Source: a virus. From it: a stretch of 64,000 nt of DNA. Numbering within the stretch: the first letter of the stretch is position 1; the number at the start of each line of letters is the position of its first letter. Under the pieces are notes generated by a model that saw only the letters and a list, made by a program, of their open reading frames with translations, made no database searches and was not told where the DNA came from. Below, one piece after another: positions 1 through 64,000 of the stretch. The position numbers and the translations under genes are program-made. The DNA lies in IMG/VR virus record IMGVR_UViG_3300034062_007329, positions 1 through 64,000 of that record; one strand, 5' to 3'.

Positions 1-2
1 AG

Positions 3-890
3 TACAACAAAATTGATCATATTGCTGGAATCGTTCCAATTGGCGGAAAGGCTCTTGATTTCCAAATGCCTTGGCACGATGCACTAATTCCAGTTGCTCC
101 AGATTATTTAGCAATTGAGCAAGCGGTTTATCAATGCGCCGTTGCTGGTTGCGATACAATTTGGATTGTTGGTCATAAAGGAACAACGCCATTAGTTCGT
201 CATAGACTTGGTGATATAGTAATTGATCCTAATTCAATTCCAGGATCGGAACAATTTCACTTTGCAAGACGCAAAGAAATACCAATTTTCTATGTTCCAA
301 TCCTACCAAAAGATTATGACAGGCGCGATAGTTTAGGATGGAGCGTTTTACACGGAGCAGATGTTGCTTTCCGTGTTTGCTGTTTTATTAGTAAATGGGT
401 TGCACCAACACGATATTTTTGTGCGTTTCCATATGGAATCACATCGGTTGAATTTATAAAGGAGAATAGGGAGAAGTTTTTTACTGGAGAAGTACCAACG
501 ATCTTCTCATATGGCGGCAAAAATGTTAAGGACGGGTTGCATATACCATTTCTGTTCAGCGCAGGAGACTATAAAAAATGTAGAGATATAGTAAAAAAGA
601 AGAATATAGAAGATTGGGAGAAGAGAAAAGAACGGGATGCAAGAGAATTTACTCTGCAAGAAATATTCGAGCCACTTGACATCTCTAATGGTTCTGTGGT
701 AGAGTTACCTTGGTTCTACGACATCGGTTCGTGGGCAAATTATTGCAAATATACTTCAAGTGAACAAGCTCTACTATTAAAGAAGCATAAAGAAGTTTTT
801 ATAAGAGAGAAGAGAAGAATATTTCCTACAGAGAGAGAAATAAATGGTGAAGGAAAACTGGAAGAAGAAGTACGAGGATCTGAAGAATAA
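3..890 (+). CDS. Nucleotidyltransferase-like (NTP_transferase N-terminal fold) protein, 5'-truncated by window
   Basis: Frame is open from position 3 (YNKIDHIAGIVPIGGKALDFQMPWHDALIPVA...AGCDTIWIVG), resembling the sugar-1-phosphate nucleotidyltransferase N-terminus; C-terminal WFYDIGSW. Confidence 0.55.
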   Translation, partial: YNKIDHIAGIVPIGGKALDFQMPWHDALIPVAPDYLAIEQAVYQCAVAGCDTIWIVGHKGTTPLVRHRLGDIVIDPNSIPGSEQFHFARRKEIPIFYVPILPKDYDRRDSLGWSVLHGADVAFRVCCFISKWVAPTRYFCAFPYGITSVEFIKENREKFFTGEVPTIFSYGGKNVKDGLHIPFLFSAGDYKKCRDIVKKKNIEDWEKRKERDAREFTLQEIFEPLDISNGSVVELPWFYDIGSWANYCKYTSSEQALLLKKHKEVFIREKRRIFPTEREINGEGKLEEEVRGSEE

Positions 891-1059
891 TTTTGATCGT
901 CTTGACAGACATAATGATGTGTTGTATCGTCTATTTGTAGCTGCAAGAAAACTCAGAAATAATGGTCACGATAGAGATATTATTGCGGAAGCATCTCAGG
1001 AATTATTTGCCGCCATTGGTGACGTTGAAAACTTTGAGAGGAATTTAAAAAATGACTGA
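844..1059 (+). CDS. Hypothetical protein
   Basis: 71-aa ORF overlapping both neighbours. Confidence 0.55.
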   Translation: MVKENWKKKYEDLKNNFDRLDRHNDVLYRLFVAARKLRNNGHDRDIIAEASQELFAAIGDVENFERNLKND

Positions 1060-4000
1060 TCGCAAGAAATCTTCACTAAAATTTACAAATCTTCACGGAC
1101 ACGATACCTTTTCTATTTTTGATGGAATGGGATATCCTGACGAACATATTGATTTTGCGTATGGCAATGGTTTGGACGGAATGGCGTTTACAAACCACGG
1201 CTCAATGAATTCGTTCTCTTATGCTTTTATGAAAGCTAAGAAAATGAAAGACGAAGGCAAGACTGACTTTAAAGTTATTTATGGCATCGAAGCTTATATT
1301 CACCCGTCTATCCCAGAATGGAAGAAGGAAAAGGTTAAGCACAACGAAGATGCTAAACTTGCAAAACAAGTTGACGACGATGTTGGTCTTGTCGTGGAAG
1401 ATGAAAGCGAAACTAAAAAGGGTAAACATGGAACACTTAATCAACGTAGCCACCTTGTCCTTGTGGCGCAAAACCAAACAGGACTCAATAACCTTTTCAA
1501 AATGGTTAGCGACTCCTATCGTGGCGATAACTTCTATCGTTTTCCCCGTATGGACTACGAGCTACTTAAGCGATATTCTGATGGAATCATTGCTTCTACA
1601 GCCTGTATTGGCGGTATCCTTGGCAATGATTACTGGCGTAATCGTGACAATGGCGATTCAGCGGTTCTTGCCGCAATGGAACAAACTGTCAAGCAAATGA
1701 TGGAAATCTTTGGTGATCGCTTTTATGGCGAACTGCAATGGGCTATGAATCCAGACCAACATAGGATCAATCAATTTATTATCCAGCTGTCAAAGCAATA
1801 TGGATTTAAGTTGGTCACAACCTGCGATGCTCATTATCCTTCTCCCGATCTTTGGAAGGATCGTGAGATCTATAAAATGCTTGGTTGGCTTGGAAAGAAT
1901 AAGGATGAACTGAGCATTGGAAATCTTCCTGTTTCTTTGGAAGAAATGGCATATCAGCTTTATCCAAAAAATGGTGATCAATTATATGAATTCTATAAGC
2001 TTACTTCTAAAAAACTTGGCTTTTCTTATGACGATAAGCTTATTGCTGAAAGCATTGAGAGAACGTCAGAAATTGCAGCAACGAGAATTGAAAGCTATAC
2101 GCCAGACACAACCATCAAACTTCCGTCGTTCGTAGTTCCAGAAGGCGAAACTGCTGATGATATGCTTGTGAAGATCGCTATTGATAATCTAAAAAAGCAT
2201 AATCTTCATAAGGATAGCGAATATGTTGCTCGCTTAAAGGAAGAATTACACACGATTAAAGATCGTGGTTTCTCAAAATACTTCCTTACAATGAAGACTA
2301 TTGCCGACAAGTCAAAAGAAAAGCAATTGTGTGGAGCTGGTCGTGGATCAGGCGCTGGTTCGCTTGTTTCTTATTTGTTGAATATTACTGAGGTTGACCC
2401 AATTAAGTATAAACTCCAGTTCTCACGATTCATTCGTAAGAATGCTAAGGATTATCCTGATATTGACTTTGACGTTTCCGATCCAATGGAAATCAAAGAA
2501 ACAATGATTAAAGAATTTGGTGAGGATTGTGTTGTTCCGATCTCAAACTACAATACTCTACAAATTCGTTCGCTCATCAAGGATATTTCTAAGCTCTATG
2601 ATATTAACTTCCAAGAAGTAAACGAAGTAACAAGCAAAATGTTGAATGAAGCAACGCCAGTTTGCAAGCGTCTGCACAATATTACAGCTGGTGTTTATAA
2701 CCCAACTTGGGAAGAGCTAAAAGAGCATTCACCATCGCTTGTTTCATTCCTTGGAAAATATCCGCACGTCGCAACGCACGTTGAAAACTTGCAAGGACAG
2801 ATTCGTTCAATTTCAAGACACGCTGGCGGTGTGCTATTTGCCGACAATCTAAATCAAAGAATGCCGCTCATTAACAGTGGTGGTGTAATTCAAACTCCTT
2901 GGACCGAAGGACAAACTGTACGTCATTTGGAGCCATTGGGCTTTATTAAGTTTGACGTTCTTGGTTTGGCTTCGTTGCGAATGGTTGAAACTTGTATTGA
3001 ACATATTTTAAAACGTCATCACGGCATCAAAGAACCAACGTTCAAAGATATTAAGAAATATTACGACGAGCATCTAAGTCCAGAAAAGATTAATCTGAAC
3101 GATAAGGCTGTTTACGAAAGCGTATTCCAAAATGGTAATTTCTGTGGAACATTCCAGTTCACAAATAATGGTGCTAAGAAATTCTGTATGGATGCCAAAC
3201 CAGAAAATATTGTAGATATTGCTGCCATCACATCTATTTATCGTCCTGGTCCATTATCTGCAAACGTGCATACAAAATATGTTGAAGCAAAAAAGGATCC
3301 AAGCAGCGTTCTTTATATGCACGATCTTGTTCGTGAAGTAACGGAAGAAACATATGGGTTTATTGTCTTCCAAGAGCAATTGAGCTTGCTTGCTCATAAG
3401 CTTGGAAAGGATATTTCGCTTGATGAAGGCAATGAATTACGTAAAGTTCTAACTAAAAAAGGAACAGGTAAGGAAGCTGCTGTTAAGGAGAAACTATATG
3501 GAAAATTTGTCGAAGGATGCAAAGAAAAAGGAATCGCAGAAGTTGATGCGATCAATCTCTGGAAAACTATGGAATTCTTCTCTGGTTACGGCTTCAACCT
3601 TAGCCATGCTGTGTGCTATTCCATTCTATCTTACCAGTGTGCCTATCTTTTTCACTATTACCCTGCTGAATGGCTCGCAGCATTCTTGGATAAGGAACCC
3701 GAAGATCGTAAAGAGGCTGCAATCGCGTCTGCTAAATCATTTGGATACACGATAAGAAAGGTGGACATTAATAGTTCTGGGGTCAAGTGGGAAGTTGATG
3801 CAAAAGACCCCAAAATTTTGATTCAACCGCTATCCTCAATTAAGGGTCTTGGTGAAACTGCGGTTGAGCAGATTATGAAATATCGTCCATTTAAAAACGC
3901 GGAGCATCTGCTGTTCCATCCAGAAGTTACATATAGCAAGCTAAACAAAAAAGCTCTTGATTCGCTAACACGAAGTGAAGCCCTTGATTGTTTGGTCGAT

Positions 4001-4486
4001 AAGCGATTTACTGGCTTAAAGCACTTTTGGTCAGCTTGTGTTGTTGATCGTCCAAAAACACCAAAGAAGCTTGAGGAAAACATTGAAAAATATAAACCAG
4101 AAGGTGACTTTACATTAGAGGAAAAGATTGATAATCTAACATCCTTGTCAGGTATGTATCCTGTAAATCTTGTTATGGACCCACAAATTCTTAAAAGATT
4201 GGAAGAAAAGTATATTCCAGCAATTGGTGAATACGATCCAGAACTTGGAGAATTAGCTTGGTTTATTCCGCGAAACGTTACAGAGAAGAAAACAAAGAAT
4301 GGTAAAATTTACTGGATCTTAGAGGTTACAGACACAACAAATAAATTGACAAATATCAAGTGTTGGGGAATTGATCCGAAAAAAGATAAGGTCTGGACAA
4401 ACCGTCCGTACCTTGGTAAACTACAGCATGATGACTGGGGCTTCTCGACCCGCAGCATCAAGTATAATTTCAAACTATTGGGGTAA
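1052..4486 (+). CDS. dnaE: DNA polymerase III alpha subunit (family C)
   Basis: PHP motifs (NLHGHDTFSIFDG, AFTNHG, TCDAHY), GAGRGSGAGSLVSYLLNITEVDP, PDIDFD, SRHAGGV, KFDVLGL, YGFNLSHA; 1144 aa, no intein-sized insertion. Confidence 0.97.
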   Translation: MTDRKKSSLKFTNLHGHDTFSIFDGMGYPDEHIDFAYGNGLDGMAFTNHGSMNSFSYAFMKAKKMKDEGKTDFKVIYGIEAYIHPSIPEWKKEKVKHNEDAKLAKQVDDDVGLVVEDESETKKGKHGTLNQRSHLVLVAQNQTGLNNLFKMVSDSYRGDNFYRFPRMDYELLKRYSDGIIASTACIGGILGNDYWRNRDNGDSAVLAAMEQTVKQMMEIFGDRFYGELQWAMNPDQHRINQFIIQLSKQYGFKLVTTCDAHYPSPDLWKDREIYKMLGWLGKNKDELSIGNLPVSLEEMAYQLYPKNGDQLYEFYKLTSKKLGFSYDDKLIAESIERTSEIAATRIESYTPDTTIKLPSFVVPEGETADDMLVKIAIDNLKKHNLHKDSEYVARLKEELHTIKDRGFSKYFLTMKTIADKSKEKQLCGAGRGSGAGSLVSYLLNITEVDPIKYKLQFSRFIRKNAKDYPDIDFDVSDPMEIKETMIKEFGEDCVVPISNYNTLQIRSLIKDISKLYDINFQEVNEVTSKMLNEATPVCKRLHNITAGVYNPTWEELKEHSPSLVSFLGKYPHVATHVENLQGQIRSISRHAGGVLFADNLNQRMPLINSGGVIQTPWTEGQTVRHLEPLGFIKFDVLGLASLRMVETCIEHILKRHHGIKEPTFKDIKKYYDEHLSPEKINLNDKAVYESVFQNGNFCGTFQFTNNGAKKFCMDAKPENIVDIAAITSIYRPGPLSANVHTKYVEAKKDPSSVLYMHDLVREVTEETYGFIVFQEQLSLLAHKLGKDISLDEGNELRKVLTKKGTGKEAAVKEKLYGKFVEGCKEKGIAEVDAINLWKTMEFFSGYGFNLSHAVCYSILSYQCAYLFHYYPAEWLAAFLDKEPEDRKEAAIASAKSFGYTIRKVDINSSGVKWEVDAKDPKILIQPLSSIKGLGETAVEQIMKYRPFKNAEHLLFHPEVTYSKLNKKALDSLTRSEALDCLVDKRFTGLKHFWSACVVDRPKTPKKLEENIEKYKPEGDFTLEEKIDNLTSLSGMYPVNLVMDPQILKRLEEKYIPAIGEYDPELGELAWFIPRNVTEKKTKNGKIYWILEVTDTTNKLTNIKCWGIDPKKDKVWTNRPYLGKLQHDDWGFSTRSIKYNFKLLG

Positions 4487-4490
4487 AAGT

Positions 4491-4694
4491 ATGAATGCTT
4501 ATGTTGTGTCCTATTTTGCTGTAAATTTTATGCTTCTGCTACAGATGATAAAGAACTTATATTTTACACCTCACACTAAAGAATACTTAGAAGAAAGAAA
4601 AGCAGAAATAAACCTTTTTATTCCTCTAACAATTTTGTTTGGAGCAGTTCTATTTTTAATTGCTTATTTCGATGAAATGACGAACGGAGAATGA
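4491..4694 (+). CDS. Small membrane protein
   Basis: Two hydrophobic segments; ATG 4 nt after the dnaE stop. Confidence 0.5.
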   Translation: MNAYVVSYFAVNFMLLLQMIKNLYFTPHTKEYLEERKAEINLFIPLTILFGAVLFLIAYFDEMTNGE

Positions 4695-4695
4695 A

Positions 4696-5943
4696 TTGAA
4701 ATTATTTAGTATTCACTACGCGGATGATCTAAAATTAGTAGAAAAAAATCATAAAAAATTTTGTGCTAACAATGGCATAGAGTATAATAAATTCAGAGCT
4801 TCTCCAAGCGCTGCACTGAAGTATAGTTTTATACTTCAGGAGTTACAAAGAAATTTCGGGGAAACGCTTATTTTTATAGACTCAAGCTGCTACTTTAATA
4901 AATTTAAAACAAAATTTGATTTTAATAAATCAAAAATTTGGTTTCAAAAAGAAAAAAATTATTCATTTGATAATTTTATTGTTATCAAAAGCGATGAAGA
5001 AACTATAAAACTATTTTCAAAAATATCTTTTGATATTGACAAAACGACATTTGGAAAATTTTATACTGAACCGATTCACATAGACATACCAGAAAAGTAT
5101 ATAATACCACATTCATATAGAGAAAATGATCAATATTTTTGTTTAAGAATTGGCATGTGCAACGATTATAGCCAAATAGAGGAAAGTTTAGTGCTATCTA
5201 CAGATAGTGTCCTTACAGAAGAAAAAGGTCTTTTTTTTGCTGAAGCCTGTTGTGCTGCCAAAGAGATAAAACAAGAAAATTTAGATTCTAAATTAGATTT
5301 TGAAATTATTAATCCAAATAAAACTAAAGCATTGGTAATGCTATATACCGACGAAATTAAAGAATATGGTGCTACTTCTGAAGAATCTATCAAATCATTT
5401 TGTCAAAAAAATGACCATACGCTGTATGTCTATAGAAAAGTGCCAGAATTGCTAAAAAGAATGTCTGGGTCTTGGACGAAGCCGTTTGTGTTATTGAAAC
5501 ACATGAAAGATCATGAGTTTATTGGATGGATTGACGGTGATATTTTAATTGGAGAAGATTTTAAGAATATTTTTGAAGATGATGTGGCGATATTCAGAGA
5601 TCCCTCTGGCTGGTTGTTTAACTCTGGTTTTATGATGTTCAAAAACACCCAGAAAAATTATGATCTCTTAATGAAGATCGTACATGAGATAGGCAAATTG
5701 GAAAACTTAAATGGTGTTTATAACTATGGAGGAGATCAAAAACTTTTTATAGAATTCTTAAAAAAAGATTACCCATATATGTTACCATTGAGTAGTAGAT
5801 TTGCTAATACGCATCCTGTTTCACCAGAACAAATTAATCCAAGAGCAAGCAAAGATAAAATGATACACTTTATGGGATTTAAAAAAATACTAAGAAGCGA
5901 GTTGATTAAAGGCTATAATGCTTTAATGAGGAAACAAAAATGA
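4696..5943 (+). CDS. Glycosyltransferase (GT-A, GMA12/MNN10-like), apparently two tandem domains
   Basis: C-terminal SWTKP, WIDGD (DxD), FNSGFMMFKN, GDQ, IHFMG; degenerate N-terminal copy (LIFIDSS). Confidence 0.7.
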   Translation: MKLFSIHYADDLKLVEKNHKKFCANNGIEYNKFRASPSAALKYSFILQELQRNFGETLIFIDSSCYFNKFKTKFDFNKSKIWFQKEKNYSFDNFIVIKSDEETIKLFSKISFDIDKTTFGKFYTEPIHIDIPEKYIIPHSYRENDQYFCLRIGMCNDYSQIEESLVLSTDSVLTEEKGLFFAEACCAAKEIKQENLDSKLDFEIINPNKTKALVMLYTDEIKEYGATSEESIKSFCQKNDHTLYVYRKVPELLKRMSGSWTKPFVLLKHMKDHEFIGWIDGDILIGEDFKNIFEDDVAIFRDPSGWLFNSGFMMFKNTQKNYDLLMKIVHEIGKLENLNGVYNYGGDQKLFIEFLKKDYPYMLPLSSRFANTHPVSPEQINPRASKDKMIHFMGFKKILRSELIKGYNALMRKQK

Positions 5944-6164
5944 ATTGGAAATTAGTTCACGAAGATGTTGCCATCAATACCGATAGTAGTGTAGTATCAA
6001 GAACACACATGATACTTGAAAAAGATGGCGTCCAAATCCATCTTGGAGTGCTCGACAAGCAAGAAGAACACGCCCTTGGTGCCAAAAGAGTGCTGGTAGA
6101 CACAGCTAATATGCTTAGGCGTTTAGCACATGAAATGGAAAACAAAGCTGACAAGCTTTATTAG
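5940..6164 (+). CDS. Hypothetical protein
   Basis: ATGA overlap with upstream gene. Confidence 0.55.
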   Translation: MNWKLVHEDVAINTDSSVVSRTHMILEKDGVQIHLGVLDKQEEHALGAKRVLVDTANMLRRLAHEMENKADKLY

Positions 6165-6172
6165 GAGAAAAT

Positions 6173-6634
6173 ATGACAACGATTATGTTCCCAGAAACAG
6201 TAAAATTACAATGGAAGCCCCTGACAGAAACAGCTAAAGCCCCGCAGAAAGCGCATGCAGAAGATGCTGCTTGGGATCTTTTTGCTGATTGCCCAGATAA
6301 AGGAATTGACATCAACCCAGGACAAACAAAAATCGTACCAACTGGTTTAGCCATTATGCCACCAAAAGGATGGGCATGTGATATTCGTGGTCGTAGCGGA
6401 ATGAATAGTAAGGGAAAGTTTGTTATCCTTGGTCTTGTAGATTCTTTTTATACTGGTCCTTGGGGTGTTGTTGTGCATAACGGCACAAACGATATTATTA
6501 CAATAAATCATCATGACAAATTAGCACAGTTTACTGTGCAAAGGGTATATGAAAGCTCATTAGTAAGAGTTGAAGAATTCAACGATCAGGGAACACGTGG
6601 AAGCGGTGGATTTGGATCAAGCGGTGTAAAATGA
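6173..6634 (+). CDS. dut: Trimeric dUTPase
   Basis: DAAWDL, GRSG, GLVDSFYTG, LAQF, RGSGGFGSSG; AGGAG RBS. Confidence 0.95.
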   Translation: MTTIMFPETVKLQWKPLTETAKAPQKAHAEDAAWDLFADCPDKGIDINPGQTKIVPTGLAIMPPKGWACDIRGRSGMNSKGKFVILGLVDSFYTGPWGVVVHNGTNDIITINHHDKLAQFTVQRVYESSLVRVEEFNDQGTRGSGGFGSSGVK

Positions 6635-6852
6635 ATAGAAAAGAGCGTAGAGCGGCAGAAAAAATGATGGGTAAAGAAACGGCACAAAAAGCGAGCCTAA
6701 TGCTTTCCATCCCAGAGAAGTGCTTGACTTGTGACTCAAGATTTGATAAAAAGAGTAGAGAGCACGCGATGACTTGGTATGTTGAAGTCTTTGAATCGCA
6801 AAAAAGAGTCGATTTATATTGTCCTGCGTGTCAAGAAAAGAGGAAAAAATGA
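6631..6852 (+). CDS. Small CxxC...CxxC zinc-binding protein
   Basis: CLTC and CPAC; MNRKERR start. Confidence 0.6.
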   Translation: MNRKERRAAEKMMGKETAQKASLMLSIPEKCLTCDSRFDKKSREHAMTWYVEVFESQKRVDLYCPACQEKRKK

Positions 6853-7880
6853 AAGAAGCTCTAACTTACGATGACGTACTACTCGTTCCAAAATTCTCCG
6901 ATATTGAGAGTAGAGCAAATATTAGCTTGGAAAGTGAACTTGATGTATCTTTAAAGTTTAATACCCCAATCATTGCCAGCCCAATGGATACAGTAAGCGG
7001 TGAAAATATGGCAATTAAACTGTCGCAATTAGGTGGCGTAGCAGTAATTCATAGATACAATACAATTGAACAACAATGTGAAATTGTTAGGAGCGTTAAA
7101 AGAGTTGGTGAGCGCGTTGGCGCTGCTGTTGGAACAACTGGCGATTTCTTAGAAAGAGTGACAAGACTAAAGAACGCTGGGGTTGACTTCATCTGTATTG
7201 ATGTTGCTCATGGACATCACAAAATGGTTTATGACGCAATTACTAAAATTCGCGCTGCTTTCCCATTTTTACATATTATGGCAGGGAATGTTGCCACCGC
7301 CGAGGCATTTGAAGCTTTGCAATCATGGGGTGCAGATTCAATCCGTGTAGGAATCGGTGGAGGCTCTATTTGCTCTACTCGCATTCAAACAGGGCATGGC
7401 GTTCCAAACGTTAGCGCGATTATGGAATGCGCTGAAGTCGCCACTTCAGCTAAACTTATTGCTGATGGCGGTATCAAAAATGCTGGCGATATCGTTAAAG
7501 CTTTAGCCGCTGGAGCAGACTTTGTAATGTTAGGTTCTATTCTTGCTGGAACAGATGAATCTCCTGGCGAAGTTATTGAATCTGTTTTGCATGGCACTAA
7601 GATGAAGTCTTATCGCGGCATGGCAAGCCGTGAAGCGCAAGAGGAATGGCGCGGCAAGTCTTCAGCACCAGAAGGAATTTCTACTATGGTTCCGTATAAA
7701 GGACCAGTAGAATTTATTTTTAATGATCTGGTGGGAAATATTAAAAGCGGGCTATCATATACTGGTGCTGTGACTATTAGTGGTTTACAGAGTAGATCTG
7801 AATTTATTCGCCAAACCTCCGCTGGTCAGCATGAAAGCTCAACACACATTCTTTCAAAAACTCCATTTGGACACAGATAA
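6849..7880 (+). CDS. IMP dehydrogenase/GMP reductase family enzyme (no CBS domain; probably GMP reductase-like)
   Basis: ALTYDDVLLVP, SPMDTV, DVAHGH, AGNVAT, VGIGGGSICSTR, IADGGI, YRGMAS, PEG; no IMPDH flap Arg-Tyr dyad. Confidence 0.9.
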   Translation: MKEALTYDDVLLVPKFSDIESRANISLESELDVSLKFNTPIIASPMDTVSGENMAIKLSQLGGVAVIHRYNTIEQQCEIVRSVKRVGERVGAAVGTTGDFLERVTRLKNAGVDFICIDVAHGHHKMVYDAITKIRAAFPFLHIMAGNVATAEAFEALQSWGADSIRVGIGGGSICSTRIQTGHGVPNVSAIMECAEVATSAKLIADGGIKNAGDIVKALAAGADFVMLGSILAGTDESPGEVIESVLHGTKMKSYRGMASREAQEEWRGKSSAPEGISTMVPYKGPVEFIFNDLVGNIKSGLSYTGAVTISGLQSRSEFIRQTSAGQHESSTHILSKTPFGHR

Positions 7881-8194
7881 TGGATACTGGATGGAAAAGA
7901 TATACTTTCTATATTAATTCCACCGCTCATGCGGATATGCGTATTAAACTTCGCCATGATGAAGTCCCACAACAAACATTCTTTAAAATGCTCATAAAAG
8001 CATACATCGAGGATAATACGCATATGCGAGAGTTAATAAAAGAATTAAATGCAGAAAAGCTCGGAAAGCGCTCTTTGAAAAAAATGAAAAAAGATGAAAA
8101 ACTTGCCACAGAACAAGAAGAGTGGTTCGGTTTAAGTGAAGAAGAAATAACAGATATTTATGACCAAATAGAAATGGATGATAATAATGAGTGA
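7880..8194 (+). CDS. Hypothetical protein
   Basis: 104-aa ORF translationally coupled to upstream gene. Confidence 0.6.
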   Translation: MDTGWKRYTFYINSTAHADMRIKLRHDEVPQQTFFKMLIKAYIEDNTHMRELIKELNAEKLGKRSLKKMKKDEKLATEQEEWFGLSEEEITDIYDQIEMDDNNE

Positions 8195-8444
8195 ATATAA
8201 GTTTACAACATGTGTTGAAGCGTGCAAAACATTAGAAGAATCATGTCCAAATAGCGATTGTCGCAGCTGGATTAATTACGAAGAAGACCTAAATTGTACA
8301 CATATTGCAGTTCAAAAGCATGGTAGTATGACCTTGCGAGAAGTATCAAAAAGGATCGGGTGCAGTTTTGTACGAGTAAAACAGATAGAAGAAGATGTTT
8401 TAGAAAAAATTAAAGATCAAATGAACGATTCCAACTATTTATAA
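8187..8444 (+). CDS. Cys-rich protein with sigma70 region-4-like HTH
   Basis: MTLREVSKRIGCSFVRVKQIEEDVLEKIK matches the region 4.2 pattern TLxEVxxxxxxSxERVRQIE. Confidence 0.7.
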   Translation: MSEYKFTTCVEACKTLEESCPNSDCRSWINYEEDLNCTHIAVQKHGSMTLREVSKRIGCSFVRVKQIEEDVLEKIKDQMNDSNYL

Positions 8445-8517
8445 TGTTATAAAAAGTCTTTTTAATTTACGAGTTACTATTTATTTTAAATTTTAACAAT
8501 CTTTTAGGAGATAACAA

Positions 8518-9435
8518 ATGAGCAATAAGAAAAGTTTACTAACTGAATCAGAAATCCGTCGTTTTATGAAACTTGCCAACATCCCAGCAATCGGCAAGGA
8601 ACTTGTTAAAGAAGAAAGCGAAGCTATCAACCGTATTCAAGGCGACACCGAAGCAACAAGCGCCGTACTTCCAAGAAGCGAAGGCTATACGGCAGGAATG
8701 GAAGAAGAAGACCAAATGCCAGAATTAGATGATGCTGGCGGCGAAGAAGAAACAATGAAATTAGGCGACGAAGCAGCGGAAGGAGCTGGCGAAGAAGTAA
8801 GCGATGAGTTAGCTATGAAAGTCGCAAAAGCTGTATTAAGCGCTTTGGGCAAGGAAAGCGAATTTTCAGTAGAAGAAGAACCAGAAGCAGCAGCACCAGA
8901 ACAAGAGCCAAGTGAAGAAGAAGGCGAAGAAGGTGAAGAAGCTTCTGAAGAAGGTGAAGAAGAAGGTGAAGAAGAAGGTGAAGAAGAATTAGATGAAGCA
9001 GAGGAAGTAGAAGAAAGCGAAAAACTTGAAGAGTCAAAGTTGATAGAGACTATTCTTGCTCGCGTTACTGCTCGCTTAATTGCAGAAGCCAAGAAGAGCA
9101 AAATGTCAGCAGCAGAAAAGAAAAAGAAGGCAGAAGAAGCCAAGAAGAAAAAAGAAATGATGAAGAAAAAGGCAGCTGCTGCAAAAAATAAATTAGAAGA
9201 AGCTAACGCACCAGCCCCAAAATCAACAATGCCAAACGCATCAGCAGCTGGCGTTGCAAAAGGACATGGTCCCGGTTCAAAAGCTTTTGGAACCGATGAA
9301 AAGAAGAGCATGAAATGGAAACAAGGCAAGGGCGAAAAAGGTCACGAACTACAAACAGTCTCAGCATCAGCTGAACATATCGTTTCACACGGTAAGAAAA
9401 ACTTAGCTGTTCAAGGCGGAAATAAAAAAGGTTAA
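8518..9435 (+). CDS. Low-complexity acidic/basic protein, probably late or virion-associated
   Basis: AGGAG RBS; EEG repeats, Lys/Ala-rich segment; two ACTATTTA motifs upstream. Confidence 0.75.
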   Translation: MSNKKSLLTESEIRRFMKLANIPAIGKELVKEESEAINRIQGDTEATSAVLPRSEGYTAGMEEEDQMPELDDAGGEEETMKLGDEAAEGAGEEVSDELAMKVAKAVLSALGKESEFSVEEEPEAAAPEQEPSEEEGEEGEEASEEGEEEGEEEGEEELDEAEEVEESEKLEESKLIETILARVTARLIAEAKKSKMSAAEKKKKAEEAKKKKEMMKKKAAAAKNKLEEANAPAPKSTMPNASAAGVAKGHGPGSKAFGTDEKKSMKWKQGKGEKGHELQTVSASAEHIVSHGKKNLAVQGGNKKG

Positions 9436-9512
9436 TTAAGATTACCATATAAATATAAGGCACCGACATATCTCTAATGGTGTGTCGGTGTTTTACTATA
9501 AGGGAAAATAAA

Positions 9513-9779
9513 ATGCAAATCACAAAAGGTCAGCTAAGACAAATTATAGCAGAAGAGATGGAAAATATCGCCAATGAGGAAGAGGAGATGGATACTTTAA
9601 TTGAAAGCTATTCTTCTGTCTATCAAAGTGGCGAAAGCAGCGTTTCTAAAGACGCTCTTATCGACTTCCTTGAAGTATTAGAGGAGCAAAATATTCCAAA
9701 AGCAGCGTTAGAAGCTTTTATGGCGAATCTCCCAGAAGAAATGGTAGCTCCGTTATTAAAAGAAGTTGTAGAAGAATAA
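9513..9779 (+). CDS. Hypothetical protein with MxITKxxLxxIIxEE leader
   Basis: MQITKGQLRQIIAEE. Confidence 0.7.
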   Translation: MQITKGQLRQIIAEEMENIANEEEEMDTLIESYSSVYQSGESSVSKDALIDFLEVLEEQNIPKAALEAFMANLPEEMVAPLLKEVVEE

Positions 9780-9804
9780 GAGCTATGTTATAGTCATAAT
9801 ACAG

Positions 9805-9834
9805 ACCCGCTCCGTTATAAGGGGCGGGTTTTTT
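9805..9834 (+). terminator. Rho-independent terminator
   Basis: ACCCGCTCC/GGGGCGGGT stem followed by T-run. Confidence 0.75.
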
Positions 9835-9844
9835 ATTATCGGAG

Positions 9845-10780
9845 GTGAAAATGCAGGAATTGATAGTATTTTTATGCGTTGTAATTTTTTGGATGTTATA
9901 TAATATTGGAAAAAATGAGAATGATAGAAAGCAGATGCTAAAAGACATGGAACATAGATTTCTAATCGGTATGGCATACTCTGAATCTTACAAATATCAG
10001 ACACTAAAAGTGTTAGAAATTATATACGAAAAGGCTTCCGAGACTGATCCACAATTTAGAAAAGATTATGAAAAAATTTTGTACTCAACTGAAAAAAAAT
10101 TTGAACAATTTGGAGATGAGTGGGTTAAAAACATAAATGAAGTGCTTGGCTATAAAACGGAGTATAAAAACTGGAAGCAAGCGACTAAATATATTGAAAG
10201 GCTTTTAGCGGATACAAAAAAACAAGATGGATATAGAGACACAGATTAAGAGGATTTTAAAAAGCTATAAGACTATTGATGGCAATTTAATAAATTGTCA
10301 AAAAATTTTCGTAGCTAATTCTGTGTTAATATGGGCATTAGAAAATGTCAAAGAAAAAGAAAAAATAATATATTATATTCGTGAAGTAGAAAAGCACTTA
10401 AAAGATGAGATAACATTGTACTGGGAAGATGGTAGTATAAAGGTGAAAAGGAAAAGAAAATGAAAATGGATGCATATGCTTGGCGGAATGATGCGAATAC
10501 ATATGAATACAAAATTCAAGTAAACGATATAAAACACGGCGACAAAACAACTTTCTCAAAACTATTTAAAGAATGGCAAGAAAATGGTTACGGGTGGAAT
10601 ATAAAAGATAAAACAGAAATTAAGATTTTGACTAAAACCTTTAAATCAGAAAAAGAGTGGGTTGAATGGGCTAAAAAGTGCCCAATTAAAGTAGTGGAAC
10701 TTAAATACAGATCTGGTAAGGAAAAAATAATTCAACATTCTTGTAAAACAAGAAAGAAAAGAGCAAAGAAAAATGGCTAA
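9845..10780 (+). CDS. Three consecutive hypothetical genes (9845-10249, 10227-10463, 10460-10780)
   Basis: Overlapping start/stop organisation; first has an N-terminal TM segment. Confidence 0.6.
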
Positions 10781-11411
10781 TGTAAAAACCGAGCAAGAAC
10801 AAGAATCAGTCGAACAACCACAGCTTATTGTATTGCCAAGTGAAGAACAAAAAGTAGTAATGAGAACAATTGGTCTTATAGGCGATGTTGATGAAGAAAA
10901 GGCTGGTGAAATAATCTATGGAATGCTAACGCTTAGGGAATATGGAAAACTACCAGATGATACGCAAGCTAAAGGAAAAAGCAAAAAACAACTATATGAG
11001 CCTTTTGAATTTTATCTTTCAACTCATGGCGGTTCTGCATCAGACATGTTTGCGATTTATGATGTGATGCGGCAAGTACGCAAGGATTGCGAAATTCATA
11101 CAATTGGTTTAGGAAAAGTAATGAGTGCTGGCGTTTTGTTGCTTGCTGCTGGGACAAAGGGAAAGCGCAAAATCGGAAAACATTGTCGGGTCATGATTCA
11201 TTCAGTATTAGCAGGTAATGAAGGACCACTTCATAATCTTGAAAATGAGTTAGAGGAAATTAAGTGGACGCAAAAAAAGTACATCGATGCCCTTATTGCA
11301 GAAACAAAAATGACTCAAACAAGCATTAATAAGCTTTTGCAAAAACACGTTAATATTTATCTCTCAGCGGAAGAGGCTGTTAAGTATGGTATTGCAGACG
11401 AGGTGGTATAA
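10773..11411 (+). CDS. clpP: ClpP-family protease subunit
   Basis: STHGGS, GKVMSAGVLLLAAG (Ser), VMIH (His), YLSAEEAVKYGIADEV. Confidence 0.92.
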   Translation: MANVKTEQEQESVEQPQLIVLPSEEQKVVMRTIGLIGDVDEEKAGEIIYGMLTLREYGKLPDDTQAKGKSKKQLYEPFEFYLSTHGGSASDMFAIYDVMRQVRKDCEIHTIGLGKVMSAGVLLLAAGTKGKRKIGKHCRVMIHSVLAGNEGPLHNLENELEEIKWTQKKYIDALIAETKMTQTSINKLLQKHVNIYLSAEEAVKYGIADEVV

Positions 11412-12976
11412 TGGCGAAGAAAGATCTTGAGTTAAAGCTTGAAGAGATATATTATGAAACGGACGGTGTACTTGGGACAAAGCTCCTAAGAGAAGCATTA
11501 ACAAAAACTTTCTTAAAGAAACTAAGAGAAAAAACAATTTTAGAAGGCAGAGGTATGCCTTTTAGAACACCTGGTGATCTGTTTCAAAATGAACAAAATA
11601 GAGCTATAACATTTTCTAATGCCATAATTTTACCAGATGGTGGAGGGTCTTTTCCTTCTAAAGAAGAGGCACAAGAGGCAGTTGAGGCTGTTTCACAGCA
11701 GGAACAAATAGAGTTAGAAAAAATTGTTAATATGCCTAATAGGGCTGCAATGATTGTTGTTTTTAACGACGAAAATGCAAAAAAAATAGGCTTTGTTAAG
11801 TATTTTGCTTCAACGCCAGCCGATGGTAAAGAAAAATGGGCTGAGAAAAATTTTAAGCTTGATACTGGATATTATAGAAGCGCTAAGGACGGAAAAATCT
11901 CTACATCATCTTTGGAAAGTTTGCCAATAAAACCAACTGATTTAGTTGGTGATGAAAAAGTTAGAAACGTTAAAAAATTAAAGGATCATATTTTAGCAAA
12001 AGCTAATACTTTATTGTCTTCTGGGGCTTTGTCGGCAGAAGCTTATGGTCATATAGAAAAAATTATTAATAATTCTGTAAACAATATAAAAGGTGATAAC
12101 GTCCTAAAAAACGGCGCACAGTACGCACCAGCTTATGATAAATATCTTAGTGAAATATTGGCTCCAATTTCTTTAGTTACTGGTTGGTTGTCTACTGGTG
12201 ATAGACAGCAAAGCGAAAGTGTTTTATTAAAAGGAAAAAATTATTCTTCTATGAAAATTGCTTTTAACATAAGCCCAAATGAAAGATTAGTTGATTCAAA
12301 ATTAGTTCATGCAGACGGAACAGAAGTAAAAATAAGTTCAAAAGCTGGTTCTGGAGCGGCTTCTACTATTACAACATTCAATGATATACTAAAAAATTTG
12401 AAAAAAAACGATCAAAAGAATTATAAAGATTTTTTGGAAAAATATCCGCTATTGTCACAAACTCTTGAAATAATATCTGATAACGACTGGTTTGATGGAC
12501 CTGTGATATTAGGTAAAAATATAGGTTTACTTAAAAGTGATGACATAACTGTTTTAAAAAAAATTAAAGAGAGCGAAAGATTAAATTTGGCAAACTTTAA
12601 AAAAGAAATAAGCCTAACAGAAAATCTCAAAGAAATTTCAAGAACATTTAAAGGGACTTCGCCAGACGAAATGACGACAGCAGAGCCAGGATATGAACCA
12701 AAATTACATGTTATTTCTGCAATTGCAAAACAGGTCGTTCTCAGAATTAATTCTGACCCAAGTTTCGATCAAGGTATCAGAAACTTATTAAGTAAATCAA
12801 ATATGGTGCAGATTAACTCAAGTATAAAATTAACTGGAGATAAAAAAGCTGATTGTGAGTTTGTTAATTTTGAAGTTAGATATCCGCCAGTTTTTAAAGG
12901 CTCTATAAAACTTGATGCAGCTAAAAACTATAGTGCTACAAGAATAAGAGGAAAAATATCTTTCAAAATGGTATAA
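11411..12976 (+). CDS. Hypothetical protein with PD-(D/E)xK-like nuclease motif
   Basis: YLSEILAP...LVDSKLVHADGTEVKISSKAG (E...D...SxK). Confidence 0.5.
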   Translation: MAKKDLELKLEEIYYETDGVLGTKLLREALTKTFLKKLREKTILEGRGMPFRTPGDLFQNEQNRAITFSNAIILPDGGGSFPSKEEAQEAVEAVSQQEQIELEKIVNMPNRAAMIVVFNDENAKKIGFVKYFASTPADGKEKWAEKNFKLDTGYYRSAKDGKISTSSLESLPIKPTDLVGDEKVRNVKKLKDHILAKANTLLSSGALSAEAYGHIEKIINNSVNNIKGDNVLKNGAQYAPAYDKYLSEILAPISLVTGWLSTGDRQQSESVLLKGKNYSSMKIAFNISPNERLVDSKLVHADGTEVKISSKAGSGAASTITTFNDILKNLKKNDQKNYKDFLEKYPLLSQTLEIISDNDWFDGPVILGKNIGLLKSDDITVLKKIKESERLNLANFKKEISLTENLKEISRTFKGTSPDEMTTAEPGYEPKLHVISAIAKQVVLRINSDPSFDQGIRNLLSKSNMVQINSSIKLTGDKKADCEFVNFEVRYPPVFKGSIKLDAAKNYSATRIRGKISFKMV

Positions 12977-12982
12977 AAATTT

Positions 12983-14236
12983 ATGACTAAAAACTTTAAA
13001 AAATTTTTACTTGAATTAACGCAGATTGCGCTTGAAGAAGAATTAGAAAGACAAGAAGAACTAATGTCTTTTATCAATAGCTCTTTATCAAAACTTGACG
13101 AAGAGAAACTAAAAATAGTTTCCATAACTCCTTCAAATAAAAGTGACATGGCTTTAGTTGTTAGATTTGAGGATAAAGAAAATATAGAAAAAGCCAGGAA
13201 TAGTATTAAAAATGCTATTAAAAGTGCGGGGATCTCTTTACAGGATAGAGTCATTCCTAAATTTGATTCTTCTATAGAATGTACTGAAGTAAGCTATTCT
13301 GACGGCAGTGGAAGAGTTTATATTGTTTATAAATATGATATAGGTTCAAGAGAGGGTCTTGCTCTTGAGCATGTTGTCGGACTTGTTTTAACTGGTAAAA
13401 TAACCGACGAATTGAAGAATAGGTTAAACCTACCGCCAGAAGCGTCTAAGCAAGACGTAAAACAAAAGCTTAAAGATGAATTTGCTGATGTTTTACAGAT
13501 TGCATTAAACAGCAAAAAAATGATAGAAGAAAAAACTGGGAAAATAATCTCTTCTGAATCTTTAGGAAGCAAAAACTCCAAAGCTGATTTAATTTTAACT
13601 AATGAAGATGGAGCAAAATACGGGCTCTCAATAAAGTTAGTAACAGAAGAGGGAAGAGAAATACGCTTTACTTATAATAAAAATATAGGGTATGGCGATG
13701 AAGAAGAAGATAACCTTGTTAAAAATCCTTCTGGCAAACCTTGGTGGATTGTTGGAAGACAAATATTTGCTAAAAAATTAGGTCGTTCGTATAATCCAAA
13801 AAAAGATAATTTTGAACCGCCAAGTTGGATGGAAAAAGCTAAAGAAAATAAAAAAGATCTATACAAAGAGGCTATGGAAGAAGTATACGAGCAGATCAGA
13901 GATGTTTTTATAAGTAATTTAAGGAAAATGAAATTAAAGGATCTTGTCGCGATGGTAAACGAAGCACAGCTCGGCTCAAAAGAAGAGCGAAAAGAATATC
14001 AAAAACTTTTTGTGCTTGTATCAGATGTCGACGGATTGAGAGTAGAAGAAAAAAAATATAGGCAACCAGATATAGAAAAAATATCTGGATTAAGTAAGAA
14101 AGATATTATTATGGCGGATGGAGCAAAAATTATAATTGACATACCAGGATTGGAGCCGCTTACAATTCATGGTTTAAAGTTTCAGAACAATATGTTATCA
14201 TCCTCAATGAACGATCTGAAGATCAAAACCCGATAA
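12983..14236 (+). CDS. Hypothetical protein with PD-(D/E)xK-like nuclease motif
   Basis: GLALEHVV...SKADLILTNEDGAKYGLSIKL. Confidence 0.55.
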   Translation: MTKNFKKFLLELTQIALEEELERQEELMSFINSSLSKLDEEKLKIVSITPSNKSDMALVVRFEDKENIEKARNSIKNAIKSAGISLQDRVIPKFDSSIECTEVSYSDGSGRVYIVYKYDIGSREGLALEHVVGLVLTGKITDELKNRLNLPPEASKQDVKQKLKDEFADVLQIALNSKKMIEEKTGKIISSESLGSKNSKADLILTNEDGAKYGLSIKLVTEEGREIRFTYNKNIGYGDEEEDNLVKNPSGKPWWIVGRQIFAKKLGRSYNPKKDNFEPPSWMEKAKENKKDLYKEAMEEVYEQIRDVFISNLRKMKLKDLVAMVNEAQLGSKEERKEYQKLFVLVSDVDGLRVEEKKYRQPDIEKISGLSKKDIIMADGAKIIIDIPGLEPLTIHGLKFQNNMLSSSMNDLKIKTR

Positions 14237-14254
14237 GAAAGGTCTGGTGTATTC

Positions 14255-15835
14255 GTGAAAGTATATGATAATGGTTTGTCTCTTAATACAAAAATTTTAA
14301 CAGGTGTAAATAAATTAGCAGATGCAGTTTCTGCGACTCTCGGTCCCAAAGGCAAGAACGTAGTAATTCATTTAAAAGGTCGTAATCCAATAATCACAAA
14401 AGATGGTGTTACCGTAGCACATGCAGTTGAGCTACAAGATCCTTTTGAAAACGTAGGCGCACAAGTTCTAAAACAAGCCTCTGCTGTAACAGCTCAAGAA
14501 GCTGGCGATGGAACAACTACTGCTACCGTGTTGGCTCGTTCTATTATGAACGAAGCCCAGAAATACATTATTGCAGGAGCGTCTCCAACAGATCTAAAAC
14601 GTGGCATGGATGCTGCTGTTGAATATATTGTAAAAAAGATTGAGGAAAATGCAAGACCAGTTGCAAGCTTAGAGAACATTGAGCATGTTGCCACAATATC
14701 GGCTAACGGCGATAAAAAGATTGGTAAACTAATTGCGACAGCAGTTGATAAAGTGGGTAAGGATGGAGCGATCACTATTGAGGCTGGAAAGAGTGTTGAA
14801 ACCAGTTTAGATATAGTTGAAGGTTTCCAAGTTAATTCTGGCTATTTATCGCCACAATTTGTTACCGATGAAACAAGAGCCGTAATGCGATTTGATGATG
14901 CGCGGCTTCTTATTACAGACCATAGCATAGATAATTTAGATGATCTTTTTCCTGTTTTAGAGATTATGGCAAGAGAAAAGAAGCCATTCGTTATAATCGC
15001 TGAAAACGTAGAAGGTCAAGCTCTTGCAGCCTTGATCTTAAATGCTGTTCGTGGTAGTATGAAGATCGGCGTTATTAAAGCTCCTAAGTATGGCGAGGAG
15101 CGTAGAAATATTATGAAAGATTTAGCCCTTGCAACTGGTGCCACATTCATTACACGCGAAAGTGGAAGACCATTACGTGATGCAAAATTAAAAGATTTAG
15201 GAACAGCTAAGACTGTAGAATCATTAAAGTTGCACACTACAATCGTCGGCGGTGGTGGTAATTATGAGGAAGTCGAGCGCCATATTGAGAGATTAAAGCA
15301 GGAAATTTTGCAGACCGAAGACCTCGCGGAGTGCGAGCGCATCCAAGAAAGAATTACCAGACTCGCCAGCGGGGTCGCCATAATTCGTGTGGGCGGTACG
15401 ACTGAAGTAGACATGGTGGAGCGTAAACACCGCGTTGAAGATGCCCTTGAAGCTGTTAAATCAGCGCAACAAGAAGGTATTTTACCAGGCGGCGGCGTTG
15501 CGCTTTTAAAGCTATCCAAGAATTTAGAAGAAGAAGTAACAGTAGACAACAGCGATGAACGGTTTGGTCTTAAGATCGTTCAGAGAGCCTGTGAAGAACC
15601 TATCCGTAAGCTTTCTGAGAATTGTGGTGATAAGCCAGATGTTGTTGTCGATACAGTATTAAATAAATGCGGTGATGACATCTGGAGTGGGCGTAATTTT
15701 TCAACTGGTGAATATGTAAATATGGATACGGCAGGGGTCATAGATCCAGCAAAAGTAACTCGTTGTGCGTTGCAAAATGCGGTTTCGGCTGCCTCAACAT
15801 TATTAACTACCTCGCATGCAATTGTTGATACTTAA
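14255..15835 (+). CDS. groEL: Chaperonin GroEL-like
   Basis: TLGPKGKNV, ITKDGVTVA, AGDGTTTATVLA, EDALEA, PGGGVAL, GVIDPAKV; no GGM tail. Confidence 0.96.
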   Translation: MKVYDNGLSLNTKILTGVNKLADAVSATLGPKGKNVVIHLKGRNPIITKDGVTVAHAVELQDPFENVGAQVLKQASAVTAQEAGDGTTTATVLARSIMNEAQKYIIAGASPTDLKRGMDAAVEYIVKKIEENARPVASLENIEHVATISANGDKKIGKLIATAVDKVGKDGAITIEAGKSVETSLDIVEGFQVNSGYLSPQFVTDETRAVMRFDDARLLITDHSIDNLDDLFPVLEIMAREKKPFVIIAENVEGQALAALILNAVRGSMKIGVIKAPKYGEERRNIMKDLALATGATFITRESGRPLRDAKLKDLGTAKTVESLKLHTTIVGGGGNYEEVERHIERLKQEILQTEDLAECERIQERITRLASGVAIIRVGGTTEVDMVERKHRVEDALEAVKSAQQEGILPGGGVALLKLSKNLEEEVTVDNSDERFGLKIVQRACEEPIRKLSENCGDKPDVVVDTVLNKCGDDIWSGRNFSTGEYVNMDTAGVIDPAKVTRCALQNAVSAASTLLTTSHAIVDT

Positions 15836-15870
15836 TACTATTTATTATTACAAACCGCGAGGAGCACCCG

Positions 15871-16191
15871 ATGCCATTATCAGATGAGAAAGTAATAGAA
15901 TTAAATCAAAGCTTGAATGAGTTAAAAGTTAATACACATACGATTGTAGTAAAGATGGAACAAATTTATGATTCTATTGAAAAATTAGAAAAAACAGTAG
16001 AAACAATAAGCACGGCTGTCTCTTCTCAAGAAAAAAGATTAACTGTTTTAGAGCAATCAATGCCTAAAAATCTTATAGAAGATTTAGCCCTTCTTAAGAA
16101 TTCTCAGGAAACATATAGTAAAATACTGTGGCTTGTCGGCGGTGGTGTTTTGGCTTCCTTAATGCAGTCTTTTTTTAAAGTTATTCCATAG
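15871..16191 (+). CDS. Coiled-coil protein with C-terminal TM helix (holin/XhlA-like architecture)
   Basis: Heptad-like N-terminus, ILWLVGGGVLASLM; ACTATTTA and GAGGAG upstream. Confidence 0.5.
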   Translation: MPLSDEKVIELNQSLNELKVNTHTIVVKMEQIYDSIEKLEKTVETISTAVSSQEKRLTVLEQSMPKNLIEDLALLKNSQETYSKILWLVGGGVLASLMQSFFKVIP

Positions 16192-16264
16192 CTTTACTTT
16201 TTTAAATTCTTGTGATAGATTGAAGGACAGATGAAAATCTGTCCTTTTTATTTGGAGAAAATAA

Positions 16265-17967
16265 ATGAATGCAAAAATAAAAATCACGGTGCCAATAGAT
16301 AAAGTACATCTAAAAATAGCTTCTATATTGAAAGAAGTTTGCGAAGAATTAAATATTACAGCTAAAGAAACAGCAGAAATCGCGGAACAAACTTCAAAAT
16401 CTCAAGATCTCTTACTACAGCTTGATAAAATTGATAAATTAAGAAAAAAAATGGCTCTTCTTGACTCGAACTTAGAAGACTGTTATGATGTGATTGATGG
16501 TCTCGTAAAGTATAAAACAAACAATAAAGGGAAAGAGGATGCTAAGTCTTCAGCCGAATAGAGGAGATGTAGTTAAATTGCCTCAAGGAGTTATTGCATA
16601 TCAGCTACGCGACAAAGATAAAACAGAGATGTCATTACTTTTTTTTGAAGAAATAAAAAAGCCATCAGTTGCAATTTTTGTTGAAAAATTTAATGATAGT
16701 GTTTCAAAATTGATTTATGGAGATAAAATTATTTACGTATATGACAGATGGATCTATAATTTAGAGGAAAAAGATGCTGATCAAGTTAGTTACAGTTAAT
16801 GAAGAAATTGTAAATTTTAACAACTCACAGGGACATAAAAAATATTATGTTTCACAAGTTTATATTAACCCATATCACGTAGTAGTCTTGAAAGAAGATT
16901 TGCAGTATGTAGAGTTAAATGTAAAAAAGCATTTACCAGAAGGCTTTGAGAAAGACCAAAAATTTACAAGAGTTTTAATAAATCGCGGTAATATGGGCGA
17001 AGAATTTGTGGTAGTTGGAGATATAAAAGGAATTGCTTCAAAACTAAACGAGGGAATGCATGGCAATCAGACTAAGTAAAAACGGCAAGAGACTTGGAAG
17101 ACCACCAAAAAATAAAAATAGTGGTGTCGTGTTCGTAAGTCCAGTAGAAATTAAAAAAGAAGAAACTTTTGTTGAGCCACCAGCTGACGTGGATTCTGTT
17201 ATAGAATGCGAATTTATGCCAATATCTCAATTTTCTCATGCCCCAACAGGAGAAAAAAAAGAAGGGCGCTATATGACCAGTATTTATTCTATTGATGGTT
17301 TTGGAAAAAATAGATGGGTTGTTGGTGCTTATATAAAAGCCGACTTAGAAAAATATAAAATTCTAAGATGGCATGATAGTGAAATAGTTAAAAGATGCGT
17401 AAATTATCTTAATTCTATAGCTATTAATAAAAAAGGTAAGAAAAAATACGGAAATCTACAACTACATAAATTTAACAAAATTAATAAATTTGGTCAAGAA
17501 ATTATAGTAGTTGAATTAATTACTGATGAAAGAAAAAACGAAAATTTCTGGGGCGAAGGAGAACGTATGTAATGCCTCCATCTAAAAAGAAAAAAACAGC
17601 AGTAAAATATTATACTATTGTATTTGAAAAATACATGGATATAGTCACGGAAGTAGACAAAACGTACCATATACTATCTGATAAAGTTAAAGAATTGGTG
17701 CAAGAAATCGATATAGAAGATTGGTACGATAGCAGCCTACCAGACTTTATTGAAATATTTTTATTAGTCGATACTTATAAAGAATTTTTGGATGACAAGA
17801 TTAACAATCCTTCAGAAGAAGAGATACAAGTCACTGTAAAAAATAACATAAAAGATGTTTTATTTACTAAAGATCAATTGCAATATATGCAAGACTTATA
17901 TTTTTCTTTAGAAATGAAAAAAGAATACTTATTATTTAAGTATAATTTTAGCTGTTCGCTAAATTAG
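16265..17967 (+). CDS. Five hypothetical genes (16265-16561, 16539-16799, 16774-17079, 17060-17572, 17572-17967)
   Basis: Contiguous overlapping ORFs; 17060 has an AT-hook-like KRLGRPPK. Confidence 0.6.
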
Positions 17968-18044
17968 TCCCTTGACAGCAAAAATGTATGTCTTATCTTA
18001 TGATTGTCAGTGGGAAAACCGCTCTTAACCATAAGGAGAAAAAA

Positions 18045-18404
18045 ATGACACTACGTAATCCATATGAAAGATTGTTCAATGATATCATGGGCGAATTTAT
18101 CCACCCAGAGATGATTTCTGATACTTACCACACTTACTCTACAAAAGATGCTTATATTATTGAAATGCCATTAGTTGGAGCAACAAAAGAAGAGCTTAAT
18201 ATAAATGTAGAAGGAGACTTCTTAAAGATAGAAGCAAAACCATCTAAGAAATCAAAATTTGTTAAGAATACAGCAGTCCACTTCTCTTTAAGAGAAGATA
18301 CGGACATCAACAACATCTCGGCAAAGTTAGAAAATGGTCTGCTGCTTGTGACAATCCCAAAAACAACTCCAGAAAAGAAAACAGTAAACATTAAAATAAA
18401 CTAA
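18045..18404 (+). CDS. Small heat-shock protein (Hsp20/alpha-crystallin)
   Basis: ISAKLENGLLLVTIPK; AAGGAG RBS. Confidence 0.9.
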   Translation: MTLRNPYERLFNDIMGEFIHPEMISDTYHTYSTKDAYIIEMPLVGATKEELNINVEGDFLKIEAKPSKKSKFVKNTAVHFSLREDTDINNISAKLENGLLLVTIPKTTPEKKTVNIKIN

Positions 18405-18424
18405 AACAAGATTTCATGTATAAT

Positions 18425-18453
18425 AAGCGGGAGGCAGAAATGCCTCCCGTTTT
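18425..18453 (+). terminator. Rho-independent terminator
   Basis: GCGGGAGGCA/TGCCTCCCGT stem plus T-run. Confidence 0.7.
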
Positions 18454-18477
18454 GCGTTATGTAAACTACTTATTTGT

Positions 18478-19293
18478 ATGATTAAGATCAAAATAAATCA
18501 CTCAAGAAATAGCCCACCAGTTGATACAACCGATGTGGAATTTAACACACAAAGCAAGATTAGCGGATTTGGTCTAACTACTCCTGATAATGTTATTGGA
18601 CCTGCTGGTGATCCTTTTAGGGCAAGTTCTGCTTTACCAAGACACGCGCTGGAAGAAGAAAGACCCGAAGATCGTCTACCAAGCGGCTACGAAAAACCAG
18701 GCTTTAGTATTTTTAAAGAAGATCATTGCGGGTGCCAATGCGAAGATTGTGCGGAAGAAGAAGGCGAAAGTGTAAAATATTTTGATGAATATCTCGCAGA
18801 AGGTCTTGATGAATCGCTTTTATACGAAAAAAAGGATCGTTGTTATTATCAAGCTAAACAAAAATATGATGTGTTCCCAAGTGCATACGCTTCTGGTTAT
18901 ATAGTTCGCTGCCGAAAAGGCAAGGTTGGTCGTAAGCGTAAAAAAACAAAAGTAAAAGTACGTAAAAAGAAAACAAACGAGAATTTTGAGCTTGACATCG
19001 ATGAACTATTAGAAGAGGGTACTTTTGATAAAGAAAAATCCCAAGGTTTGCATGGTTGGTTCGCCCGTAAAGGCGGTAAAGGCAAAAGCAAAGGCTGGGT
19101 AGATTGTAATACCTGTCGTACAAATCCAAAGACAGGGCGTAAAACTTGTAAAACATGCGGTAGACAAGCTGGTGAAAAGCGAAGCAAATACCCAGCATGT
19201 CGTCCAACTCCTTCTGCTTGTACCAGAACTGGAACCAGAAAAAAACGCGGTCCTATGAGAGTTTCTTGGAAAAAGAAGAAAAAAGAGGAATAA
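18478..19293 (+). CDS. Basic Cys-rich phage protein
   Basis: DRCYYQAKQKYDVFPSAYASG and GLHGWF...WVDC...CGR...YPACRP modules separated by LxE-containing linkers. Confidence 0.65.
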   Translation: MIKIKINHSRNSPPVDTTDVEFNTQSKISGFGLTTPDNVIGPAGDPFRASSALPRHALEEERPEDRLPSGYEKPGFSIFKEDHCGCQCEDCAEEEGESVKYFDEYLAEGLDESLLYEKKDRCYYQAKQKYDVFPSAYASGYIVRCRKGKVGRKRKKTKVKVRKKKTNENFELDIDELLEEGTFDKEKSQGLHGWFARKGGKGKSKGWVDCNTCRTNPKTGRKTCKTCGRQAGEKRSKYPACRPTPSACTRTGTRKKRGPMRVSWKKKKKEE

Positions 19294-19295
19294 AA

Positions 19296-19706
19296 ATGAA
19301 AATTTTAAAAGAAGAGTTGACAAAAATAATCGTAGAATCAATTCAAGAAGCGCTTATTGTAGAACAGATTGGCGACGAAACCGCCGTATTAGAAGACGGA
19401 ACACCAGTTTGCGAAGGATGTTTGTATGAGGATTTAACATGTGGCTGCCCAGATAAGCTGGAAGAAGCAAAATATCAGGGCAGAACTGTTCCATTAGGTA
19501 AGCCAATGCGTGGTGACGTTAAAAAGTTTAAAGTCTATGTTCGTGATCCATCGACTGGTAATGTTAAAAAAGTCAATTTTGGTGATCCAAACATGAAGAT
19601 TAAAAAAAGCAATCCAAAACGCCGCAAAAGCTTCCGCGCCCGTCATAATTGTGACAACCCAGGTCCAAGAACAAAGGCGCGCTATTGGTCATGCCGTAAG
19701 TGGTAA
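19296..19706 (+). CDS. Conserved phage protein with basic C-terminal RARHNC...YWSC domain
   Basis: EAKYQGRTVPLGKP...KKVNFGDPNM...SFRARHNC...ARYWSCRKW. Confidence 0.7.
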   Translation: MKILKEELTKIIVESIQEALIVEQIGDETAVLEDGTPVCEGCLYEDLTCGCPDKLEEAKYQGRTVPLGKPMRGDVKKFKVYVRDPSTGNVKKVNFGDPNMKIKKSNPKRRKSFRARHNCDNPGPRTKARYWSCRKW

Positions 19707-19711
19707 AAACA

Positions 19712-21652
19712 ATGAACAAAGAAAAATTTTATAAGTGGCTTTTTGAAGAAAAGAAAAAAGAACAAGACACAACAAAAAAATTCTTTGTTCTTGTTGGTCC
19801 TCCTGCTGTCGGTAAAACAAGCTGGATCAAGCATTTTATTGAAGAAAGCGGAGAAAGTTATACTGTAATAAGCAGAGACCAAATCATCGAAGACCAGATA
19901 TTTCCAAAATATAAATTAGCTAATAATGAACTATATGGTTTGGTGCCGCCAAAAGACGCAGAAGTGGGACAAATCGTAAACGGCTTTGAAAAATATGGTA
20001 AAGTTATAGAAGACCGCAAAGGTAGGAAAGCTTTTAAAAATATTCTTGAAGCAAATGAAGAAGTCGAAAAGCAAATCAAAAAACAAGTTGACGCTGCTCT
20101 GTCTAAAGAAGAAGAAACTCCTGACAATATAGTAATTGATGCTATTAATGGTACAGAACAAGAAAGAGCTAAAGCCCTTGGTTTGATTACAGACCGACCA
20201 GAATACAAAAAAATAGCTGTATATTTTGAGTTTCAACCGTACAGAAAAGAAATAGAAACAAGAGCACATTTGAGAGCGCAACAAATGAAAAAAGAATTAG
20301 GTGCAACTTTCGGCAGAGAAGTACCAAGCAAAGCGTATGATGCAATGTTTTCAAGAATAACAAAGCCACACAGTTCCGAAGGTTTCGATGAAATATCATC
20401 TTATGATAGTTTTAAGGGAGTTAAAACGCCAACAATGCAACCAACAGCAGAAAGTCTAACTTTAGGATTTAGAAAATATTTGAATGAAGAAATAAATGAA
20501 GAAAATTTTGGTGTTGTAAAAACTGGAAGTGGCTTAAATGTAAATTACGTTTTAATTGATACAAGCGCTTTACTAAAGCTGTATAAGTCATTAGACCCAC
20601 AAAATCCTGACATTAGAAAAAAAGATCTAATCGATAACAATGTTGTTGTCAGCGCAATTAAAATAGCTGAAAATACTCAAGAATTAAAGGATGAATACGG
20701 TACCTGCATGAATGCAAGCCAAGTTAAGGTTTCTGCTGTTAATAAAAATTTAGCACGTAGAGGGTACGGAAAACGCTTATACAAGATCATAATGTCTGAA
20801 CATCCAGAAGGGTTATATCCTGATAGAGATTTTGTTAGCCCTAAAGCTGCGAATGCTTGGGTTGATATGTCTTCCGCTGGGGTTAAATTTAAGGAAATTA
20901 AGGATGGGGATGACACCAGAGATGTTTTTGATGATAAAAATAATCCAAAAACACCAACACCAGAAGATGATTGTGTAATCCATCCACGATATGACGGCGA
21001 TCCTTTGAATAGAGCTTATACTCATGGAGCTGAAAATATCGATGTTTATCTTATGAAGGCTCATGAAGCCCTTGCTACTTGCGAAGAAATGATACCTGGC
21101 GGTTGGACGATTGAATCATTAGAAGATTTAATCGTTGATGCTGGTATGTCTCTTTATGATATAGCAATTGGATACGAAGGAGACTTACAAGAGGCTCGCT
21201 TAAGTAAAGTATGGAAAAAGCGAGCAAAAGCCCGCGCTAATCGTCAACAAAGAGCTTACGATAAAACTGATTTAAAGTGGGCACATAAACGACAATTTGA
21301 AATTCATAAAAAGTATCCAGAGCTTGAGCAAGAATATTTAAAAGAGATAGAAGCTGCCACGCAAGCTTCAAAAGCGGCAAAAGAATATCTTCTAAAAATT
21401 AGAGAATTAAGAAAAAAGAAAATGGAAGAAAAAAAGCAGGAAATGGTTGCTCCAACGGATAAAAATTTGAAGAAAAGACCTAAACCAGCAAACCCATACG
21501 CTGGCGAAGGACCAGAAACAAAAAATTTCCCTTATAAAAAAGCAAGAACTGGTGGTGTTGCTAAGGTTTATCAAAGAAGAGCAAGCAAGACACCATCCGC
21601 AGCCCCAGGTGAAGCTTGGGCTTTAGAAGAAGAAACCGAAAAAAAGGAATAA
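19712..21652 (+). CDS. P-loop kinase (PNK/AAA_33-like) fused to GNAT-like domain
   Basis: LVGPPAVGKTSW, ISRD, IVIDAIN; second domain RRGYGKRLY...SPKAANAW. Confidence 0.7.
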   Translation: MNKEKFYKWLFEEKKKEQDTTKKFFVLVGPPAVGKTSWIKHFIEESGESYTVISRDQIIEDQIFPKYKLANNELYGLVPPKDAEVGQIVNGFEKYGKVIEDRKGRKAFKNILEANEEVEKQIKKQVDAALSKEEETPDNIVIDAINGTEQERAKALGLITDRPEYKKIAVYFEFQPYRKEIETRAHLRAQQMKKELGATFGREVPSKAYDAMFSRITKPHSSEGFDEISSYDSFKGVKTPTMQPTAESLTLGFRKYLNEEINEENFGVVKTGSGLNVNYVLIDTSALLKLYKSLDPQNPDIRKKDLIDNNVVVSAIKIAENTQELKDEYGTCMNASQVKVSAVNKNLARRGYGKRLYKIIMSEHPEGLYPDRDFVSPKAANAWVDMSSAGVKFKEIKDGDDTRDVFDDKNNPKTPTPEDDCVIHPRYDGDPLNRAYTHGAENIDVYLMKAHEALATCEEMIPGGWTIESLEDLIVDAGMSLYDIAIGYEGDLQEARLSKVWKKRAKARANRQQRAYDKTDLKWAHKRQFEIHKKYPELEQEYLKEIEAATQASKAAKEYLLKIRELRKKKMEEKKQEMVAPTDKNLKKRPKPANPYAGEGPETKNFPYKKARTGGVAKVYQRRASKTPSAAPGEAWALEEETEKKE

Positions 21653-21653
21653 A

Positions 21654-22801
21654 ATGAAAATCACAAAACACACATTAAGACAAATAATTAAAGAAGAAAT
21701 AGAAAAGCTTTTTGAAAACAAAAAAATAAAAACAGAAGATATTGCAGCAGGAATAAAAATTATAAACGAATATATTTTGCTTATAGATAAATGCTCTCAA
21801 TATAAAAAAGATGACTCTTCAAGTCTACAAATCACTATTGATAGCTTTAAAAAAGCATTAGGAAAAGGAAGCGAACTACATAAAGGTTTATTTCAAGAGA
21901 AAGAAATGAAACCAAATAGGATATATTATGTCCCCGCTAATAGCTTTAATCCATATCAAGCAGGCGTCTTCGAAAAACTTTTTGATTTAGAAAAATATTG
22001 TATAGATTATATAAAAGGCGGTTGGGGTTTTAAGGGGTTTTTTGACTATCACCCTCATCTGTTTAAAGACAAAGGGCTCAGAGATCAAGAATCTTTTTTG
22101 CAAATTTTAAATGAATGTAGGGGCGTTTTAGAAAATTTTGCTGATCAATTTTCAACTGAAATTGATTTAGGAGTATAAATAATGAAAATCACAAAAAAAT
22201 TATTAAAAGAAATGATTGAGGCGGAAATAACTAATTTAAAAGAAACTGACGACATGTTCCCAGAAATTAAGTTGGATAAGCAAGGACAAAGTCTTCTTAG
22301 AGAAGTAGCGAATGCTTTAGGGGATGCAAACTTTTTATTAAATTATGTTAATTTTTCGACAAATGAACAGAAAGAAGCAGTAATCTACATTAAAAATGTG
22401 CTTGAAAAAGTAAAGAGCCTTTTACAAACAAAATAAACAACAGGGATAAAATAATGAAAATCACAAAACAACTGTTAAGAGAAATGATTGAAGAAGAAAT
22501 GAAAGTTATTCAATTGGGTCTTGGTCAGCCTCTACAAGCTCATGGATATATTGGCGGTGAACAAGGTATGGAAATCCAACCAAGTGAACCACAAATGGGT
22601 TATGAACAAGATCCAGATGGTTACGAAGGAAGTATGGCAAAAAATAACTTGTACAACTTAAAAAGTGATGCTATGATGCTCTGCGAACTCATCGCAGAGG
22701 ACGAGAATTTAGAGCCTTGGGTTGAGGAAAAGATCGCAGTTGCCGCCTCAATGTTAAACTCTGTGGCTCGTCACATGAAGGCAGAAAAAACAAGGATGTA
22801 A
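21654..22801 (+). CDS. Three genes sharing an MKITKxxLxxxIxxE leader (21654-22178, 22182-22436, 22454-22801)
   Basis: MKITKHTLRQIIKEE, MKITKKLLKEMIEAE, MKITKQLLREMIEEE. Confidence 0.75.
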
Positions 22802-23314
22802 ATGATTAAGATCAGGATTGCTAATCAAAAATATTGCACAAAATTGTCTGTGTTTGATTTCGACGGAACTTTATTTAAAAGCCCAGACAAACCAGAAGGC
22901 TACAAAGGTAACTGGTGGATTGAAGCTAAGTCCTTGAATCCGCCGGCAGTTCCTAAAAAACCTGGTGATCAATTCTGGAATTTAGATGTCGTTGATGCCG
23001 CAATAAATGAATTAGCTAATCCTAAGAATTACGTGATATTAATGACTGGTCGTGTTGACCAGTTTTTTGAAGAACGTATAAATGAATTAGTAAAGCAGAA
23101 GGGCTTGAACTTTAAACACGTATGGCTAAACCAATTTGGTAGAAGCACTGGTGAGTTTAAAGTAGAAAAGATACGCGAACTCTTGAAAAATAATCCTTCA
23201 ATTAAAGAAATTGAAATGTGGGAAGACGAACAGGACAAGATCGAACTATATACTGAAGAATTTGGTAAGCAATATAAATTTAATATAAATAAAATAAAAG
23301 GCAGGGAAAAATAA
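22802..23314 (+). CDS. HAD-superfamily phosphatase (RNA-repair-associated HAD-like)
   Basis: VFDFDGTLFKSP, WW, LMTGR, FK, EMWED. Confidence 0.8.
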   Translation: MIKIRIANQKYCTKLSVFDFDGTLFKSPDKPEGYKGNWWIEAKSLNPPAVPKKPGDQFWNLDVVDAAINELANPKNYVILMTGRVDQFFEERINELVKQKGLNFKHVWLNQFGRSTGEFKVEKIRELLKNNPSIKEIEMWEDEQDKIELYTEEFGKQYKFNINKIKGREK

Positions 23315-23680
23315 ATGGATCCATTAATAGTTAATATGTTAGTAGGTATTGAACAACAGTTACGTATTCTTCATTGGCAAACAGACAGTTTTGCTCAACA
23401 TGAAGCATTTGGCAAAACTTATGCTGCTCTTGGAGATCTTATTGATGCATTTATGGAAGGCGTGATGGGAAAATATGGAAGATTCCAATTGCAAAGTAAT
23501 TCTGTTCAAATCATTAATATGTCCGAATTAGATATAGCGGATTTCATTGATGGCAGCGCCCAGTTCTTCAGTGGTCTTTCCGAGCAATTAGATCCAGAAA
23601 CTGATACAGATTTATTAAACATTCGTGACGAAATGTTGGCAGCAATCAGCAAACTAAAATATCTGCTAACTCTTAAGTAA
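23315..23680 (+). CDS. Ferritin/Dps-like four-helix-bundle protein
   Basis: LHWQTDSFAQHEAF...DLIDAFME...NIRDEM...YLLTL. Confidence 0.8.
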   Translation: MDPLIVNMLVGIEQQLRILHWQTDSFAQHEAFGKTYAALGDLIDAFMEGVMGKYGRFQLQSNSVQIINMSELDIADFIDGSAQFFSGLSEQLDPETDTDLLNIRDEMLAAISKLKYLLTLK

Positions 23681-23753
23681 TACATTCTTTACAACATAAA
23701 AAAAACATGCTATAAGTTTCTAAAGCTTATAGCTTTTTTATTGGAGAAAATAT

Positions 23754-24035
23754 ATGTGTGTAATTTGCCGTGGGCTAAAAAATCACAAAATGACAATAGA
23801 GGAAGCAGAAGAAAAATATCAAGAGTTTTTAGAATTAGACTTGTTGGATGAAGACCATCAAGAAAAAGTCGAAGAACTAATTGCAGAAGCAGCTGATGAA
23901 TTAGCTTATTGGGATCTTGCCAAGAGAGATGTCTTTAGAAGAGACTATGACGATGACATTGACGAAAATGAACTTGTGCATGATGAAGTTGACGACCCAG
24001 AAACAGATTATTCAGACGAACCAGATGATGATTAA
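23754..24035 (+). CDS. Acidic hypothetical protein
   Basis: MCVIC start, Asp/Glu-rich tail, GGAG RBS. Confidence 0.6.
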   Translation: MCVICRGLKNHKMTIEEAEEKYQEFLELDLLDEDHQEKVEELIAEAADELAYWDLAKRDVFRRDYDDDIDENELVHDEVDDPETDYSDEPDDD

Positions 24036-24734
24036 ATGAAAATAATTTATGATCATACGCATGGTTTTGGTAAAATGCGTGATCAAGCGTATATATACGC
24101 CCCAACAGGAGCCTTAGTTGAAGAAAAAGAGCATAAAGAAGCGCTGGAAACTGGTTGGTGTCCTTTATTAAATAATCTCTGGTTTCAAACAAGATCTACA
24201 AGAATAGATATAAAAAAGTATATACCAAATAAAAAGCTTTTAAAAAAAGCAAAACACATAAAACCATTTTATGGTGTATCACTTGATAATACAAAGAAAG
24301 CAATTTTTTTTGAGATATTCCAAAAATATATTAAATACAAAAAATTTAAAAGTCAAGATTACTCACTCGACGATATAATCAATACATCGAATGGCTACGT
24401 TTATTATGCATATGCAAATAAAATAATTGGTTTTTGTTTTTTCAAGATCTTAGCAAATAATATGTTTGCGGTTGAATTTGCTTGGGATTATGAAGATCCG
24501 AAGCTTTCTCTTGGAAAGTTAAACATACATTTTCTTGCTTACTTTGCTAAAATGAAAAAGTATGATTGTGTATACCTTTCTTCGGGATATGAAAGCTGCT
24601 CTATATACAAATCAGACTATGAAGGTTTCCAGTGGTGGACGGGAATGAAATGGTCAGAAGATGTTGAACACTTCAAGCGCCTGTGTTATAGTGATGATAA
24701 GGTGAAGATAGAGTTTGATTGGGAGAATATATGA
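24036..24734 (+). CDS. Aminoacyl-tRNA--protein transferase-like protein (ATE1/Bpt family)
   Basis: LETGW...STRID, WDYEDPKLSLGK, YLSSGYESCSIYKSDY resemble the ATE_C signature. Confidence 0.65.
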   Translation: MKIIYDHTHGFGKMRDQAYIYAPTGALVEEKEHKEALETGWCPLLNNLWFQTRSTRIDIKKYIPNKKLLKKAKHIKPFYGVSLDNTKKAIFFEIFQKYIKYKKFKSQDYSLDDIINTSNGYVYYAYANKIIGFCFFKILANNMFAVEFAWDYEDPKLSLGKLNIHFLAYFAKMKKYDCVYLSSGYESCSIYKSDYEGFQWWTGMKWSEDVEHFKRLCYSDDKVKIEFDWENI

Positions 24735-24772
24735 TTGACTATGCAGATGTTGTAGTAGATTTAGCTTGTTAA
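24731..24772 (+). pseudogene. Orphan 5' fragment of purA (MIDYADVVVDLAC*)
   Basis: First 12 aa identical to PurA at 25449; ATGA-coupled to the upstream gene. Confidence 0.85.
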
Positions 24773-24827
24773 AATGCTTATAATGGTCGTATGAACTACT
24801 TATTATATATGTCATGGAGGCTTTATA

Positions 24828-25442
24828 ATGAGTACAAAAAAATCTGGAATTTATCGTATTACCAATAAAGTAAATAATAAAATTTATATTGGTTCTGCCT
24901 ACAACTTATCTAATCGATTTTCTACACACAAATATTCTTTAAGAAATAATAAACATAAAAATCCACACCTACAAAGTGCTTGGAATTTATATGACGAGAA
25001 AGATTTTATATTTGAAATTCTTGAAATCGTAGAAGATAAAACAAAAATTATTGAAAGAGAACAATATTATTTAGATTTATATAACCCATGCGATAATTCT
25101 ATAGGCTATAATATTGCTAAAAAAGCTGGTAATACTGCTGGAGTTAAAGTATCTCTTGAAACAAGACAAAAACAAAGCGAATCAGCAAAAAAAAGACCAA
25201 AATATAAATGGACTGAAGAACAGAAACAAAATAGGAAAAAGACCCGCAAAGGTCAAGTAATGCCTTGGGCTAAATTAAACTGGGGGCTTGTAAACGAGAT
25301 AAGAAAGTTGTATACTGATGGCGTCTTCCAAAGAGAAATAGCAAAAAAATATAATTTGGCACAAACGACTGTAAGTGAAATTATAAGAAATGTAATTTGG
25401 ATCGATGAGTATTATGCCTACGAGCGTAGGAGAAACGGATAA
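24828..25442 (+). mobile_element. Free-standing GIY-YIG homing endonuclease
   Basis: SGIYRITNKVNNKIYIGSA, R and E (EREQYY), GYNI, NUMOD3-like segment, C-terminal HTH. Confidence 0.9.
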
Positions 25443-25448
25443 ATAATT

Positions 25449-26447
25449 ATGATAGATTATGCTGATGTAGTGGTTGATCTTGCGTATGGGGATTCTGGAA
25501 AGGGAAAAGTTACACATCATTTAGCTAAAGTTGGGAACTATACTCACGTAATCAGGTTTTCTGGAGGCAATAACGCTGGACACACGATTTACCACGAAGG
25601 CAAGAAGTTTATCACTCATTCTATTCCTTCTGGTGTATTTTATGGAATTCGAAGCATTATTGGACCTGGATGTGTACTTAATGTAGAGCATTTCTTTAAT
25701 GAGATGAAGGAGTTGGAAGATGGTGGTGTCAGGTGTCAGGGCTTGGTATTTATTGCACGAAATGCTCATATCATCACCGATGAACACGTTATGGAGGATC
25801 GACAAGATAACGTTATCGGGACAACAAAACGCGGCGTCGGTCAAGCCTATCGTGACAAGCACAGCCGCAAGGGCATACGAGCGGAACAGGTAGAAAAGTT
25901 AAAACCATACCTAATTGATATGTATGAGGAGTTTTATAAACCTAATCAAATTAGTCGTATCCTTTTTGAAGGCGCTCAAGGATTTGGTCTTGATATCGAT
26001 TGGGGAGATTACCCTTACGTTACTTCTTCTGGCTGCACTGTTGCTGCTGCAATTGCTAATGGAGTTCCTGCAAAGCGAATTCGCAATGTTTGGGGAGTTG
26101 CGAAAGCTTATGAAACGTATGTTGGAATGAAGAAATTTGAACCAGATGAACCCGTGTTTAAAACAATGAGAGAAATTGGAAATGAATACGGAGCAACAAC
26201 TGGTCGTCCTCGTCAATGCAATTGGGTCAATGCAAAAAATCTTTTTAAAGCTATCGATCTAAACGGAGCTAACAAGATTGTATTTAACAAGGTTGATATC
26301 TTGAGAGAGATTGGCTCTTGGAAGATCTATGATGAAGACGACAAACTTGTAGAGTTTAAGAGCGAAGAAGAAATGAAAACTTGGTTTGCTAATAAGCTCC
26401 CAAGATCAACTGAGATCTATTGGTCGGATTCACCGGAAAGACTATAA
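25449..26447 (+). CDS. purA: Adenylosuccinate synthetase (short form)
   Basis: YGDSGKGK, GGNNAGHT, IGTTKRGVG, EGAQGFGLDID, YPYVTSS, EYGATTGRPR, NKVD. Confidence 0.93.
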   Translation: MIDYADVVVDLAYGDSGKGKVTHHLAKVGNYTHVIRFSGGNNAGHTIYHEGKKFITHSIPSGVFYGIRSIIGPGCVLNVEHFFNEMKELEDGGVRCQGLVFIARNAHIITDEHVMEDRQDNVIGTTKRGVGQAYRDKHSRKGIRAEQVEKLKPYLIDMYEEFYKPNQISRILFEGAQGFGLDIDWGDYPYVTSSGCTVAAAIANGVPAKRIRNVWGVAKAYETYVGMKKFEPDEPVFKTMREIGNEYGATTGRPRQCNWVNAKNLFKAIDLNGANKIVFNKVDILREIGSWKIYDEDDKLVEFKSEEEMKTWFANKLPRSTEIYWSDSPERL

Positions 26448-26677
26448 TGGAGACTATAAAAGTAAAGCAGGGAGAATTTGAGGCTACAATATCGAAAGAC
26501 CCAGAGAGGGTCTTCATAAGCTTTAATATCCCAATGAAAGAACAAGAAGGTTTCAACCCAAATGATTTTTCATATCTTATTGAGCACATGATGTATCTGG
26601 CGATGAATAAAGATGGGAAATATGTCGTGGAATATCAGGGGCTTGACACGCCAATATCTGCGTGATAGAGTGTCTCT

Positions 26678-27007
26678 ATGCTGACGACGACACCGAAGTA
26701 CCCCGTAGAATCCACATATGATCCCTGCCTCCTTCGCGGGGCTGATGGTAAACAATTGTATGCAGTTGGAGGTGGTGAATGGCTACCAGTTCCAGATGGT
26801 ACAACAATGGTGAATGTTCATCTCTATATGAAAAGGAAAGAGTATGTCCCGAATCTCCCGATCAAAAGAATGCAAGTCACAATCAAAGGCAAGGGATACA
26901 AAGTCGAGGTGTGGAAAGACAAAACTATTACTTGCGAATGCACAGGATTCCGCTATCGAAAGACTTGTAAGCACGTTCAAGCAGTTCAAAAAGCGGTGAA
27001 GAATTGA
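26678..27007 (+). CDS. SWIM zinc-finger protein
   Basis: TCECTGFRYRKTCKH; ATG 6 nt after -10 of promoter TTGACA(26643)-17-TAGAGT. Confidence 0.75.
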   Translation: MLTTTPKYPVESTYDPCLLRGADGKQLYAVGGGEWLPVPDGTTMVNVHLYMKRKEYVPNLPIKRMQVTIKGKGYKVEVWKDKTITCECTGFRYRKTCKHVQAVQKAVKN

Positions 27008-27366
27008 AGAACAAATTCAAGATAGGCGATCTTGTTAAAATGAAGCGAGATAGGTTCTTTATCCATCGTTGGAAGAATACAGAAAAGCTGGCAACACTAC
27101 CAGTTGCTGGTATGATTACAGCTATTAATATTGAAAGCTGGATTCATCCTTATTATGGCTTGTCTAAGCACTTTGAAAAGAAAGAAATTGAAGTTGAAGT
27201 TGCAACAATCAAGTGGTTTGAGTATGAAATACCTGGTTTCGGATTCTCGGATGAATTTAATTTAGCTGAATATAATAAAAATTATAGTAAGATGCCAACC
27301 AAAAGTTTGGCAGATTTTAGCAAGTATCTCGCGGCTCTGAGGAAAAAGAAAGATCTTTACAAGTGA
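27004..27366 (+). CDS. Hypothetical protein with KIGDLV SH3/KOW-like start
   Basis: KFKIGDLVKM...GMI...IKW. Confidence 0.55.
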   Translation: MKNKFKIGDLVKMKRDRFFIHRWKNTEKLATLPVAGMITAINIESWIHPYYGLSKHFEKKEIEVEVATIKWFEYEIPGFGFSDEFNLAEYNKNYSKMPTKSLADFSKYLAALRKKKDLYK

Positions 27367-27453
27367 GAGCGAGAGTGGTAGAGTAGTTCTACAAGGTGAG
27401 CCGAGAGATGACAGATCGGCTCCGATAACCGCCCAAAGTGGCAAGGAGAAAAT

Positions 27454-27765
27454 ATGTCAAGCCGTAACACTAAGTCAAACCGTTCAACCCGCAACACTTC
27501 AACCCGCTCAACTGGTCGTGATCCAAACCGTACAGTGTTTGACCCAACCGATTATGATCGTGGTGTATACAAGGTTGAGCGCAAGCTAAAGCGTATCGGC
27601 ATGGGTATTCGTCGCGGTGATACACGTCATGGTGATTATAGCAACGTAGTCCTGTGGAAGCCAAAGGATGCTCGAGGTGATTCACGTAGATTCACACTAA
27701 CTCTTTCTGAAGCCCGTTCACTACAGGCTTTTTTGAATCGTGAACTCCAAGTCCGCGCTCGCTAA
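27454..27765 (+). CDS. Basic hypothetical protein
   Basis: AAGGAG RBS; followed by terminator hairpin 27790-27826. Confidence 0.7.
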   Translation: MSSRNTKSNRSTRNTSTRSTGRDPNRTVFDPTDYDRGVYKVERKLKRIGMGIRRGDTRHGDYSNVVLWKPKDARGDSRRFTLTLSEARSLQAFLNRELQVRAR

Positions 27766-28393
27766 ACTAAAATTTAAAATCTAAACAGAAAAGCCTCCCG
27801 ATAAAAAGGGAGGCTTCTTTCTTTTTGACATCATAAATTTCCTGTGGTATAGTTTGTGGAGGAGGAGATATGTTATATACAATTTGTCCAAGAAATAGAG
27901 CTGGTGCTTTTGAACAAAAGTTTATGATTGATGGTGATTTTGAATTAGCTGTTCTTGTTGCTCGTCATACATTCCTTAGCAATAGCGTTCACCATGTAGA
28001 AATTTATGAAGGACGAGTGCCTGTAATGGATTGTTGGGGTAAGCCGAAACTATTTGTTTATAAGGACAATGTTTCAGAAACAAGGCTACATTGATAAGAT
28101 CGATAAAGACGATATGGAGCAAGGCTTGCGAGACTTGCAGATAGGCGATTTAATTTTTGATCCTTGGTATGGCTTTGGTCTAATTATATCTTTAGACCAA
28201 ATAAATAATTTTCAAAGCGAAATAAGATTTTATGATAATCGAGAACAAAAATTCTTATTAGACATGGAACAGGCATATTTCTTGAAAAGAAACATACCAG
28301 TGCTTCTTCAAGTTTCAGATATGAATCCAAGAAGCGAAGATACGAGAAGAATATGGTCAGAAGAAATGTATTGTATATTTTAGGAGAATAATA

Positions 28394-28645
28394 ATGTCAA
28401 AAGGTGGAGTTCATAAAAAAGAAGAATCTGGATATGTTCATATAGGAGGTAGAATAGAACAGAGACCAGATCAAGCTTCAGGTATTTTTTGTTGTAAAAC
28501 TTGTGAATACTTTCAAATAGAAAGGGATGCAAAGTATGGCGCTTGCACGATTGTAGAAGGAGAAATATATGGTGGTGATTGCTGTAACTATTGGGAGCCA
28601 AAAGATAGTATAAGAGCAGCTTATAGCTTTACAATTTTTAAATAA
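28394..28645 (+). CDS. HiPIP-like Cys-rich protein
   Basis: CKTCEYF...CTIVEGEI...CCNYW resembles HiPIP Cys spacing. Confidence 0.55.
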   Translation: MSKGGVHKKEESGYVHIGGRIEQRPDQASGIFCCKTCEYFQIERDAKYGACTIVEGEIYGGDCCNYWEPKDSIRAAYSFTIFK

Positions 28646-28663
28646 CTTGATAGGATACAGTGG

Positions 28664-29224
28664 ATGAGTACCACTACCATACTACCCCCCTACCCCCCCA
28701 GTGGGGGTCTACAACAAAATAAACAAGAAGAAGCAGTAGAAGAAAGTATCTTTTATTCTGGTGAAATTGTTTTAATGAGATCGCGCAGAATAAGCAAAGA
28801 AGAAGTAAAAAGATTTTATGATTTATATGGTGCTTCTCTTCCAACGGATGTTTGGTGGAGTTATCTTGGTAAAGACTACAATAAAAACATAGAATATTGT
28901 AAAGACGCGGATGATAATAGCGCATATTACATGTTCCACAACAAATATATTGGAAAAGTTAAAGAACCAATGGTAATCAAAAAAAATTATCACCCCGCTC
29001 AAACTTCTTTGTTTGAACAAAAACTTTTTATTGTTGAATGGGAAGTAAGAGACAATCAGATAATGCCTGGAGAATCTCTGACAAGATTACAAGAGCACTA
29101 CCCAGAAAGTCTAATCTCTATTTCTAAAATGACTGTTATGACGAAAGAAGAGATTTTGGAGGACGTTTTGCGCTGGGCGAGAGATAGAAATATCTATTCA
29201 TCAGCCCCAGAAACAACAATTTGA
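28664..29224 (+). CDS. Hypothetical protein
   Basis: 186-aa ORF. Confidence 0.5.
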   Translation: MSTTTILPPYPPSGGLQQNKQEEAVEESIFYSGEIVLMRSRRISKEEVKRFYDLYGASLPTDVWWSYLGKDYNKNIEYCKDADDNSAYYMFHNKYIGKVKEPMVIKKNYHPAQTSLFEQKLFIVEWEVRDNQIMPGESLTRLQEHYPESLISISKMTVMTKEEILEDVLRWARDRNIYSSAPETTI

Positions 29225-29713
29225 ATTTAAACAATTCGTTTTTTAGAATTGCCATAAATCATATTATATCACTATAAGTTACAATTAATTAGACTAAAGG
29301 AAGTGTTAAGTATAAAACAAAACAAATTGATTGTAAAAAACCTCGTCCTCTCTGCTACTTACACATTCCAATGATATAATAGAGAAATAGCTGCGTGATC
29401 TCGCAGGGTTAGACACACTCTATCACCGCAATATTCCCGTGTCAACCAGCGTATATTTTCTTTGAATATGGCACACTCTATCCGTGGAGCTAAAAATATC
29501 GCTTGACACGGGACGCCCGTTGTAATAAGATGTTACTATGGAGGAGCGTTCAAAACCAGCCGCCATTTGCACTAATTACTTGCAAATGCGGTAACCAGCC
29601 GCCGCGAATGTATTAGGGGGGCAACCTACCCCCTATTCAAACCTGTTGACACGTCCCTCCGCTTGTGGTACTCTGTTCCTTGTTCGGCGTGGTGCCGATA
29701 GGAGAGGAAGCGT

Positions 29714-30295
29714 ATGCGTCATTGTCGTTATTGTGGAAATACTGGTCATAATCGTAGAACCTGCCCGTCCCGTTCGCCTGAAACGAAGAAGGCGGATAAT
29801 GATTACCACAAGCGGTATCGTTCGCGTTCGCGTACTTGCCGCTATTGCCGTGGTAGCAATCACGATAGGCGCAAGTGTGATAAGCTTATTGCTGATCGTG
29901 CGGAATGGGTAACGCGCAATGCTGCTTTCCGCAAGCGTTTTCTTGAGGATGCCAAGAAAGAGGGTTGGGGTGTTGGCTGCGTAATTAAGATGTCGCATTG
30001 GAATAACGCTGAATATTTCTATCTTGTCACGAAGATTAACTGGGATGCTATTGTTGTAGACAATAGGTATGCTTACTCAATGGGCGTTTCACAGATCGGC
30101 GGTGACGATTGCACTAACTATAATCCTCCAAGGCATTTCGGCGTTGAGGATATCAATGATCGTGCATACTTCATGAAGAATTCGGATACGATGGTTGAGA
30201 ATCCTGTTTCAGTTGAATCTATCGAAAAAGCAATCCCCAGCAACTGGCTTTCTGGCGAGACTCCCAAAAACTATATGCCTGGATCTCTGAAGTAA
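29714..30295 (+). CDS. Protein with two CCHC zinc knuckles
   Basis: CRYCGNTGHNRRTC and CRYCRGSNHDRRKC; own promoter at 29646. Confidence 0.75.
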   Translation: MRHCRYCGNTGHNRRTCPSRSPETKKADNDYHKRYRSRSRTCRYCRGSNHDRRKCDKLIADRAEWVTRNAAFRKRFLEDAKKEGWGVGCVIKMSHWNNAEYFYLVTKINWDAIVVDNRYAYSMGVSQIGGDDCTNYNPPRHFGVEDINDRAYFMKNSDTMVENPVSVESIEKAIPSNWLSGETPKNYMPGSLK

Positions 30296-30435
30296 CCGAT
30301 AGGGTAGCAAAGAAAATAAATGCAGCCTGTTGACACGGGCGCTGTGCTGTGGTAGAGTAGTTAAGTAAGGTTGAGCGGCGAATGGGTCGCTGCTCAACAA
30401 TAAACGCAAGTCGAATAAAAGGGTAGGTAATAAAA

Positions 30436-31497
30436 ATGGCTGTTGACTTCAAGACGTTCGCTAAGATTGTTCCCCATGTCACTAAGGTTAAGAAGCCCGT
30501 CCTGATTCGTGGTAAGCATGGTATCGGTAAGTCGGAGCAGGTTTATCAGTTTGCCGCTGCAATCGGTTTCCCCATTATTGAGCGTCGTGCATCGCAGATG
30601 ACCGAAGGCGACCTTATCGGTCTGCCTTCGCTTGACGGCAATCGCACTCGCTGGAATCCGCCCGATTGGTACAAGACCGCTTGTGAGAAGCCCGTTGTGC
30701 TTTTCTTCGACGAGGTTGATCGTGCGGTTACTGAGGTTCGTCAGGGTCTTTTCGAGTTGACGGATTCCCGTAAGCTCAATGGTTTCCACCTCCATCCTGA
30801 TACGCTGATCTTTGCTGCCGTTAATGGTGGGCAGCATGGTTCGCAGTATCAGGTTGGTGAAATGGACCCTGCTGAGTTGGATCGTTGGACGGTTTTCGAT
30901 CTTGAGCCTACCGTTGAGGATTTCCTTGATTTCGCCAAGGACAAGCTGAATATGGTTGTTTGGGATTTCATCAACCAGAATCGCATTCACCTTGAGCATA
31001 AGGGCGAGTTTGAGCCTAACAAGGTTTATCCTTCGCGGCGTTCGTGGTTCCGTCTTAACGAGTGTTTGACCTCTGCTGATATGCTTGGCAAGGAGAAGAA
31101 TGAGCAGAAGCAGCATCTCCCTGCAATCTATGAGCTTGGTTGCGCCTTTATTGGTATGGAGGGTGCGGTTGCGCTTCGTGATTTCGTTGAGAAGTATGAG
31201 CGTCAGATTTCGATTGACGATATCTTCAACGGAAAGCATGATGCCCTTAAGGATCTGCCCGTGAACGATCACCTTGCTCTTATCGAGAAGATCCAGGCTT
31301 CCGATAAGCTTAAGACCAAGCTTGATGCCAAGCAGCTTAAGAACATTGCGGATTATATCCGAATGATCCCTGCGGAGGCTTCGATGAAGCTTTGGAAGAT
31401 CGCTGGTAACGCGAACGTGTATAACGCTGTTGAGCTTCACAAGCTTTGCAACGACTACATCGTTTCGATTATGACGGGTGGTTCCAACAAGAAGTAA
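30436..31497 (+). CDS. MoxR-like AAA+ ATPase
   Basis: GKHGIGKS, LFFDEVDRA, AVN, MDPAELDRW, PSRRSW. Confidence 0.9.
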   Translation: MAVDFKTFAKIVPHVTKVKKPVLIRGKHGIGKSEQVYQFAAAIGFPIIERRASQMTEGDLIGLPSLDGNRTRWNPPDWYKTACEKPVVLFFDEVDRAVTEVRQGLFELTDSRKLNGFHLHPDTLIFAAVNGGQHGSQYQVGEMDPAELDRWTVFDLEPTVEDFLDFAKDKLNMVVWDFINQNRIHLEHKGEFEPNKVYPSRRSWFRLNECLTSADMLGKEKNEQKQHLPAIYELGCAFIGMEGAVALRDFVEKYERQISIDDIFNGKHDALKDLPVNDHLALIEKIQASDKLKTKLDAKQLKNIADYIRMIPAEASMKLWKIAGNANVYNAVELHKLCNDYIVSIMTGGSNKK

Positions 31498-31630
31498 AAC
31501 CTAAACGGCAAAGGGGGCAAGCTGGAAACAGCTTCCCCCAACTGCTAATTCTACGCTTGACTCTCTCAGGCGTGCGTGATATACTATTCTCTGTAAGGTG
31601 GCAATCCCGCCACGAAATGAGGTAATGAAG

Positions 31631-32917
31631 ATGGCTACTAAGAAGAAGAATGTTGTGGATACCGATAAGCTGTTTGAGGATCACGTCAAGCGATTTGACG
31701 AGGTTAAGGAGCTTACTGCTAAGGGCGATATGAATGAGGGTCTGCGTCGTTTCGATATGAACGATCATATTCTCTCGTTGCTGGAAAGCGAGCCGTTCTT
31801 TGCCGCGATTTCGCGTCACGTTGCAAAGGTGCCTTCGCTTGCCCTGCCTACCGCTGGCATTAAGGTTTCCAGCGAGGGGCATTTTGAGATGATCTATAAC
31901 CCTTATTTCTTTGCTGCGTTTGAGCCTAAGTATCGTTTGGGCGTTCTCAAGCATGAGTTTTATCATGCTATCTTTGAGCACGTTACCACTCGTTTGCCCG
32001 ATGCGGAAGATGGTTCGGGCACTAAGAAAATGAATCGTCTTTGGAATATTGCGACTGATCTTGCAATCAACTCGCATCTTCTTACTGAGATTCCCCTGTT
32101 CGGTTGTTTGCCCGAATATGGGCAACTTGCTGATATGCCTGCTGGCAAGACCGCTGAATGGTATTATGCGGAATTGAAGAAGAAGCAGGAGGAAAATGGT
32201 GGTGGCGATGGTGAAGGCGATGGCTTTGGTGATCCCTTTGACGATCACAGCGGTTGGGGTGAAGGCGATATCGACCCTTCCGTGAAGGAGATTGCCAAGC
32301 AGCGTCTTAAGGAGATGATGAAGCAAGCTGCGGAGGAAGCGAATAAGAAGTCGTGGGGTTCGATCTCTGCTGATATGCGTCAGGATATTCTTGACCGCAT
32401 CTCCAACAAGGTCGATTGGCGTAACGTTCTGCGTTATTTCATTAAGACCTCGCAGCGTGCAAATAAGAATCATACGGTGAGGCGTCTTAACAAGCGTTTC
32501 CCCTATATTCACGCTGGCGCTAAGGTTGATCGTCGGGCAAACATTGCCATTTCGATTGACCAGTCGGGTTCGGTCAGCGATGAAATGCTGGTTAAGTTCT
32601 TTGCAGAGTTGAATGGTCTTGCAAAGCTTGCCACTTTCACCGTTGTTCCGTTCGATACGGAGGTTGACGAGAAGTTGGTGTATGTCTGGAAGAAGGGCAA
32701 GCACCAAAAGGCAGAGCGTGTTAAGTGCGGTGGAACCGATTTCAACGCTCCCACGAAGTATGTGAATGAGCGTAAGTTTGATGGTCACATCGTTCTTACC
32801 GATATGTACGCTCCGAAGCCCATTGCTTCGACTTGCCAGCGTATGTGGATGACTGATAAGGTTTGTGCGAACAATCCTTATTTCACCACCACGGAGCGTG
32901 TTATTGCGGTAGACTAA
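31631..32917 (+). CDS. HExxH metallopeptidase plus VWA domain protein
   Basis: LKHEFYH, WNIATDLAIN, MIDAS DQSGS, GGTDF, LTD. Confidence 0.88.
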   Translation: MATKKKNVVDTDKLFEDHVKRFDEVKELTAKGDMNEGLRRFDMNDHILSLLESEPFFAAISRHVAKVPSLALPTAGIKVSSEGHFEMIYNPYFFAAFEPKYRLGVLKHEFYHAIFEHVTTRLPDAEDGSGTKKMNRLWNIATDLAINSHLLTEIPLFGCLPEYGQLADMPAGKTAEWYYAELKKKQEENGGGDGEGDGFGDPFDDHSGWGEGDIDPSVKEIAKQRLKEMMKQAAEEANKKSWGSISADMRQDILDRISNKVDWRNVLRYFIKTSQRANKNHTVRRLNKRFPYIHAGAKVDRRANIAISIDQSGSVSDEMLVKFFAELNGLAKLATFTVVPFDTEVDEKLVYVWKKGKHQKAERVKCGGTDFNAPTKYVNERKFDGHIVLTDMYAPKPIASTCQRMWMTDKVCANNPYFTTTERVIAVD

Positions 32918-33592
32918 ACGAAACGCGGTTGGTTGGCAACTGGATAATCGGTTGCCAGCCGCCGCAAATCGGTTTGCAAAATGGCGAGGAATCTAAATAA
33001 ACCAAGACTGGACCAATATAGGGTAGGGAGCATACTTAAGTTTCAACCAGGAAAAGATCTGGAATATGAATACTATTTGATCCTGCGTATTGATGCATTA
33101 AAGAAAAACAAACCAATACGGTATGCTGTGCATATGTGGAAGGTTGGTACAGAAGAACCAAAAGACATTTATCAAACCCCTTGGCAAAGCGCGGAAGCTA
33201 TTAACCAAATGTTGGATAATGAGATGATGAGTGTTGAGTCTTATTAGAATCCCAGCAAAAATATTGCTTGACTCCCCCGCCCCGTTGTGATAGACTGTAA
33301 GAAGATAAGGAGAGAGATGATGCACAATAAGGAAGCCTGTAATCACTTTATGCAGTTAATCGGAAATGTTAAGGAGCTTTATTGGGAGCATGACGATATC
33401 CTTGTTCAGCGTGATGTAGAGAAATGGACTTGTGAGCTTTGCGGTGAAACCAAGTTTGCAATTCAGGAGAATGAACGTGAGTTAGTTGATAATCAGTAGA
33501 AAAAACCAGTTGACACTTAACCCTTAACCCTGTAAGATTAAGCAAGATTATTTAACCGCTCCATTGTGAGCAGAATAAAAGGATAAAAACAA

Positions 33593-33907
33593 ATGGCTAC
33601 TATCAATAACATCGACGTTCTCGCTGCAATCCAGTCCTATCTCGATAGCAATAATCGCCCGTGTCCTGCCCATTATCTCAATGACAAGTTTGGTGATGAT
33701 GTTGCAGAGAATATTACCAATCTCAAGAAGGATGGTAAGGTGGTTGGTCGTCGTGGTCGGAATGGTGGTATCGTGTTTCCTGATACCGTGTTCAAGGATA
33801 AGGCGGATAGTTCTTCGCCTGTTGCCGCAAAGAAGGTTGCGGTTGACACGGAGGATTCCGATTCCGACAACGATTCCGATGTGGAGATTGTCGATCTTCC
33901 CATCTAA
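33593..33907 (+). CDS. Small winged-helix-like protein (paralog of 53463 and 56299)
   Basis: RPCP...GKVVGRRGRNGG. Confidence 0.6.
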   Translation: MATINNIDVLAAIQSYLDSNNRPCPAHYLNDKFGDDVAENITNLKKDGKVVGRRGRNGGIVFPDTVFKDKADSSSPVAAKKVAVDTEDSDSDNDSDVEIVDLPI

Positions 33908-34035
33908 TTAAATACAAACAAACGTAGCCAAAGCCCCTTCATTGGGGCTTTCGGCGTTAGAGGAGCATAACAAATGCTAATGATCACTACTTGCATCGCA
34001 ACACTTTTAATTGGCTTTGTATTGTCAATTGAGTA

Positions 34036-37000
34036 ATGGCTATGGCAGATCCAATGTCAGTAAAACCCGTAGTAACAACTACGTTAAGAGAATTAATGGG
34101 ACCAAAGTGGCAACATAAAACAACGAATGGCAAGTATTGGGTTTCAACCAGCGATGTTATGTTTACTGGTTGGGAAACAATGGTATTTGCAGTTCGATCA
34201 GATGGTGATATAGATTATGTAGGTTTAGACGAAGAAAGATATTCCAACGAAAATCAAGCGTATTGGGGTCATATCAAAATGTTCCAGAAGTGGGACGAAA
34301 AGGAGTAATATAAAATGGGTGTTCTAAAGTGTTTTGTTTGTGGTTGCTATCTTCACGATGACGAGGTTGTTTGGATTGAGTTAGACGATAATCATTCAGC
34401 AGCTCATTGTGTCTCGTGTGCGCCAGAACAACCTGATTATGACGAAACTATGTGATTATTTCCAGATTGGTCATTTGTATGAAATAGAAATTAAGTCCTA
34501 CGAAAATGGAGATATTCCAGAAATAACAAAAGCGGTCTTAGTTCTAAAGAATATTACAAAAGAACATAATGTTAAAATCTACGAAGGTAGAACCGCAATG
34601 CTACTATGCTATCTGGATGATCCATCCGAAACAACAATCACTTATCTTTATCGCGAGGAAAGTAGCCAATGGCTGAAAAAGATATCCTGAAAGAATATTT
34701 CCAGGTTGGTCACTTATACGAAGTGACATACAACAAGCTTTCGCAGATTAAAGAGAATGGTGGGATTGTAAAAAAAACCTTCTTGCTTAAACACATTAAT
34801 CCATTTCTTAGCAAAGATATGTTGTTTGAGGATATCGAGAATGGCGAAGAACAATTCTTCTACTATGAAGAATACAACATAGATACCCTCAAAAAAATCT
34901 CTTGACGGGCGACCCTGCGCGTGATAATATGTTCTTAACGCTGGTGGTCAGCGAGAAAAGGATATTATAAATGCGTTGGGGATATAATCGTTTTGCAAAG
35001 CCCAAGGTTGTCGTGCAGAAGGTGAATGATCCTTCTATTCCCGCTCGCCTTGATGCTCTTATCAACAATGGCGTGATTACCACTAACGATAAGGCTATCT
35101 GCGAATCGCTTAAGCAGGGTTGGGATCGCTATGGTTCAATCACCGCTGGTCAAAACGGATTGCTTCTTAAGATGGAGCAGCGTTATGATGCAAGCGAGGT
35201 TGCCAAGCGAACCGCTGCACAAAGCGATTGGCTTTCTAACTTTACTCCCGAAATGCGTGCAAGGCTGAATGTTTGCGCGCAGTATTACGTTACCACTCCG
35301 TATTTCCGTGATATCGCGGTTCGCGTTATGAACGAGCCTACTTGGACGCCCAGCGAAAAGCAGTATCGCGCTATGTGTGAAAACAAGTATGCCCAGCGGA
35401 TCATGGAGAATATCGAAACGCCTGTTAAGTATCCTGTTGGTTCAATTGTAGAGATCCGCAAGACCGCTCGTTATTGGGGTGATAACAAGATTTGTGCTGT
35501 TATCGCGTATGAGAACGCGGTTGGTCCTGCAAGGGGTTCGCGGCAATACACCTTGATGCCTTTTGGTGGTGATAACAAGATCACGATGCCAGAGCGTGAT
35601 ATCAAGATTTACCGCGCAAAGCCCGAACACGAACAGGGGATTGAGGATGACAATGAAGATGCGCCCTTTTAATGATGTGAATGGTGTTTGGCACGATAGC
35701 GTCGGTGTGCCAATTGACAAACACGAAAGGGATAAGTGGGGAACCGAATGTGCTGAGTGGTTGGCAAAAGAGCCAAACGAGTATTTTGTTTATACCCGAA
35801 GCGGCGATACCATCGTAATTGGTATTCGTGACAGCGACGGCAACACCATCGAAATTTTTGATTGCAAAATCCGAAGGGATATGAGGTTCATTAATGAGTG
35901 ATTCTAAGAAGATGACATATGAGCAGATGGAGTTTATGTACCAAACCGCAATTCAGGCAGCTACCAAAACGCTGTTTGAGGATCATTACGCGGATCACGG
36001 ATGGACGCAGAAGGAGTTTACCGAAACGATGCTTTGGACGATGAAGGCAGTTCAGGAGGGTAAGCTGCAAAGGTGGGTTAACTAAATGGATGCTATTATG
36101 TCAAAGGTTGTGCAAATTAATCTAACTGGACAGGAAGTTCAGGATATGCTTATGCATAAGATTTATGCTAAGTATCCCGATCTTGCAGATGATACTAAGT
36201 GGTGTTGGGAGGATTTCTCTTTGAGTTTCAATAGCCAGAAACTTGAAGCCGGTGCCCTAAACATTATTTTTACTCAGAATAGTGATTATTGTGAGGATAG
36301 CAAGGAAACTACTAATACCCCTATTACCTTCGTTGAAGGCGGTGGAATTTAATGTCTAATAAGAATAGCCACTATAAACTGGACTTCAAGATTAAGAGCA
36401 ACGGCGGTAATCTGACGTTTCAGGATTTCCGTCGTAGGTATTACTGGACGGGAAGTAGCCAATGGAATGTTCCGTTTATTGAGCGTTTCCTTAATCAGCT
36501 TTATGTTGACAACAAGGTTTCTACGATTGTTCCAAAGGACATTAATATTGTCCAAACGGCGATTGATGCTGGTCTTGTGTTGAATAAAGAAGAGGTAATC
36601 GACTTTCATCGTTATGTCGCAGTTGGCAGAGAGGTTTGGTATAAGGATCTCCAAGACGAAACTGGAAGGTTGAAGAATCGACTTATTACTTCAAGTTCGC
36701 GCGAGCGTTATGAGATAATTCTTTCCTATCTTGCAACGCAGACTCCAGAATTCCAGAGTTGTGAAGCGCAATTCCAAACGTGGCTTGCCAAGCGTCCAGG
36801 TTTGGTGGAAGTTTGGAATGAAGTTTTTGAGGAAAAGCCCACGCTTCTTAGGTTTGCAAGGGCTTCAAAGGATCATACTTTCCGAACCAAGTTGGAAAAT
36901 GCCCGTCCTCGCACTTTGAAGATTGGTACTCTTGTTCAGTTAAAGGATAAGTATATTAATAACAGGAGTCGAGATCCATTTTATTGGGAACAAGATTATA

Positions 37001-38959
37001 AGAGTTCTCCTCGACTTGGTATGATTGCTGGTTTCAACGAAGATAATGCATATGGTTATGGCTCACGATTGCTCAGGATTATGTGGATCGCAAGCAGCCA
37101 AGAAACTACAATCATGGAACGCGACCTTAAGATCCTTAGTGAGTAAGTAGCAATTACCCTCTTGACTTGAGCGGGAGCCTATGGTATCCTGTTCTTGTCA
37201 TTTGGAGCGGAGAAAAAGAATGTGGCATCGAAGCAACCTTAGAGATCGTGATTACAAGTCCAGTTCATCTGTATACAAAAAGTATGCTAAACATATCGGC
37301 AAGCTTGTTGGTTGTGAATATTGGGCTGGTAAAACTGCTGAAAACGAGGAAGGGTGGAAAGTTAGAATCTATATGATCTCCGCTGTTACTCCGCAAAGGC
37401 ATTACATGAATCGCTTCGCTTATAAGCTTATTGCAGTTGGGGATCATAACGATTGCGAGTATGGTTGTGCGGGTGTTTTGAAAGATTTGCTCCGTAACAA
37501 GCATATTGCTGGTACGGATATGCAGATGAATAAAAAGAGCGGTTGGAGGTTCCTTGATTGATCCATATGAGTTGCCAGCCGCCGCAAATGTTATTGCGGA
37601 GGAAGTGGTCAAAACATTTACCTGCCTTAAGTGTAAGGGGGAGGTGGAGTATGATCAATTCTTCAAACACGATGATCCCACATTTGACTATGGATTCTAC
37701 GCGCTAAAGGATAGTGGATACGCAGTTGGTGTAGAAATTGTAAAGGGTATGGATCTTTGCGAATGGTGTGTACCTGTGATGTACCACTCAACCGATAAAA
37801 AGGAAAACAATAATGACTAAGGAAAAGTTTTACGATACTGCTATGGTTGCTCTTGGATGTTTTATTGGCTTGGTTGTGATTGTGATTCTTGCTCTTGGGT
37901 ATAGCGCAAATAAAACACATCAGGAATTGCAGGAGGTTGAGAAAGGCATCTTTTTTAAGAAGTGTGCTGCCGCTTGTGCGCCTAACGATGTTTATTCTAC
38001 CAAGTATAATCGTTGTACCTGTAATGCTGCTGTAATCGTGAAGGAGATTAATTAAATGGCAAAGAGTGATTCTTTTGATCGCTTGATGGATAAGCTGGAT
38101 GCAATTCACCAACAGCTTAGTGATTTTGAGGCAACGATTACAACTGCCCTTATCAAGTTTGAGGGCAAGGTAGATAAGCCAAAGCCAAAGAAGGCAAAGG
38201 ATTTGCCTATCGGCACTAAGGTGACAATTTATGGCTTGGACGAAGGGCGTGAAGCGGACGATATCTACGAAGTTATCGCACACTCTAAGACTTGCGATGA
38301 TGTTGTTATCTTAGAAAATGGTAGTGGTGATATTACCACAGAAAATGCAGATGATCTGGAGATAGTTTAAAATAAGGTAAAACGATATGGGTCTTGATAT
38401 GTATATTCACGACGAACATGGCAACGAGGTTGCATATTGGAGAAAGTTTAATGCCCTTCACGCTTGGTTTGTCACAAATCTCCAAGATGGCGTAGATGAA
38501 TGTCAGCGATCCAGAAGGATTACGAAGGAGGATATTGAACAAATTATCTATATCTTCAAGGCAATTGATGAAGCGCCAATGGCAGCTCAAGTTTTATTGC
38601 CGCCAAGGGATGGTTTCTTCTTTGGTTCTACCGCGTTTGATGAGTATTTGCTGAATGATGTAAGATCCTCAATCCCTGTGTTTGAGCGATTGCTGGAATC
38701 GGTGGATAGGGAGAAATTTTATTATCAGTCAAGTTGGTGACAAATGGAATACAGAGTTGGGGATATTGTAGAATTTACTTATGGAGCAGTAGAAGCAGGA
38801 ATGTCTGGAACCAGAACCGTTTTGCTTTTGAGGAAACTGGAACAGAAAGATTGGTGGAGGGGAGAACTAATTAACGATTCCAATAATTATTTGGGTAGCA
38901 CTGGGGAGTTTTGTTTAGATCCAGGGGGACATAATAAACTGGTTTGGAGGCAAAGTTAG
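34036..38959 (+). CDS. Block of early hypothetical genes (including 34971-35672, 36352-37146, 37813-38055, and MGLDMY-type 38387-38740)
   Basis: Tightly packed ORFs downstream of sigma70-like promoters at 34902 and 37162. Confidence 0.6.
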
Positions 38960-38962
38960 TGC

Positions 38963-39176
38963 TTGACAAGCCCTTCGCTCCGTGATAAGATGTCTTTAAC
39001 GCTGGTGATCTGGTGTGAGCGAAACACAGAAGTCCAGCAAAAAAAGTGAAACGGGGCGCTTGACAACGGCTCGGAGTCGTGGTAGACTGTTCTTCAAGGT
39101 GGCGCTGAGTGCGAGGCGCACCGACGAACGAAAGAAAAAAAGAGTGCTTGACAAGCCTGCCCGCGTGTGGTAGACT
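38963..39176 (+). promoter_or_regulatory. Three tandem sigma70-type promoters upstream of the tRNA array
   Basis: TTGACA-17-TAAGAT (38963), TTGACA-17-TAGACT (39060), TTGACA-17-TAGACT (39148), all with a TG-rich segment before -10. Confidence 0.85.
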
Positions 39177-39195
39177 GAGCGGGTAAGGTTGAGAG

Positions 39196-39237
39196 GCGGT
39201 GGTTGTTGTTAGAAACCCCGCGTGTTCTTTAACAATT
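39196..39237 (+). promoter_or_regulatory. boxB-like hairpin plus boxA antitermination element
   Basis: TGTTCTTTAACAATT (39223-39237) versus rrn boxA TGCTCTTTAACA. Confidence 0.65.
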
Positions 39238-39582
39238 GAATAACACCGTGATATTGTTTCTTTGAACAAAAGAGAAGGAACACAAATGTCAAAAGTGCAA
39301 GTAGATATCACAAATCTTAAGCGGATTCTTCCTGCTTGTAGGCGATGCCGTGTTCGTAGTGACCAAATGCTGCGAGACAGCGAACAGCCAATGATTTGTG
39401 ATAAATGTAGAGATGTAATTAAGAATGACTTTCCTCATATGGTTCCGCTTGAACCTATTCCTTTTGAGAGAGCGAGGGAATGTTTGTTCAACCATGAAAG
39501 AGAGTGCGAATGTTGGCAGGAAGGAATCGCGTTTCCTCCTGAGCCAGCGCATTGGAGAGTGAACGAGCTGTAACGCAATACT

Positions 39583-39659
39583 GGACCTGTAGCTTAACTG
39601 GTTAAAGCACTCGACTTATAATCGAGAGAGTCTGGGATCGTTCCCCAGCGGGTCCACCA
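39583..39659 (+). tRNA. tRNA-Ile(UAU)
   Basis: CTCGA-CT-TAT-AA-TCGAG; encoded CCA. Confidence 0.88.
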
Positions 39660-39664
39660 ATTAC

Positions 39665-39753
39665 GGGGATGTGGCGGAATTGGCATACGCAAAGCACTTA
39701 AAATGCTTCGGGTCTTAGCGCCCATGTGGGTTCGACTCCCACCATCCCCACCA
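39665..39753 (+). tRNA. tRNA-Leu(UAA)
   Basis: AAGCA-CT-TAA-AA-TGCTT, long variable arm, CCA. Confidence 0.95.
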
Positions 39754-39810
39754 ATTTTGTTAGTCGTTTCGTGGTAGAGACAACTAATTATTATTACGAG
39801 GTGTCTCCCT

Positions 39811-40263
39811 ATGAAAACAAAAGAAGAAATAGAAGCAGCAGTAAGAGATAGTTTATCATACGCTCAAACGCTTTCTAAGTTAGATTTGAAGCCTATGGGT
39901 GGCAACTATCGAATCCTGAAACGCAAGATTGCAGAGTATCAAATAGATACAAAGCATTTTACTGGCAAGGGTCATTTAAAGAATAAAACGCACGACTGGT
40001 CTAAAAAGATTCCTCTTGTTGATATATTAAAAGAGGGAACAATCTATCAAAGTTTTAAGTTAAAAAATAGGTTGTTAAAAGAAAAGATCATTGAAAACAA
40101 ATGTAGTGAATGTGGTCTTGGTGATGAATGGTTTGGCAAGAAAATTAACCATCATTTAGATCACATAAACGGTGTCAACACTGATAATAGGTTAGAGAAT
40201 CTAAGATTGCTCTGCCCTAATTGTCATAGTCAAACTGATACTTATACTGGTAAGAATAAATAG
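39811..40263 (+). CDS. HNH endonuclease (homing type) inside tRNA array
   Basis: CSECG...HLDHINGVNTDNRLENLRLLCPNCHSQT. Confidence 0.9.
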   Translation: MKTKEEIEAAVRDSLSYAQTLSKLDLKPMGGNYRILKRKIAEYQIDTKHFTGKGHLKNKTHDWSKKIPLVDILKEGTIYQSFKLKNRLLKEKIIENKCSECGLGDEWFGKKINHHLDHINGVNTDNRLENLRLLCPNCHSQTDTYTGKNK

Positions 40264-40269
40264 TTTAGT

Positions 40270-40345
40270 TGGCGAGTAGCACAATGGCAGTCGCAGCGAG
40301 CTGTTAACTCGCAGGTTGCAGGTTCAAGTCCTGCCTCGCCAGCCA
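40270..40345 (+). tRNA. tRNA-Asn(GUU)
   Basis: GCGAG-CT-GTT-AA-CTCGC; CCA. Confidence 0.93.
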
Positions 40346-40362
40346 ATTTATGTAATAATCAT

Positions 40363-40438
40363 GGGGAGTTAGCTCATCAGGTAGAGCAAAAGACTTTTAA
40401 TCTTTTGGTGGACGGTTCGAGTCCGTCACTCCCTACCA
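40363..40438 (+). tRNA. tRNA-Lys(UUU)
   Basis: AAAGA-CT-TTT-AA-TCTTT; CCA. Confidence 0.95.
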
Positions 40439-40468
40439 ATTTTCAAAGTAAGACTATTTAAGTATCAT

Positions 40469-40543
40469 GGCTCGTTCGTCTAATGGTTAGGACGGAAGCC
40501 TTTCAAGCTTCAAACAAGAGTTCAATTCTCTTACGAGTCACCA
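40469..40543 (+). tRNA. tRNA-Glu(UUC)
   Basis: GAAGC-CT-TTC-AA-GCTTC; CCA. Confidence 0.93.
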
Positions 40544-40557
40544 ATTTATATAAGGAC

Positions 40558-40694
40558 TATGCGGGCTTATTATTATAAGGTGTTCAACTCTGCTGCGAAC
40601 ACCCAGTCAAGCGCGGAACCTTGAATTCCTTTGCTGAGATGGCATGATTATTAAAGCGCAGATAGTGGTTGGGTCGAGAAACCAACCCCGCATA
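40558..40694 (+). ncRNA. Unknown multi-branched structured RNA
   Basis: Closing stem TATGCGGG/CCCGCATA; internal hairpins CTTAT/ATAAG, GGTGTTC/GAACACC, GGTTGG/CCAACC; fills a slot between two tRNAs. Confidence 0.55.
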
Positions 40695-40703
40695 ATGTTT
40701 TAT

Positions 40704-40777
40704 TGGGAATTCGTCTAAGGGCAGGACGGCAGACTTTGAATCTGCCTATGGTGGTTCAAATCCATCATTCCCAACCA
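40704..40777 (+). tRNA. tRNA-Gln(UUG)
   Basis: GCAGA-CT-TTG-AA-TCTGC; CCA. Confidence 0.93.
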
Positions 40778-40789
40778 ATTTTGTTTTGC

Positions 40790-40866
40790 GGTCTGGTAGC
40801 TCAATTGGATAGAGCAAAGAGCTTCTACCTCTTAGGTTGGGGGTTCAAGTCCCTCCCAGATCGCCA
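40790..40866 (+). tRNA. tRNA-Arg(UCU)
   Basis: AAGAG-CT-TCT-AC-CTCTT; CCA. Confidence 0.95.
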
Positions 40867-40872
40867 ATTTGC

Positions 40873-40962
40873 AGAGGGTTGTGTGAGCGGTTGAAACAGC
40901 CAGACTTGAAATCTGGTATACCTTAACGGGTATCAAAGGTTCAAATCCTTTACCCTCTGCCA
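40873..40962 (+). tRNA. tRNA-Ser(UGA)
   Basis: CCAGA-CT-TGA-AA-TCTGG, long variable arm, G73-CCA. Confidence 0.93.
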
Positions 40963-40973
40963 CTAATTAACAC

Positions 40974-41063
40974 GGATGTTTAGACCGCTAAAGTAGACGG
41001 GTCGCTCTGTAAAAGCGATATCCCTTGTGATCCGAGTGGGCGCGATTCCCTCAACATCCACCA
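40974..41063 (+). tRNA. tRNA-Tyr(GUA)
   Basis: TCGCT-CT-GTA-AA-AGCGA; atypical T loop; CCA. Confidence 0.85.
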
Positions 41064-41085
41064 ACCTGTAAGCAGGAGGCAACAA

Positions 41086-41265
41086 ATGAAGATCGTTCGT
41101 AATAGCGCGAAGTGTAAGAAGTGCGGGGACGAAATCGAAAGCAAGCATCGTCACGATTTTGTTTCTTGCAAGTGTGGTGAAATCTTTGTTGATGGTGGCA
41201 AGGATTATTTCCGTCGCGGTGCAAAGGATCTTGAGAATATCGTTGATACTTCTGTGAGTGTGTAA
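41086..41265 (+). CDS. Small zinc-ribbon protein (not in ORF track)
   Basis: GGAGG RBS; MKIVRNSAKCKKCGDEIESKHRHDFVSCKCGEIFVDGG. Confidence 0.8.
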   Translation: MKIVRNSAKCKKCGDEIESKHRHDFVSCKCGEIFVDGGKDYFRRGAKDLENIVDTSVSV

Positions 41266-41327
41266 TTCGATGGGAATGTCTCCCATCCCTAACCGCTGGA
41301 TATTCCAGCAGAGAGAGAAAGAAACAA

Positions 41328-41525
41328 ATGAAGATCGCTAATTCGCTGTGGGCTGTGGTTGAGCGTTCGGATGTTGATGGTGGCAGTTTCGTGATGCGCG
41401 AGGAGATTTTCAGTTCGCGTCAGGATGCCCGCGATTATCTTTCTGAGGTAAAGCGTAGTGGCGTTGTGGATCGCCCTCGTTCGCTGTTCATTCGCCAGTT
41501 GCGCGTTACTAACAAGCGTGGCTAA
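41328..41525 (+). CDS. Hypothetical protein
   Basis: 65-aa ORF preceded by GCTGG/CCAGC leader hairpin. Confidence 0.6.
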   Translation: MKIANSLWAVVERSDVDGGSFVMREEIFSSRQDARDYLSEVKRSGVVDRPRSLFIRQLRVTNKRG

Positions 41526-41608
41526 TTATTAAGAACGGTCTGTGATCGTTTGGGCTTTGGTGGTTGCGCCCGTGGGTTGTTCCATAAAGCAACCGCCCCA
41601 ATTTTTAA

Positions 41609-41684
41609 GCCTATTTAGCTCAGTTGGTAGAGCACGTCACTTGTAATGATGAGGTCGCCCGTTCGATTCGGGCAATAGGCTCCA
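41609..41684 (+). tRNA. tRNA-Thr(UGU)
   Basis: CGTCA-CT-TGT-AA-TGATG; CCA. Confidence 0.95.
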
Positions 41685-41694
41685 ATTGTTGTAT

Positions 41695-41781
41695 GGGCGA
41701 ATGGCGTAACAGGTAGCCGCGACAGACTCAAAATCTGTTTCCTGCAAAGGAGTGTCGGTTCGATTCCGACTTTGCCCACCA
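41695..41781 (+). tRNA. tRNA-Leu(CAA)
   Basis: ACAGA-CT-CAA-AA-TCTGT; long variable arm; CCA. Confidence 0.95.
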
Positions 41782-41914
41782 ATCTACACTACAGCAATAA
41801 ACACAAGGTCTGTGGTTTCCAAAGTGGGTTGGAAATTATTGTTGAGCGAACTACAGGTTCTCTGGCATATCCTGTTGTAGAAAAAGCCAGACTTTTTATA
41901 AGGAATTAGCTGAA

Positions 41915-42469
41915 ATGCTTACGTCAAAAGCTGACCTGAAGCAATTAGTACGAACAAGAAAGTTGGTAAGGGAACAAGCAGAAACTTCTTATGAAGATCC
42001 AGAAGATTTTATATTTTTTTGCTACATTGCAAAGAACCCACAGTCTTATGGAAGTCTCTTGGAGAAAAGAATAAGAGAGAAGAACGGAATGATTAAAGTC
42101 GAAGCATCCCAAGAGAAAGGTGATGCTGTAGACGTGGATGGTAATTTTAAAGAGATTAAGTGCTCTATAAGTGATTGTGGTGTATTTAATGCAGTTCAAA
42201 TTAGACCACACCACAATATTCATTCTTGTTTGCTTTTCTTTTTTGAAATTGATGATAGCACAAACGTCGTGAATCACTTCTTTGAAGTTCCAGAGAAAGA
42301 TGTATTAACTTTTCCTGGTATCTCAATAGCTCATGGCGTTAAAGCAAACAAAAATTCTAAATCAGAGTATAGAATTACGTTTGATAAAAACAAAAAAAAG
42401 TCTGATACTGTTGCTGGTAGAGCATGGAATGAACTTCAAAAATATAAAATAAGCAACAAGATATTTTAA
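41915..42469 (+). CDS. PD-(D/E)xK nuclease-like protein inside tRNA array
   Basis: YGSLLEK...GDAVD...KEIKCS. Confidence 0.6.
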   Translation: MLTSKADLKQLVRTRKLVREQAETSYEDPEDFIFFCYIAKNPQSYGSLLEKRIREKNGMIKVEASQEKGDAVDVDGNFKEIKCSISDCGVFNAVQIRPHHNIHSCLLFFFEIDDSTNVVNHFFEVPEKDVLTFPGISIAHGVKANKNSKSEYRITFDKNKKKSDTVAGRAWNELQKYKISNKIF

Positions 42470-42485
42470 AAGAATTGTTCTATTT

Positions 42486-42560
42486 GGGAATGTAGTTTAA
42501 TGGTAAAACATCTGTCTCATACGCAGAATAGTGATGGTTCGATTCCATCCGTTCCCACCA
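42486..42560 (+). tRNA. tRNA with CAU anticodon (Met, possibly Ile2)
   Basis: TCTGT-CT-CAT-AC-GCAGA; CCA. Confidence 0.88.
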
Positions 42561-42566
42561 ATTTAC

Positions 42567-42640
42567 AGTCCCATAACTTAATGGTAAAGTAAAAGGCTCT
42601 TACCCTTTTAATGAGAGTTCGATTCTCTCTGGGACTACCA
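42567..42640 (+). tRNA. tRNA-Lys(CUU)
   Basis: AAAGG-CT-CTT-AC-CCTTT; CCA. Confidence 0.88.
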
Positions 42641-42648
42641 AATATATT

Positions 42649-42723
42649 TGCAAACTGGTATAGATTAACGGAAAAGCGTTGCGGCAGCAAAGATATGGGT
42701 TCAAATCCCATTGCCAGTTTGCA
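42649..42723 (+). ncRNA. tRNA-like RNA without normal anticodon arm or CCA
   Basis: 12-bp closing stem TGCAAACTGGTA/TGCCAGTTTGCA; canonical T arm ATGGG-TTCAAAT-CCCAT. Confidence 0.65.
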
Positions 42724-42731
42724 TTTTAATT

Positions 42732-42810
42732 TTATGCGGTAGCAGGTTCGATTCCTGCCTGTCGCCCGCTAATATGGGAGGCGGAGAGCAGAATGGTTAC
42801 TTTCGCATAA
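42732..42810 (+). ncRNA. Circularly permuted tRNA-like RNA (YrlA/Y-RNA-like), copy A
   Basis: Closing stem, then T arm first, closed acceptor-like hairpin, D-loop-like GAATGGTT last. Confidence 0.7.
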
Positions 42811-42819
42811 TCCTTTCGT

Positions 42820-42895
42820 GTGTCCTTGTTGTATTTAGTTTGCATACCAGACTGTGACTCTGGCGGAATTGGTGCGAATCCAATAGGACACCCCA
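42820..42895 (+). tRNA. tRNA-His(GUG)
   Basis: CCAGA-CT-GTG-AC-TCTGG; C73-CCA. Confidence 0.85.
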
Positions 42896-42946
42896 ATTTG
42901 CTCCTTTCCCCTATAGCATCCTATTTACTTTATGGAGGTAATAGCG

Positions 42947-43343
42947 ATGGCTAAAACAAATCAAAAGGGAAAGGAGAGAGCAACAAAGAAAGATTCAGGC
43001 AACAAAGCATTTATAATTAGCATGATTGTATTTGCTGTTCTTGTTTCTGGGTGTGTCTCGTACTTATTATGGGATAGGAGCAATTCACACCAATATGGTT
43101 GCATGGTATTAGGCGTTGACCAAGTATCTGGATTGGTTGGATTGGAATGTTACAAGAAATAACATGAAACTACCATATCCGCACGATGAAACGTATCATA
43201 AAGAATTCATGGAGTATGATGATTTCTATGCTGCGTATTATTGCAAAAAATGTGATTTCTGGTTAGAAGATAAGTGCGAAGATCCCCTTTGCCTATTCTG
43301 CAAACAAAGACCAGAGAAGCCATCAAAAGTATTTTATAGTTGA
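42947..43343 (+). CDS. Small TM protein (42947-43162) and Cys-rich protein (43145-43343, paralog at 45624-45788)
   Basis: Shared motif CxxCDxWLExKCEDxxCxFCxxRPxKPS. Confidence 0.6.
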
Positions 43344-43367
43344 AAACAATTTTAGTTTGAGATATAA

Positions 43368-43970
43368 ATGAAAAAAGATTTTACTATTAAAGCGATAGCA
43401 AAAGAAGAAGCAAAGTCTATTTTAGAAAAATATCATTATCTATCTAAGATATCTCGCGGCTTTAAAAGCGGGTATAATTATGGATTATACCACAAACAAA
43501 CACTTTCTGGAGTTTCTATCTTTACTGGTCTACCAGTTCCAGAAGTCGCTAAAGGTTGCTTTGGTTTAGAGAGAAATGAACAGGATGGGTTATTCGAATT
43601 ATCCCGTCTGTGCCTCATACCAGAAGTTCAGCATAGTGAACATAACTTGGCTGGTTGGTTTTCTTCAAGAGCGATTAAGCAATTACGGAAAGATGTAAAT
43701 GTTCGTGCGATCCTGTCATATGCCGATAATGATTTCCATAGCGGAATTGTTTATGCTGCAACAAACTGGAAATACTATGGGTTAACAGATCCAAAGAAAG
43801 ATTTTTGGTTCAAGCAAGAGGATGGCACATACAAAAAGCATAACAGAGGAAAAATTAGTGGTTGCGAAGGCGAATGGAGAGATCGCAGCAGAAAGCATCG
43901 CTTTTTAAAAGTATTTGATCCATCTCTAAATGTTCTTTGGCAAGAACAAGAGTGGAAAAATAAAAGTTAG
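43368..43970 (+). CDS. Mom-like (GNAT-fold) DNA modification protein
   Basis: KYHYL, FELSRLCL, ILSYAD...HSGIVYAATNWKYYG. Confidence 0.75.
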   Translation: MKKDFTIKAIAKEEAKSILEKYHYLSKISRGFKSGYNYGLYHKQTLSGVSIFTGLPVPEVAKGCFGLERNEQDGLFELSRLCLIPEVQHSEHNLAGWFSSRAIKQLRKDVNVRAILSYADNDFHSGIVYAATNWKYYGLTDPKKDFWFKQEDGTYKKHNRGKISGCEGEWRDRSRKHRFLKVFDPSLNVLWQEQEWKNKS

Positions 43971-44173
43971 TGTTTGGATAGGTGAATATCAAAGAGAGGT
44001 GTTCCCCGTTGCAGATGAACCCCTTTCCGCTGCAAGACCAACGGATAAAATATAAATCGCAACTAAGTATGCAATCCGCTAAGAGAGGTTGCCCCAAAAA
44101 GGTAATGGCTGTGGATTGGAAACCCATTGCGGGTTCTTTACCTACCCGCCTTCGCATTATCTTCCAAACACTA
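43968..44173 (+). ncRNA. Unknown ~205-nt structured RNA
   Basis: 11-bp closing stem TAGTGTTTGGA/TCCAAACACTA; internal stems CCGTTG/CAACGG, CAATCCGC/GTGGATTG, GCGGGT/ACCCGC. Confidence 0.6.
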
Positions 44174-44185
44174 TTTATGTATTAT

Positions 44186-44262
44186 GCGATAATAGCTCAG
44201 TTGGTTAGAGCATTCGCTTGATAAGCGAAAGGTCGTTGGTTCAAGTCCATCTTATCGCACCA
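44186..44262 (+). tRNA. tRNA-Ile(GAU)
   Basis: TTCGC-TT-GAT-AA-GCGAA; CCA. Confidence 0.93.
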
Positions 44263-44271
44263 ATTTAGAAT

Positions 44272-44349
44272 CGGGGTATCGCCTAACCTGGCATGGCACC
44301 AGTTTTGGGAACTGGCAAAATATTGGTTCAAATCCAATTACCCCGACCA
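44272..44349 (+). tRNA. tRNA-Pro(UGG)
   Basis: CCAGT-TT-TGG-GA-ACTGG; CCA. Confidence 0.93.
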
Positions 44350-44406
44350 ATTTTTTTTCTCTTATTCAGCTATATAACTATTTATATACATTACAGGAGA
44401 AATCGT

Positions 44407-44673
44407 ATGAAAATTACCAAAGAGTATTTAAAAGAATTGATCAAAGAAGAACTCAGCGAGTCTGGGGAACCTTTTTCCAAGAGACACAAACAGCAAGCCA
44501 GCAGAGTCTTAAAAAGCTTTTTACAAAAAAAAAGCAAAGCTCTAAGCCCACAAGTTGAAAATAAAGTAATAGAAATATTAGCCGACAAAATTAATCAAAG
44601 CGAATATAGCGGTAGCGGTGGTACGCTTAGTGATTCCCATATAGCAATGGCTATATTAGATGTTGTTTTGTAG
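44407..44673 (+). CDS. Hypothetical protein with MKITK leader
   Basis: MKITKEYLKELIKEELSE; ACTATTTA and AGGAG upstream. Confidence 0.7.
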   Translation: MKITKEYLKELIKEELSESGEPFSKRHKQQASRVLKSFLQKKSKALSPQVENKVIEILADKINQSEYSGSGGTLSDSHIAMAILDVVL

Positions 44674-45787
44674 TTATTTTAGAACATACTTGTAGGTGTA
44701 AAGCCACAGATGATCCTTTCGTCTGTGGCATTTTATATCACGGTGTTATTCAAATGCGGTTTCCAGCCGCCCGCAACTTATTTCCCCGCAACCAACAATT
44801 AAACTCTTGACACGCTGCCCCTGCCGTGGTAGTATGGTATTAACGCTGATGGGCAGCGAGAGGAAATGAATGTCACTTTATAGTGAATGTGCGGATATCT
44901 ACGCAGAATATGTTGAACCCTATTACTATGATGGGGACTATGATCTTGAGTTTATGCCTAAAATGAGGCAGCGTGCTGCAAAGGCAGTTGTTGAGTATGT
45001 GAAAAAGAATTATCCAGATACTCCCACAACCTATTGCAAGGCTTGTGACGAGATCCATCCATACACCAAGATTGTTTATGATTCTGGTGTTGCTGCCGAT
45101 GTTTGTTTGGTTTGTGGTTATGGTGTAGTTCCGATTGAGGGGAAGTAAAAATGGAAAAGCGTTGCTCAAATTGTAAAAGCTATCTTACTGATCTTGAAAT
45201 TGAAGCTTGCGGTGGAATGTGTGCTGAATGTGAATTCTATTCAGTAGTTTTAATGGATGATGATAGTTTGGAGGAAGCGTAATGTCTAATATCTATATGA
45301 TCCGCCGTAAGACCGATGGTAAGTATATTTGCGGAAGCGGTCGTTATCCTTGGTTTTCCGATGATATCGGTAGAACCTTCTATTCGCTCCATTCGGTTAA
45401 GATTTTCTTAACAAACTATCTCAAGTGTAATAAGATCAAGACTTGGGAGAATGGACGTTACAAGTTTAATGCTGGTGAGTTCTTTACTCCAAGCAACATT
45501 CTTCTTAATTGTGAAGTTGTAGCGGTTGAGGTTAAGCCAAGTTCTATCCAAGACATTTTTGAGTTCTCCGCTCAAACTGAAATGGAGCGAAAGACAAAGA
45601 AGAAGAAGGCAAAGAAGTAAGCAATGTTCAAAGTAACTTGTAAGTTATATGAATTTCATAAAACTGACTATAGTTACGAATATGATGCCTATTTCTGTTG
45701 CGATTGCGATGATTGGTTAGAAAAGAAATGTGAAGATCATCGCTGTAACTTTTGTCCAAAGCGCCCAGATAAGCCATCGCAAGTTTA

Positions 45788-45879
45788 GGAAACGTGGGTG
45801 AGAGGCTTAAACCAGCGGTTTGCTAAACCGCCGTAGGTGTAACAATCTACCGAAGGTTCAAATCCTTCCGTTTCCGCCA
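45788..45879 (+). tRNA. tRNA-Ser(GCU)
   Basis: GCGGT-TT-GCT-AA-ACCGC; long variable arm; CCA. Confidence 0.95.
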
Positions 45880-45959
45880 TTACAGCCAGTTGCCAATCAA
45901 TTTTGGTAACTGGCTATTTTTTTGTTGACTCCTGCCCTCGCTTGTGATAGGATAAAAGA

Positions 45960-46765
45960 ATGGAACCCAAGGTTGGACAGATTTGGCGATATGCTACACC
46001 TTTCGATAATGGTGAAACCGTATATGAATATATTTTCATAACTGGGATCAAATCGAACGGACACGCAGTTCATTATTTTTCCTTTGATGATCCAGAAAGA
46101 CCCGTATGGGATTACGCACAATCGTTTGTGGAAAACAAAAGTTATGAATTTGTGAGTGGCTAATGAAACCCCAAATCAAGATCGGGCAAGTTTGGAAGTT
46201 CAAAGAAAGTTATGGCAGCGGTACAGATTATTACTTTGTTGTCAATCGTATCACGGAACAAGTGATCGGGTTTCAGTATTTGCACAAGGATTCAACTGGT
46301 TGGTGTTTTGAACGGGATTTTCATCGACAATATGAATTGGTGAGTGATGTATGAGAACTCCAATTCCTGGTGAATTGTGGAAAGACGAACACAATAAAAC
46401 GTTACTTATAAAAAGCGTAAGAGTAGATCATCCAGTAAGTCACGATTGGATTTATTATTATATCGTTGATTATGATATAGATAGTAATTGTTCGCTTGCA
46501 TCTTTCGTTAAATATTCAACGCTGGTGAGTGGATATTCTGATGGATAAAGTAAAAGTTGGACAAGTTTGGAAGATACTTGAAAGTAAGTTAGACCTCAAG
46601 GGAGGGAACCCAGAAGATTACCTAATCGTTATCACAAAGATTTATAAGAAAGGAATGGTTGCAGACTTCTTTTATCTTGATGGTTATGATTCTGGTCGTG
46701 ATGGTGAGGACGATATAAACATTCCTTGGCTACTCAAGAATGGACAATTGGAGAGTGATGTATGA
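45960..46765 (+). CDS. Four tandem small paralogs, KVGQxW subfamily (45960, 46163, 46351, 46541)
   Basis: KVGQIWR/KIGQVWK/PGELWK/KVGQVWK starts; (F/L)VS or LES ends. Confidence 0.75.
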
Positions 46766-47108
46766 GTAAAGATTATGATAAGGGCTTCCAAGATGCAGTA
46801 AAAAAGATTAGCGATCTATTGCTTTCCGAATTTAAAGTATACAAAAAGGAAATAAAGGGATACGTTAAGGATACTGATTATCTTTCTGCTTACGAAAACA
46901 AGGTTCGCATGGAAGATGCTGATTTCTATTTCCACGAATTCCGTAAGATGGTTGTAGATAAAGCTGATAGCGATGAGCATAAAGCTTGCAATTGTTTAAT
47001 CTGCAAAGGGGAATAAAATGGGTCGCTGCTGCACATAAAGGACGATGCTGTTTCGCAAGCAGCAAATAAGCTCTTGACTTCAAAGCCCACCTATGTTAGA
47101 CTGTTCCT

Positions 47109-49666
47109 ATGGTCGAGCATAAGGTGGGCGAACTTGTTTTGATGGTTCTTAGGACTTATGAGAGAAGATACCAATACCTTGGTATCATCAAAAAGGTTGA
47201 TGACGGAATAATGATTGGTACAAAAGCCTATTTTGTCGAATGGAACGATGGACAAGACAATTGGTATTCCTCGGAAAGTATTGAGGAAATGAAAAGTGAC
47301 CTCTGGACTTACTATGAATCACAAAATCGGTGATCTTATTTGGTCACAATCCGCACACGAAATTGCAATCATCGTTGGATACTTTCCAAATGGTTTGCAC
47401 GGATCGGACAAGTTTAAATATTCCGTTTGCCACAGCTCTACTGGTAATCGGTTCTTCTACACGGAAGAAATGATTGAAACGGGCAAAAAGCAATTAGAGA
47501 AATTCTATGAACGCGAAGCATCAAATCGGTGATCCTGTATACAGCAATTCGTATGGTCTTGGATATATTTCTGATATTGAACCAACCACTCTTCATGTGA
47601 AGCATCACGTTAAGTGGATGGACGATAATATGTTTCTTGCAGATGATAGATGGTATGAAGCAAAAGGCATTGACACTCTCAAGATGTTCCTGCGAATGAA
47701 ATTGCGCGGTGAAGATATATGAAACATAAAGTTGGTGACCTTGTTTATTACAAAGCAAACAAGAAAGTGTTTGCAGACAAAAACCAACCTTCAATTGGCA
47801 TTATAGCCAAGTGCTTTCCAAGGAAAGATACTTATTGGATTGAATGGTTGAATGACAGCGATGTGCTTTATCAGAAATTAGTAATGACAGAGTTTTCGGG
47901 TCAGGCGATTGGTTGGTTCAAAAGAGATTTGCAAGAGGTATTAGGGAATGACGGAACACAAAATCGGTGATCTTGTTTACCAGCTTGACAACAAAAGCAT
48001 TGGCATCATCACAAAGATCACAGATGATGATAAGGAGAGTATGCCTCGTTACCGAATGATTTATATTATTGAATATGCAAATGGCAAAACTGGTCGTCAT
48101 TCCGCTGCCGTCATTGATGGTATGAAAAGCAATCTACAAAACCACTTAAGGAAAGAAAATGGATCACAAAGTCGGTGATTTGATATATGACGATATTAGC
48201 GAAGCCATTGGAGTGATAAAGCGAATCCGTGAGGATGAAGAAAATGGAATACTCTATGATATCGAATGGAGTAGCGGAGAGGCATCAACTGGTATTCACG
48301 GACTTGCATCGGAATCAATTGACTATCTCAAGGATTTACTAAATGCAGAACTCAAAAGAGCACAACGTCGGTGATCTTGTTCTTGCTGGTGGTTTAGGGA
48401 TCATAACAAAGATAGATAGGGATTTCCGTGCTGACTGGTATCACGTTGAATGGTGTTGCGAAGGAAATGAAGCCATCAGAAGCGCGTTTCAGGATAACGA
48501 GATCGCGTATTTTAAAGAGGCGTTGAATCGTGAATCACAAAGTCGGTGATCCTGTTTATTGCAATGGTAGTGTAGGAGCAATCAAGGCAACAAGCGAAGG
48601 GGTATATGGTCCCCAAGTAGTATTGCCAGAAACGGAGCGTAGTTATAGGATTGAATGGTTTGACGATAAACCATTTGCAAGTGGCTACATCCGAAAGGTC
48701 TGGTTTAACTTTTATGAAGTTGCTTCCTTCAAAGAGCAATTGCGAGAGGCGTTAAATGAGCAATCATCAAGTAGGTGATTTGGTCTACGATCCAGCATAC
48801 CAAGATTTTGGCGTTATCACAAAGATATGGACAGAGGATGAATTAACAAAACTTGGAAAAGAACCTCCATATTACACAATCGAAGTGCGATTCCCAGATA
48901 GCAAGGTTATGCCAGTAGATAGATACAAGCCAAATACGATTGACAAGTTCAAACGGACATTGAAGGATATGTATGATGAATCATAACGTTGGCGATCTTG
49001 TATTGCATAAGGCTCACACATTGAGGAATACTCTTGGATATATCAAAAAGATTAAAGCATATCGAGAGTACGAAGTCTATTGGTTCAATCCTTACTTGAA
49101 GCATCAAGATGACATATCGTTAGAGTCTGATGCGTCAATAAATTCGCTCAAAAGAAACCTACAGGAATATATGGATGAGCATCACTCATAAGGTAGGCGA
49201 TCTGGTGATGGGCGTCAATGTGGACAACGAAACAATTTTGGGAGTAATAAAAAAGATTTCCATTGCAGACACTAATATTGTTGTTGACAACAACGTGGAA
49301 CGCTATTATGAAGGTGAACCCCATTACCAGATTGAATGGGCGAATGATCTCCACTCTAATGTTTGGTATAAGGAAAGCAATGTTAATGCTTTCAAGATGA
49401 CGTTTGATGAATATATGAGGAGAAAGAAAAAATAAATGGATGAGTATAAGATAGGCGATCTACTCATGATGCATCGGCTTTCACTAAAGCCAGTAATTGG
49501 AATCGTCAAGGATTGTAAAGTGGGGGATATTAGCAATAGTAAATATTACTTTGTAGAATGGATATCCGAAGATGCGGGGATTACAACAAACGTTTGGTTT
49601 GCAGAATGTGATATACAATACTATAGGCAAGCGTATGTGCAGTATGCAGCGGATAATAGCCTTTAG
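47109..49666 (+). CDS. Twelve tandem small paralogs, HKxGDLV SH3/KOW-like subfamily
   Basis: Starts at 47109, 47314, 47507, 47719, 47948, 48159, 48343, 48530, 48756, 48976, 49175, 49436; pattern HK(V/I)GDLV...GII...YxIEW...helix. Confidence 0.85.
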
Positions 49667-49876
49667 ACACTTAAGGGGGATTAATAGGGGAGTGGGTATG
49701 TTGTATAGTGCGGTATGGAGTATAATAGGATGGACGCTGCCAACCCTGCGGAAAGTGGTATTAGCGCCACTATACCACAATATATAGTGGTGTGTAAAGC
49801 GTATCGCCTAAACCCCCGTAAATACAGGCAAAAAAACGTGCTTGACACGGTGCCTGATCCGTGGTAGGATGGTACT

Positions 49877-50215
49877 ATGATGCGAGAGTGCAGCGAATGT
49901 GGTGGTGAGTTTGATCCGCGAAGCAAGGCAAAGCGGATTGCTGGTGGTTTGTCAACCCATTGCCCCGATTGTTCGGAGGAAACGGAGGTACGGTATTTCG
50001 GTACCTCCGCAGGAGAGGGTAAGCAGGCAAGCGTGCAGGTATTGAAGTTTGCTTCCCAGAAGGATAGGGATGCATATCAGCGATATTGGAAGGCATCATC
50101 AGGATTGAATACGGGCAAGCAATGCCAGATGGCATTCCGCGCTAATGAGATTGGCGTGCATTTCGAGACAAGGGCTACATTTACAGGCAATACTAACCAT
50201 AAGGGGAAGGCATAA
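49877..50215 (+). CDS. Zinc-finger hypothetical protein
   Basis: CSEC...CPDC; ATG 6 nt after -10. Confidence 0.65.
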   Translation: MMRECSECGGEFDPRSKAKRIAGGLSTHCPDCSEETEVRYFGTSAGEGKQASVQVLKFASQKDRDAYQRYWKASSGLNTGKQCQMAFRANEIGVHFETRATFTGNTNHKGKA

Positions 50216-50573
50216 TGCAGTATATTATTGAACGTATGGATGCGGGTGGTAGGTGGACTAAGCATAGTTCGGCAAGCTCAGAAAGCGCAGCCAATGTTTC
50301 AGCCCGTAATCTAAAGGAAGTATACCCCAATTGGTCTATCCGAGTGGTGGATAGCGATGGGGATGTATGTAATATTCTGTAATCTATACACTCCCAGGGT
50401 GGGGGGGGTCTGCGGTTTAAGATAAAAAGGGTACATATAAATTAACCAGCCGCCTGATAAGGCGGAATAGGGATTATACCCATATAGTAATACCCCAATT
50501 CCCCCCTGCGGGGGCTGGGCTTGACAAGGTTAGGGGGTACTGGTATAGTACTACCATAGAGGGGAGGTGTCAT

Positions 50574-50663
50574 ATGCCACATCCACACAAGAATCGACCA
50601 CGCAAAGGTCGGCGTAAGATTGGTTCAAAAAAGCGTCGTAGCCGTAACATGAGAAAGAAGTAA
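50574..50663 (+). CDS. 29-aa Arg/Lys-rich micropeptide (not in ORF track)
   Basis: Promoter TTGACA(50521)-17-TATAGT, GGAGGT RBS, MPHPHKNRPRKGRRKIGSKKRRSRNMRKK. Confidence 0.7.
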   Translation: MPHPHKNRPRKGRRKIGSKKRRSRNMRKK

Positions 50664-51402
50664 TAGGGCAAATGGGAGCGAATCTTGTGCTTGACACGGG
50701 GTTCGCTCCCTGCTATACTGTTTATATGGTGCGATGGAGCAGCGAACCATTAGATTGCCGCGTTGGTGATATTGTGGTTGAGAAGGTTAATGGGCAGAAT
50801 CCAACTTATTGGGTTATATCAAAAGTAACAAAGAATGATAACCCAATACGATTTGGGCATACATACAAAGAAGTGTATGATATGTTTAATCTGGAGAATG
50901 ATATGGATACAATAGAAAATGTTATGTTCCGCAATACGGAAGCAGTAACATATGAGATCATCCGTGGGTAATACATTCCGCGTCGGAGATCTTGTCGAAT
51001 TTCAAAGCAAAGAGTCGCATTCGTTATTCCAGAAAAAAGTGTGGAATAACAAAATCGGCGTCATTTCTGCCATTAGAACAAAAGCCGAAATCGCATATAT
51101 CAAATGGTCCGATTTGGACCTAAATGATGTATGGATTGCGTATGAAGATTTGAAGCTTCTAAACCGAGAGTAACAATCGGCAAGCGAAACGAAATAGTTC
51201 TACAAATAACATATGATATCTCGGGTAAACAGAACCATGTTATCACAAACCCGCCGCCGCTGTCAAGCATAAAAAGCGCCCCCTAACCCCCTGTAACTAC
51301 AGGCGAAAATAAAAGTTGACGGGGAACCCGTTTTCGGGTAGACTGTACTTGTTCGGTGGTCGTGAAGGCGTGTCGCCCGAAGCCACTGATAGGGTGCAAC
51401 CG

Positions 51403-52059
51403 ATGGCTAATGCTTATTACATGAAGTGGACTAAGGGTAACGAGAAGTTGCAAAAGGACAATGGTGGTGTTTATAACATCGTTGGTTTCGGCATCCCTGC
51501 CGATTATGATATGGGCAATGGGATGAATACGTGTCCTGGGGCGCTTGCTTGCCGTGCGGTTTGCTATGCAAAGCAGGGTCGTTATGCTATGCCCAACGTC
51601 ATGAATGCGCGTATGCACAACCTTGAAATGTCGTTGCAGCCTGATTTCGTGGAAAACGTTGTTCGTGATCTTGACCGTATGCGAAAGGTTAACACGGTTC
51701 GTATTCACGATTCGGGTGATTTCTATTCGCAGGAGTATTATCGCAAGTGGTGCGATATCGCTCGGATGCTTCCCGATATCACGTTTTATGCATACACTAA
51801 GACCGTGAATATGGACCTGTTCGGGAATAAGCCCGATAACCTCCAGATCACGCAATCGCTTGGTGGCAAGCACGACGAGAGCGTGAATATGGATATGCCC
51901 CATTCGCGCATCTTTGCAACCCATGAGGATCGCGTTCGTGCTGGATACGTCGACGGTAACGTGAATGACGTTCCTGCGATTGAGGGTTTGGTGCAAATCG
52001 GGTTGGTGTATCACGGGCAGCGCAAGTTGACGGAATCGCAGAAGCGTTATTTTGCTTAA
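51403..52059 (+). CDS. GP88-like phage protein with Cys cluster
   Basis: TCPGALACRAVCYA, RIHDSGDFYS, FYAYTK. Confidence 0.75.
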   Translation: MANAYYMKWTKGNEKLQKDNGGVYNIVGFGIPADYDMGNGMNTCPGALACRAVCYAKQGRYAMPNVMNARMHNLEMSLQPDFVENVVRDLDRMRKVNTVRIHDSGDFYSQEYYRKWCDIARMLPDITFYAYTKTVNMDLFGNKPDNLQITQSLGGKHDESVNMDMPHSRIFATHEDRVRAGYVDGNVNDVPAIEGLVQIGLVYHGQRKLTESQKRYFA

Positions 52060-52471
52060 GAGGTAAACAATGGCAAGGACAAAGAAAGATCGGAAGGCAA
52101 AGCATATTGACCCCAATAGCATTAAGACCCGTGATTGGTGTATGGTGCTAATCATCCAAGGGGTTACTAAGGCAGGGGTTATTCCTGATAGGCGCAAGGC
52201 ACGGAATAAGTATCGGTGCCGTAATAGTAGGAATGGGGAGTGGGACTAACCCGTATTCCAGTAGGGTGGGGGGGTCTCAAATAATGTATTACAGGTAATG
52301 TATATCAGCCGCCCTTTAGGGCAATACCATTAGGATAATACCCCCCTAATAGGTATATGCCCAAATGCGGGCGGCTGACACTCTCGGGATAGAGCAAAGA
52401 AAAAAGTTGACGGCATCCCCTGTCCGTGGTAGACTGTTCTTAATGCTGGATGGTCCAGCGAGAGGTAAGCG

Positions 52472-52714
52472 ATGACGGATTATAACGGTTGGGCAAACTA
52501 CGAAACGTGGAATGTTGCTCTTTGGATTCAGAACGACGAGGGGCTTTATGCGCTTGCCAAGGAGATTGCCGAATCCAAGTATTCGCGTCCTTATCAGGGA
52601 TTCGTGGATAACATGAAGGATTGCGATATTCATGCAACGCCTGATGGTGTTTCATACCAGGATCGTTTGCTTAATATCAAGGAACTGGATTCTATGATTA
52701 GGGAGCTTGCATAA
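52472..52714 (+). CDS. Conserved small phage protein (YNGWxNYETW type)
   Basis: YNGWANYETWNVALWIQNDEGLY. Confidence 0.7.
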   Translation: MTDYNGWANYETWNVALWIQNDEGLYALAKEIAESKYSRPYQGFVDNMKDCDIHATPDGVSYQDRLLNIKELDSMIRELA

Positions 52715-53160
52715 ATGATGATTCCAGGAAATAGTGTTTTTCATTGCCATTTGCCAGAACTTGGAAAGGGTGTGATTACTGCAATCCTTATGGACACCCA
52801 ATCAGGAAAACCTATTGCCAAAGTTATGTGGGAATCACCAAAGCATGGTGTTGCCTCGCTTCACACATTCGACCATTTGAAGCGTATCGATGAATGCACG
52901 GATGCCTATACCGCATTTCAGATGGTATTGCCGTTCATATGATGTTTGACGTTTGCCCTATTCCTTATTCTAAGGATAGAGGCGGCTGGCGAAGGTAATC
53001 AGTTCAGTTTACCATGCCAGCCCCCGCGTGTCAAGCGAAATCGACACGCCGATCCCCCAGGGCGATGCCCGCTAACCCCTTGAAAAGACTTGCGAAAAAA
53101 GAAGTTGCAAGCGGTTGGGGGTTGTGGTAGACTGTTCTTCGTTCGGTGGATGGTGTCTCG

Positions 53161-53258
53161 CCCCGAAAGAGTGTAGCGGTAGCGGGCTCGATCCCCGCAC
53201 GCCAACCCTTGCGGGTATGGTGGAGACGGAACGGTTCCGCGCTACACTCTAAGCGGGG
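53161..53258 (+). ncRNA. Circularly permuted tRNA-like RNA (YrlA/Y-RNA-like), copy B
   Basis: AGAGTGTAGCG/CGCTACACTCT stem, T arm GCGGG-CTCGATC-CCCGC, closed acceptor-like hairpin, GAACGGTT; promoter at 53105. Confidence 0.72.
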
Positions 53259-53462
53259 AGCAAAGAAAAAAGTTGACGGGGCAAGCGAGGCATGATAGAC
53301 TGTCTCTTGTAAGGTTGGCGATGCGGTACTGACGCCAGCGAGGGAACGAAAGAAAAAAGTTGACGCCCGATCGTGGGCATGGTAAGATAGGCGGGTAAGG
53401 TTGAGAGAGGCAATATCGCCTCCCAACAACGCACCAAAGGTGCGGGAAGGTAAGCGTAACAC

Positions 53463-53816
53463 ATGGCTACTAACAAGGTTCTCGACGTTGTGAAGTTCGT
53501 TCGTTCGTACATCGCGGAGAACGATCGCGGTTGCCCGAAGGGTGTGCTCCAGCACGTCGGTGGTTTCAAGGCTAAGGATATTGCCCTCGCCCTCGAAACG
53601 GGTCTGCTTGAGAGCGGTCGCGGTTCGGAGGGTGGTCTTTTCCCGAAGGGCGAGCGTCCCGCTCCGAAGGATCGGGTTGCGGTAACGCTCAAGTCGCGCC
53701 TTGTCGATGCCCTTCGCGTGATTGCGACGGGTGGAACGCTGGATCGTGACTTCGCGGCAACGCTGGTTGCGGAGTATGACGCCGAGATTGAGAAGCGTCG
53801 TGACGCTCAGGCGTAA
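53463..53816 (+). CDS. Small winged-helix-like protein
   Basis: RGCPKGVL..VGGFKAKDIA...GLLESGRGSEGG (Rrf2-like wing). Confidence 0.65.
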   Translation: MATNKVLDVVKFVRSYIAENDRGCPKGVLQHVGGFKAKDIALALETGLLESGRGSEGGLFPKGERPAPKDRVAVTLKSRLVDALRVIATGGTLDRDFAATLVAEYDAEIEKRRDAQA

Positions 53817-53823
53817 GTAAACA

Positions 53824-54050
53824 ATCGGGTTGCCCCTCCGATAAAAGGGGCGCAATGTTTGGGTCCAACCTCTAACGCGAGGAGCGTCGAATCTAATGTC
53901 GGAACCGCTGTAAGAAGCAAAGATCTACATATGAAGGTTCGGGGTGAGCCTATATTAAAACCCCTTGTTTATTCCCGCAGGGAGAAACGATAAATGCGAC
54001 TCTTAGAATAACCGCCGAGCGAGGGGAAGGCGGGAACATAAATACCCCTC
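53824..54050 (+). ncRNA. Putative tandem-pseudoknot RNA
   Basis: Three clear H-type pairing patterns in an ORF-free gap (see findings). Confidence 0.5.
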
Positions 54051-55216
54051 TCATATAATGCCAAGTGCGCGGAATCGCTGGGGAAATCCCAGCCCCCGCG
54101 CCGAAGGCGCGGCTGGCATTCTACCACGCCCGCAACCCCACGTCAAGAGAAAAAGTGAAGGCACCACCCTCCAGGTCGAGTGCCCCTAACCCCCCGAAAA
54201 CACACACGAAAATAAAAGTTGACCGCTGCCCCGACTTGGGGTATACTGTTTTTCAAGCTGGACGGTTCCAGCGGAGGCAAGTCGATGGCAAAGTGTGAAG
54301 GCTGCGAGAAGGATTTCATTGTTTGCGCGCACAATGCTTGCGGTGACGATAAGGGTGGTTTCATTGTTACCCATCGCGATTGCGACGAATGGGGTTGCGG
54401 TCTTTGCATGACCCGTTGCGATGAATCGCCAGACGAAGAGTATTGCATGGAATGCCTTACCAATAGTTCGCATAGCGGTATGGCGGATCACTATACCCGT
54501 CGCATGGAAAATGGTTGGAGCGAGTAGTTCTAAGGGCAGAGCAAAGAAAAAACTTGACGCCCACGGTCGGGCATGATAGGATGGTCTACATGATGCAGGG
54601 TGAAACGATGATGACGGGCGCTGGCAAGGTTTGCGGCGATTGCAACGAGATTCCGCTTTGGGGCGTTTATCGTTCCGCTGCTGGATATTACGTTGGGACG
54701 TATTGCGGTTGCGGTCCCTATTCCCGCGAGAGCGGTTATTTCCAAACTCAGGAGTCGGCAAAGGTTTTGCTGGATTCCGTGCAGCGTTATTTCAACGCGG
54801 TGGAGGCGTAAGTAAATGGTGAAGCAATCGGACAATGCGGCGGTCGAAGCCTTCCTTAAGGCAAAGCGTGCGGTTGACCCTAACTATGGAAAGGTCCGCA
54901 AGGCAAAGGCAAATGGCAAGAGCGTATTCATGCTTGAGCGTCAGATTGAGCAGAATATTATGATGGGTTTTGGTCCCATTCTCAACGTCGATCTTTCAAA
55001 GAAGCAGCGTGCTGCAAAGCGTAGCGTAACCTTTATCACGGAGAAGAAGTAATATGGCAAAGCGAATCGTTGTTCTGGATGATGGAACTTGGGAAACGCT
55101 TGGTGATGCTAAGGTTTACACTATCACCGACGAGGCATATGAGAAACTGCTAAACGGTGACGAACCGAAGCATTTGGAAACGGGCGACGTTCTCGACACG
55201 CAGGAGATTCAGTAAT

Positions 55217-55471
55217 ATGCGAATGATGAAGGCAACCTGGATGAGCAAGCCCGTGAAGGTTTACGGTTGGGCAATCACCGCTCACGGTTGGGAGTATTAT
55301 TTCCTCGACAATAAGAAGGGCGATATCCGCGAGGCATATGTTTGCGGACATGAGAACGAGCAGGGCGATGTTTCAATGAGCGAACTTAGCCCTTATATCC
55401 GATCCATTACTTTCGATGATGCGGATTTGCAGCGGTTGAATCCCGCTCCTGATTGTGTGTGGGTGGACTAA
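55217..55471 (+). CDS. DUF2958-like small protein
   Basis: GWEYY...AYVCGHENEQGDVSMSEL. Confidence 0.55.
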   Translation: MRMMKATWMSKPVKVYGWAITAHGWEYYFLDNKKGDIREAYVCGHENEQGDVSMSELSPYIRSITFDDADLQRLNPAPDCVWVD

Positions 55472-56298
55472 CACCCCCAACCTGTAGGGTCTATCTCCAG
55501 AATAGTAGGGGGGGTCGGAACCTGTTGTTTTTACAGCGGATTCCAGCCCCCGCTCCAAAGGAGCGGCTGGCATTATAGCATGGCAGGGCAGGGCAGTCAA
55601 GAAAAAAAGTGAGGGGGTGGAGCCAGGGCGAGGGGGGTCTAACCTGTTGAGAACACTCACGAAAAAAAGATGTTGACGGCAACCTCGGGTTCCTGTATAC
55701 TCTCTACATGATGAACGCTCACACGGAGGTTGGCAAGATGGACGGCAAGATGGTCACGGTTTGGATTGGCGAGTATCCCTTCATCGTCAACTATGATTTC
55801 GATATGGAGGGTTTCCACATCTATTCTATGATCGACAACAATGGCAAGGAGGTCCGCAAGTATTCCAATGTTTGGAATATCGTTATGGACGATCTCGCGG
55901 GGCAGGAAACGGAGATCTTCTAAGCCAGGAACTAAAAAAAAGGTTGACGCGAGAGCGCGACCGTGGTAAAGTAGTTGAACACGATGCAGCGATGGTCGCT
56001 GCGAAGGGAAGCAGGATGCACAAGGTTGGCGATACGGTTTTCAAGGCGAACGGCAATGGTTACGATAAGGGCGTCGTCGTCCGTATCACGCAGGGCAAGT
56101 GCCTTGTCAACTTCGGTTCGTTCACCTCGACGGTGAATGGCAAGAGCCTCTATACGCAGAAGCAGATCAGGCGCAGGAGCGTGAAGTAAAAAAGAAGTTG
56201 ACACCGACAAGGTGTCGTGGTAAGATGGTCAAGTAAGGTCGAGAGGGCAATATCGCCACTCCGACAACGCTCAGGAGAGCGGGAAGGTAAGAAAACAA

Positions 56299-56622
56299 AT
56301 GGCTAAGGACATTCTTTCGTTCGTGCGTGATTACTGCGATGAGAACGGTCGTGGTTGCCCCAAGGGCGTCCTGATTCACGTTGGCGGTTTCAAGGCGAAG
56401 GACATTGCCGCAATGCTTGACGCTGGCAAGCTGGAAAGCGGTCGTGGCAGCGAGGGTGGTATCTTCGTTGCGGGCAATAAGCCCTCGCCTAAGACCCGCG
56501 AGAGCGTTTCGCTTAAGTCCCGTATGGCAGACTTCCTGCGAACGGTTGACAGCCCCGTTGCGCGTATTCTTGTCGAGGAGTATGACGCGGAGCTTCAGCG
56601 TCGTGCAGACGCGCAGGAGTAA
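56299..56622 (+). CDS. Small winged-helix-like protein, close paralog of 53463
   Basis: RGCPKGVLIHVGGFKAKDIA...GKLESGRGSEGG...EYDAE..RRADAQ. Confidence 0.65.
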   Translation: MAKDILSFVRDYCDENGRGCPKGVLIHVGGFKAKDIAAMLDAGKLESGRGSEGGIFVAGNKPSPKTRESVSLKSRMADFLRTVDSPVARILVEEYDAELQRRADAQE

Positions 56623-58074
56623 TCATAACTCCATTCCACAATGAAGGTTCGGTGGTTCACAGCCGCCGCGCCTTCGGCGCGGCTGGTATTCTACCATGCC
56701 TCGCAGGGCAAGTCAACAAAAAAGATCATGAGTGAATCCAGGGGGTTGCAACCTCTAAGGAACTGGTTTCTTTTTTGTTGCACCCTGCCGCGAGTCGTGG
56801 TACTATGTCTGCATGATGATGACGCTGACGGACATGATGCTGGTTCTTTCAATCCTTCCCTTCTGGACGTTTGCCGCTTGCTATCGTGCAATGCTGCGCT
56901 ATGACAAGGGACTCTAAGGGTAGACTAAAAAAAGATGTTGACGCGGGCATCGCGTCATGGTAAGATGCTCTAACACTTGGGGATGGTCCCCGCGAAAGGT
57001 GGAGAACAGATGGCTAAGGCGAAGATGGTCAAGAAGGAAATGCGAACCTACAAGGTTGTGGATGTTGCAGAGGCTAAGGAACTGGGAGCAAAGATGTTTA
57101 GCGAAAACCCCTATAACCGTTTTGCGCTTGTCGCTGTTCGTGGCAAGGTGCTTGACAATGTGATCGCTTGGGGCTTCAACCGTGATCCCCTCGACAAGAA
57201 GGCAACGGAGCGAAACCGAGATATCGCCATGCTGGGTAAGATGATCGGCAAGGCGAACGAGATTGCGGATAAGGAGGAAAGCGAGGAGGCGTAATATATG
57301 AACGTGATGGCATTCGTTGTCGAGTTGTCGCTCATTCTTCCCTTTGGTTCCCTTGCCCTTGTTCGCTTCATTGAGAGGTTCTAAATGAAAGATCTAATCG
57401 TAATCGTGTTATTGTTCGCGTCCTGCACGGGTTGCGTTGCTCTAAAGGTAGAGGATGCAAAACGTTGTGATCCCGTGTGTGCGCCTTATGCTTTCGAGTA
57501 TACGTCTGCAAAGGGTGAGTGTGTTTGTAATCTCCAGAAGGTGAAGCGATAAATGGTGACAGAGTTTCTTATGGGTTTTCTTGCAGCTATTGCTTGCGGT
57601 GTTGCTGGTGCTGCGCTTGCGTTCTCTTTGCAGCGCGTGGTTGAAAACATCCTTGACCGAATGGGTATCTAAAGAATGATTGCATTCAGCTGGATCGTTG
57701 TGTCCCTTGCGTTCGCTGGTATCCTTTCAAACGAGGTTGCGTAATATGATGCGTGATGATGACTTCATGGTGTTCGTCAAGGCAGGGCTTGCGGTGTTCA
57801 CGTTCGTCCTGTTCTTTATTGTGTGCAGCGCATTCTTTCCTTAGAGTTTGCGGTGGCTGAACTTGTAAAGCGAGAAACGCTTTTGCTTTTGCAAACGCAA
57901 AGGCTTGTGTGACCCCCTCCCCCTCCCCCCTATAGGTTGCGTTTATACGGAAAACAAGTCTGCCGATGAAAGTGTTATGTGCAAAACAAAGCTAAGGTCG
58001 TTTTTAAACTCGGGACCAATTTTCCAGATTTCTTAATCCCACGCCGTTTTTAACACGCCGTAACTATTTAAGAT

Positions 58075-58857
58075 ATGTTAAAAATCCGTATACTAAAAGA
58101 AGCCAAGGAAGCTCCCCTTAACCAAATTCAACAACACAACTTAAACTTCCTAATGAATAATAGCGAGGTGGCAGCAGACCTTGGCGAATTAGACATTTAT
58201 GACGCCGAGGACTTTGTTAAGCTTGTTAAAGCAATCCCTGCTCTTGGCAGTGCAAAATTAGTTAAATATATAACTGGCAGGAGTTTTGGCAAAGTGTTCA
58301 AGTTAGACAACGATCACATTTTTAAAATGTTTTCGAATTCAATTGGACCCGATGAAGATTATGAATGGTACAGAAACGCATCGCTCGTCCTGCATCGCGG
58401 TTGGGCAAAAAACACAACCCTTCCTGTTTATGAAACAGGTGTGAAAAAAATTGTTGGTAAACCTATTTTTTGGGTTGAAATGGCGGAACTTATCCCTCTT
58501 GATAAGTGGCTTGACCAAACTGGTCGTTCTGCTGCCATTCACACGGAAATTTCCGTCCTTATTGATTATGCTAAGGGTGAAACATCAATAAAAATATTAG
58601 ATTTTGGTAAATGGTTATTTAAGGAAATAAAACGCAAGTCACTGCGTTTTCCAGATATTAAAAAACAAATGTATGCCAAGCTTCTTCGTAAAGAAAGCTC
58701 GGCACAGCTAACAGGCGCTGAGATGATGGCTATGATTAGGGCTATCAAGGAAATCTTGGATAGTGGTTTAACACTAAGGGATATTCTTCCACGCAACATT
58801 GGATACGTAAGGCAAAGCCGTCCAGATAAACCAGTGTTTGTTATATTTGATAATTAA
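58075..58857 (+). CDS. Protein-kinase-fold protein
   Basis: GRSFGKVF, IFKMF, WVEMAEL, RDILPRNIG, VIFD. Confidence 0.7.
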   Translation: MLKIRILKEAKEAPLNQIQQHNLNFLMNNSEVAADLGELDIYDAEDFVKLVKAIPALGSAKLVKYITGRSFGKVFKLDNDHIFKMFSNSIGPDEDYEWYRNASLVLHRGWAKNTTLPVYETGVKKIVGKPIFWVEMAELIPLDKWLDQTGRSAAIHTEISVLIDYAKGETSIKILDFGKWLFKEIKRKSLRFPDIKKQMYAKLLRKESSAQLTGAEMMAMIRAIKEILDSGLTLRDILPRNIGYVRQSRPDKPVFVIFDN

Positions 58858-59375
58858 AAATATCCACAAAAAATTTCCGGAAGCAAATTTTCAGATTTTT
58901 TATTCCATGATATAATATATACATGGAAGAACGTCATTATAACAATAAACGTCAGTGGGAATGCAATGTTCCCATAGGCTCAATTGTTGAATTAACAATT
59001 GACAATGGGGACGGAGGAATTGGTGTTGTCCTCCGTAATGACGACAATTTCCGTTATAAAATATATCGAATAACACACGGCGACATCATACTGGTGTACT
59101 CGTTTGAAATGTATGTTACATGGAGTCCATAATTAACTATTTATACTTATGGCTGTTGGTGAACAAAGCAAAGTAAAAATAGGCAGCATAGTTTTTCTTA
59201 CGCTAACCGAACAGGAGAACGGTGGGATCGCAATCGTATTGCGCTATAGCAAAAAGAAAAATATGTACTGGGTTTACCGTATAGGCGATGGTCACCAAAT
59301 GTGGGTTGAACATTGGGAAATGCACGTCCATTGGAGCCCCAAGTAACTATTTATGTTTGTAAAAGGAGAATAATT

Positions 59376-60221
59376 ATGTCAAAAGATATGAAGTTGATCA
59401 TGGAAAACTGGCGCAAGTTTTCAAAATTGGTTGAAGCAGAAGAGTCTGAATTTGTGAAACGTCGCAGGGCGCAGCTTGCAGCAGAAAAACCAGAAGATAA
59501 AGGTGATGATACAAAGGTTTTAAAATTTGGTAAAAAGTCTGAGGAAGAACCACAAGGTTTTCAAGATCCATTAGCCGATTATTTCCCAGCGGGTAGCAAG
59601 TACAATCTACAAGGTTATGTCGATCCAGACCCAGATCCAGACCGTGACCCACTCCCCGGGGAAAGCGAAGAGGATTATATAAAACACTTGGTCACAACTG
59701 GTGAAAAAATGATGCCAGATCCATTTGCATATGTTGGTCCAGAAGATGGCGGTCCAACTGATGAAGAAGCCGAAGAATCCGAAATAGAGGCGGAAAAAGA
59801 AGCTTCTACAAGAGAATCGGAATTAGAAAAAAGTTTGTTCGACATTAAACCATTCCGTGATCCGGAAGATTTTTATGGAAACGCGGTTCCAGCGTTGACA
59901 ACACAAAAAGCGGATATGATTGATGAGTTATCAAAAAATCCAATTCCAACAACAAGCAAGTTATTTGCAAGAGGCTTGAAATCATTCCGTAACGATAAAG
60001 AAAAGGTTACCCGTTGGACTAACGAAATAAAAACAATGTTGGCTGGTAACGAAAATATTTATAAACCAGAAAATAGAGAAGCTCTTTTGAATGTAATTAA
60101 ATACGGAGTAACACAAGATCCAAGAGGCTTTATTCTTAACCGTATCCGTAGAGAAGTACAAGAACGAGGCATCGATGATCCAAGAGTGCTAAAGGCGATA
60201 CCTCCAAAGCAAATAAAATAA
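59376..60221 (+). CDS. Acidic hypothetical protein with MKLIMENWRKF leader
   Basis: ACTATTTA and AGGAG upstream. Confidence 0.7.
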   Translation: MSKDMKLIMENWRKFSKLVEAEESEFVKRRRAQLAAEKPEDKGDDTKVLKFGKKSEEEPQGFQDPLADYFPAGSKYNLQGYVDPDPDPDRDPLPGESEEDYIKHLVTTGEKMMPDPFAYVGPEDGGPTDEEAEESEIEAEKEASTRESELEKSLFDIKPFRDPEDFYGNAVPALTTQKADMIDELSKNPIPTTSKLFARGLKSFRNDKEKVTRWTNEIKTMLAGNENIYKPENREALLNVIKYGVTQDPRGFILNRIRREVQERGIDDPRVLKAIPPKQIK

Positions 60222-60249
60222 CCTAACTAATAAAAGTTAAATTATACCT

Positions 60250-60282
60250 TGTCGGGGCTTCGCCCCGACATTTTATTTTTTT
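60250..60282. terminator. Terminator hairpin between convergent genes
   Basis: TGTCGGGGC-TTC-GCCCCGACA followed by T-rich run. Confidence 0.7.
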
Positions 60283-60896
60283 GCTGTGCATTCTGGTACT
60301 CTTGCAGTGACCATTTTTCTAATTTGGTCTATCTTTTGAAATTTATGATTGATTTTTAAGATAGACCAATAAGCACGCTTTTCTATAACTATCTTGTGAT
60401 GTTTTTTTATTTGATTTGCAAGAATCCCTATGCCACATTCTAAATTATTTTTAGGGTTGAGAATTGTTGTTACAGTTGGATTGTTTTTGTTATCTTCTTC
60501 CCAATTAAAGTTGCACCATTTTGCCCATTTTGTGTCGCCATAGCTTAACTGTAACAAGCCTTCGGAAGTCACAATCTTACCAGTTACTGAGTCCTTGCCG
60601 AGTGATATTTCTGTTAATTGTGAATATGGATTCCATCCGCTTTCATAAAAAGCCATCGATGATACGAACTCAGACCAAAACAATTTTTTTGTTTCGTCCT
60701 TTAAGAAAGTGTATTCTGGACAAAATAATTCCGTGTCTTCCGCTAAGTTTAGTTTTTGAAAGTGCTTTTCAATTGCAGCTACTGTGATTTTTGTCCACAT
60801 GGCGTTAGTTGGATGTTTTGTTTCCCAGCTTAGATTTATTTCGGCATAAGCATATTTTGTGATTAACATAGCAATTAAAATTATTGTATACTTCAT
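60273..60896 (-). CDS. Secreted lytic transglycosylase (SLT-like)
   Basis: Signal peptide MKYTIILIAMLITKYAYA; YESGWNP (catalytic E), SEGLLQLS, NPKNNLECG. Confidence 0.8.
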   Translation of the reverse strand: MKYTIILIAMLITKYAYAEINLSWETKHPTNAMWTKITVAAIEKHFQKLNLAEDTELFCPEYTFLKDETKKLFWSEFVSSMAFYESGWNPYSQLTEISLGKDSVTGKIVTSEGLLQLSYGDTKWAKWCNFNWEEDNKNNPTVTTILNPKNNLECGIGILANQIKKHHKIVIEKRAYWSILKINHKFQKIDQIRKMVTARVPECTAKK

Positions 60897-61085
60897 TGTG
60901 TTTCTCCCTTGTTCCAATGTAGCTGATCTATATTTTCTTGTTCAGGACAAAGTAGAGCTGGACATCCGCCTCCTATCGTGGTAAGATCTTCTTTTATAGG
61001 AGAATTAACATGAAAATGGCTGTGATTTTCGCTGCCCTGTTCTTTTTTGTCGCTTGGGCTTTTGGTCACTTTATAAGGTAAAATA

Positions 61086-61889
61086 ATGGAAGAAGAAACT
61101 TATAAAGTTGGTGATTTTGTATGTAGAACTACAGTATATACAGAGTATTTCTTAAAAGACAAGAAGATAAAGAAAGAAGTATTTAATAGAATGGTTGGAA
61201 CAGTTGTAGAAAAAAATAGTTTTGTTTTAACAGTTAAATTATTAAATGACAGAATTGTTTTTGGATCCAATGGCACTTTTATGCTGTTAAACAAAAAAAT
61301 GGCAGAAAGATTAGAATTTGATGAGTAATAATAATATATTAAAAATTGTTTTTTCTGCATTTATATTAATTTTAAATGGAGTAGTCGCAGCGTACAATAC
61401 TAAATGGATACGAAATGGTATCTCTCCACTATGGACTGGTTATATTTTTTCTTTTATTAGTGCCACAATGTATATCTACATGACAAAAGAAAAATTATTT
61501 TCCATGACGTATACTTCCGCATTTCAAACTTTTATGTTTCATAGTGCTTGGTATATTACTACACTGCTTGTTATTGGTGAAAGTCTGGCAGCCCACCGCT
61601 TGCTGGGATTGTTTTTTGTTTTTGGCGGCATGATACTTATGAGTATCAAATAGGAGAATATAAAATGAATATTGATAATAATCAACCAAGAATTCGACCA
61701 CAAGATTTAAAAAACGCAAAAGATGTAGTATGTGAAAGTTGCGGACATAATGTTTTTGTACCAGGCTTTTATATTAAAGTTTTATCTGCATTGGTCTCAC
61801 CGAATGGTAGAGAAATGCATTTCCCAATTCAGACCTTTGCATGTGCAAAATGCAATATAGTAAACAAAGATTTTGAGCCTAATTTTTAA
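61086..61889 (+). CDS. KVGD-type protein (61086), multi-TM protein (61318), zinc-ribbon protein (61665)
   Basis: YKVGDFV; several hydrophobic helices; CESC...CAKC. Confidence 0.6.
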
Positions 61890-61943
61890 CAGTTGACTCG
61901 GGCTGGACTATGTAGTAGTATGGAGCCTATAGAAAGGAATTAC

Positions 61944-62456
61944 ATGAGAGTACTTACACTTGCACCTAATTATGAACCTATAGGCACTATTTCTTGGAAA
62001 AAAGCAGTTGCTTTAGTATTTTTAAATAAAGTTACTACTCTTCAAGAGTATGAAGAAGAAATTAGATCAGTTAACTTTACGATGAAAATACCATCCGTTA
62101 TTGTGTTAAAAAGCGGTAAAATGAAGCGTATCAACTCAGTAAGATTTTCCAGAAGAAATATCTGGCTAAGAGACGAGGGTAAGTGTCAGTATTGCAATAA
62201 AAATGTAAACATCAAACAATTTACAATCGATCATGTACATCCAAAACATGCTGGTGGCAAAACCTCTTGGGAAAATGTTGTTGTTTCGTGCTATGAATGT
62301 AATCAAAAAAAAGGTGAAAAGTCACTAAAAGATTCTGGATTTAAGTTAAGTAAAACACCAAGAAAACCTATTTCTCTTCCATATGTAAATGAAATTGTTG
62401 GTTTTTTTGATGATAACTACTTACATCCATCTTGGAAATTTTGGTTAAATAGGTAA
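61944..62456 (+). CDS. HNH endonuclease (McrA-like)
   Basis: FSRRNIWLRD..CQYC, TIDHVHPK..GG.TSWENVV.SC..CN.KKG. Confidence 0.9.
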   Translation: MRVLTLAPNYEPIGTISWKKAVALVFLNKVTTLQEYEEEIRSVNFTMKIPSVIVLKSGKMKRINSVRFSRRNIWLRDEGKCQYCNKNVNIKQFTIDHVHPKHAGGKTSWENVVVSCYECNQKKGEKSLKDSGFKLSKTPRKPISLPYVNEIVGFFDDNYLHPSWKFWLNR

Positions 62457-62463
62457 ATAAAAC

Positions 62464-63051
62464 ATGAAACTTTTAGTACTCGACACGGAAACAACTGGTC
62501 TTGATATGACAAGACATGAAATAATTCAAATTGGTTTTCTTCTTATGGAATTTGATGGAGATCAAAAATTTGAATTGATCTCCGAATCTGAAATAAAAAT
62601 TAGACCTCTGCATTTAGAAACTGCCGAACCAGCTGCACTTGCAGTTAATGGTTTTACTGCATATGGCTGGAAGGACACAAAACCAATAAATGAACACTTT
62701 GAAGAAATTAAACAGAAAATAGAAAATGCCGATTTAATGCTCGGACAAAATCTTGTATTTGACCTCAGATTTATAAAACAAGCTTATGAGAATTTGAATG
62801 CAGTCCCACCAGCCTTTCCACAATATATTGATACTAAATGGATGGCAACACAGCTTTTAAAAGAAGGAAAATTAAAAAGTACTTCAATGGATAAAATGTG
62901 CAAACACTTCAATATAAAAATTGAAGGCAAGGCACACACTGCGTTAGTAGATTGTAAAAGAACATTAGAAGTTTATAAGCTATTAGCTAAACAAGTTGCA
63001 GACATTACTAAATTTACATTTATAAAATATTATGATCCTTTTGAGCGTTAA
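62464..63051 (+). CDS. DEDDh 3'-5' exonuclease (DnaQ/epsilon-like)
   Basis: LDTETTGL, QNLVFDLRF, IDT, HTALVD. Confidence 0.9.
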   Translation: MKLLVLDTETTGLDMTRHEIIQIGFLLMEFDGDQKFELISESEIKIRPLHLETAEPAALAVNGFTAYGWKDTKPINEHFEEIKQKIENADLMLGQNLVFDLRFIKQAYENLNAVPPAFPQYIDTKWMATQLLKEGKLKSTSMDKMCKHFNIKIEGKAHTALVDCKRTLEVYKLLAKQVADITKFTFIKYYDPFER

Positions 63052-63546
63052 GGAAAAAATCTAATGAAGCTTGGTGATATGGTTAAGCAACAATTTACTG
63101 ACAGTATCGAACGTTATGGTATTATAGTAGAAGATCCATTAGAAAGATATATCGGCGTCCTCCCAGTAACTAAAAAGTATTTTAAAATAAAATATCTTCC
63201 CCATCCAGATTTACCGTTTCATGGCGGTGATATGTACAGCGAATATACGGTAGAAGATACTTTAACTGTTGTTTCTTCCGTTGAGTAAAATACTCACTAA
63301 ATAATATAGGAGGTATTTTACGGAGGAAACTTACATGAGCAAGCAAAAACCTCAAGAAAGCCCTGTACAGATACAATTAGAATTACCAGATTATTCGCAA
63401 ATGTACTATGAATACATGAAGAAAAAAGAAGAAAAAACAGAAGAAGAAACAGTTGTTATTATAGAAATTTACTAATTATTACATTTAATCAGTCTAAGAA
63501 CTACTTATGTCATAAGGCATAGGTAGTTTTTTTATTGGCTAAAAAC

Positions 63547-64000
63547 ATGTTATTATTAGAAAATATATCTCACGAAGATCTTAAAAAATATTTAAAAGAA
63601 TTTTATACTTATGCTTTGGAGCGTTTGAAAAAAATAGATCGTGATCCAAAAGTTATATTTAAATATGATCAAAAGAACGCTGATAATTTTTTTGGAAAAA
63701 CTGGTTATTACGACCCTGACGAAGAAAAAATAGTTCTTTATGTGAGTGATCGTCATGCAAAGGATGTACTTAGATCCTTTGCTCATGAATTAATACACCA
63801 TTATCAGAAATGCACTGGAGAAAGCGATACTGTAGACTTAAGCGCCACATCTGATCCATCATATGCATTACACAATGATGGTCTAAGAGAGATGGAAAAA
63901 ATGGCGTTTAAGTGGGGAAATATGTTATTTAGAGATTGGTGTGACATTAAAAAAATGGAGAGGAAAAACAATATGACAGAATCAAAAAAAGATTTAGTTG
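63547..64000 (+). CDS. HExxH zinc metallopeptidase-like protein, 3'-truncated (not in ORF track)
   Basis: MLLLENISHE...TGYYDP...RHAKDVLRSFAHELIHHYQ...EME; open to window end. Confidence 0.75.
   Translation, partial: MLLLENISHEDLKKYLKEFYTYALERLKKIDRDPKVIFKYDQKNADNFFGKTGYYDPDEEKIVLYVSDRHAKDVLRSFAHELIHHYQKCTGESDTVDLSATSDPSYALHNDGLREMEKMAFKWGNMLFRDWCDIKKMERKNNMTESKKDLV

Follow-up and report, generated by a model that had tools for sequence, protein, structure and literature searches.

Closest described systems

Homing endonucleases shape the mosaicism of phage genomes, and natural products of faulty one-sided homing have, to our knowledge, rarely been documented. The window analyzed here (the whole stretch of viral DNA, 64,000 nucleotides) holds a purA-like gene with two starts and an endonuclease gene between them, an arrangement for which several partial precedents exist.

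Fungal mitochondrial mORFs make gene hybrids, for example, in atp6 of Allomyces macrogynus and in atp6, atp9, cox2, and nad3 of Glomus sp. (PMC3630166). In these hybrids, the native gene end is nearly base-identical to that of a close relative, whereas the inserted end is far more diverged in its bases and about 100 % conserved as protein, and the inserted copy has been read as a horizontal transfer carried by the endonuclease (PMC3630166). As in these cases, a gene end is present twice in the window, once on each side of the endonuclease ORF, and its native copy is the one closer to relatives; the idea of an earlier note on this DNA that a replacement gene start was carried in, together with its analogy to the fungal elements, is apt (PMC3630166). 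The differences are that we are dealing with a phage and with the 5′ instead of the 3′ end of a gene, that the endonuclease is a free-standing ORF with its own ribosome site and not an in-frame fusion, and that a stop closes the dead copy, which is the upstream one, while the foreign tract appears to merge into the gene by homologous recombination.

The T4-type enzymes SegA-G and MobA-E (PMC2988022; PMC2330249) provide a second likeness: here, too, a free-standing GIY-YIG gene sits beside its target, is patchily distributed among related phages, shows apparent co-conversion of flanking DNA, and belongs to a family with hairpins predicted over the ribosome site, next to a promoter-like motif. 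Seg and Mob genes, however, normally lie between genes without duplicated gene ends, whereas an end is duplicated here, and where MobE in Aeh1 nrdA and MobA in T4 gene 39/60 split a gene into two working pieces, the present element replaced an end.

In a T4 experiment, one-sided homing was accompanied by illegitimate junctions at microhomologies and by long resection (Parker et al. 1999, as summarized in PMC2988022). In that summary, the experiment predicts just such a product, that is, homology on one side, long resection, and a homology-free junction on the other; it used a laboratory construct and an intron-encoded enzyme, whereas the natural products considered here are deduced from their letters only. 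I-TevI of the T4 td intron (1MK0, 1LN0) has a homologous GIY-YIG domain and likewise a C-terminal DNA-binding part, but the present enzyme is not intron-encoded, has another target gene, and matches helix-turn-helix models weakly in its DNA-binding region. Finally, the F-CphI-type EndoVII-motif enzymes of cyanophages (PMC6083498) resemble an endonuclease VII-type gene found beside the target in two related loci (L031/L032), not in the window; F-CphI targets psbA, and no duplicated gene start is reported for it (PMC6083498).

Organization of the locus

Table 1. Features around the purA start, in positions of the window
Feature	Position	Strand	Remarks
Resident gene 5′ of purA	24036..24734	+	232 aa, ORF list; weakly ATE_C/arginyltransferase-like
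Dead resident purA start	24731..24772	+	12 codons (24731-24766), then TGT TAA
Cassette leader	24768..24827	+	alignment of six family leaders
CTTATAATGG	24777-24786	+	resembles purA codons R-Y-N-G
Conserved element AATGGTCGTATGAACTACTTATTA	24782-24805	+	contains ACTACTTA at 24795-24802; six-leader alignment
Endonuclease ribosome site GGAGG	24816-24820	+	in leader
Free-standing GIY-YIG homing endonuclease gene (predicted)	24828..25442	+	204 aa; PF01541, TIGR01453
Working purA-like gene	25449..26447	+	332 aa, short form; PF00709

The product of the gene upstream of purA shares 75 % amino acid identity with its orthologue in the related genome L002 and matches Pfam ATE_C under the cut-off (E 2e-4). 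The TGA stop of this gene forms an ATGA overlap with the old purA ATG (24731), and the ancestral ribosome site GGGAGA of the dead start is retained. The latter reads ATG ATT GAC TAT GCA GAT GTT GTA GTA GAT TTA GCT TGT TAA, while the working start, whose ATG lies six bases past the endonuclease stop, reads ATG ATA GAT TAT GCT GAT GTA GTG GTT GAT CTT GCG TAT GGG GAT TCT GGA AAG GGA AAA. The earlier note's description of the pair is confirmed: the copies share 12/12 residues and 27/36 bases, with different codons at 8 of the 11 non-ATG positions, and none of the nine base differences changes an amino acid. This repeat is far beyond chance, with a local alignment score of 38 as compared to a mean of 19.7 (sd 2.6, maximum 27) for shuffles.

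The endonuclease gene has its own signals, namely a ribosome site 7 bases 5′ of its ATG and a TAA stop; the remnant, too, is closed by TAA, and endonuclease and purA are separate ORFs without in-frame fusion. The whole insert contains about 60 + 43 (~100) non-ORF bases, and positions 24500-25700 had no Rfam matches in cmscan with E values of up to 1 allowed. In agreement with the intronless arrangement proposed before, the endonuclease is a mobile gene standing on its own; the space would not suffice for a ribozyme, and none was found.

The leader combines several conserved parts. In 1.27 Mb of related loci, GTTATAAYGG was encountered 15 times, in 8 cases at purA codons 34-37, and CTTATAATGG may be a relic of an older insertion. 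Conserved within the cassette, ACTACTTA, which the earlier note took for a late-type motif, is similar to a motif that this phage carries with a strand bias; the exact 8-mer shows no enrichment (4 hits vs 1.7 expected), and the degenerate ACTAYTTA does (15 vs 5.0 expected, reached in 0/100 shuffles), 14/15 of its occurrences being on the coding strand. Single-sequence folds gave significant hairpins over the ribosome site or AUG in relatives only (z -2.6 to -6.3, compared to z -1.1 here), and RNAalifold of the leaders yielded neither a common hairpin over the ribosome site nor covariation.

The purA target and the origin of its two starts

The downstream ORF matches adenylosuccinate synthetase (PF00709, E 5e-82), holds both the GDxGKGK P-loop and the NAGH motif, and is predicted to be PurA-like. 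PurZ of the aminoadenine pathway was set aside on NCBIfam and PDB scores: PDB comparisons favor PurA (E 5e-55) over PurZ (E 5e-19), and the gene scores under all NCBIfam PurA equivalog cut-offs (267 vs 402) as well as under that of the PurZ model (135 vs 300).

L002 is syntenic (82 % amino acid identity in purA) and has the same gene upstream, ATGA-coupled directly to a single purA start; its record (168 kb, 92 % complete) contains no member of the endonuclease family. L002 has an empty site, and the locus is endonuclease-present or -absent among related genomes. The comparison with endonuclease-free relatives that the earlier note had proposed thus turned up one start in L002, not both. The dead start is colinear with the uninterrupted L002 allele for 12 codons plus T24767, after which colinearity is lost. 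In its first 36 bases, L002 purA agrees with the remnant at 33 and with the working start at 27, and L003 to L006 are also closer to the remnant, i. e., 5/5 endonuclease-free relatives, although the remnant comparison spans 11 codons only (8/11 vs 3/11, Fisher p=0.086). These data show the ATGA-coupled upstream copy to be the resident, ancestral start, as had been supposed, and suggest that the working start is foreign.

How far the foreign DNA extends can be estimated from codon identity to L002, which amounts to 25/67 = 0.37 in purA codons 1-80 (p=0.005) as compared to 387/697 = 0.555 in the flanking genes and 0.55 in purA codons 81-332; synonymous identity falls in codons 1-80 only. The first ~80 codons (about 25449-25690) would hence stem from a donor and have come in along with the endonuclease gene, a considerably longer tract than the 12-codon recoded start previously envisaged. 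With synonymous sites nearly saturated in this set of purA genes (floor about 0.33-0.45), the boundary of the donor tract is only roughly located. The gene also appears mosaic for other reasons, with codons 81-160 being nearly identical to L003.

The proposal that the start was recoded for cleavage resistance turned out to be superfluous. The working start shows no unusual codon usage, and its synonymous differences fit ordinary divergence of a donor allele, as purifying selection yields all-synonymous differences between diverged homologues; remnant and working copies in L184 and L031 (see below) moreover differ in amino acids, so that designed recoding is not needed. A post hoc look at the NAGH codons found non-GGT Gly together with CAC His in 5/5 independent carrier alleles as compared to 22/78 endonuclease-free ones (p=0.003), which may hint at resistance of carrier alleles to the predicted cleavage.

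The endonuclease and its family

In the 204-aa protein, a catalytic domain of the I-TevI type is predicted at the N terminus and a helix-turn-helix-like DNA-binding region at the C terminus. The protein matches PF01541 (E 1.5e-14, 54.5 bits, cut-off 22.6) and TIGR01453 (103.8 bits vs cut-off 56), and residues 5-98 match the I-TevI structures 1MK0/1LN0 (E 1e-10). The catalytic residues G7 I8 Y9, Y20 G22, R30, H34, E78, and N95 are invariant across 36 family clusters. For the C-terminal region, HTH_7 (E 0.005) stays under the Pfam cut-off and phrog_517 HTH reaches E 4e-5; a TTVSEIIRN block is strongly kept within the family. G+C is 0.24-0.27 over most of the gene, compared to about 0.40 in purA.

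The family comprises at least 36 protein clusters (53-94 % identity). In 7/7 family loci with readable context (window, L103, L104/L105, L185, L183, L184), a count that leaves out the 70-94 % identical members, purA lies directly downstream, and the endonuclease abuts its start, often as ATGA. A further GIY-YIG gene, in the record of L007 beside a 474-aa ORF, was considered as a family member with another target and proved more distant and not a member. Records of the identical endonuclease protein come from 7 contigs, the longest of 187 kb; the closest members with readable context are 60-64 % identical. No donor lineage was found among the matches listed in one single-protein scan and two alignment scans of viral contigs and one metagenome scan, which contained only the 60-64 % members, and blastn of the region against public phage genomes returned no relatives, only distant GIY-YIG matches. 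At the family loci, no more than a few bases separate the purA start from the endonuclease stop, and purA of the window has lost its former coupling partner.

Parallel cases in related phages

L184 carries the same GIY-YIG family behind a 46-codon remnant, 81 % of whose bases equal its working copy. In L031/L032, which stem from two samples, an unrelated EndoVII-type endonuclease (phrog_1035, E 4e-26) follows a 55-codon remnant that is 96 % amino acid identical to another lineage (L030) and 70 % to the adjacent working copy; the 5′ tract next to the endonuclease in L031 belongs to another purA subtype. Decayed short remnants were sought in L103, L104, L185, and L183 by local alignments, which were not significant (e. 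g., L103 against L002, score 37 vs shuffle maximum 39). Insertion just before the P-loop, as put forward earlier, therefore holds for this phage but not in general, given breaks at codon 46 in L184 and codon 55 in L031 and the relic near codon 39. Judging from this purA relic at the left end of the cassette, the ancestral junction would have lain near codon 39, ahead of NAGH; overall, a position around codons 39-46 is probable for it, and not one at the P-loop.

Mechanism and alternative explanations

We consider it likely that intronless homing, with homology on just one side and an illegitimate junction on the left, has left its scar at this locus. The sequences show the layout of the locus, the empty site in L002, a remnant of resident origin, the surplus divergence of the 5′ tract, and the constant link of the family to purA; from these we infer a cleavage activity and its position, the route of repair, and an immune new allele, as follows. 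A free-standing GIY-YIG family appears to reside directly upstream of a purA-like gene in a group of large uncultured phages and would have spread by cleavage within the 5′ portion of purA alleles that lack the endonuclease, probably around the NAGH codons 39-46. In the ancestor of this phage, the upstream gene presumably overlapped the purA start as ATGA, as in L002 today. After the cut, the right end would have been repaired by homologous copying from an endonuclease-carrying donor, the copied tract comprising about 80 donor purA codons, the endonuclease gene, and its leader. Lacking homology to use on the left, the new strand would have been joined illegitimately to the leftover resident 5′ end, stranding the old codons 1-12 as a 13-codon dead ORF closed by a stop. 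No microhomology is demonstrable at this left junction (24767/24768). Alternatively, the short remnant could reflect internal deletion of a once longer one. The working purA is probably expressed by read-through transcription across the endonuclease gene, perhaps with translational coupling, and synonymous divergence of the donor allele may also render it uncuttable.

A different reading, which strikes us as unlikely, posits a precise 718-bp element (24768-25485) between codons 12 and 13, with a recoded 12-codon start selected for enzyme resistance and the remnant as constant left homology arm. It would account for the uninterrupted purA reading frame that joining 24767 to 25486 would give and for the retained ribosome site and 12 residues, and GATTTA-like words at similar distance 5′ of the leader in several family loci might be junction traces. 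However, the same family breaks at codon 46 in L184, no 12-codon remnant is detectable in L103, L104, and L185, the excess divergence reaches about codon 80 and not 12, and the relic at the left end of the cassette corresponds to purA codons 36-39; the amino acid differences in L184 and L031 and the ordinary codon usage of the working start weigh against it as well. Equally doubtful is the notion of a self-contained element for gene-start replacement that carries nested fossils of earlier insertions, such as the R-Y-N-G relic, and makes purA expression depend on itself. If true, purA would fall silent along with a silenced endonuclease, an addiction-like effect that would protect the selfish gene from being lost.

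Local tandem duplication of the purA start, with divergence in place and later landing of the endonuclease in between, would explain why the insert is structurally flanked by a duplicate, but is very improbable: a dead copy should drift, yet it shares 33/36 bases with relatives, while the selected copy has nine changes, all synonymous; the excess divergence runs about 80 codons, past the duplicated part, and L031 repeats the architecture with foreign-type copies. We give even less credence to an endonuclease within a self-splicing intron or a bypassed segment, with the first start still in use, despite the frame kept across the same join and the NCBIfam label of the catalytic domain ("group I intron endonuclease"), as the Rfam scan was empty, the non-ORF bases are far below what a group I core needs, and a complete second start under purifying selection renders splicing unnecessary. 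Least probable of all, to the point of being negligible, is an assembly chimera of two strains: the record is indeed a metagenome assembly, but the identical endonuclease protein occurs on several contigs, and the architecture recurs in independent assemblies (L184; L031 and L032 from two samples).

Significance

The favored one-sided homing is a mechanism of known kind, and the fossil is unusually clear; its value lies in providing a clear example and a testable system, not a new principle. Stubs and mosaic 5′ ends of this sort also matter to annotation, as they account for spurious small ORFs and for discordant gene trees. The window, L184, and L031/L032 form a small natural series with dead starts of 12, 46, and 55 codons, in which endonucleases of two unrelated families invaded one and the same metabolic gene and in which the remnant ends point to a probable cut zone of the enzymes at codons 39-56, around NAGH. 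The series shows how a selfish gene may enter without left-hand homology while its target gene survives.

The duplicated purA start

The duplicated gene start and the GIY-YIG gene reported at purA in the earlier note are real, and every detail stands on reading of the sequence and its ORFs (see the table). The parent IMG/VR record spans 78.8 kb and is estimated to be 35% complete; in the window all genes lie on a single strand and a 16-tRNA array is present. The working purA ORF opens with the 12 residues of the dead start, followed by YGDSGKGK. Between the two starts 27 of 36 bases are identical, all nine differences are synonymous, and their local alignment scores 38, as compared to a shuffle maximum of 27. 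Most of the endonuclease gene has a G+C content of 0.24-0.27, purA one of about 0.40.

Coordinates of the features discussed (window positions unless a related locus is named)
Feature	Position	Strand	Remarks
Upstream ORF	24036-24734	+	TGA stop overlaps ATG at 24731
Dead purA start	from ATG 24731	+	12 codons MIDYADVVVDLA, then TGT TAA
Leader	between dead start's TAA and endonuclease ORF	+	55 bases; GGAGG ribosome site
GIY-YIG endonuclease ORF	24828-25442	+	204 aa
Working purA-like ORF	25449-26447	+	332 aa; starts 6 bases past endonuclease stop
purA codons 81-160	25689-25928		
ACTAYTTA sites (examples)	8434, 15837, 18465, 40453, 44170, 58063, 63500		
EndoVII-type homing gene region	L031:3236-5005 (+ L032)		181 aa, no Pfam hit
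Palindrome hairpin	L104:2945-2968; L185:686-709		CCGTTATAACGG
IMPDH/GMP-reductase-family gene	L103:1192-2602		apparently broken
NUMOD3 + DUF559 (Vsr-like) endonuclease ORF	L103:1192-1983		ahead of IMPDH C-terminal half
IMPDH C-terminal half	L103:1973-2602		opens with intein C-terminal segment

The purA product is adenylosuccinate-synthetase-like (PF00709, E 5e-82), a short PurA-like enzyme that is nearer to PurA than to PurZ and falls below all NCBIfam cut-offs for both. Such short enzymes (~330 aa) are widespread in large uncultured phages (358 IMG/VR loci). The upstream ORF weakly resembles arginyl/leucyl-tRNA-protein transferases (ATE_C, E 2e-4; NF002346, E 1e-5; both far below cut-off); its orthologue adjoins purA in four related loci (L002, L004, L005, L008), whereas in L007 it is situated downstream of that gene.

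When viral contigs were scanned with the purA protein, 358 loci matched, and 80 of them were kept. The closest relative among these, L002 (82% amino acid identity in purA), is syntenic with the window over twelve genes, and here the upstream gene is ATGA-coupled straight to purA, which has one start; the L002 record (168 kb, 92% complete) yielded no gene of the endonuclease family. The L002 start matches the dead start at 33 of 36 bases and the working start at 27, and the starts of L003, L004, L005, and L006 are likewise nearer to the dead copy, which identifies the latter as the resident start and bears out the proposal that the ATGA-coupled copy is ancestral. A double start, which would have spoken against the earlier note, is not present in endonuclease-free L002.

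An endonuclease family tied to purA

The endonuclease matches PF01541 (E 1.5e-14), TIGR01453 (above cut-off), and, in its catalytic domain, I-TevI (E 1e-10). A large protein search placed it in a family of at least 36 full-length clusters (53-94% identity), in which neither the catalytic residues nor a C-terminal TTVSEIIRN block varies. Seven contigs of up to 187 kb encode exactly this protein, which speaks against an assembly artefact. In all seven loci with readable context (the window, L103, L104/L105, L185, L183, and L184), the endonuclease gene is immediately upstream of purA; the overlap with the purA start is an ATGA in L104, L185, and L183 and some 20 bases long in L103.

L103 additionally carries an apparently broken IMPDH/GMP-reductase-family gene, whose C-terminal half begins with a weak Intein_splicing match (...GTIVHNS, ahead of the IMPDH portion) and is preceded by another endonuclease ORF. 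This resembles split inteins of the 'fractured gene' type, in which the endonuclease stands free (PMC2677866).

Six of the family's leaders have AATGGTCGTRTGAACTAYTTATTA in common, followed by the ribosome site, so the putatively late-type motif of the earlier note, ACTACTTA, belongs to the mobile unit as a conserved element. The degenerate form ACTAYTTA occurs at 15 sites in the window versus 5 expected, a count reached by no shuffle; the coding strand holds 14 of them, and several lie a short way ahead of ORFs or tRNAs. A promoter-type signal of the phage is a plausible reading; the motif may be phage-specific and serve as a promoter or in processing. Single-sequence folds enclose the ribosome site or AUG of the endonuclease gene in a hairpin that has the leader motif as its 5' arm; these folds reach significance in the relatives (z -2.6 to -6.3), whereas in the window they do not (z -1.1), and no covariation was found among the family leaders. 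The arrangement of hairpin and motif recalls the regulation of T4 endonucleases (PMC2988022). A strong leader hairpin in L104 and L185 surrounds a perfect palindrome, CCGTTATAACGG, with a compensating G-U change between the two; besides a purA relic, it may represent a terminator or protein-binding site.

Extent of the foreign tract and position of the original junction

At residues that the window shares with L002, identical codons make up 387/697 (0.555) in eight flanking genes and 108/195 (0.55) in purA codons 81-332, as compared to 25/67 (0.37) in codons 1-80 (Fisher p = 0.005). Since the latter value sits at the saturation floor between unrelated members of the purA group (0.33-0.45), the tract that arrived with the endonuclease appears to comprise about 80 purA codons. 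A foreign 5' end is thus upheld, whereas its supposed limit of 12 codons is not. Synonymous recoding as protection from cleavage was likewise suggested earlier; however, exclusively synonymous differences in the first 12 codons are expected from purifying selection between diverged homologues, and no odd codon usage was found in the working start. Codons 81-160 show 88-98% base identity to L003 (rest of the gene 65-80%), with 89% of codons in common with L003; they are a separate recent recombination patch in a mosaic gene, and L007 has it too (74% identical codons).

The 12-codon stub would place the junction just before the P-loop, as had been assumed. Other loci point further downstream. 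L184 has the same architecture with a longer stub, namely a 46-codon remnant, an endonuclease gene of the window's family, and a full purA start (81% base identity between the copies; 15 synonymous and 6 non-synonymous codon differences). Independently, in L031/L032, from two samples, a gene for a DNA polymerase III alpha-like protein is followed by a 55-codon remnant, a gene of endonuclease VII type (phrog_1035, E 4e-26), and a complete purA belonging to another subtype; the remnant is 96% identical in amino acids to L030 and 70% (60% in bases) to the adjoining working copy. The leaders' left end, (C)CGTTATAAYGG in L103, L104, and L185 and CTTATAATGG in the window, tells the same story: GTTATAAYGG occurs 15 times in 1.27 Mb of related loci, eight times at purA codons 34-37 (R-Y-N-G, just ahead of NAGH), and we take it for the relic of an earlier insertion that the cassette (leader and endonuclease gene) carries along. 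L184 contains both this relic and its own remnant. Because of the relic and the junctions of L184 (ahead of SGH) and L031 (at codon 55), the original junction was probably near codons 39-56, as was the cut. As a post hoc hint, a non-GGT glycine and a CAC histidine codon in NAGH are found in 5/5 independent carrier alleles versus 22/78 endonuclease-free ones (p = 0.003).

Proposed mechanism and known parallels

The gene upstream of purA varies by lineage (ATE_C-like, small acidic protein, or DNA polymerase III alpha-like), so after a cut the recipient would often share homology with its donor on the downstream side alone. Copying that begins there would proceed across the 5' end of the donor purA, then the endonuclease gene, then the leader; joining of the new strand to the resected left end would have to do without homology. 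The product would be a variably long stub and a stop, followed by the cassette and an entire foreign gene start. Such illegitimate junctions and long resection are known from one-sided homing experiments in T4 (Parker et al. 1999, summarised in PMC2988022). The 12 codons left in the window could also be what a later internal deletion spared of a longer stub. No donor lineage was found among the matches listed in viral contig and metagenome scans.

Described phage systems comprise Seg and Mob genes lying between genes, and genes split by MobE and MobA; replacement of a gene start in a phage did not turn up in our literature search. The closest described parallel is the mORF gene hybrids of fungal mitochondria (Allomyces atp6; Glomus atp6, atp9, cox2, and nad3), in which base identity to a close relative is 91-98% for the native copy of the duplicated 3' end and 64-81% for the inserted one, the latter at ~100% conservation in protein (PMC3630166). 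The window is their mirror image, concerning a phage, a 5' end, and a free-standing ORF with no in-frame fusion. The earlier interpretation is right in outline, with corrections to the tract extent, the cause of the synonymous differences, and the likely target position. Taken with the GIY-YIG case of the window and L184, the EndoVII-type case indicates that the purA 5' end has been replaced by two unrelated endonuclease families. The sole AGGAG ahead of the working start is distant, at 16 bases. As this start lies 6 bases past the endonuclease stop, purA expression may now depend on the selfish endonuclease gene.

Follow-up and report, generated by a model that had tools for sequence, protein, structure and literature searches.

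A run of twelve small, partly overlapping genes in a virus-derived DNA record raises the question of why a single genome should carry so many versions of one small domain and how such a set is assembled and maintained. The record is IMG/VR entry IMGVR_UViG_3300034062_007329, and its positions 1 to 64,000, referred to below as the window, were analyzed. The segment 47074 to 49666 of the window forms a single operon in a genome fragment of an uncultured large phage. In the reading argued for here, to which we assign a probability of roughly 0.6, it is a cassette-shuffled operon of 12 SH3-type paralogs, which would act as binders with different specificities.

All 12 genes lie on the + strand at 47109-49666 (Table 1), encode proteins of 68 to 86 aa according to the ORF list, and start 175 to 261 nt apart. 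The sequence-only reading of this DNA had described them as an array of diverged paralogs, and this description holds: the ORFs were found in the places that it gave, and every unit is recognized by a leave-one-out profile with the other 11 as the query, at E values from 1e-5 to 1e-15 (1e-14 for unit 1). The features that it took to be shared, H-K-(V/I)-G-D-L-V, G(I/V)I, and Y-x-(I/V)-E-W plus a C-terminal helix, are seen in the unit alignment as H-K-V-G-D-L-V, G-x-I, Y-x-V-E-W, and a C-terminal K..L helix, at 22 to 34% identity.

Table 1. Features of the array and its probable remote relatives (window coordinates)
Feature	Positions	Strand	Product (aa)	Motif block	Remarks
Promoter-like site	47074..47102	+			TTGACT-N15-TGnTAGACT; heads the array; ends 6 nt before the first ATG
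Unit 1 (body type A)	47109..47333	+	74	47118-47138	
Unit 2 (B)	47314..47532	+	72	47320-47340	
Unit 3 (C)	47507..47722	+	71	47519-47539	Chimeric
Unit 4 (D)	47719..47970	+	83	47725-47745	ATGA junction with unit 3
Unit 5 (E)	47948..48178	+	76	47957-47977	
Unit 6 (F)	48159..48374	+	71	48165-48185	AlphaFold model
Unit 7 (G)	48343..48549	+	68	48361-48381	Chimeric
Unit 8 (H)	48530..48778	+	82	48536-48556	GTG start
Unit 9 (I)	48756..48986	+	76	48765-48785	
Unit 10 (J)	48973..49191	+	72	48982-49002	
Unit 11 (K)	49175..49435	+	86	49187-49207	
Unit 12 (L)	49436..49666	+	76	49445-49465	Zero overlap with unit 11
Probable remote relative	28054..28383	+			HMM E 7.7e-5; hhalign probability 83%
Probable remote relative	50952..51173	+			HMM E 1.2e-5; hhalign probability 80%

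The units are predicted to form a Tudor/PWWP-like SH3-type β-barrel and, after it, a C-terminal helix. The AlphaFold model of unit 6 (pLDDT 89.6) contains strands at residues 8-11, 16-26, and 30-37 and a helix at residues 51-70, and the model of unit 2 (pLDDT 93.5) has the same topology, so that the expectation of a common fold is borne out in both units modeled. VIA-align comparisons of the two models rank Tudor, chromo-barrel, PWWP, and KOW barrels at the top, with middling Z scores of 5 to 6.5 (Z 5 to 5.9 for the Tudor and chromo-barrel domains that lead the list for unit 6, and 5.3 to 5.8 for the NusG KOW domain), whereas Foldseek searches of PDB and BFVD with both models return nothing at E <= 1e-3 (matches have E > 0.04). 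Because the matches do not exceed Z 6.5 and the Foldseek E values are above 0.04, the fold class says little about function. Royal-family barrels, such as those of SMN Tudor (1g5v), TbTudor (6if4), MRG701 (5in1), and NSD3 PWWP1 (6g24), are, like the units, four- to five-stranded SH3-type barrels with a C-terminal helix, but they sit in chromatin proteins, whereas the units are stand-alone 70-aa phage proteins. In weak profile-to-sequence matches (E 1.2e-4 and 1.9e-4) that span the whole domain, the β1 motif VGDLV(W/Y) and the β3 motif Y-x-V-x-(W/F) align with NSD3 PWWP1. However, the units lack the P-W-W-P segment, showing a 12-residue gap opposite NSD3 GTYPWWPCMVSS, and thereby most of the aromatic cage; the β3 aromatic residue W37 alone is conserved. 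The PWWP model (Pfam ID PF00855) is not reported at E <= 0.1 for 65 family members or at E <= 1 for 10 window units.

The family comprises 361 clusters at 50% identity. Its best 150 members are 57 to 91 aa long, apart from the outliers P0055 (111 aa) and P0054 (744 aa); the latter is an unrelated low-complexity repeat and a spurious hit. Homologues fused into longer proteins were sought and not found, and the family consists of stand-alone small proteins. Pfam, PHROGs, NCBIfam, and PADLOC searches with 10 units and 65 members give nothing at threshold and no functional match for any unit; the KOWx_SPT5 model matches unit 5 alone, at E 0.03, which is below threshold. No match to 50,697 GenBank phage records was obtained with megablast for the array or with tblastn for unit 5, a search of viral contigs for loci related to unit 12 by itself came back empty, and the ESM Atlas returns just unnamed or SH3-like small-protein clusters (DsrB, DfrB, DUF3104, and DUF1918) with scores no higher than 0.90. 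Neither the family nor its overlapping junction has been described before.

Three proteins of similar size and fold are the YorP protein of the SPbeta prophage (2heq; Z 6.1 over 60 residues), the VapX antitoxin (6zn8_F; Z 5.0 to 5.4), and the N-terminal domain of CarD (Z 4.7 to 4.8). All three are protein-binding modules, shown or presumed, but a sequence relationship to the units is absent in Pfam scans. We know of no YorP-, VapX-, or CarD-type proteins in long arrays of diverged paralogues. The last of these similarities suggests an alternative in which the units, as CarD/TRCF-RID-like Tudor domains, would dock on the β subunit of the RNA polymerase of an actinobacterial host and either reprogram it or compete there with CarD. 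The CarD_TRCF_RID model (Pfam ID PF02559) weakly matches 3 of the 65 family members (best E 2.8e-4), all from outside the window array, there are fold matches to 4l5g (Z 4.8) and 9e7v_M (Z 4.7) as well as to 9e87_M, 6edt_M, and 4l5g_B, the Tudor domains of UvrD/PcrA are also among the fold matches, and the host is probably actinobacterial (see below). Yet the gathering score of PF02559 is not attained, no window unit reaches the Pfam thresholds, the structural matches are no better than those to dozens of other SH3-like barrels, and at least a dozen non-redundant versions with free surfaces would be unexpected for one conserved target, which makes this explanation unlikely.

The array is headed by a single promoter-like site, as the sequence-only reading had proposed; no other promoters were found inside the array. 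The underlying motif, TTGAC[AT]-N14-15-TGnTAnnnT, occurs 24 times in the window (0.15 expected), and at 5 of its 19 + strand sites an ORF ATG follows exactly 6 nt downstream. The same site with the same 6-nt spacing is present at the head of the array in three related metagenomic loci (L001, L002, and L003). This promoter-ATG gap suggests that the first gene may be leaderless. The leaderless geometry and the TANNNT-type -10 element are also hints about the host, as are the DnaE protein, which is closest to those of Streptomyces phages, the GP88 family, and the binning of one relative in an Acidimicrobiaceae MAG; the host is probably actinobacterial. The inner genes each have a Shine-Dalgarno (SD)-like site (mean of -5.2 versus -2.1 kcal/mol; p = 9e-21). 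Translational coupling between units, suggested previously, is possible but not needed because every inner gene has an SD-like site of its own. Under the proposed mechanism, the operon would be read by the host RNA polymerase from a leaderless-type promoter, and the inner genes would start at their own SD-like sites, possibly aided by termination-reinitiation. Downstream of the array lies a conserved block that matches no Rfam family and whose fold energy is unremarkable.

Successive genes overlap by 20, 26, 4, 23, 20, 32, 20, 23, 14, 17, and 0 nt, with a +1 frame step at 9 of the 11 junctions in the window and at 92 of the 118 junctions family-wide. The sole DNA common to all units is a 21-nt block, CACAAAGTnGGTGATCTnGTT, which codes for strand β1 (H-K-V/I-G-D-L-V) and is their sole shared DNA homology; a repeat search reports the junction as a 27-nt repeat in 8 copies plus a variant in 4 copies. 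Tandem Repeats Finder did not detect the array, since the DNA of the units has diverged too far. When the 21-nt block is read one base out of register, its CAT-AAx or GGT-GAx codon pairs give the stop codon of the preceding gene. Thus, the tail of one gene shares its DNA with the start and leader of the gene that follows. Seven upstream genes in the window, including unit 1, stop on a TGA formed by the GGT-GAT codons of the next gene; their tails, ESQNR, EASNR, GTQNR, GSQSR, RAQRR, ESQSR, and QSSSR, are those that had been noted as signs of a dual-frame junction. Unit 9 ends on the TAA within CAT-AAC of unit 10. Across the family, the upstream stop falls in the H-K or G-D codon pairs at 62 of 99 distinct junctions. 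When the junctions that draw on GGT for the stop are set aside, this codon is not commoner at the motif (about 43%) than genome-wide (41%), so the dual-frame stop may be a passive by-product and not a selected device.

The consistent +1 step between neighbors might also be taken for programmed frameshifting that fuses the units into polyproteins. However, a start codon and an SD-like site are present for every inner gene, the stops lie at differing places and are of different types (TGA, TAA, and ATGA), no conserved shift-prone site was noticed on reading the junctions, and no long fused homologue was found, so that frameshifted polyproteins are extremely unlikely.

A comparison with 13 related metagenomic loci, whose arrays contain from 5 to about 24 units, reveals how these arrays change. 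They differ by gain, loss, and replacement of whole units and by one change of order, in which two cassettes appear as M-C or as C-M. Of the 46 sites at which homology breaks, 43 lie between -6 and +47 nt of a unit start (binomial p about 1e-22); one break inside a body is seen in a truncated unit L in L012. Unit 1 is 100% identical to unit 1 of L001, unit 12 is missing from that locus as a whole unit, and relatives have other bodies (P and V) at the position of unit 8. Two further contigs, of 187,580 and 87,952 bases, carry identical units. In a recent event, L013 is 97.5% identical to L001 up to 29 nt into a unit and then continues with another body. The sequence-only reading had proposed that microhomology at the junction serves shuffling; this is well supported by the comparison, in which array content differs among relatives and the breakpoints coincide with the junction motif.

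The leaders are informative about the position of the exchange. The leader that follows body F is M(Q/P)N(S/L)K... whichever of G, N, or H comes next, body G is found with three different leaders and body I with two, and in L013 body I follows cassette N with a different leader. Two window units are chimeric in the same sense: unit 3 combines the cassette M leader with a C body, and its two HSPs to L001 overlap at 47518-47540, whereas unit 7 combines a G body with the leader that follows F (and precedes cassette N in relatives), with HSPs to L001 that overlap at 48361-48380. The short leader travels with the upstream unit, and thus the motif acts as a cassette boundary. As judged from the sequence comparison, the crossovers lie inside the 21-nt block, so that one cassette consists of a body, its tail, and the leader of the next gene. 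Breaks at gene borders are also expected from selection for intact genes, and the evidence that places crossovers inside the motif comes from the chimeric leaders only.

The array resembles integron cassettes: its genes lack promoters of their own, all point the same way behind one promoter at the head, vary in content and order, and share one conserved boundary sequence. The occurrence of one cassette in two orders (M-C and C-M) would suit a junction that is the site of a dedicated recombinase. In this array, however, the boundary lies inside a coding motif and is explained by protein constraint, and the junctions have no inverted repeats or hairpins of the attC kind (just two chance pairs, inside bodies, were found). 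No integrase, tyrosine recombinase (Pfam ID PF00589), RecA, or RecT was found in the 78.8-kb record, a weak point given that the record is about 35% complete. Integron-like site-specific cassettes are therefore very unlikely. A parallel is found in T4-type phages, where short repeats flank small non-essential genes and recombination between these repeats, the PeSLs, which are intergenic promoter-plus-terminator cassettes beside unrelated ORFans, leads to insertions, deletions, and replacements that distinguish close relatives (PMC2839356, PMC4122927). As in PeSL shuffling, the break sites between relatives coincide with the repeated motif. In contrast to PeSLs, the array repeat is coding, common to homologous genes, read in two frames, and located inside one operon that has no stem-loops at its junctions and one promoter, at the head.

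Within arrays, the identity between units averages 26% and reaches at most 44%, and adjacent units are no more similar than non-adjacent ones (0.260 versus 0.258; p = 0.40). Two similar units in one array were never seen among the arrays compared, and there are no recent duplicates. Recent 'accordion' amplification is rejected, as adjacent units are no closer than distant ones. Of the earlier description of the array as expandable, the change in content stands but local amplification does not; with no recent duplicates and neighbors no more alike, the arrays change by exchange of old cassettes. Poxviruses and ASFV have multigene families that arose as lineage-specific expansions. In Bacillus phage G, such an expansion has produced about 35 zinc-ribbon copies (PMC7824862). 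These expansions likewise include many copies of a small domain in large viral genomes, with copy numbers that vary between relatives, but the units of the array are anciently diverged and are exchanged as cassettes, without recent duplicates.

Some 17 core positions are conserved in the family, whereas elsewhere on the surface and in three loops the sequence is almost free to vary: the core is constant, the entropy of the surface approaches its maximum, and the loops are rich in indels. Orthologue dN/dS values are mostly 0.0 to 0.4, indicating purifying selection on each unit. The pI values of the units are mixed, from 4.6 to 9.1, a spread on which DNA mimicry or a uniform nucleic-acid-binding role is rejected. 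The proposal that these are variable small binders fits the constant core, near-maximal surface entropy, purifying selection, and mixed pI, with binding itself putative.

The same data can be read as an ordinary multigene family with one shared job, for example, nucleic-acid or RNA-polymerase accessory isoforms, shaped by old neutral drift and by unequal crossing-over at the best-conserved stretch under selection for intact genes, with no cassette system and no arms race. The motif is indeed the most conserved protein segment, and recombination there needs no special device; moreover, GGT usage shows no extra constraint, orthologue dN/dS is low and not raised, and no recombinase or hairpin site has been found in the partial record. 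However, the arrays are non-redundant, the pI values are widely spread, the surfaces approach maximal entropy although each orthologue is conserved, and even genomes with 97.5% identity differ in content. These properties fit distinct specificities better than one shared job, which we consider rather doubtful.

Under the preferred reading of a cassette-shuffled operon, a population-wide pool of old cassettes would be shuffled by ordinary homology-dependent recombination, both among phage genomes and from unit to unit. The units would be putative binders with differing specificities, and the targets that they most likely bind or neutralize might be variable proteins of the actinobacterial host, such as defense effectors or takeover targets. 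An anti-defense or host-takeover role, also put forward earlier, is plausible but putative. A bolder version, which we offer as tentative, is a recombinase-free cassette system in which the dual-frame motif serves as β1 strand, stop, and crossover site at once. Freshwater actinobacterial phages would then share hundreds of Tudor-like binders, each of which neutralizes a different strain-specific defense effector or toxin, and array content would track the defense repertoire of the local hosts.

Small ORFs of unassigned role make up much of the gene content of large phages, and here one block of them resolves into a defined, very diverse family with a confident predicted fold and as many as about 24 non-redundant copies in one array. 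Its mode of evolution, in which entire cassettes are exchanged at one short coding motif, is clear and testable. Should the units bind host proteins, they would constitute a natural library built on a scaffold of 70 residues and, in phages of freshwater Actinobacteria that are uncultured, a new candidate class of counter-defense or takeover proteins. They would also exemplify how protein constraint, gene overlap, and recombination can bear on the same 21 bases.

Relatives of the units might also exist elsewhere in the window, where nine scattered family members had been listed. Six of these, the ORFs at 38744, 50726, 58923, 59149, 61086, and 63064, have in common with the array only a short motif (hhalign probability <= 36%). 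The other three, at 28054, 50952, and 27004, look like remote relatives; together with an ORF at 55872, they form a set of candidates with hhalign probabilities of 74 to 90% and HMM E values of 1e-5 to 4e-3. The candidate at 55872 was missing from the earlier list.

Both the architecture of the array, a tandem set of 12 small paralogous genes, and its mode of evolution, which involves exchange of cassettes (unit body, tail, and the next gene's leader), are well supported. The 12 ORFs, of 68 to 86 aa and all on the + strand, occupy positions 47109 to 49666. Their pairwise identity is 22 to 34%, and they share the motifs H-K-V-G-D-L-V, L-G-x-I, and Y-x-V-x-W and a C-terminal helix with I..K..L. 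In leave-one-out tests, a profile of the remaining 11 recovers each unit with E values from 1e-5 to 1e-15. When the whole record is searched with the family profile, the 12 units score from 1e-21 to 1e-26, and all other matches have E > 1e-3. Of nine places outside the array that the sequence-only reading assigned to the same family, those at 28054, 50952, and 27004 behave like distant family members, and so does a place absent from that list, 55872; the other six share only a V-G-D-like start.

AlphaFold2 models of unit 6 (pLDDT 89.6) and of unit 2, the most divergent one (pLDDT 93.5), have a common layout, with strands at approximately residues 8-11, 16-25, 30-40, and 46-50, followed by a helix at 51-70; confidence is lower at the last residues, i.e., the overlap-encoded part. 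Foldseek finds no match for either model at E <= 1e-3. An exhaustive structural aligner matches both to Tudor, chromo-barrel, PWWP, KOW, PsaE, YorP, VapX, and CarD barrels with Z scores of 4.7 to 6.5; such middling matches of predicted models support a fold class, not a family. A CarD-like reading of the units is possible, and weak matches to CarD_TRCF_RID are seen in 3 of 65 members. The family profile matches the whole PWWP1 domain of NSD3 (E of 1.2e-4 with 12 sequences and 1.9e-4 with 65), but the P-W-W-P-bearing segment of that domain is missing from the array family. Family members reach no model in Pfam, NCBIfam, PHROG, or PADLOC scans, and neither the DNA of the array nor its proteins match anything in the GenBank phage collection. 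When 1.84 billion representatives are searched exhaustively with a profile, 361 clusters are obtained at E <= 1e-3, and the best 150 of these are 57 to 91 aa long except for P0054 and P0055. P0054 (744 aa) is a spurious repeat protein and was rejected as a family member. P0055 is a 111-aa gene call whose N-terminal part, joined to body G, matches the out-of-frame sequence that precedes cassette O in the related IMG/VR metagenomic locus L001. No fused longer homologues were found in a search for them.

Consecutive units overlap by 20, 26, 4, 23, 20, 32, 20, 23, 14, 17, and 0 nt, in array order, with a +1 frame step at 9 of the 11 junctions. The stop codon of seven upstream genes is a TGA from the next gene's GGT|GAT, that of two others is a TAA from CAT|AAx, and one junction has ATGA. 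Because these stops form inside the motif codons of the next gene, the recurrent tails ...(S/T)Q(N/S)R are simply H-K-(V/I)-G-D shifted by one base. Among 118 junctions from the window and its relatives, 92 step +1 with overlaps of 8 to 47 nt (most commonly 20 or 23 nt), 20 step +2 (14 of them through ATGA), and 6 show no step; in 62 of 99 distinct junctions, the upstream stop comes from the downstream motif, at its G|D or H|K codon pairs. This layout is a trait of the whole family. Where GGT is not required as a stop, its frequency is about 43%, versus a genome average of 41%; given this lack of enrichment, the dual-frame stop may be a by-product of the layout instead of a selected signal.

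Upstream of inner starts, predicted anti-SD pairing averages -5.2 kcal/mol, versus -2.1 in internal control windows (p = 9e-21), so that each inner gene has a ribosome-binding site of its own, within the stretch coding for the preceding unit's helix. Termination-reinitiation coupling between units is possible but not required, and a polyprotein reading of the array is unlikely.

Arrays are present in all 13 related loci; the smallest, on short contigs, have 5 units, and the largest have 16 (L007) and 22 consecutive units (L010). Clustering at >= 50% identity divides the unit bodies of these loci into 75 types. The backbone order is common to the relatives, which differ by gains or losses of whole units (M; N-O; L), by replacements between G and J (H-I, P, or V), and, in one case, by the order itself (M-C versus C-M). 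A 37-aa truncated copy of unit L at positions 1733-1846 of L012 is the sole case of a break within a body that left a remnant. L010, a distant relative, has two arrays, at 2079-2743 (3 units) and 4979-9572 (about 21 units), downstream of a homologue of a zinc-ribbon gene that in the window comes after the array, so the position of the array varies across the clade.

Features of the window and order of unit bodies (types A to V) in the arrays
Feature	Position	Remark
PurZ-like adenylosuccinate synthetase homologue	25449-26447	
Mom-family protein	43368-43967	
Second tandem set, 4 small paralogues, 63-78 aa	45960-46163, 46163-46354, 46351-46548, 46529-46765	Directly upstream of array
Array promoter-like site	47074-47102	Ends 6 nt before unit 1 ATG
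Promoter motif, example sites	26643-26671, 45925-45953, 47074-47102, 49842-49870, 50691-50719	
Non-coding block (alignment A4)	49757-49851	Directly downstream of array
Body order, window		A B C D E F G H I J K L
Body order, L001		A B M C D E F N O G P J Q R S K
Body order, L013		A B M C D E F N I...
Body order, L012		...D E F N G V J K, then truncated L
Body order, L002		A B C M U E F H...

The sole DNA block conserved among 117 distinct units is the 21-nt motif coding for strand beta-1, CACAAAGTnGGTGATCTnGTT; the rest is at background. HSPs between the window and L001 stop and resume within this block, overlapping at 47518-47540 and 48361-48380. Taking all pairs of related loci together, 43 of the 46 internal break sites, representing about 20 independent events since each is seen from both partners, lie within -6 to +47 nt of a unit start (25% expected; p about 1e-22); the three exceptions are two ends of partner contigs and one decayed match. 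The crossovers are located within the motif and not just at gene borders, as shown by the variable leader in front of the motif, which remains linked to the upstream unit. Unit F is followed by the leader M(Q/P)N(S/L)K... in the window, where G comes next, in L001 and L012, where N does, and in L002, where H does; body G is found with three leaders and body I with two. An integron-type mechanism is unlikely. L013 (CAYVOK010000101.1, 5181 bases) matches L001 at 97.5% identity over 3.4 kb and then switches body 29 nt into a unit, so such exchanges are recent. This contig belongs to a MAG titled uncultured Acidimicrobiaceae bacterium; it probably derives from a phage and was placed in the bin either together with its host or through its composition.

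Bodies of one array share a mean identity of 26% (maximum, 44%), and their comparison reveals no recent duplicates within arrays, which are thus non-redundant sets of old cassettes. This absence, and the fact that adjacent units are no closer than distant ones (0.260 versus 0.258; p = 0.40), argue against an accordion reading. About 17 core positions have low entropy, with values near the maximum at the rest; insertions cluster in the leader and three loops, and unit pI ranges from 4.6 to 9.1. A neutral multigene family is a possible reading of this diversity. The dN/dS of orthologous bodies is mostly 0.0 to 0.4. Within the same genome pair, neighbouring units differ several-fold in dS, suggesting mosaic histories. 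Judged from pattern only (scaffold, non-redundancy, conservation, turnover, and promoter context), a set of binders with differing specificities, aimed at variable host proteins, fits the array, because a constant scaffold with free surfaces is found in non-redundant sets in which each unit is conserved, turnover between near-identical genomes is rapid, and a host-type promoter lies amid small accessory genes.

The promoter motif TTGAC[AT]-N14-15-TGnTAnnnT is found at 24 sites in the window (0.15 expected). The site, with its 6-nt spacing, is likewise present at the array heads of L001, L002, and L003; L004 and L005 contain an internal copy at their single non-overlapping junction. In five + strand copies in the window, exactly 6 nt separate the end of the motif from the ATG of the following ORF. 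An actinobacterial host is indicated by this leaderless spacing together with the TANNNT-type -10 element, and such a host is probable in view also of actinophage affinities and of the close relative in an Acidimicrobiaceae MAG bin, although binning is weak evidence.

The window covers the initial 64 kb of an IMG/VR virus record of 78.8 kb, a fragment with an estimated completeness of 35%. Nearly all genes are on the + strand and include those for a DnaE-type polymerase, GroEL, a PurZ-like enzyme, and Mom-family and GP88-family proteins. The nearest GenBank phages, mostly Streptomyces phages, have DnaE only ~30% identical. The PurZ-like and Mom-family proteins suggest modified bases in the phage DNA. 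The second tandem set has a K-(V/I)-G-Q-(V/I)-W start and its own leaderless-type promoter in front; its relatedness to the array family is not detectable by hhalign (probability below 2%). The non-coding block has no Rfam match and a fold z-score of -1.25. It forms a strong local hairpin, extends into the next promoter, and is about 84% identical even in the distant relatives L006 to L008, exceeding the conservation of the flanking genes. A cluster of 17 tRNA genes with small ORFs in between spans 39583-45879, one of the tRNA genes (42654-42719) being detected by Rfam only, and three copies of the promoter motif are found upstream of the cluster at 38963-39176.
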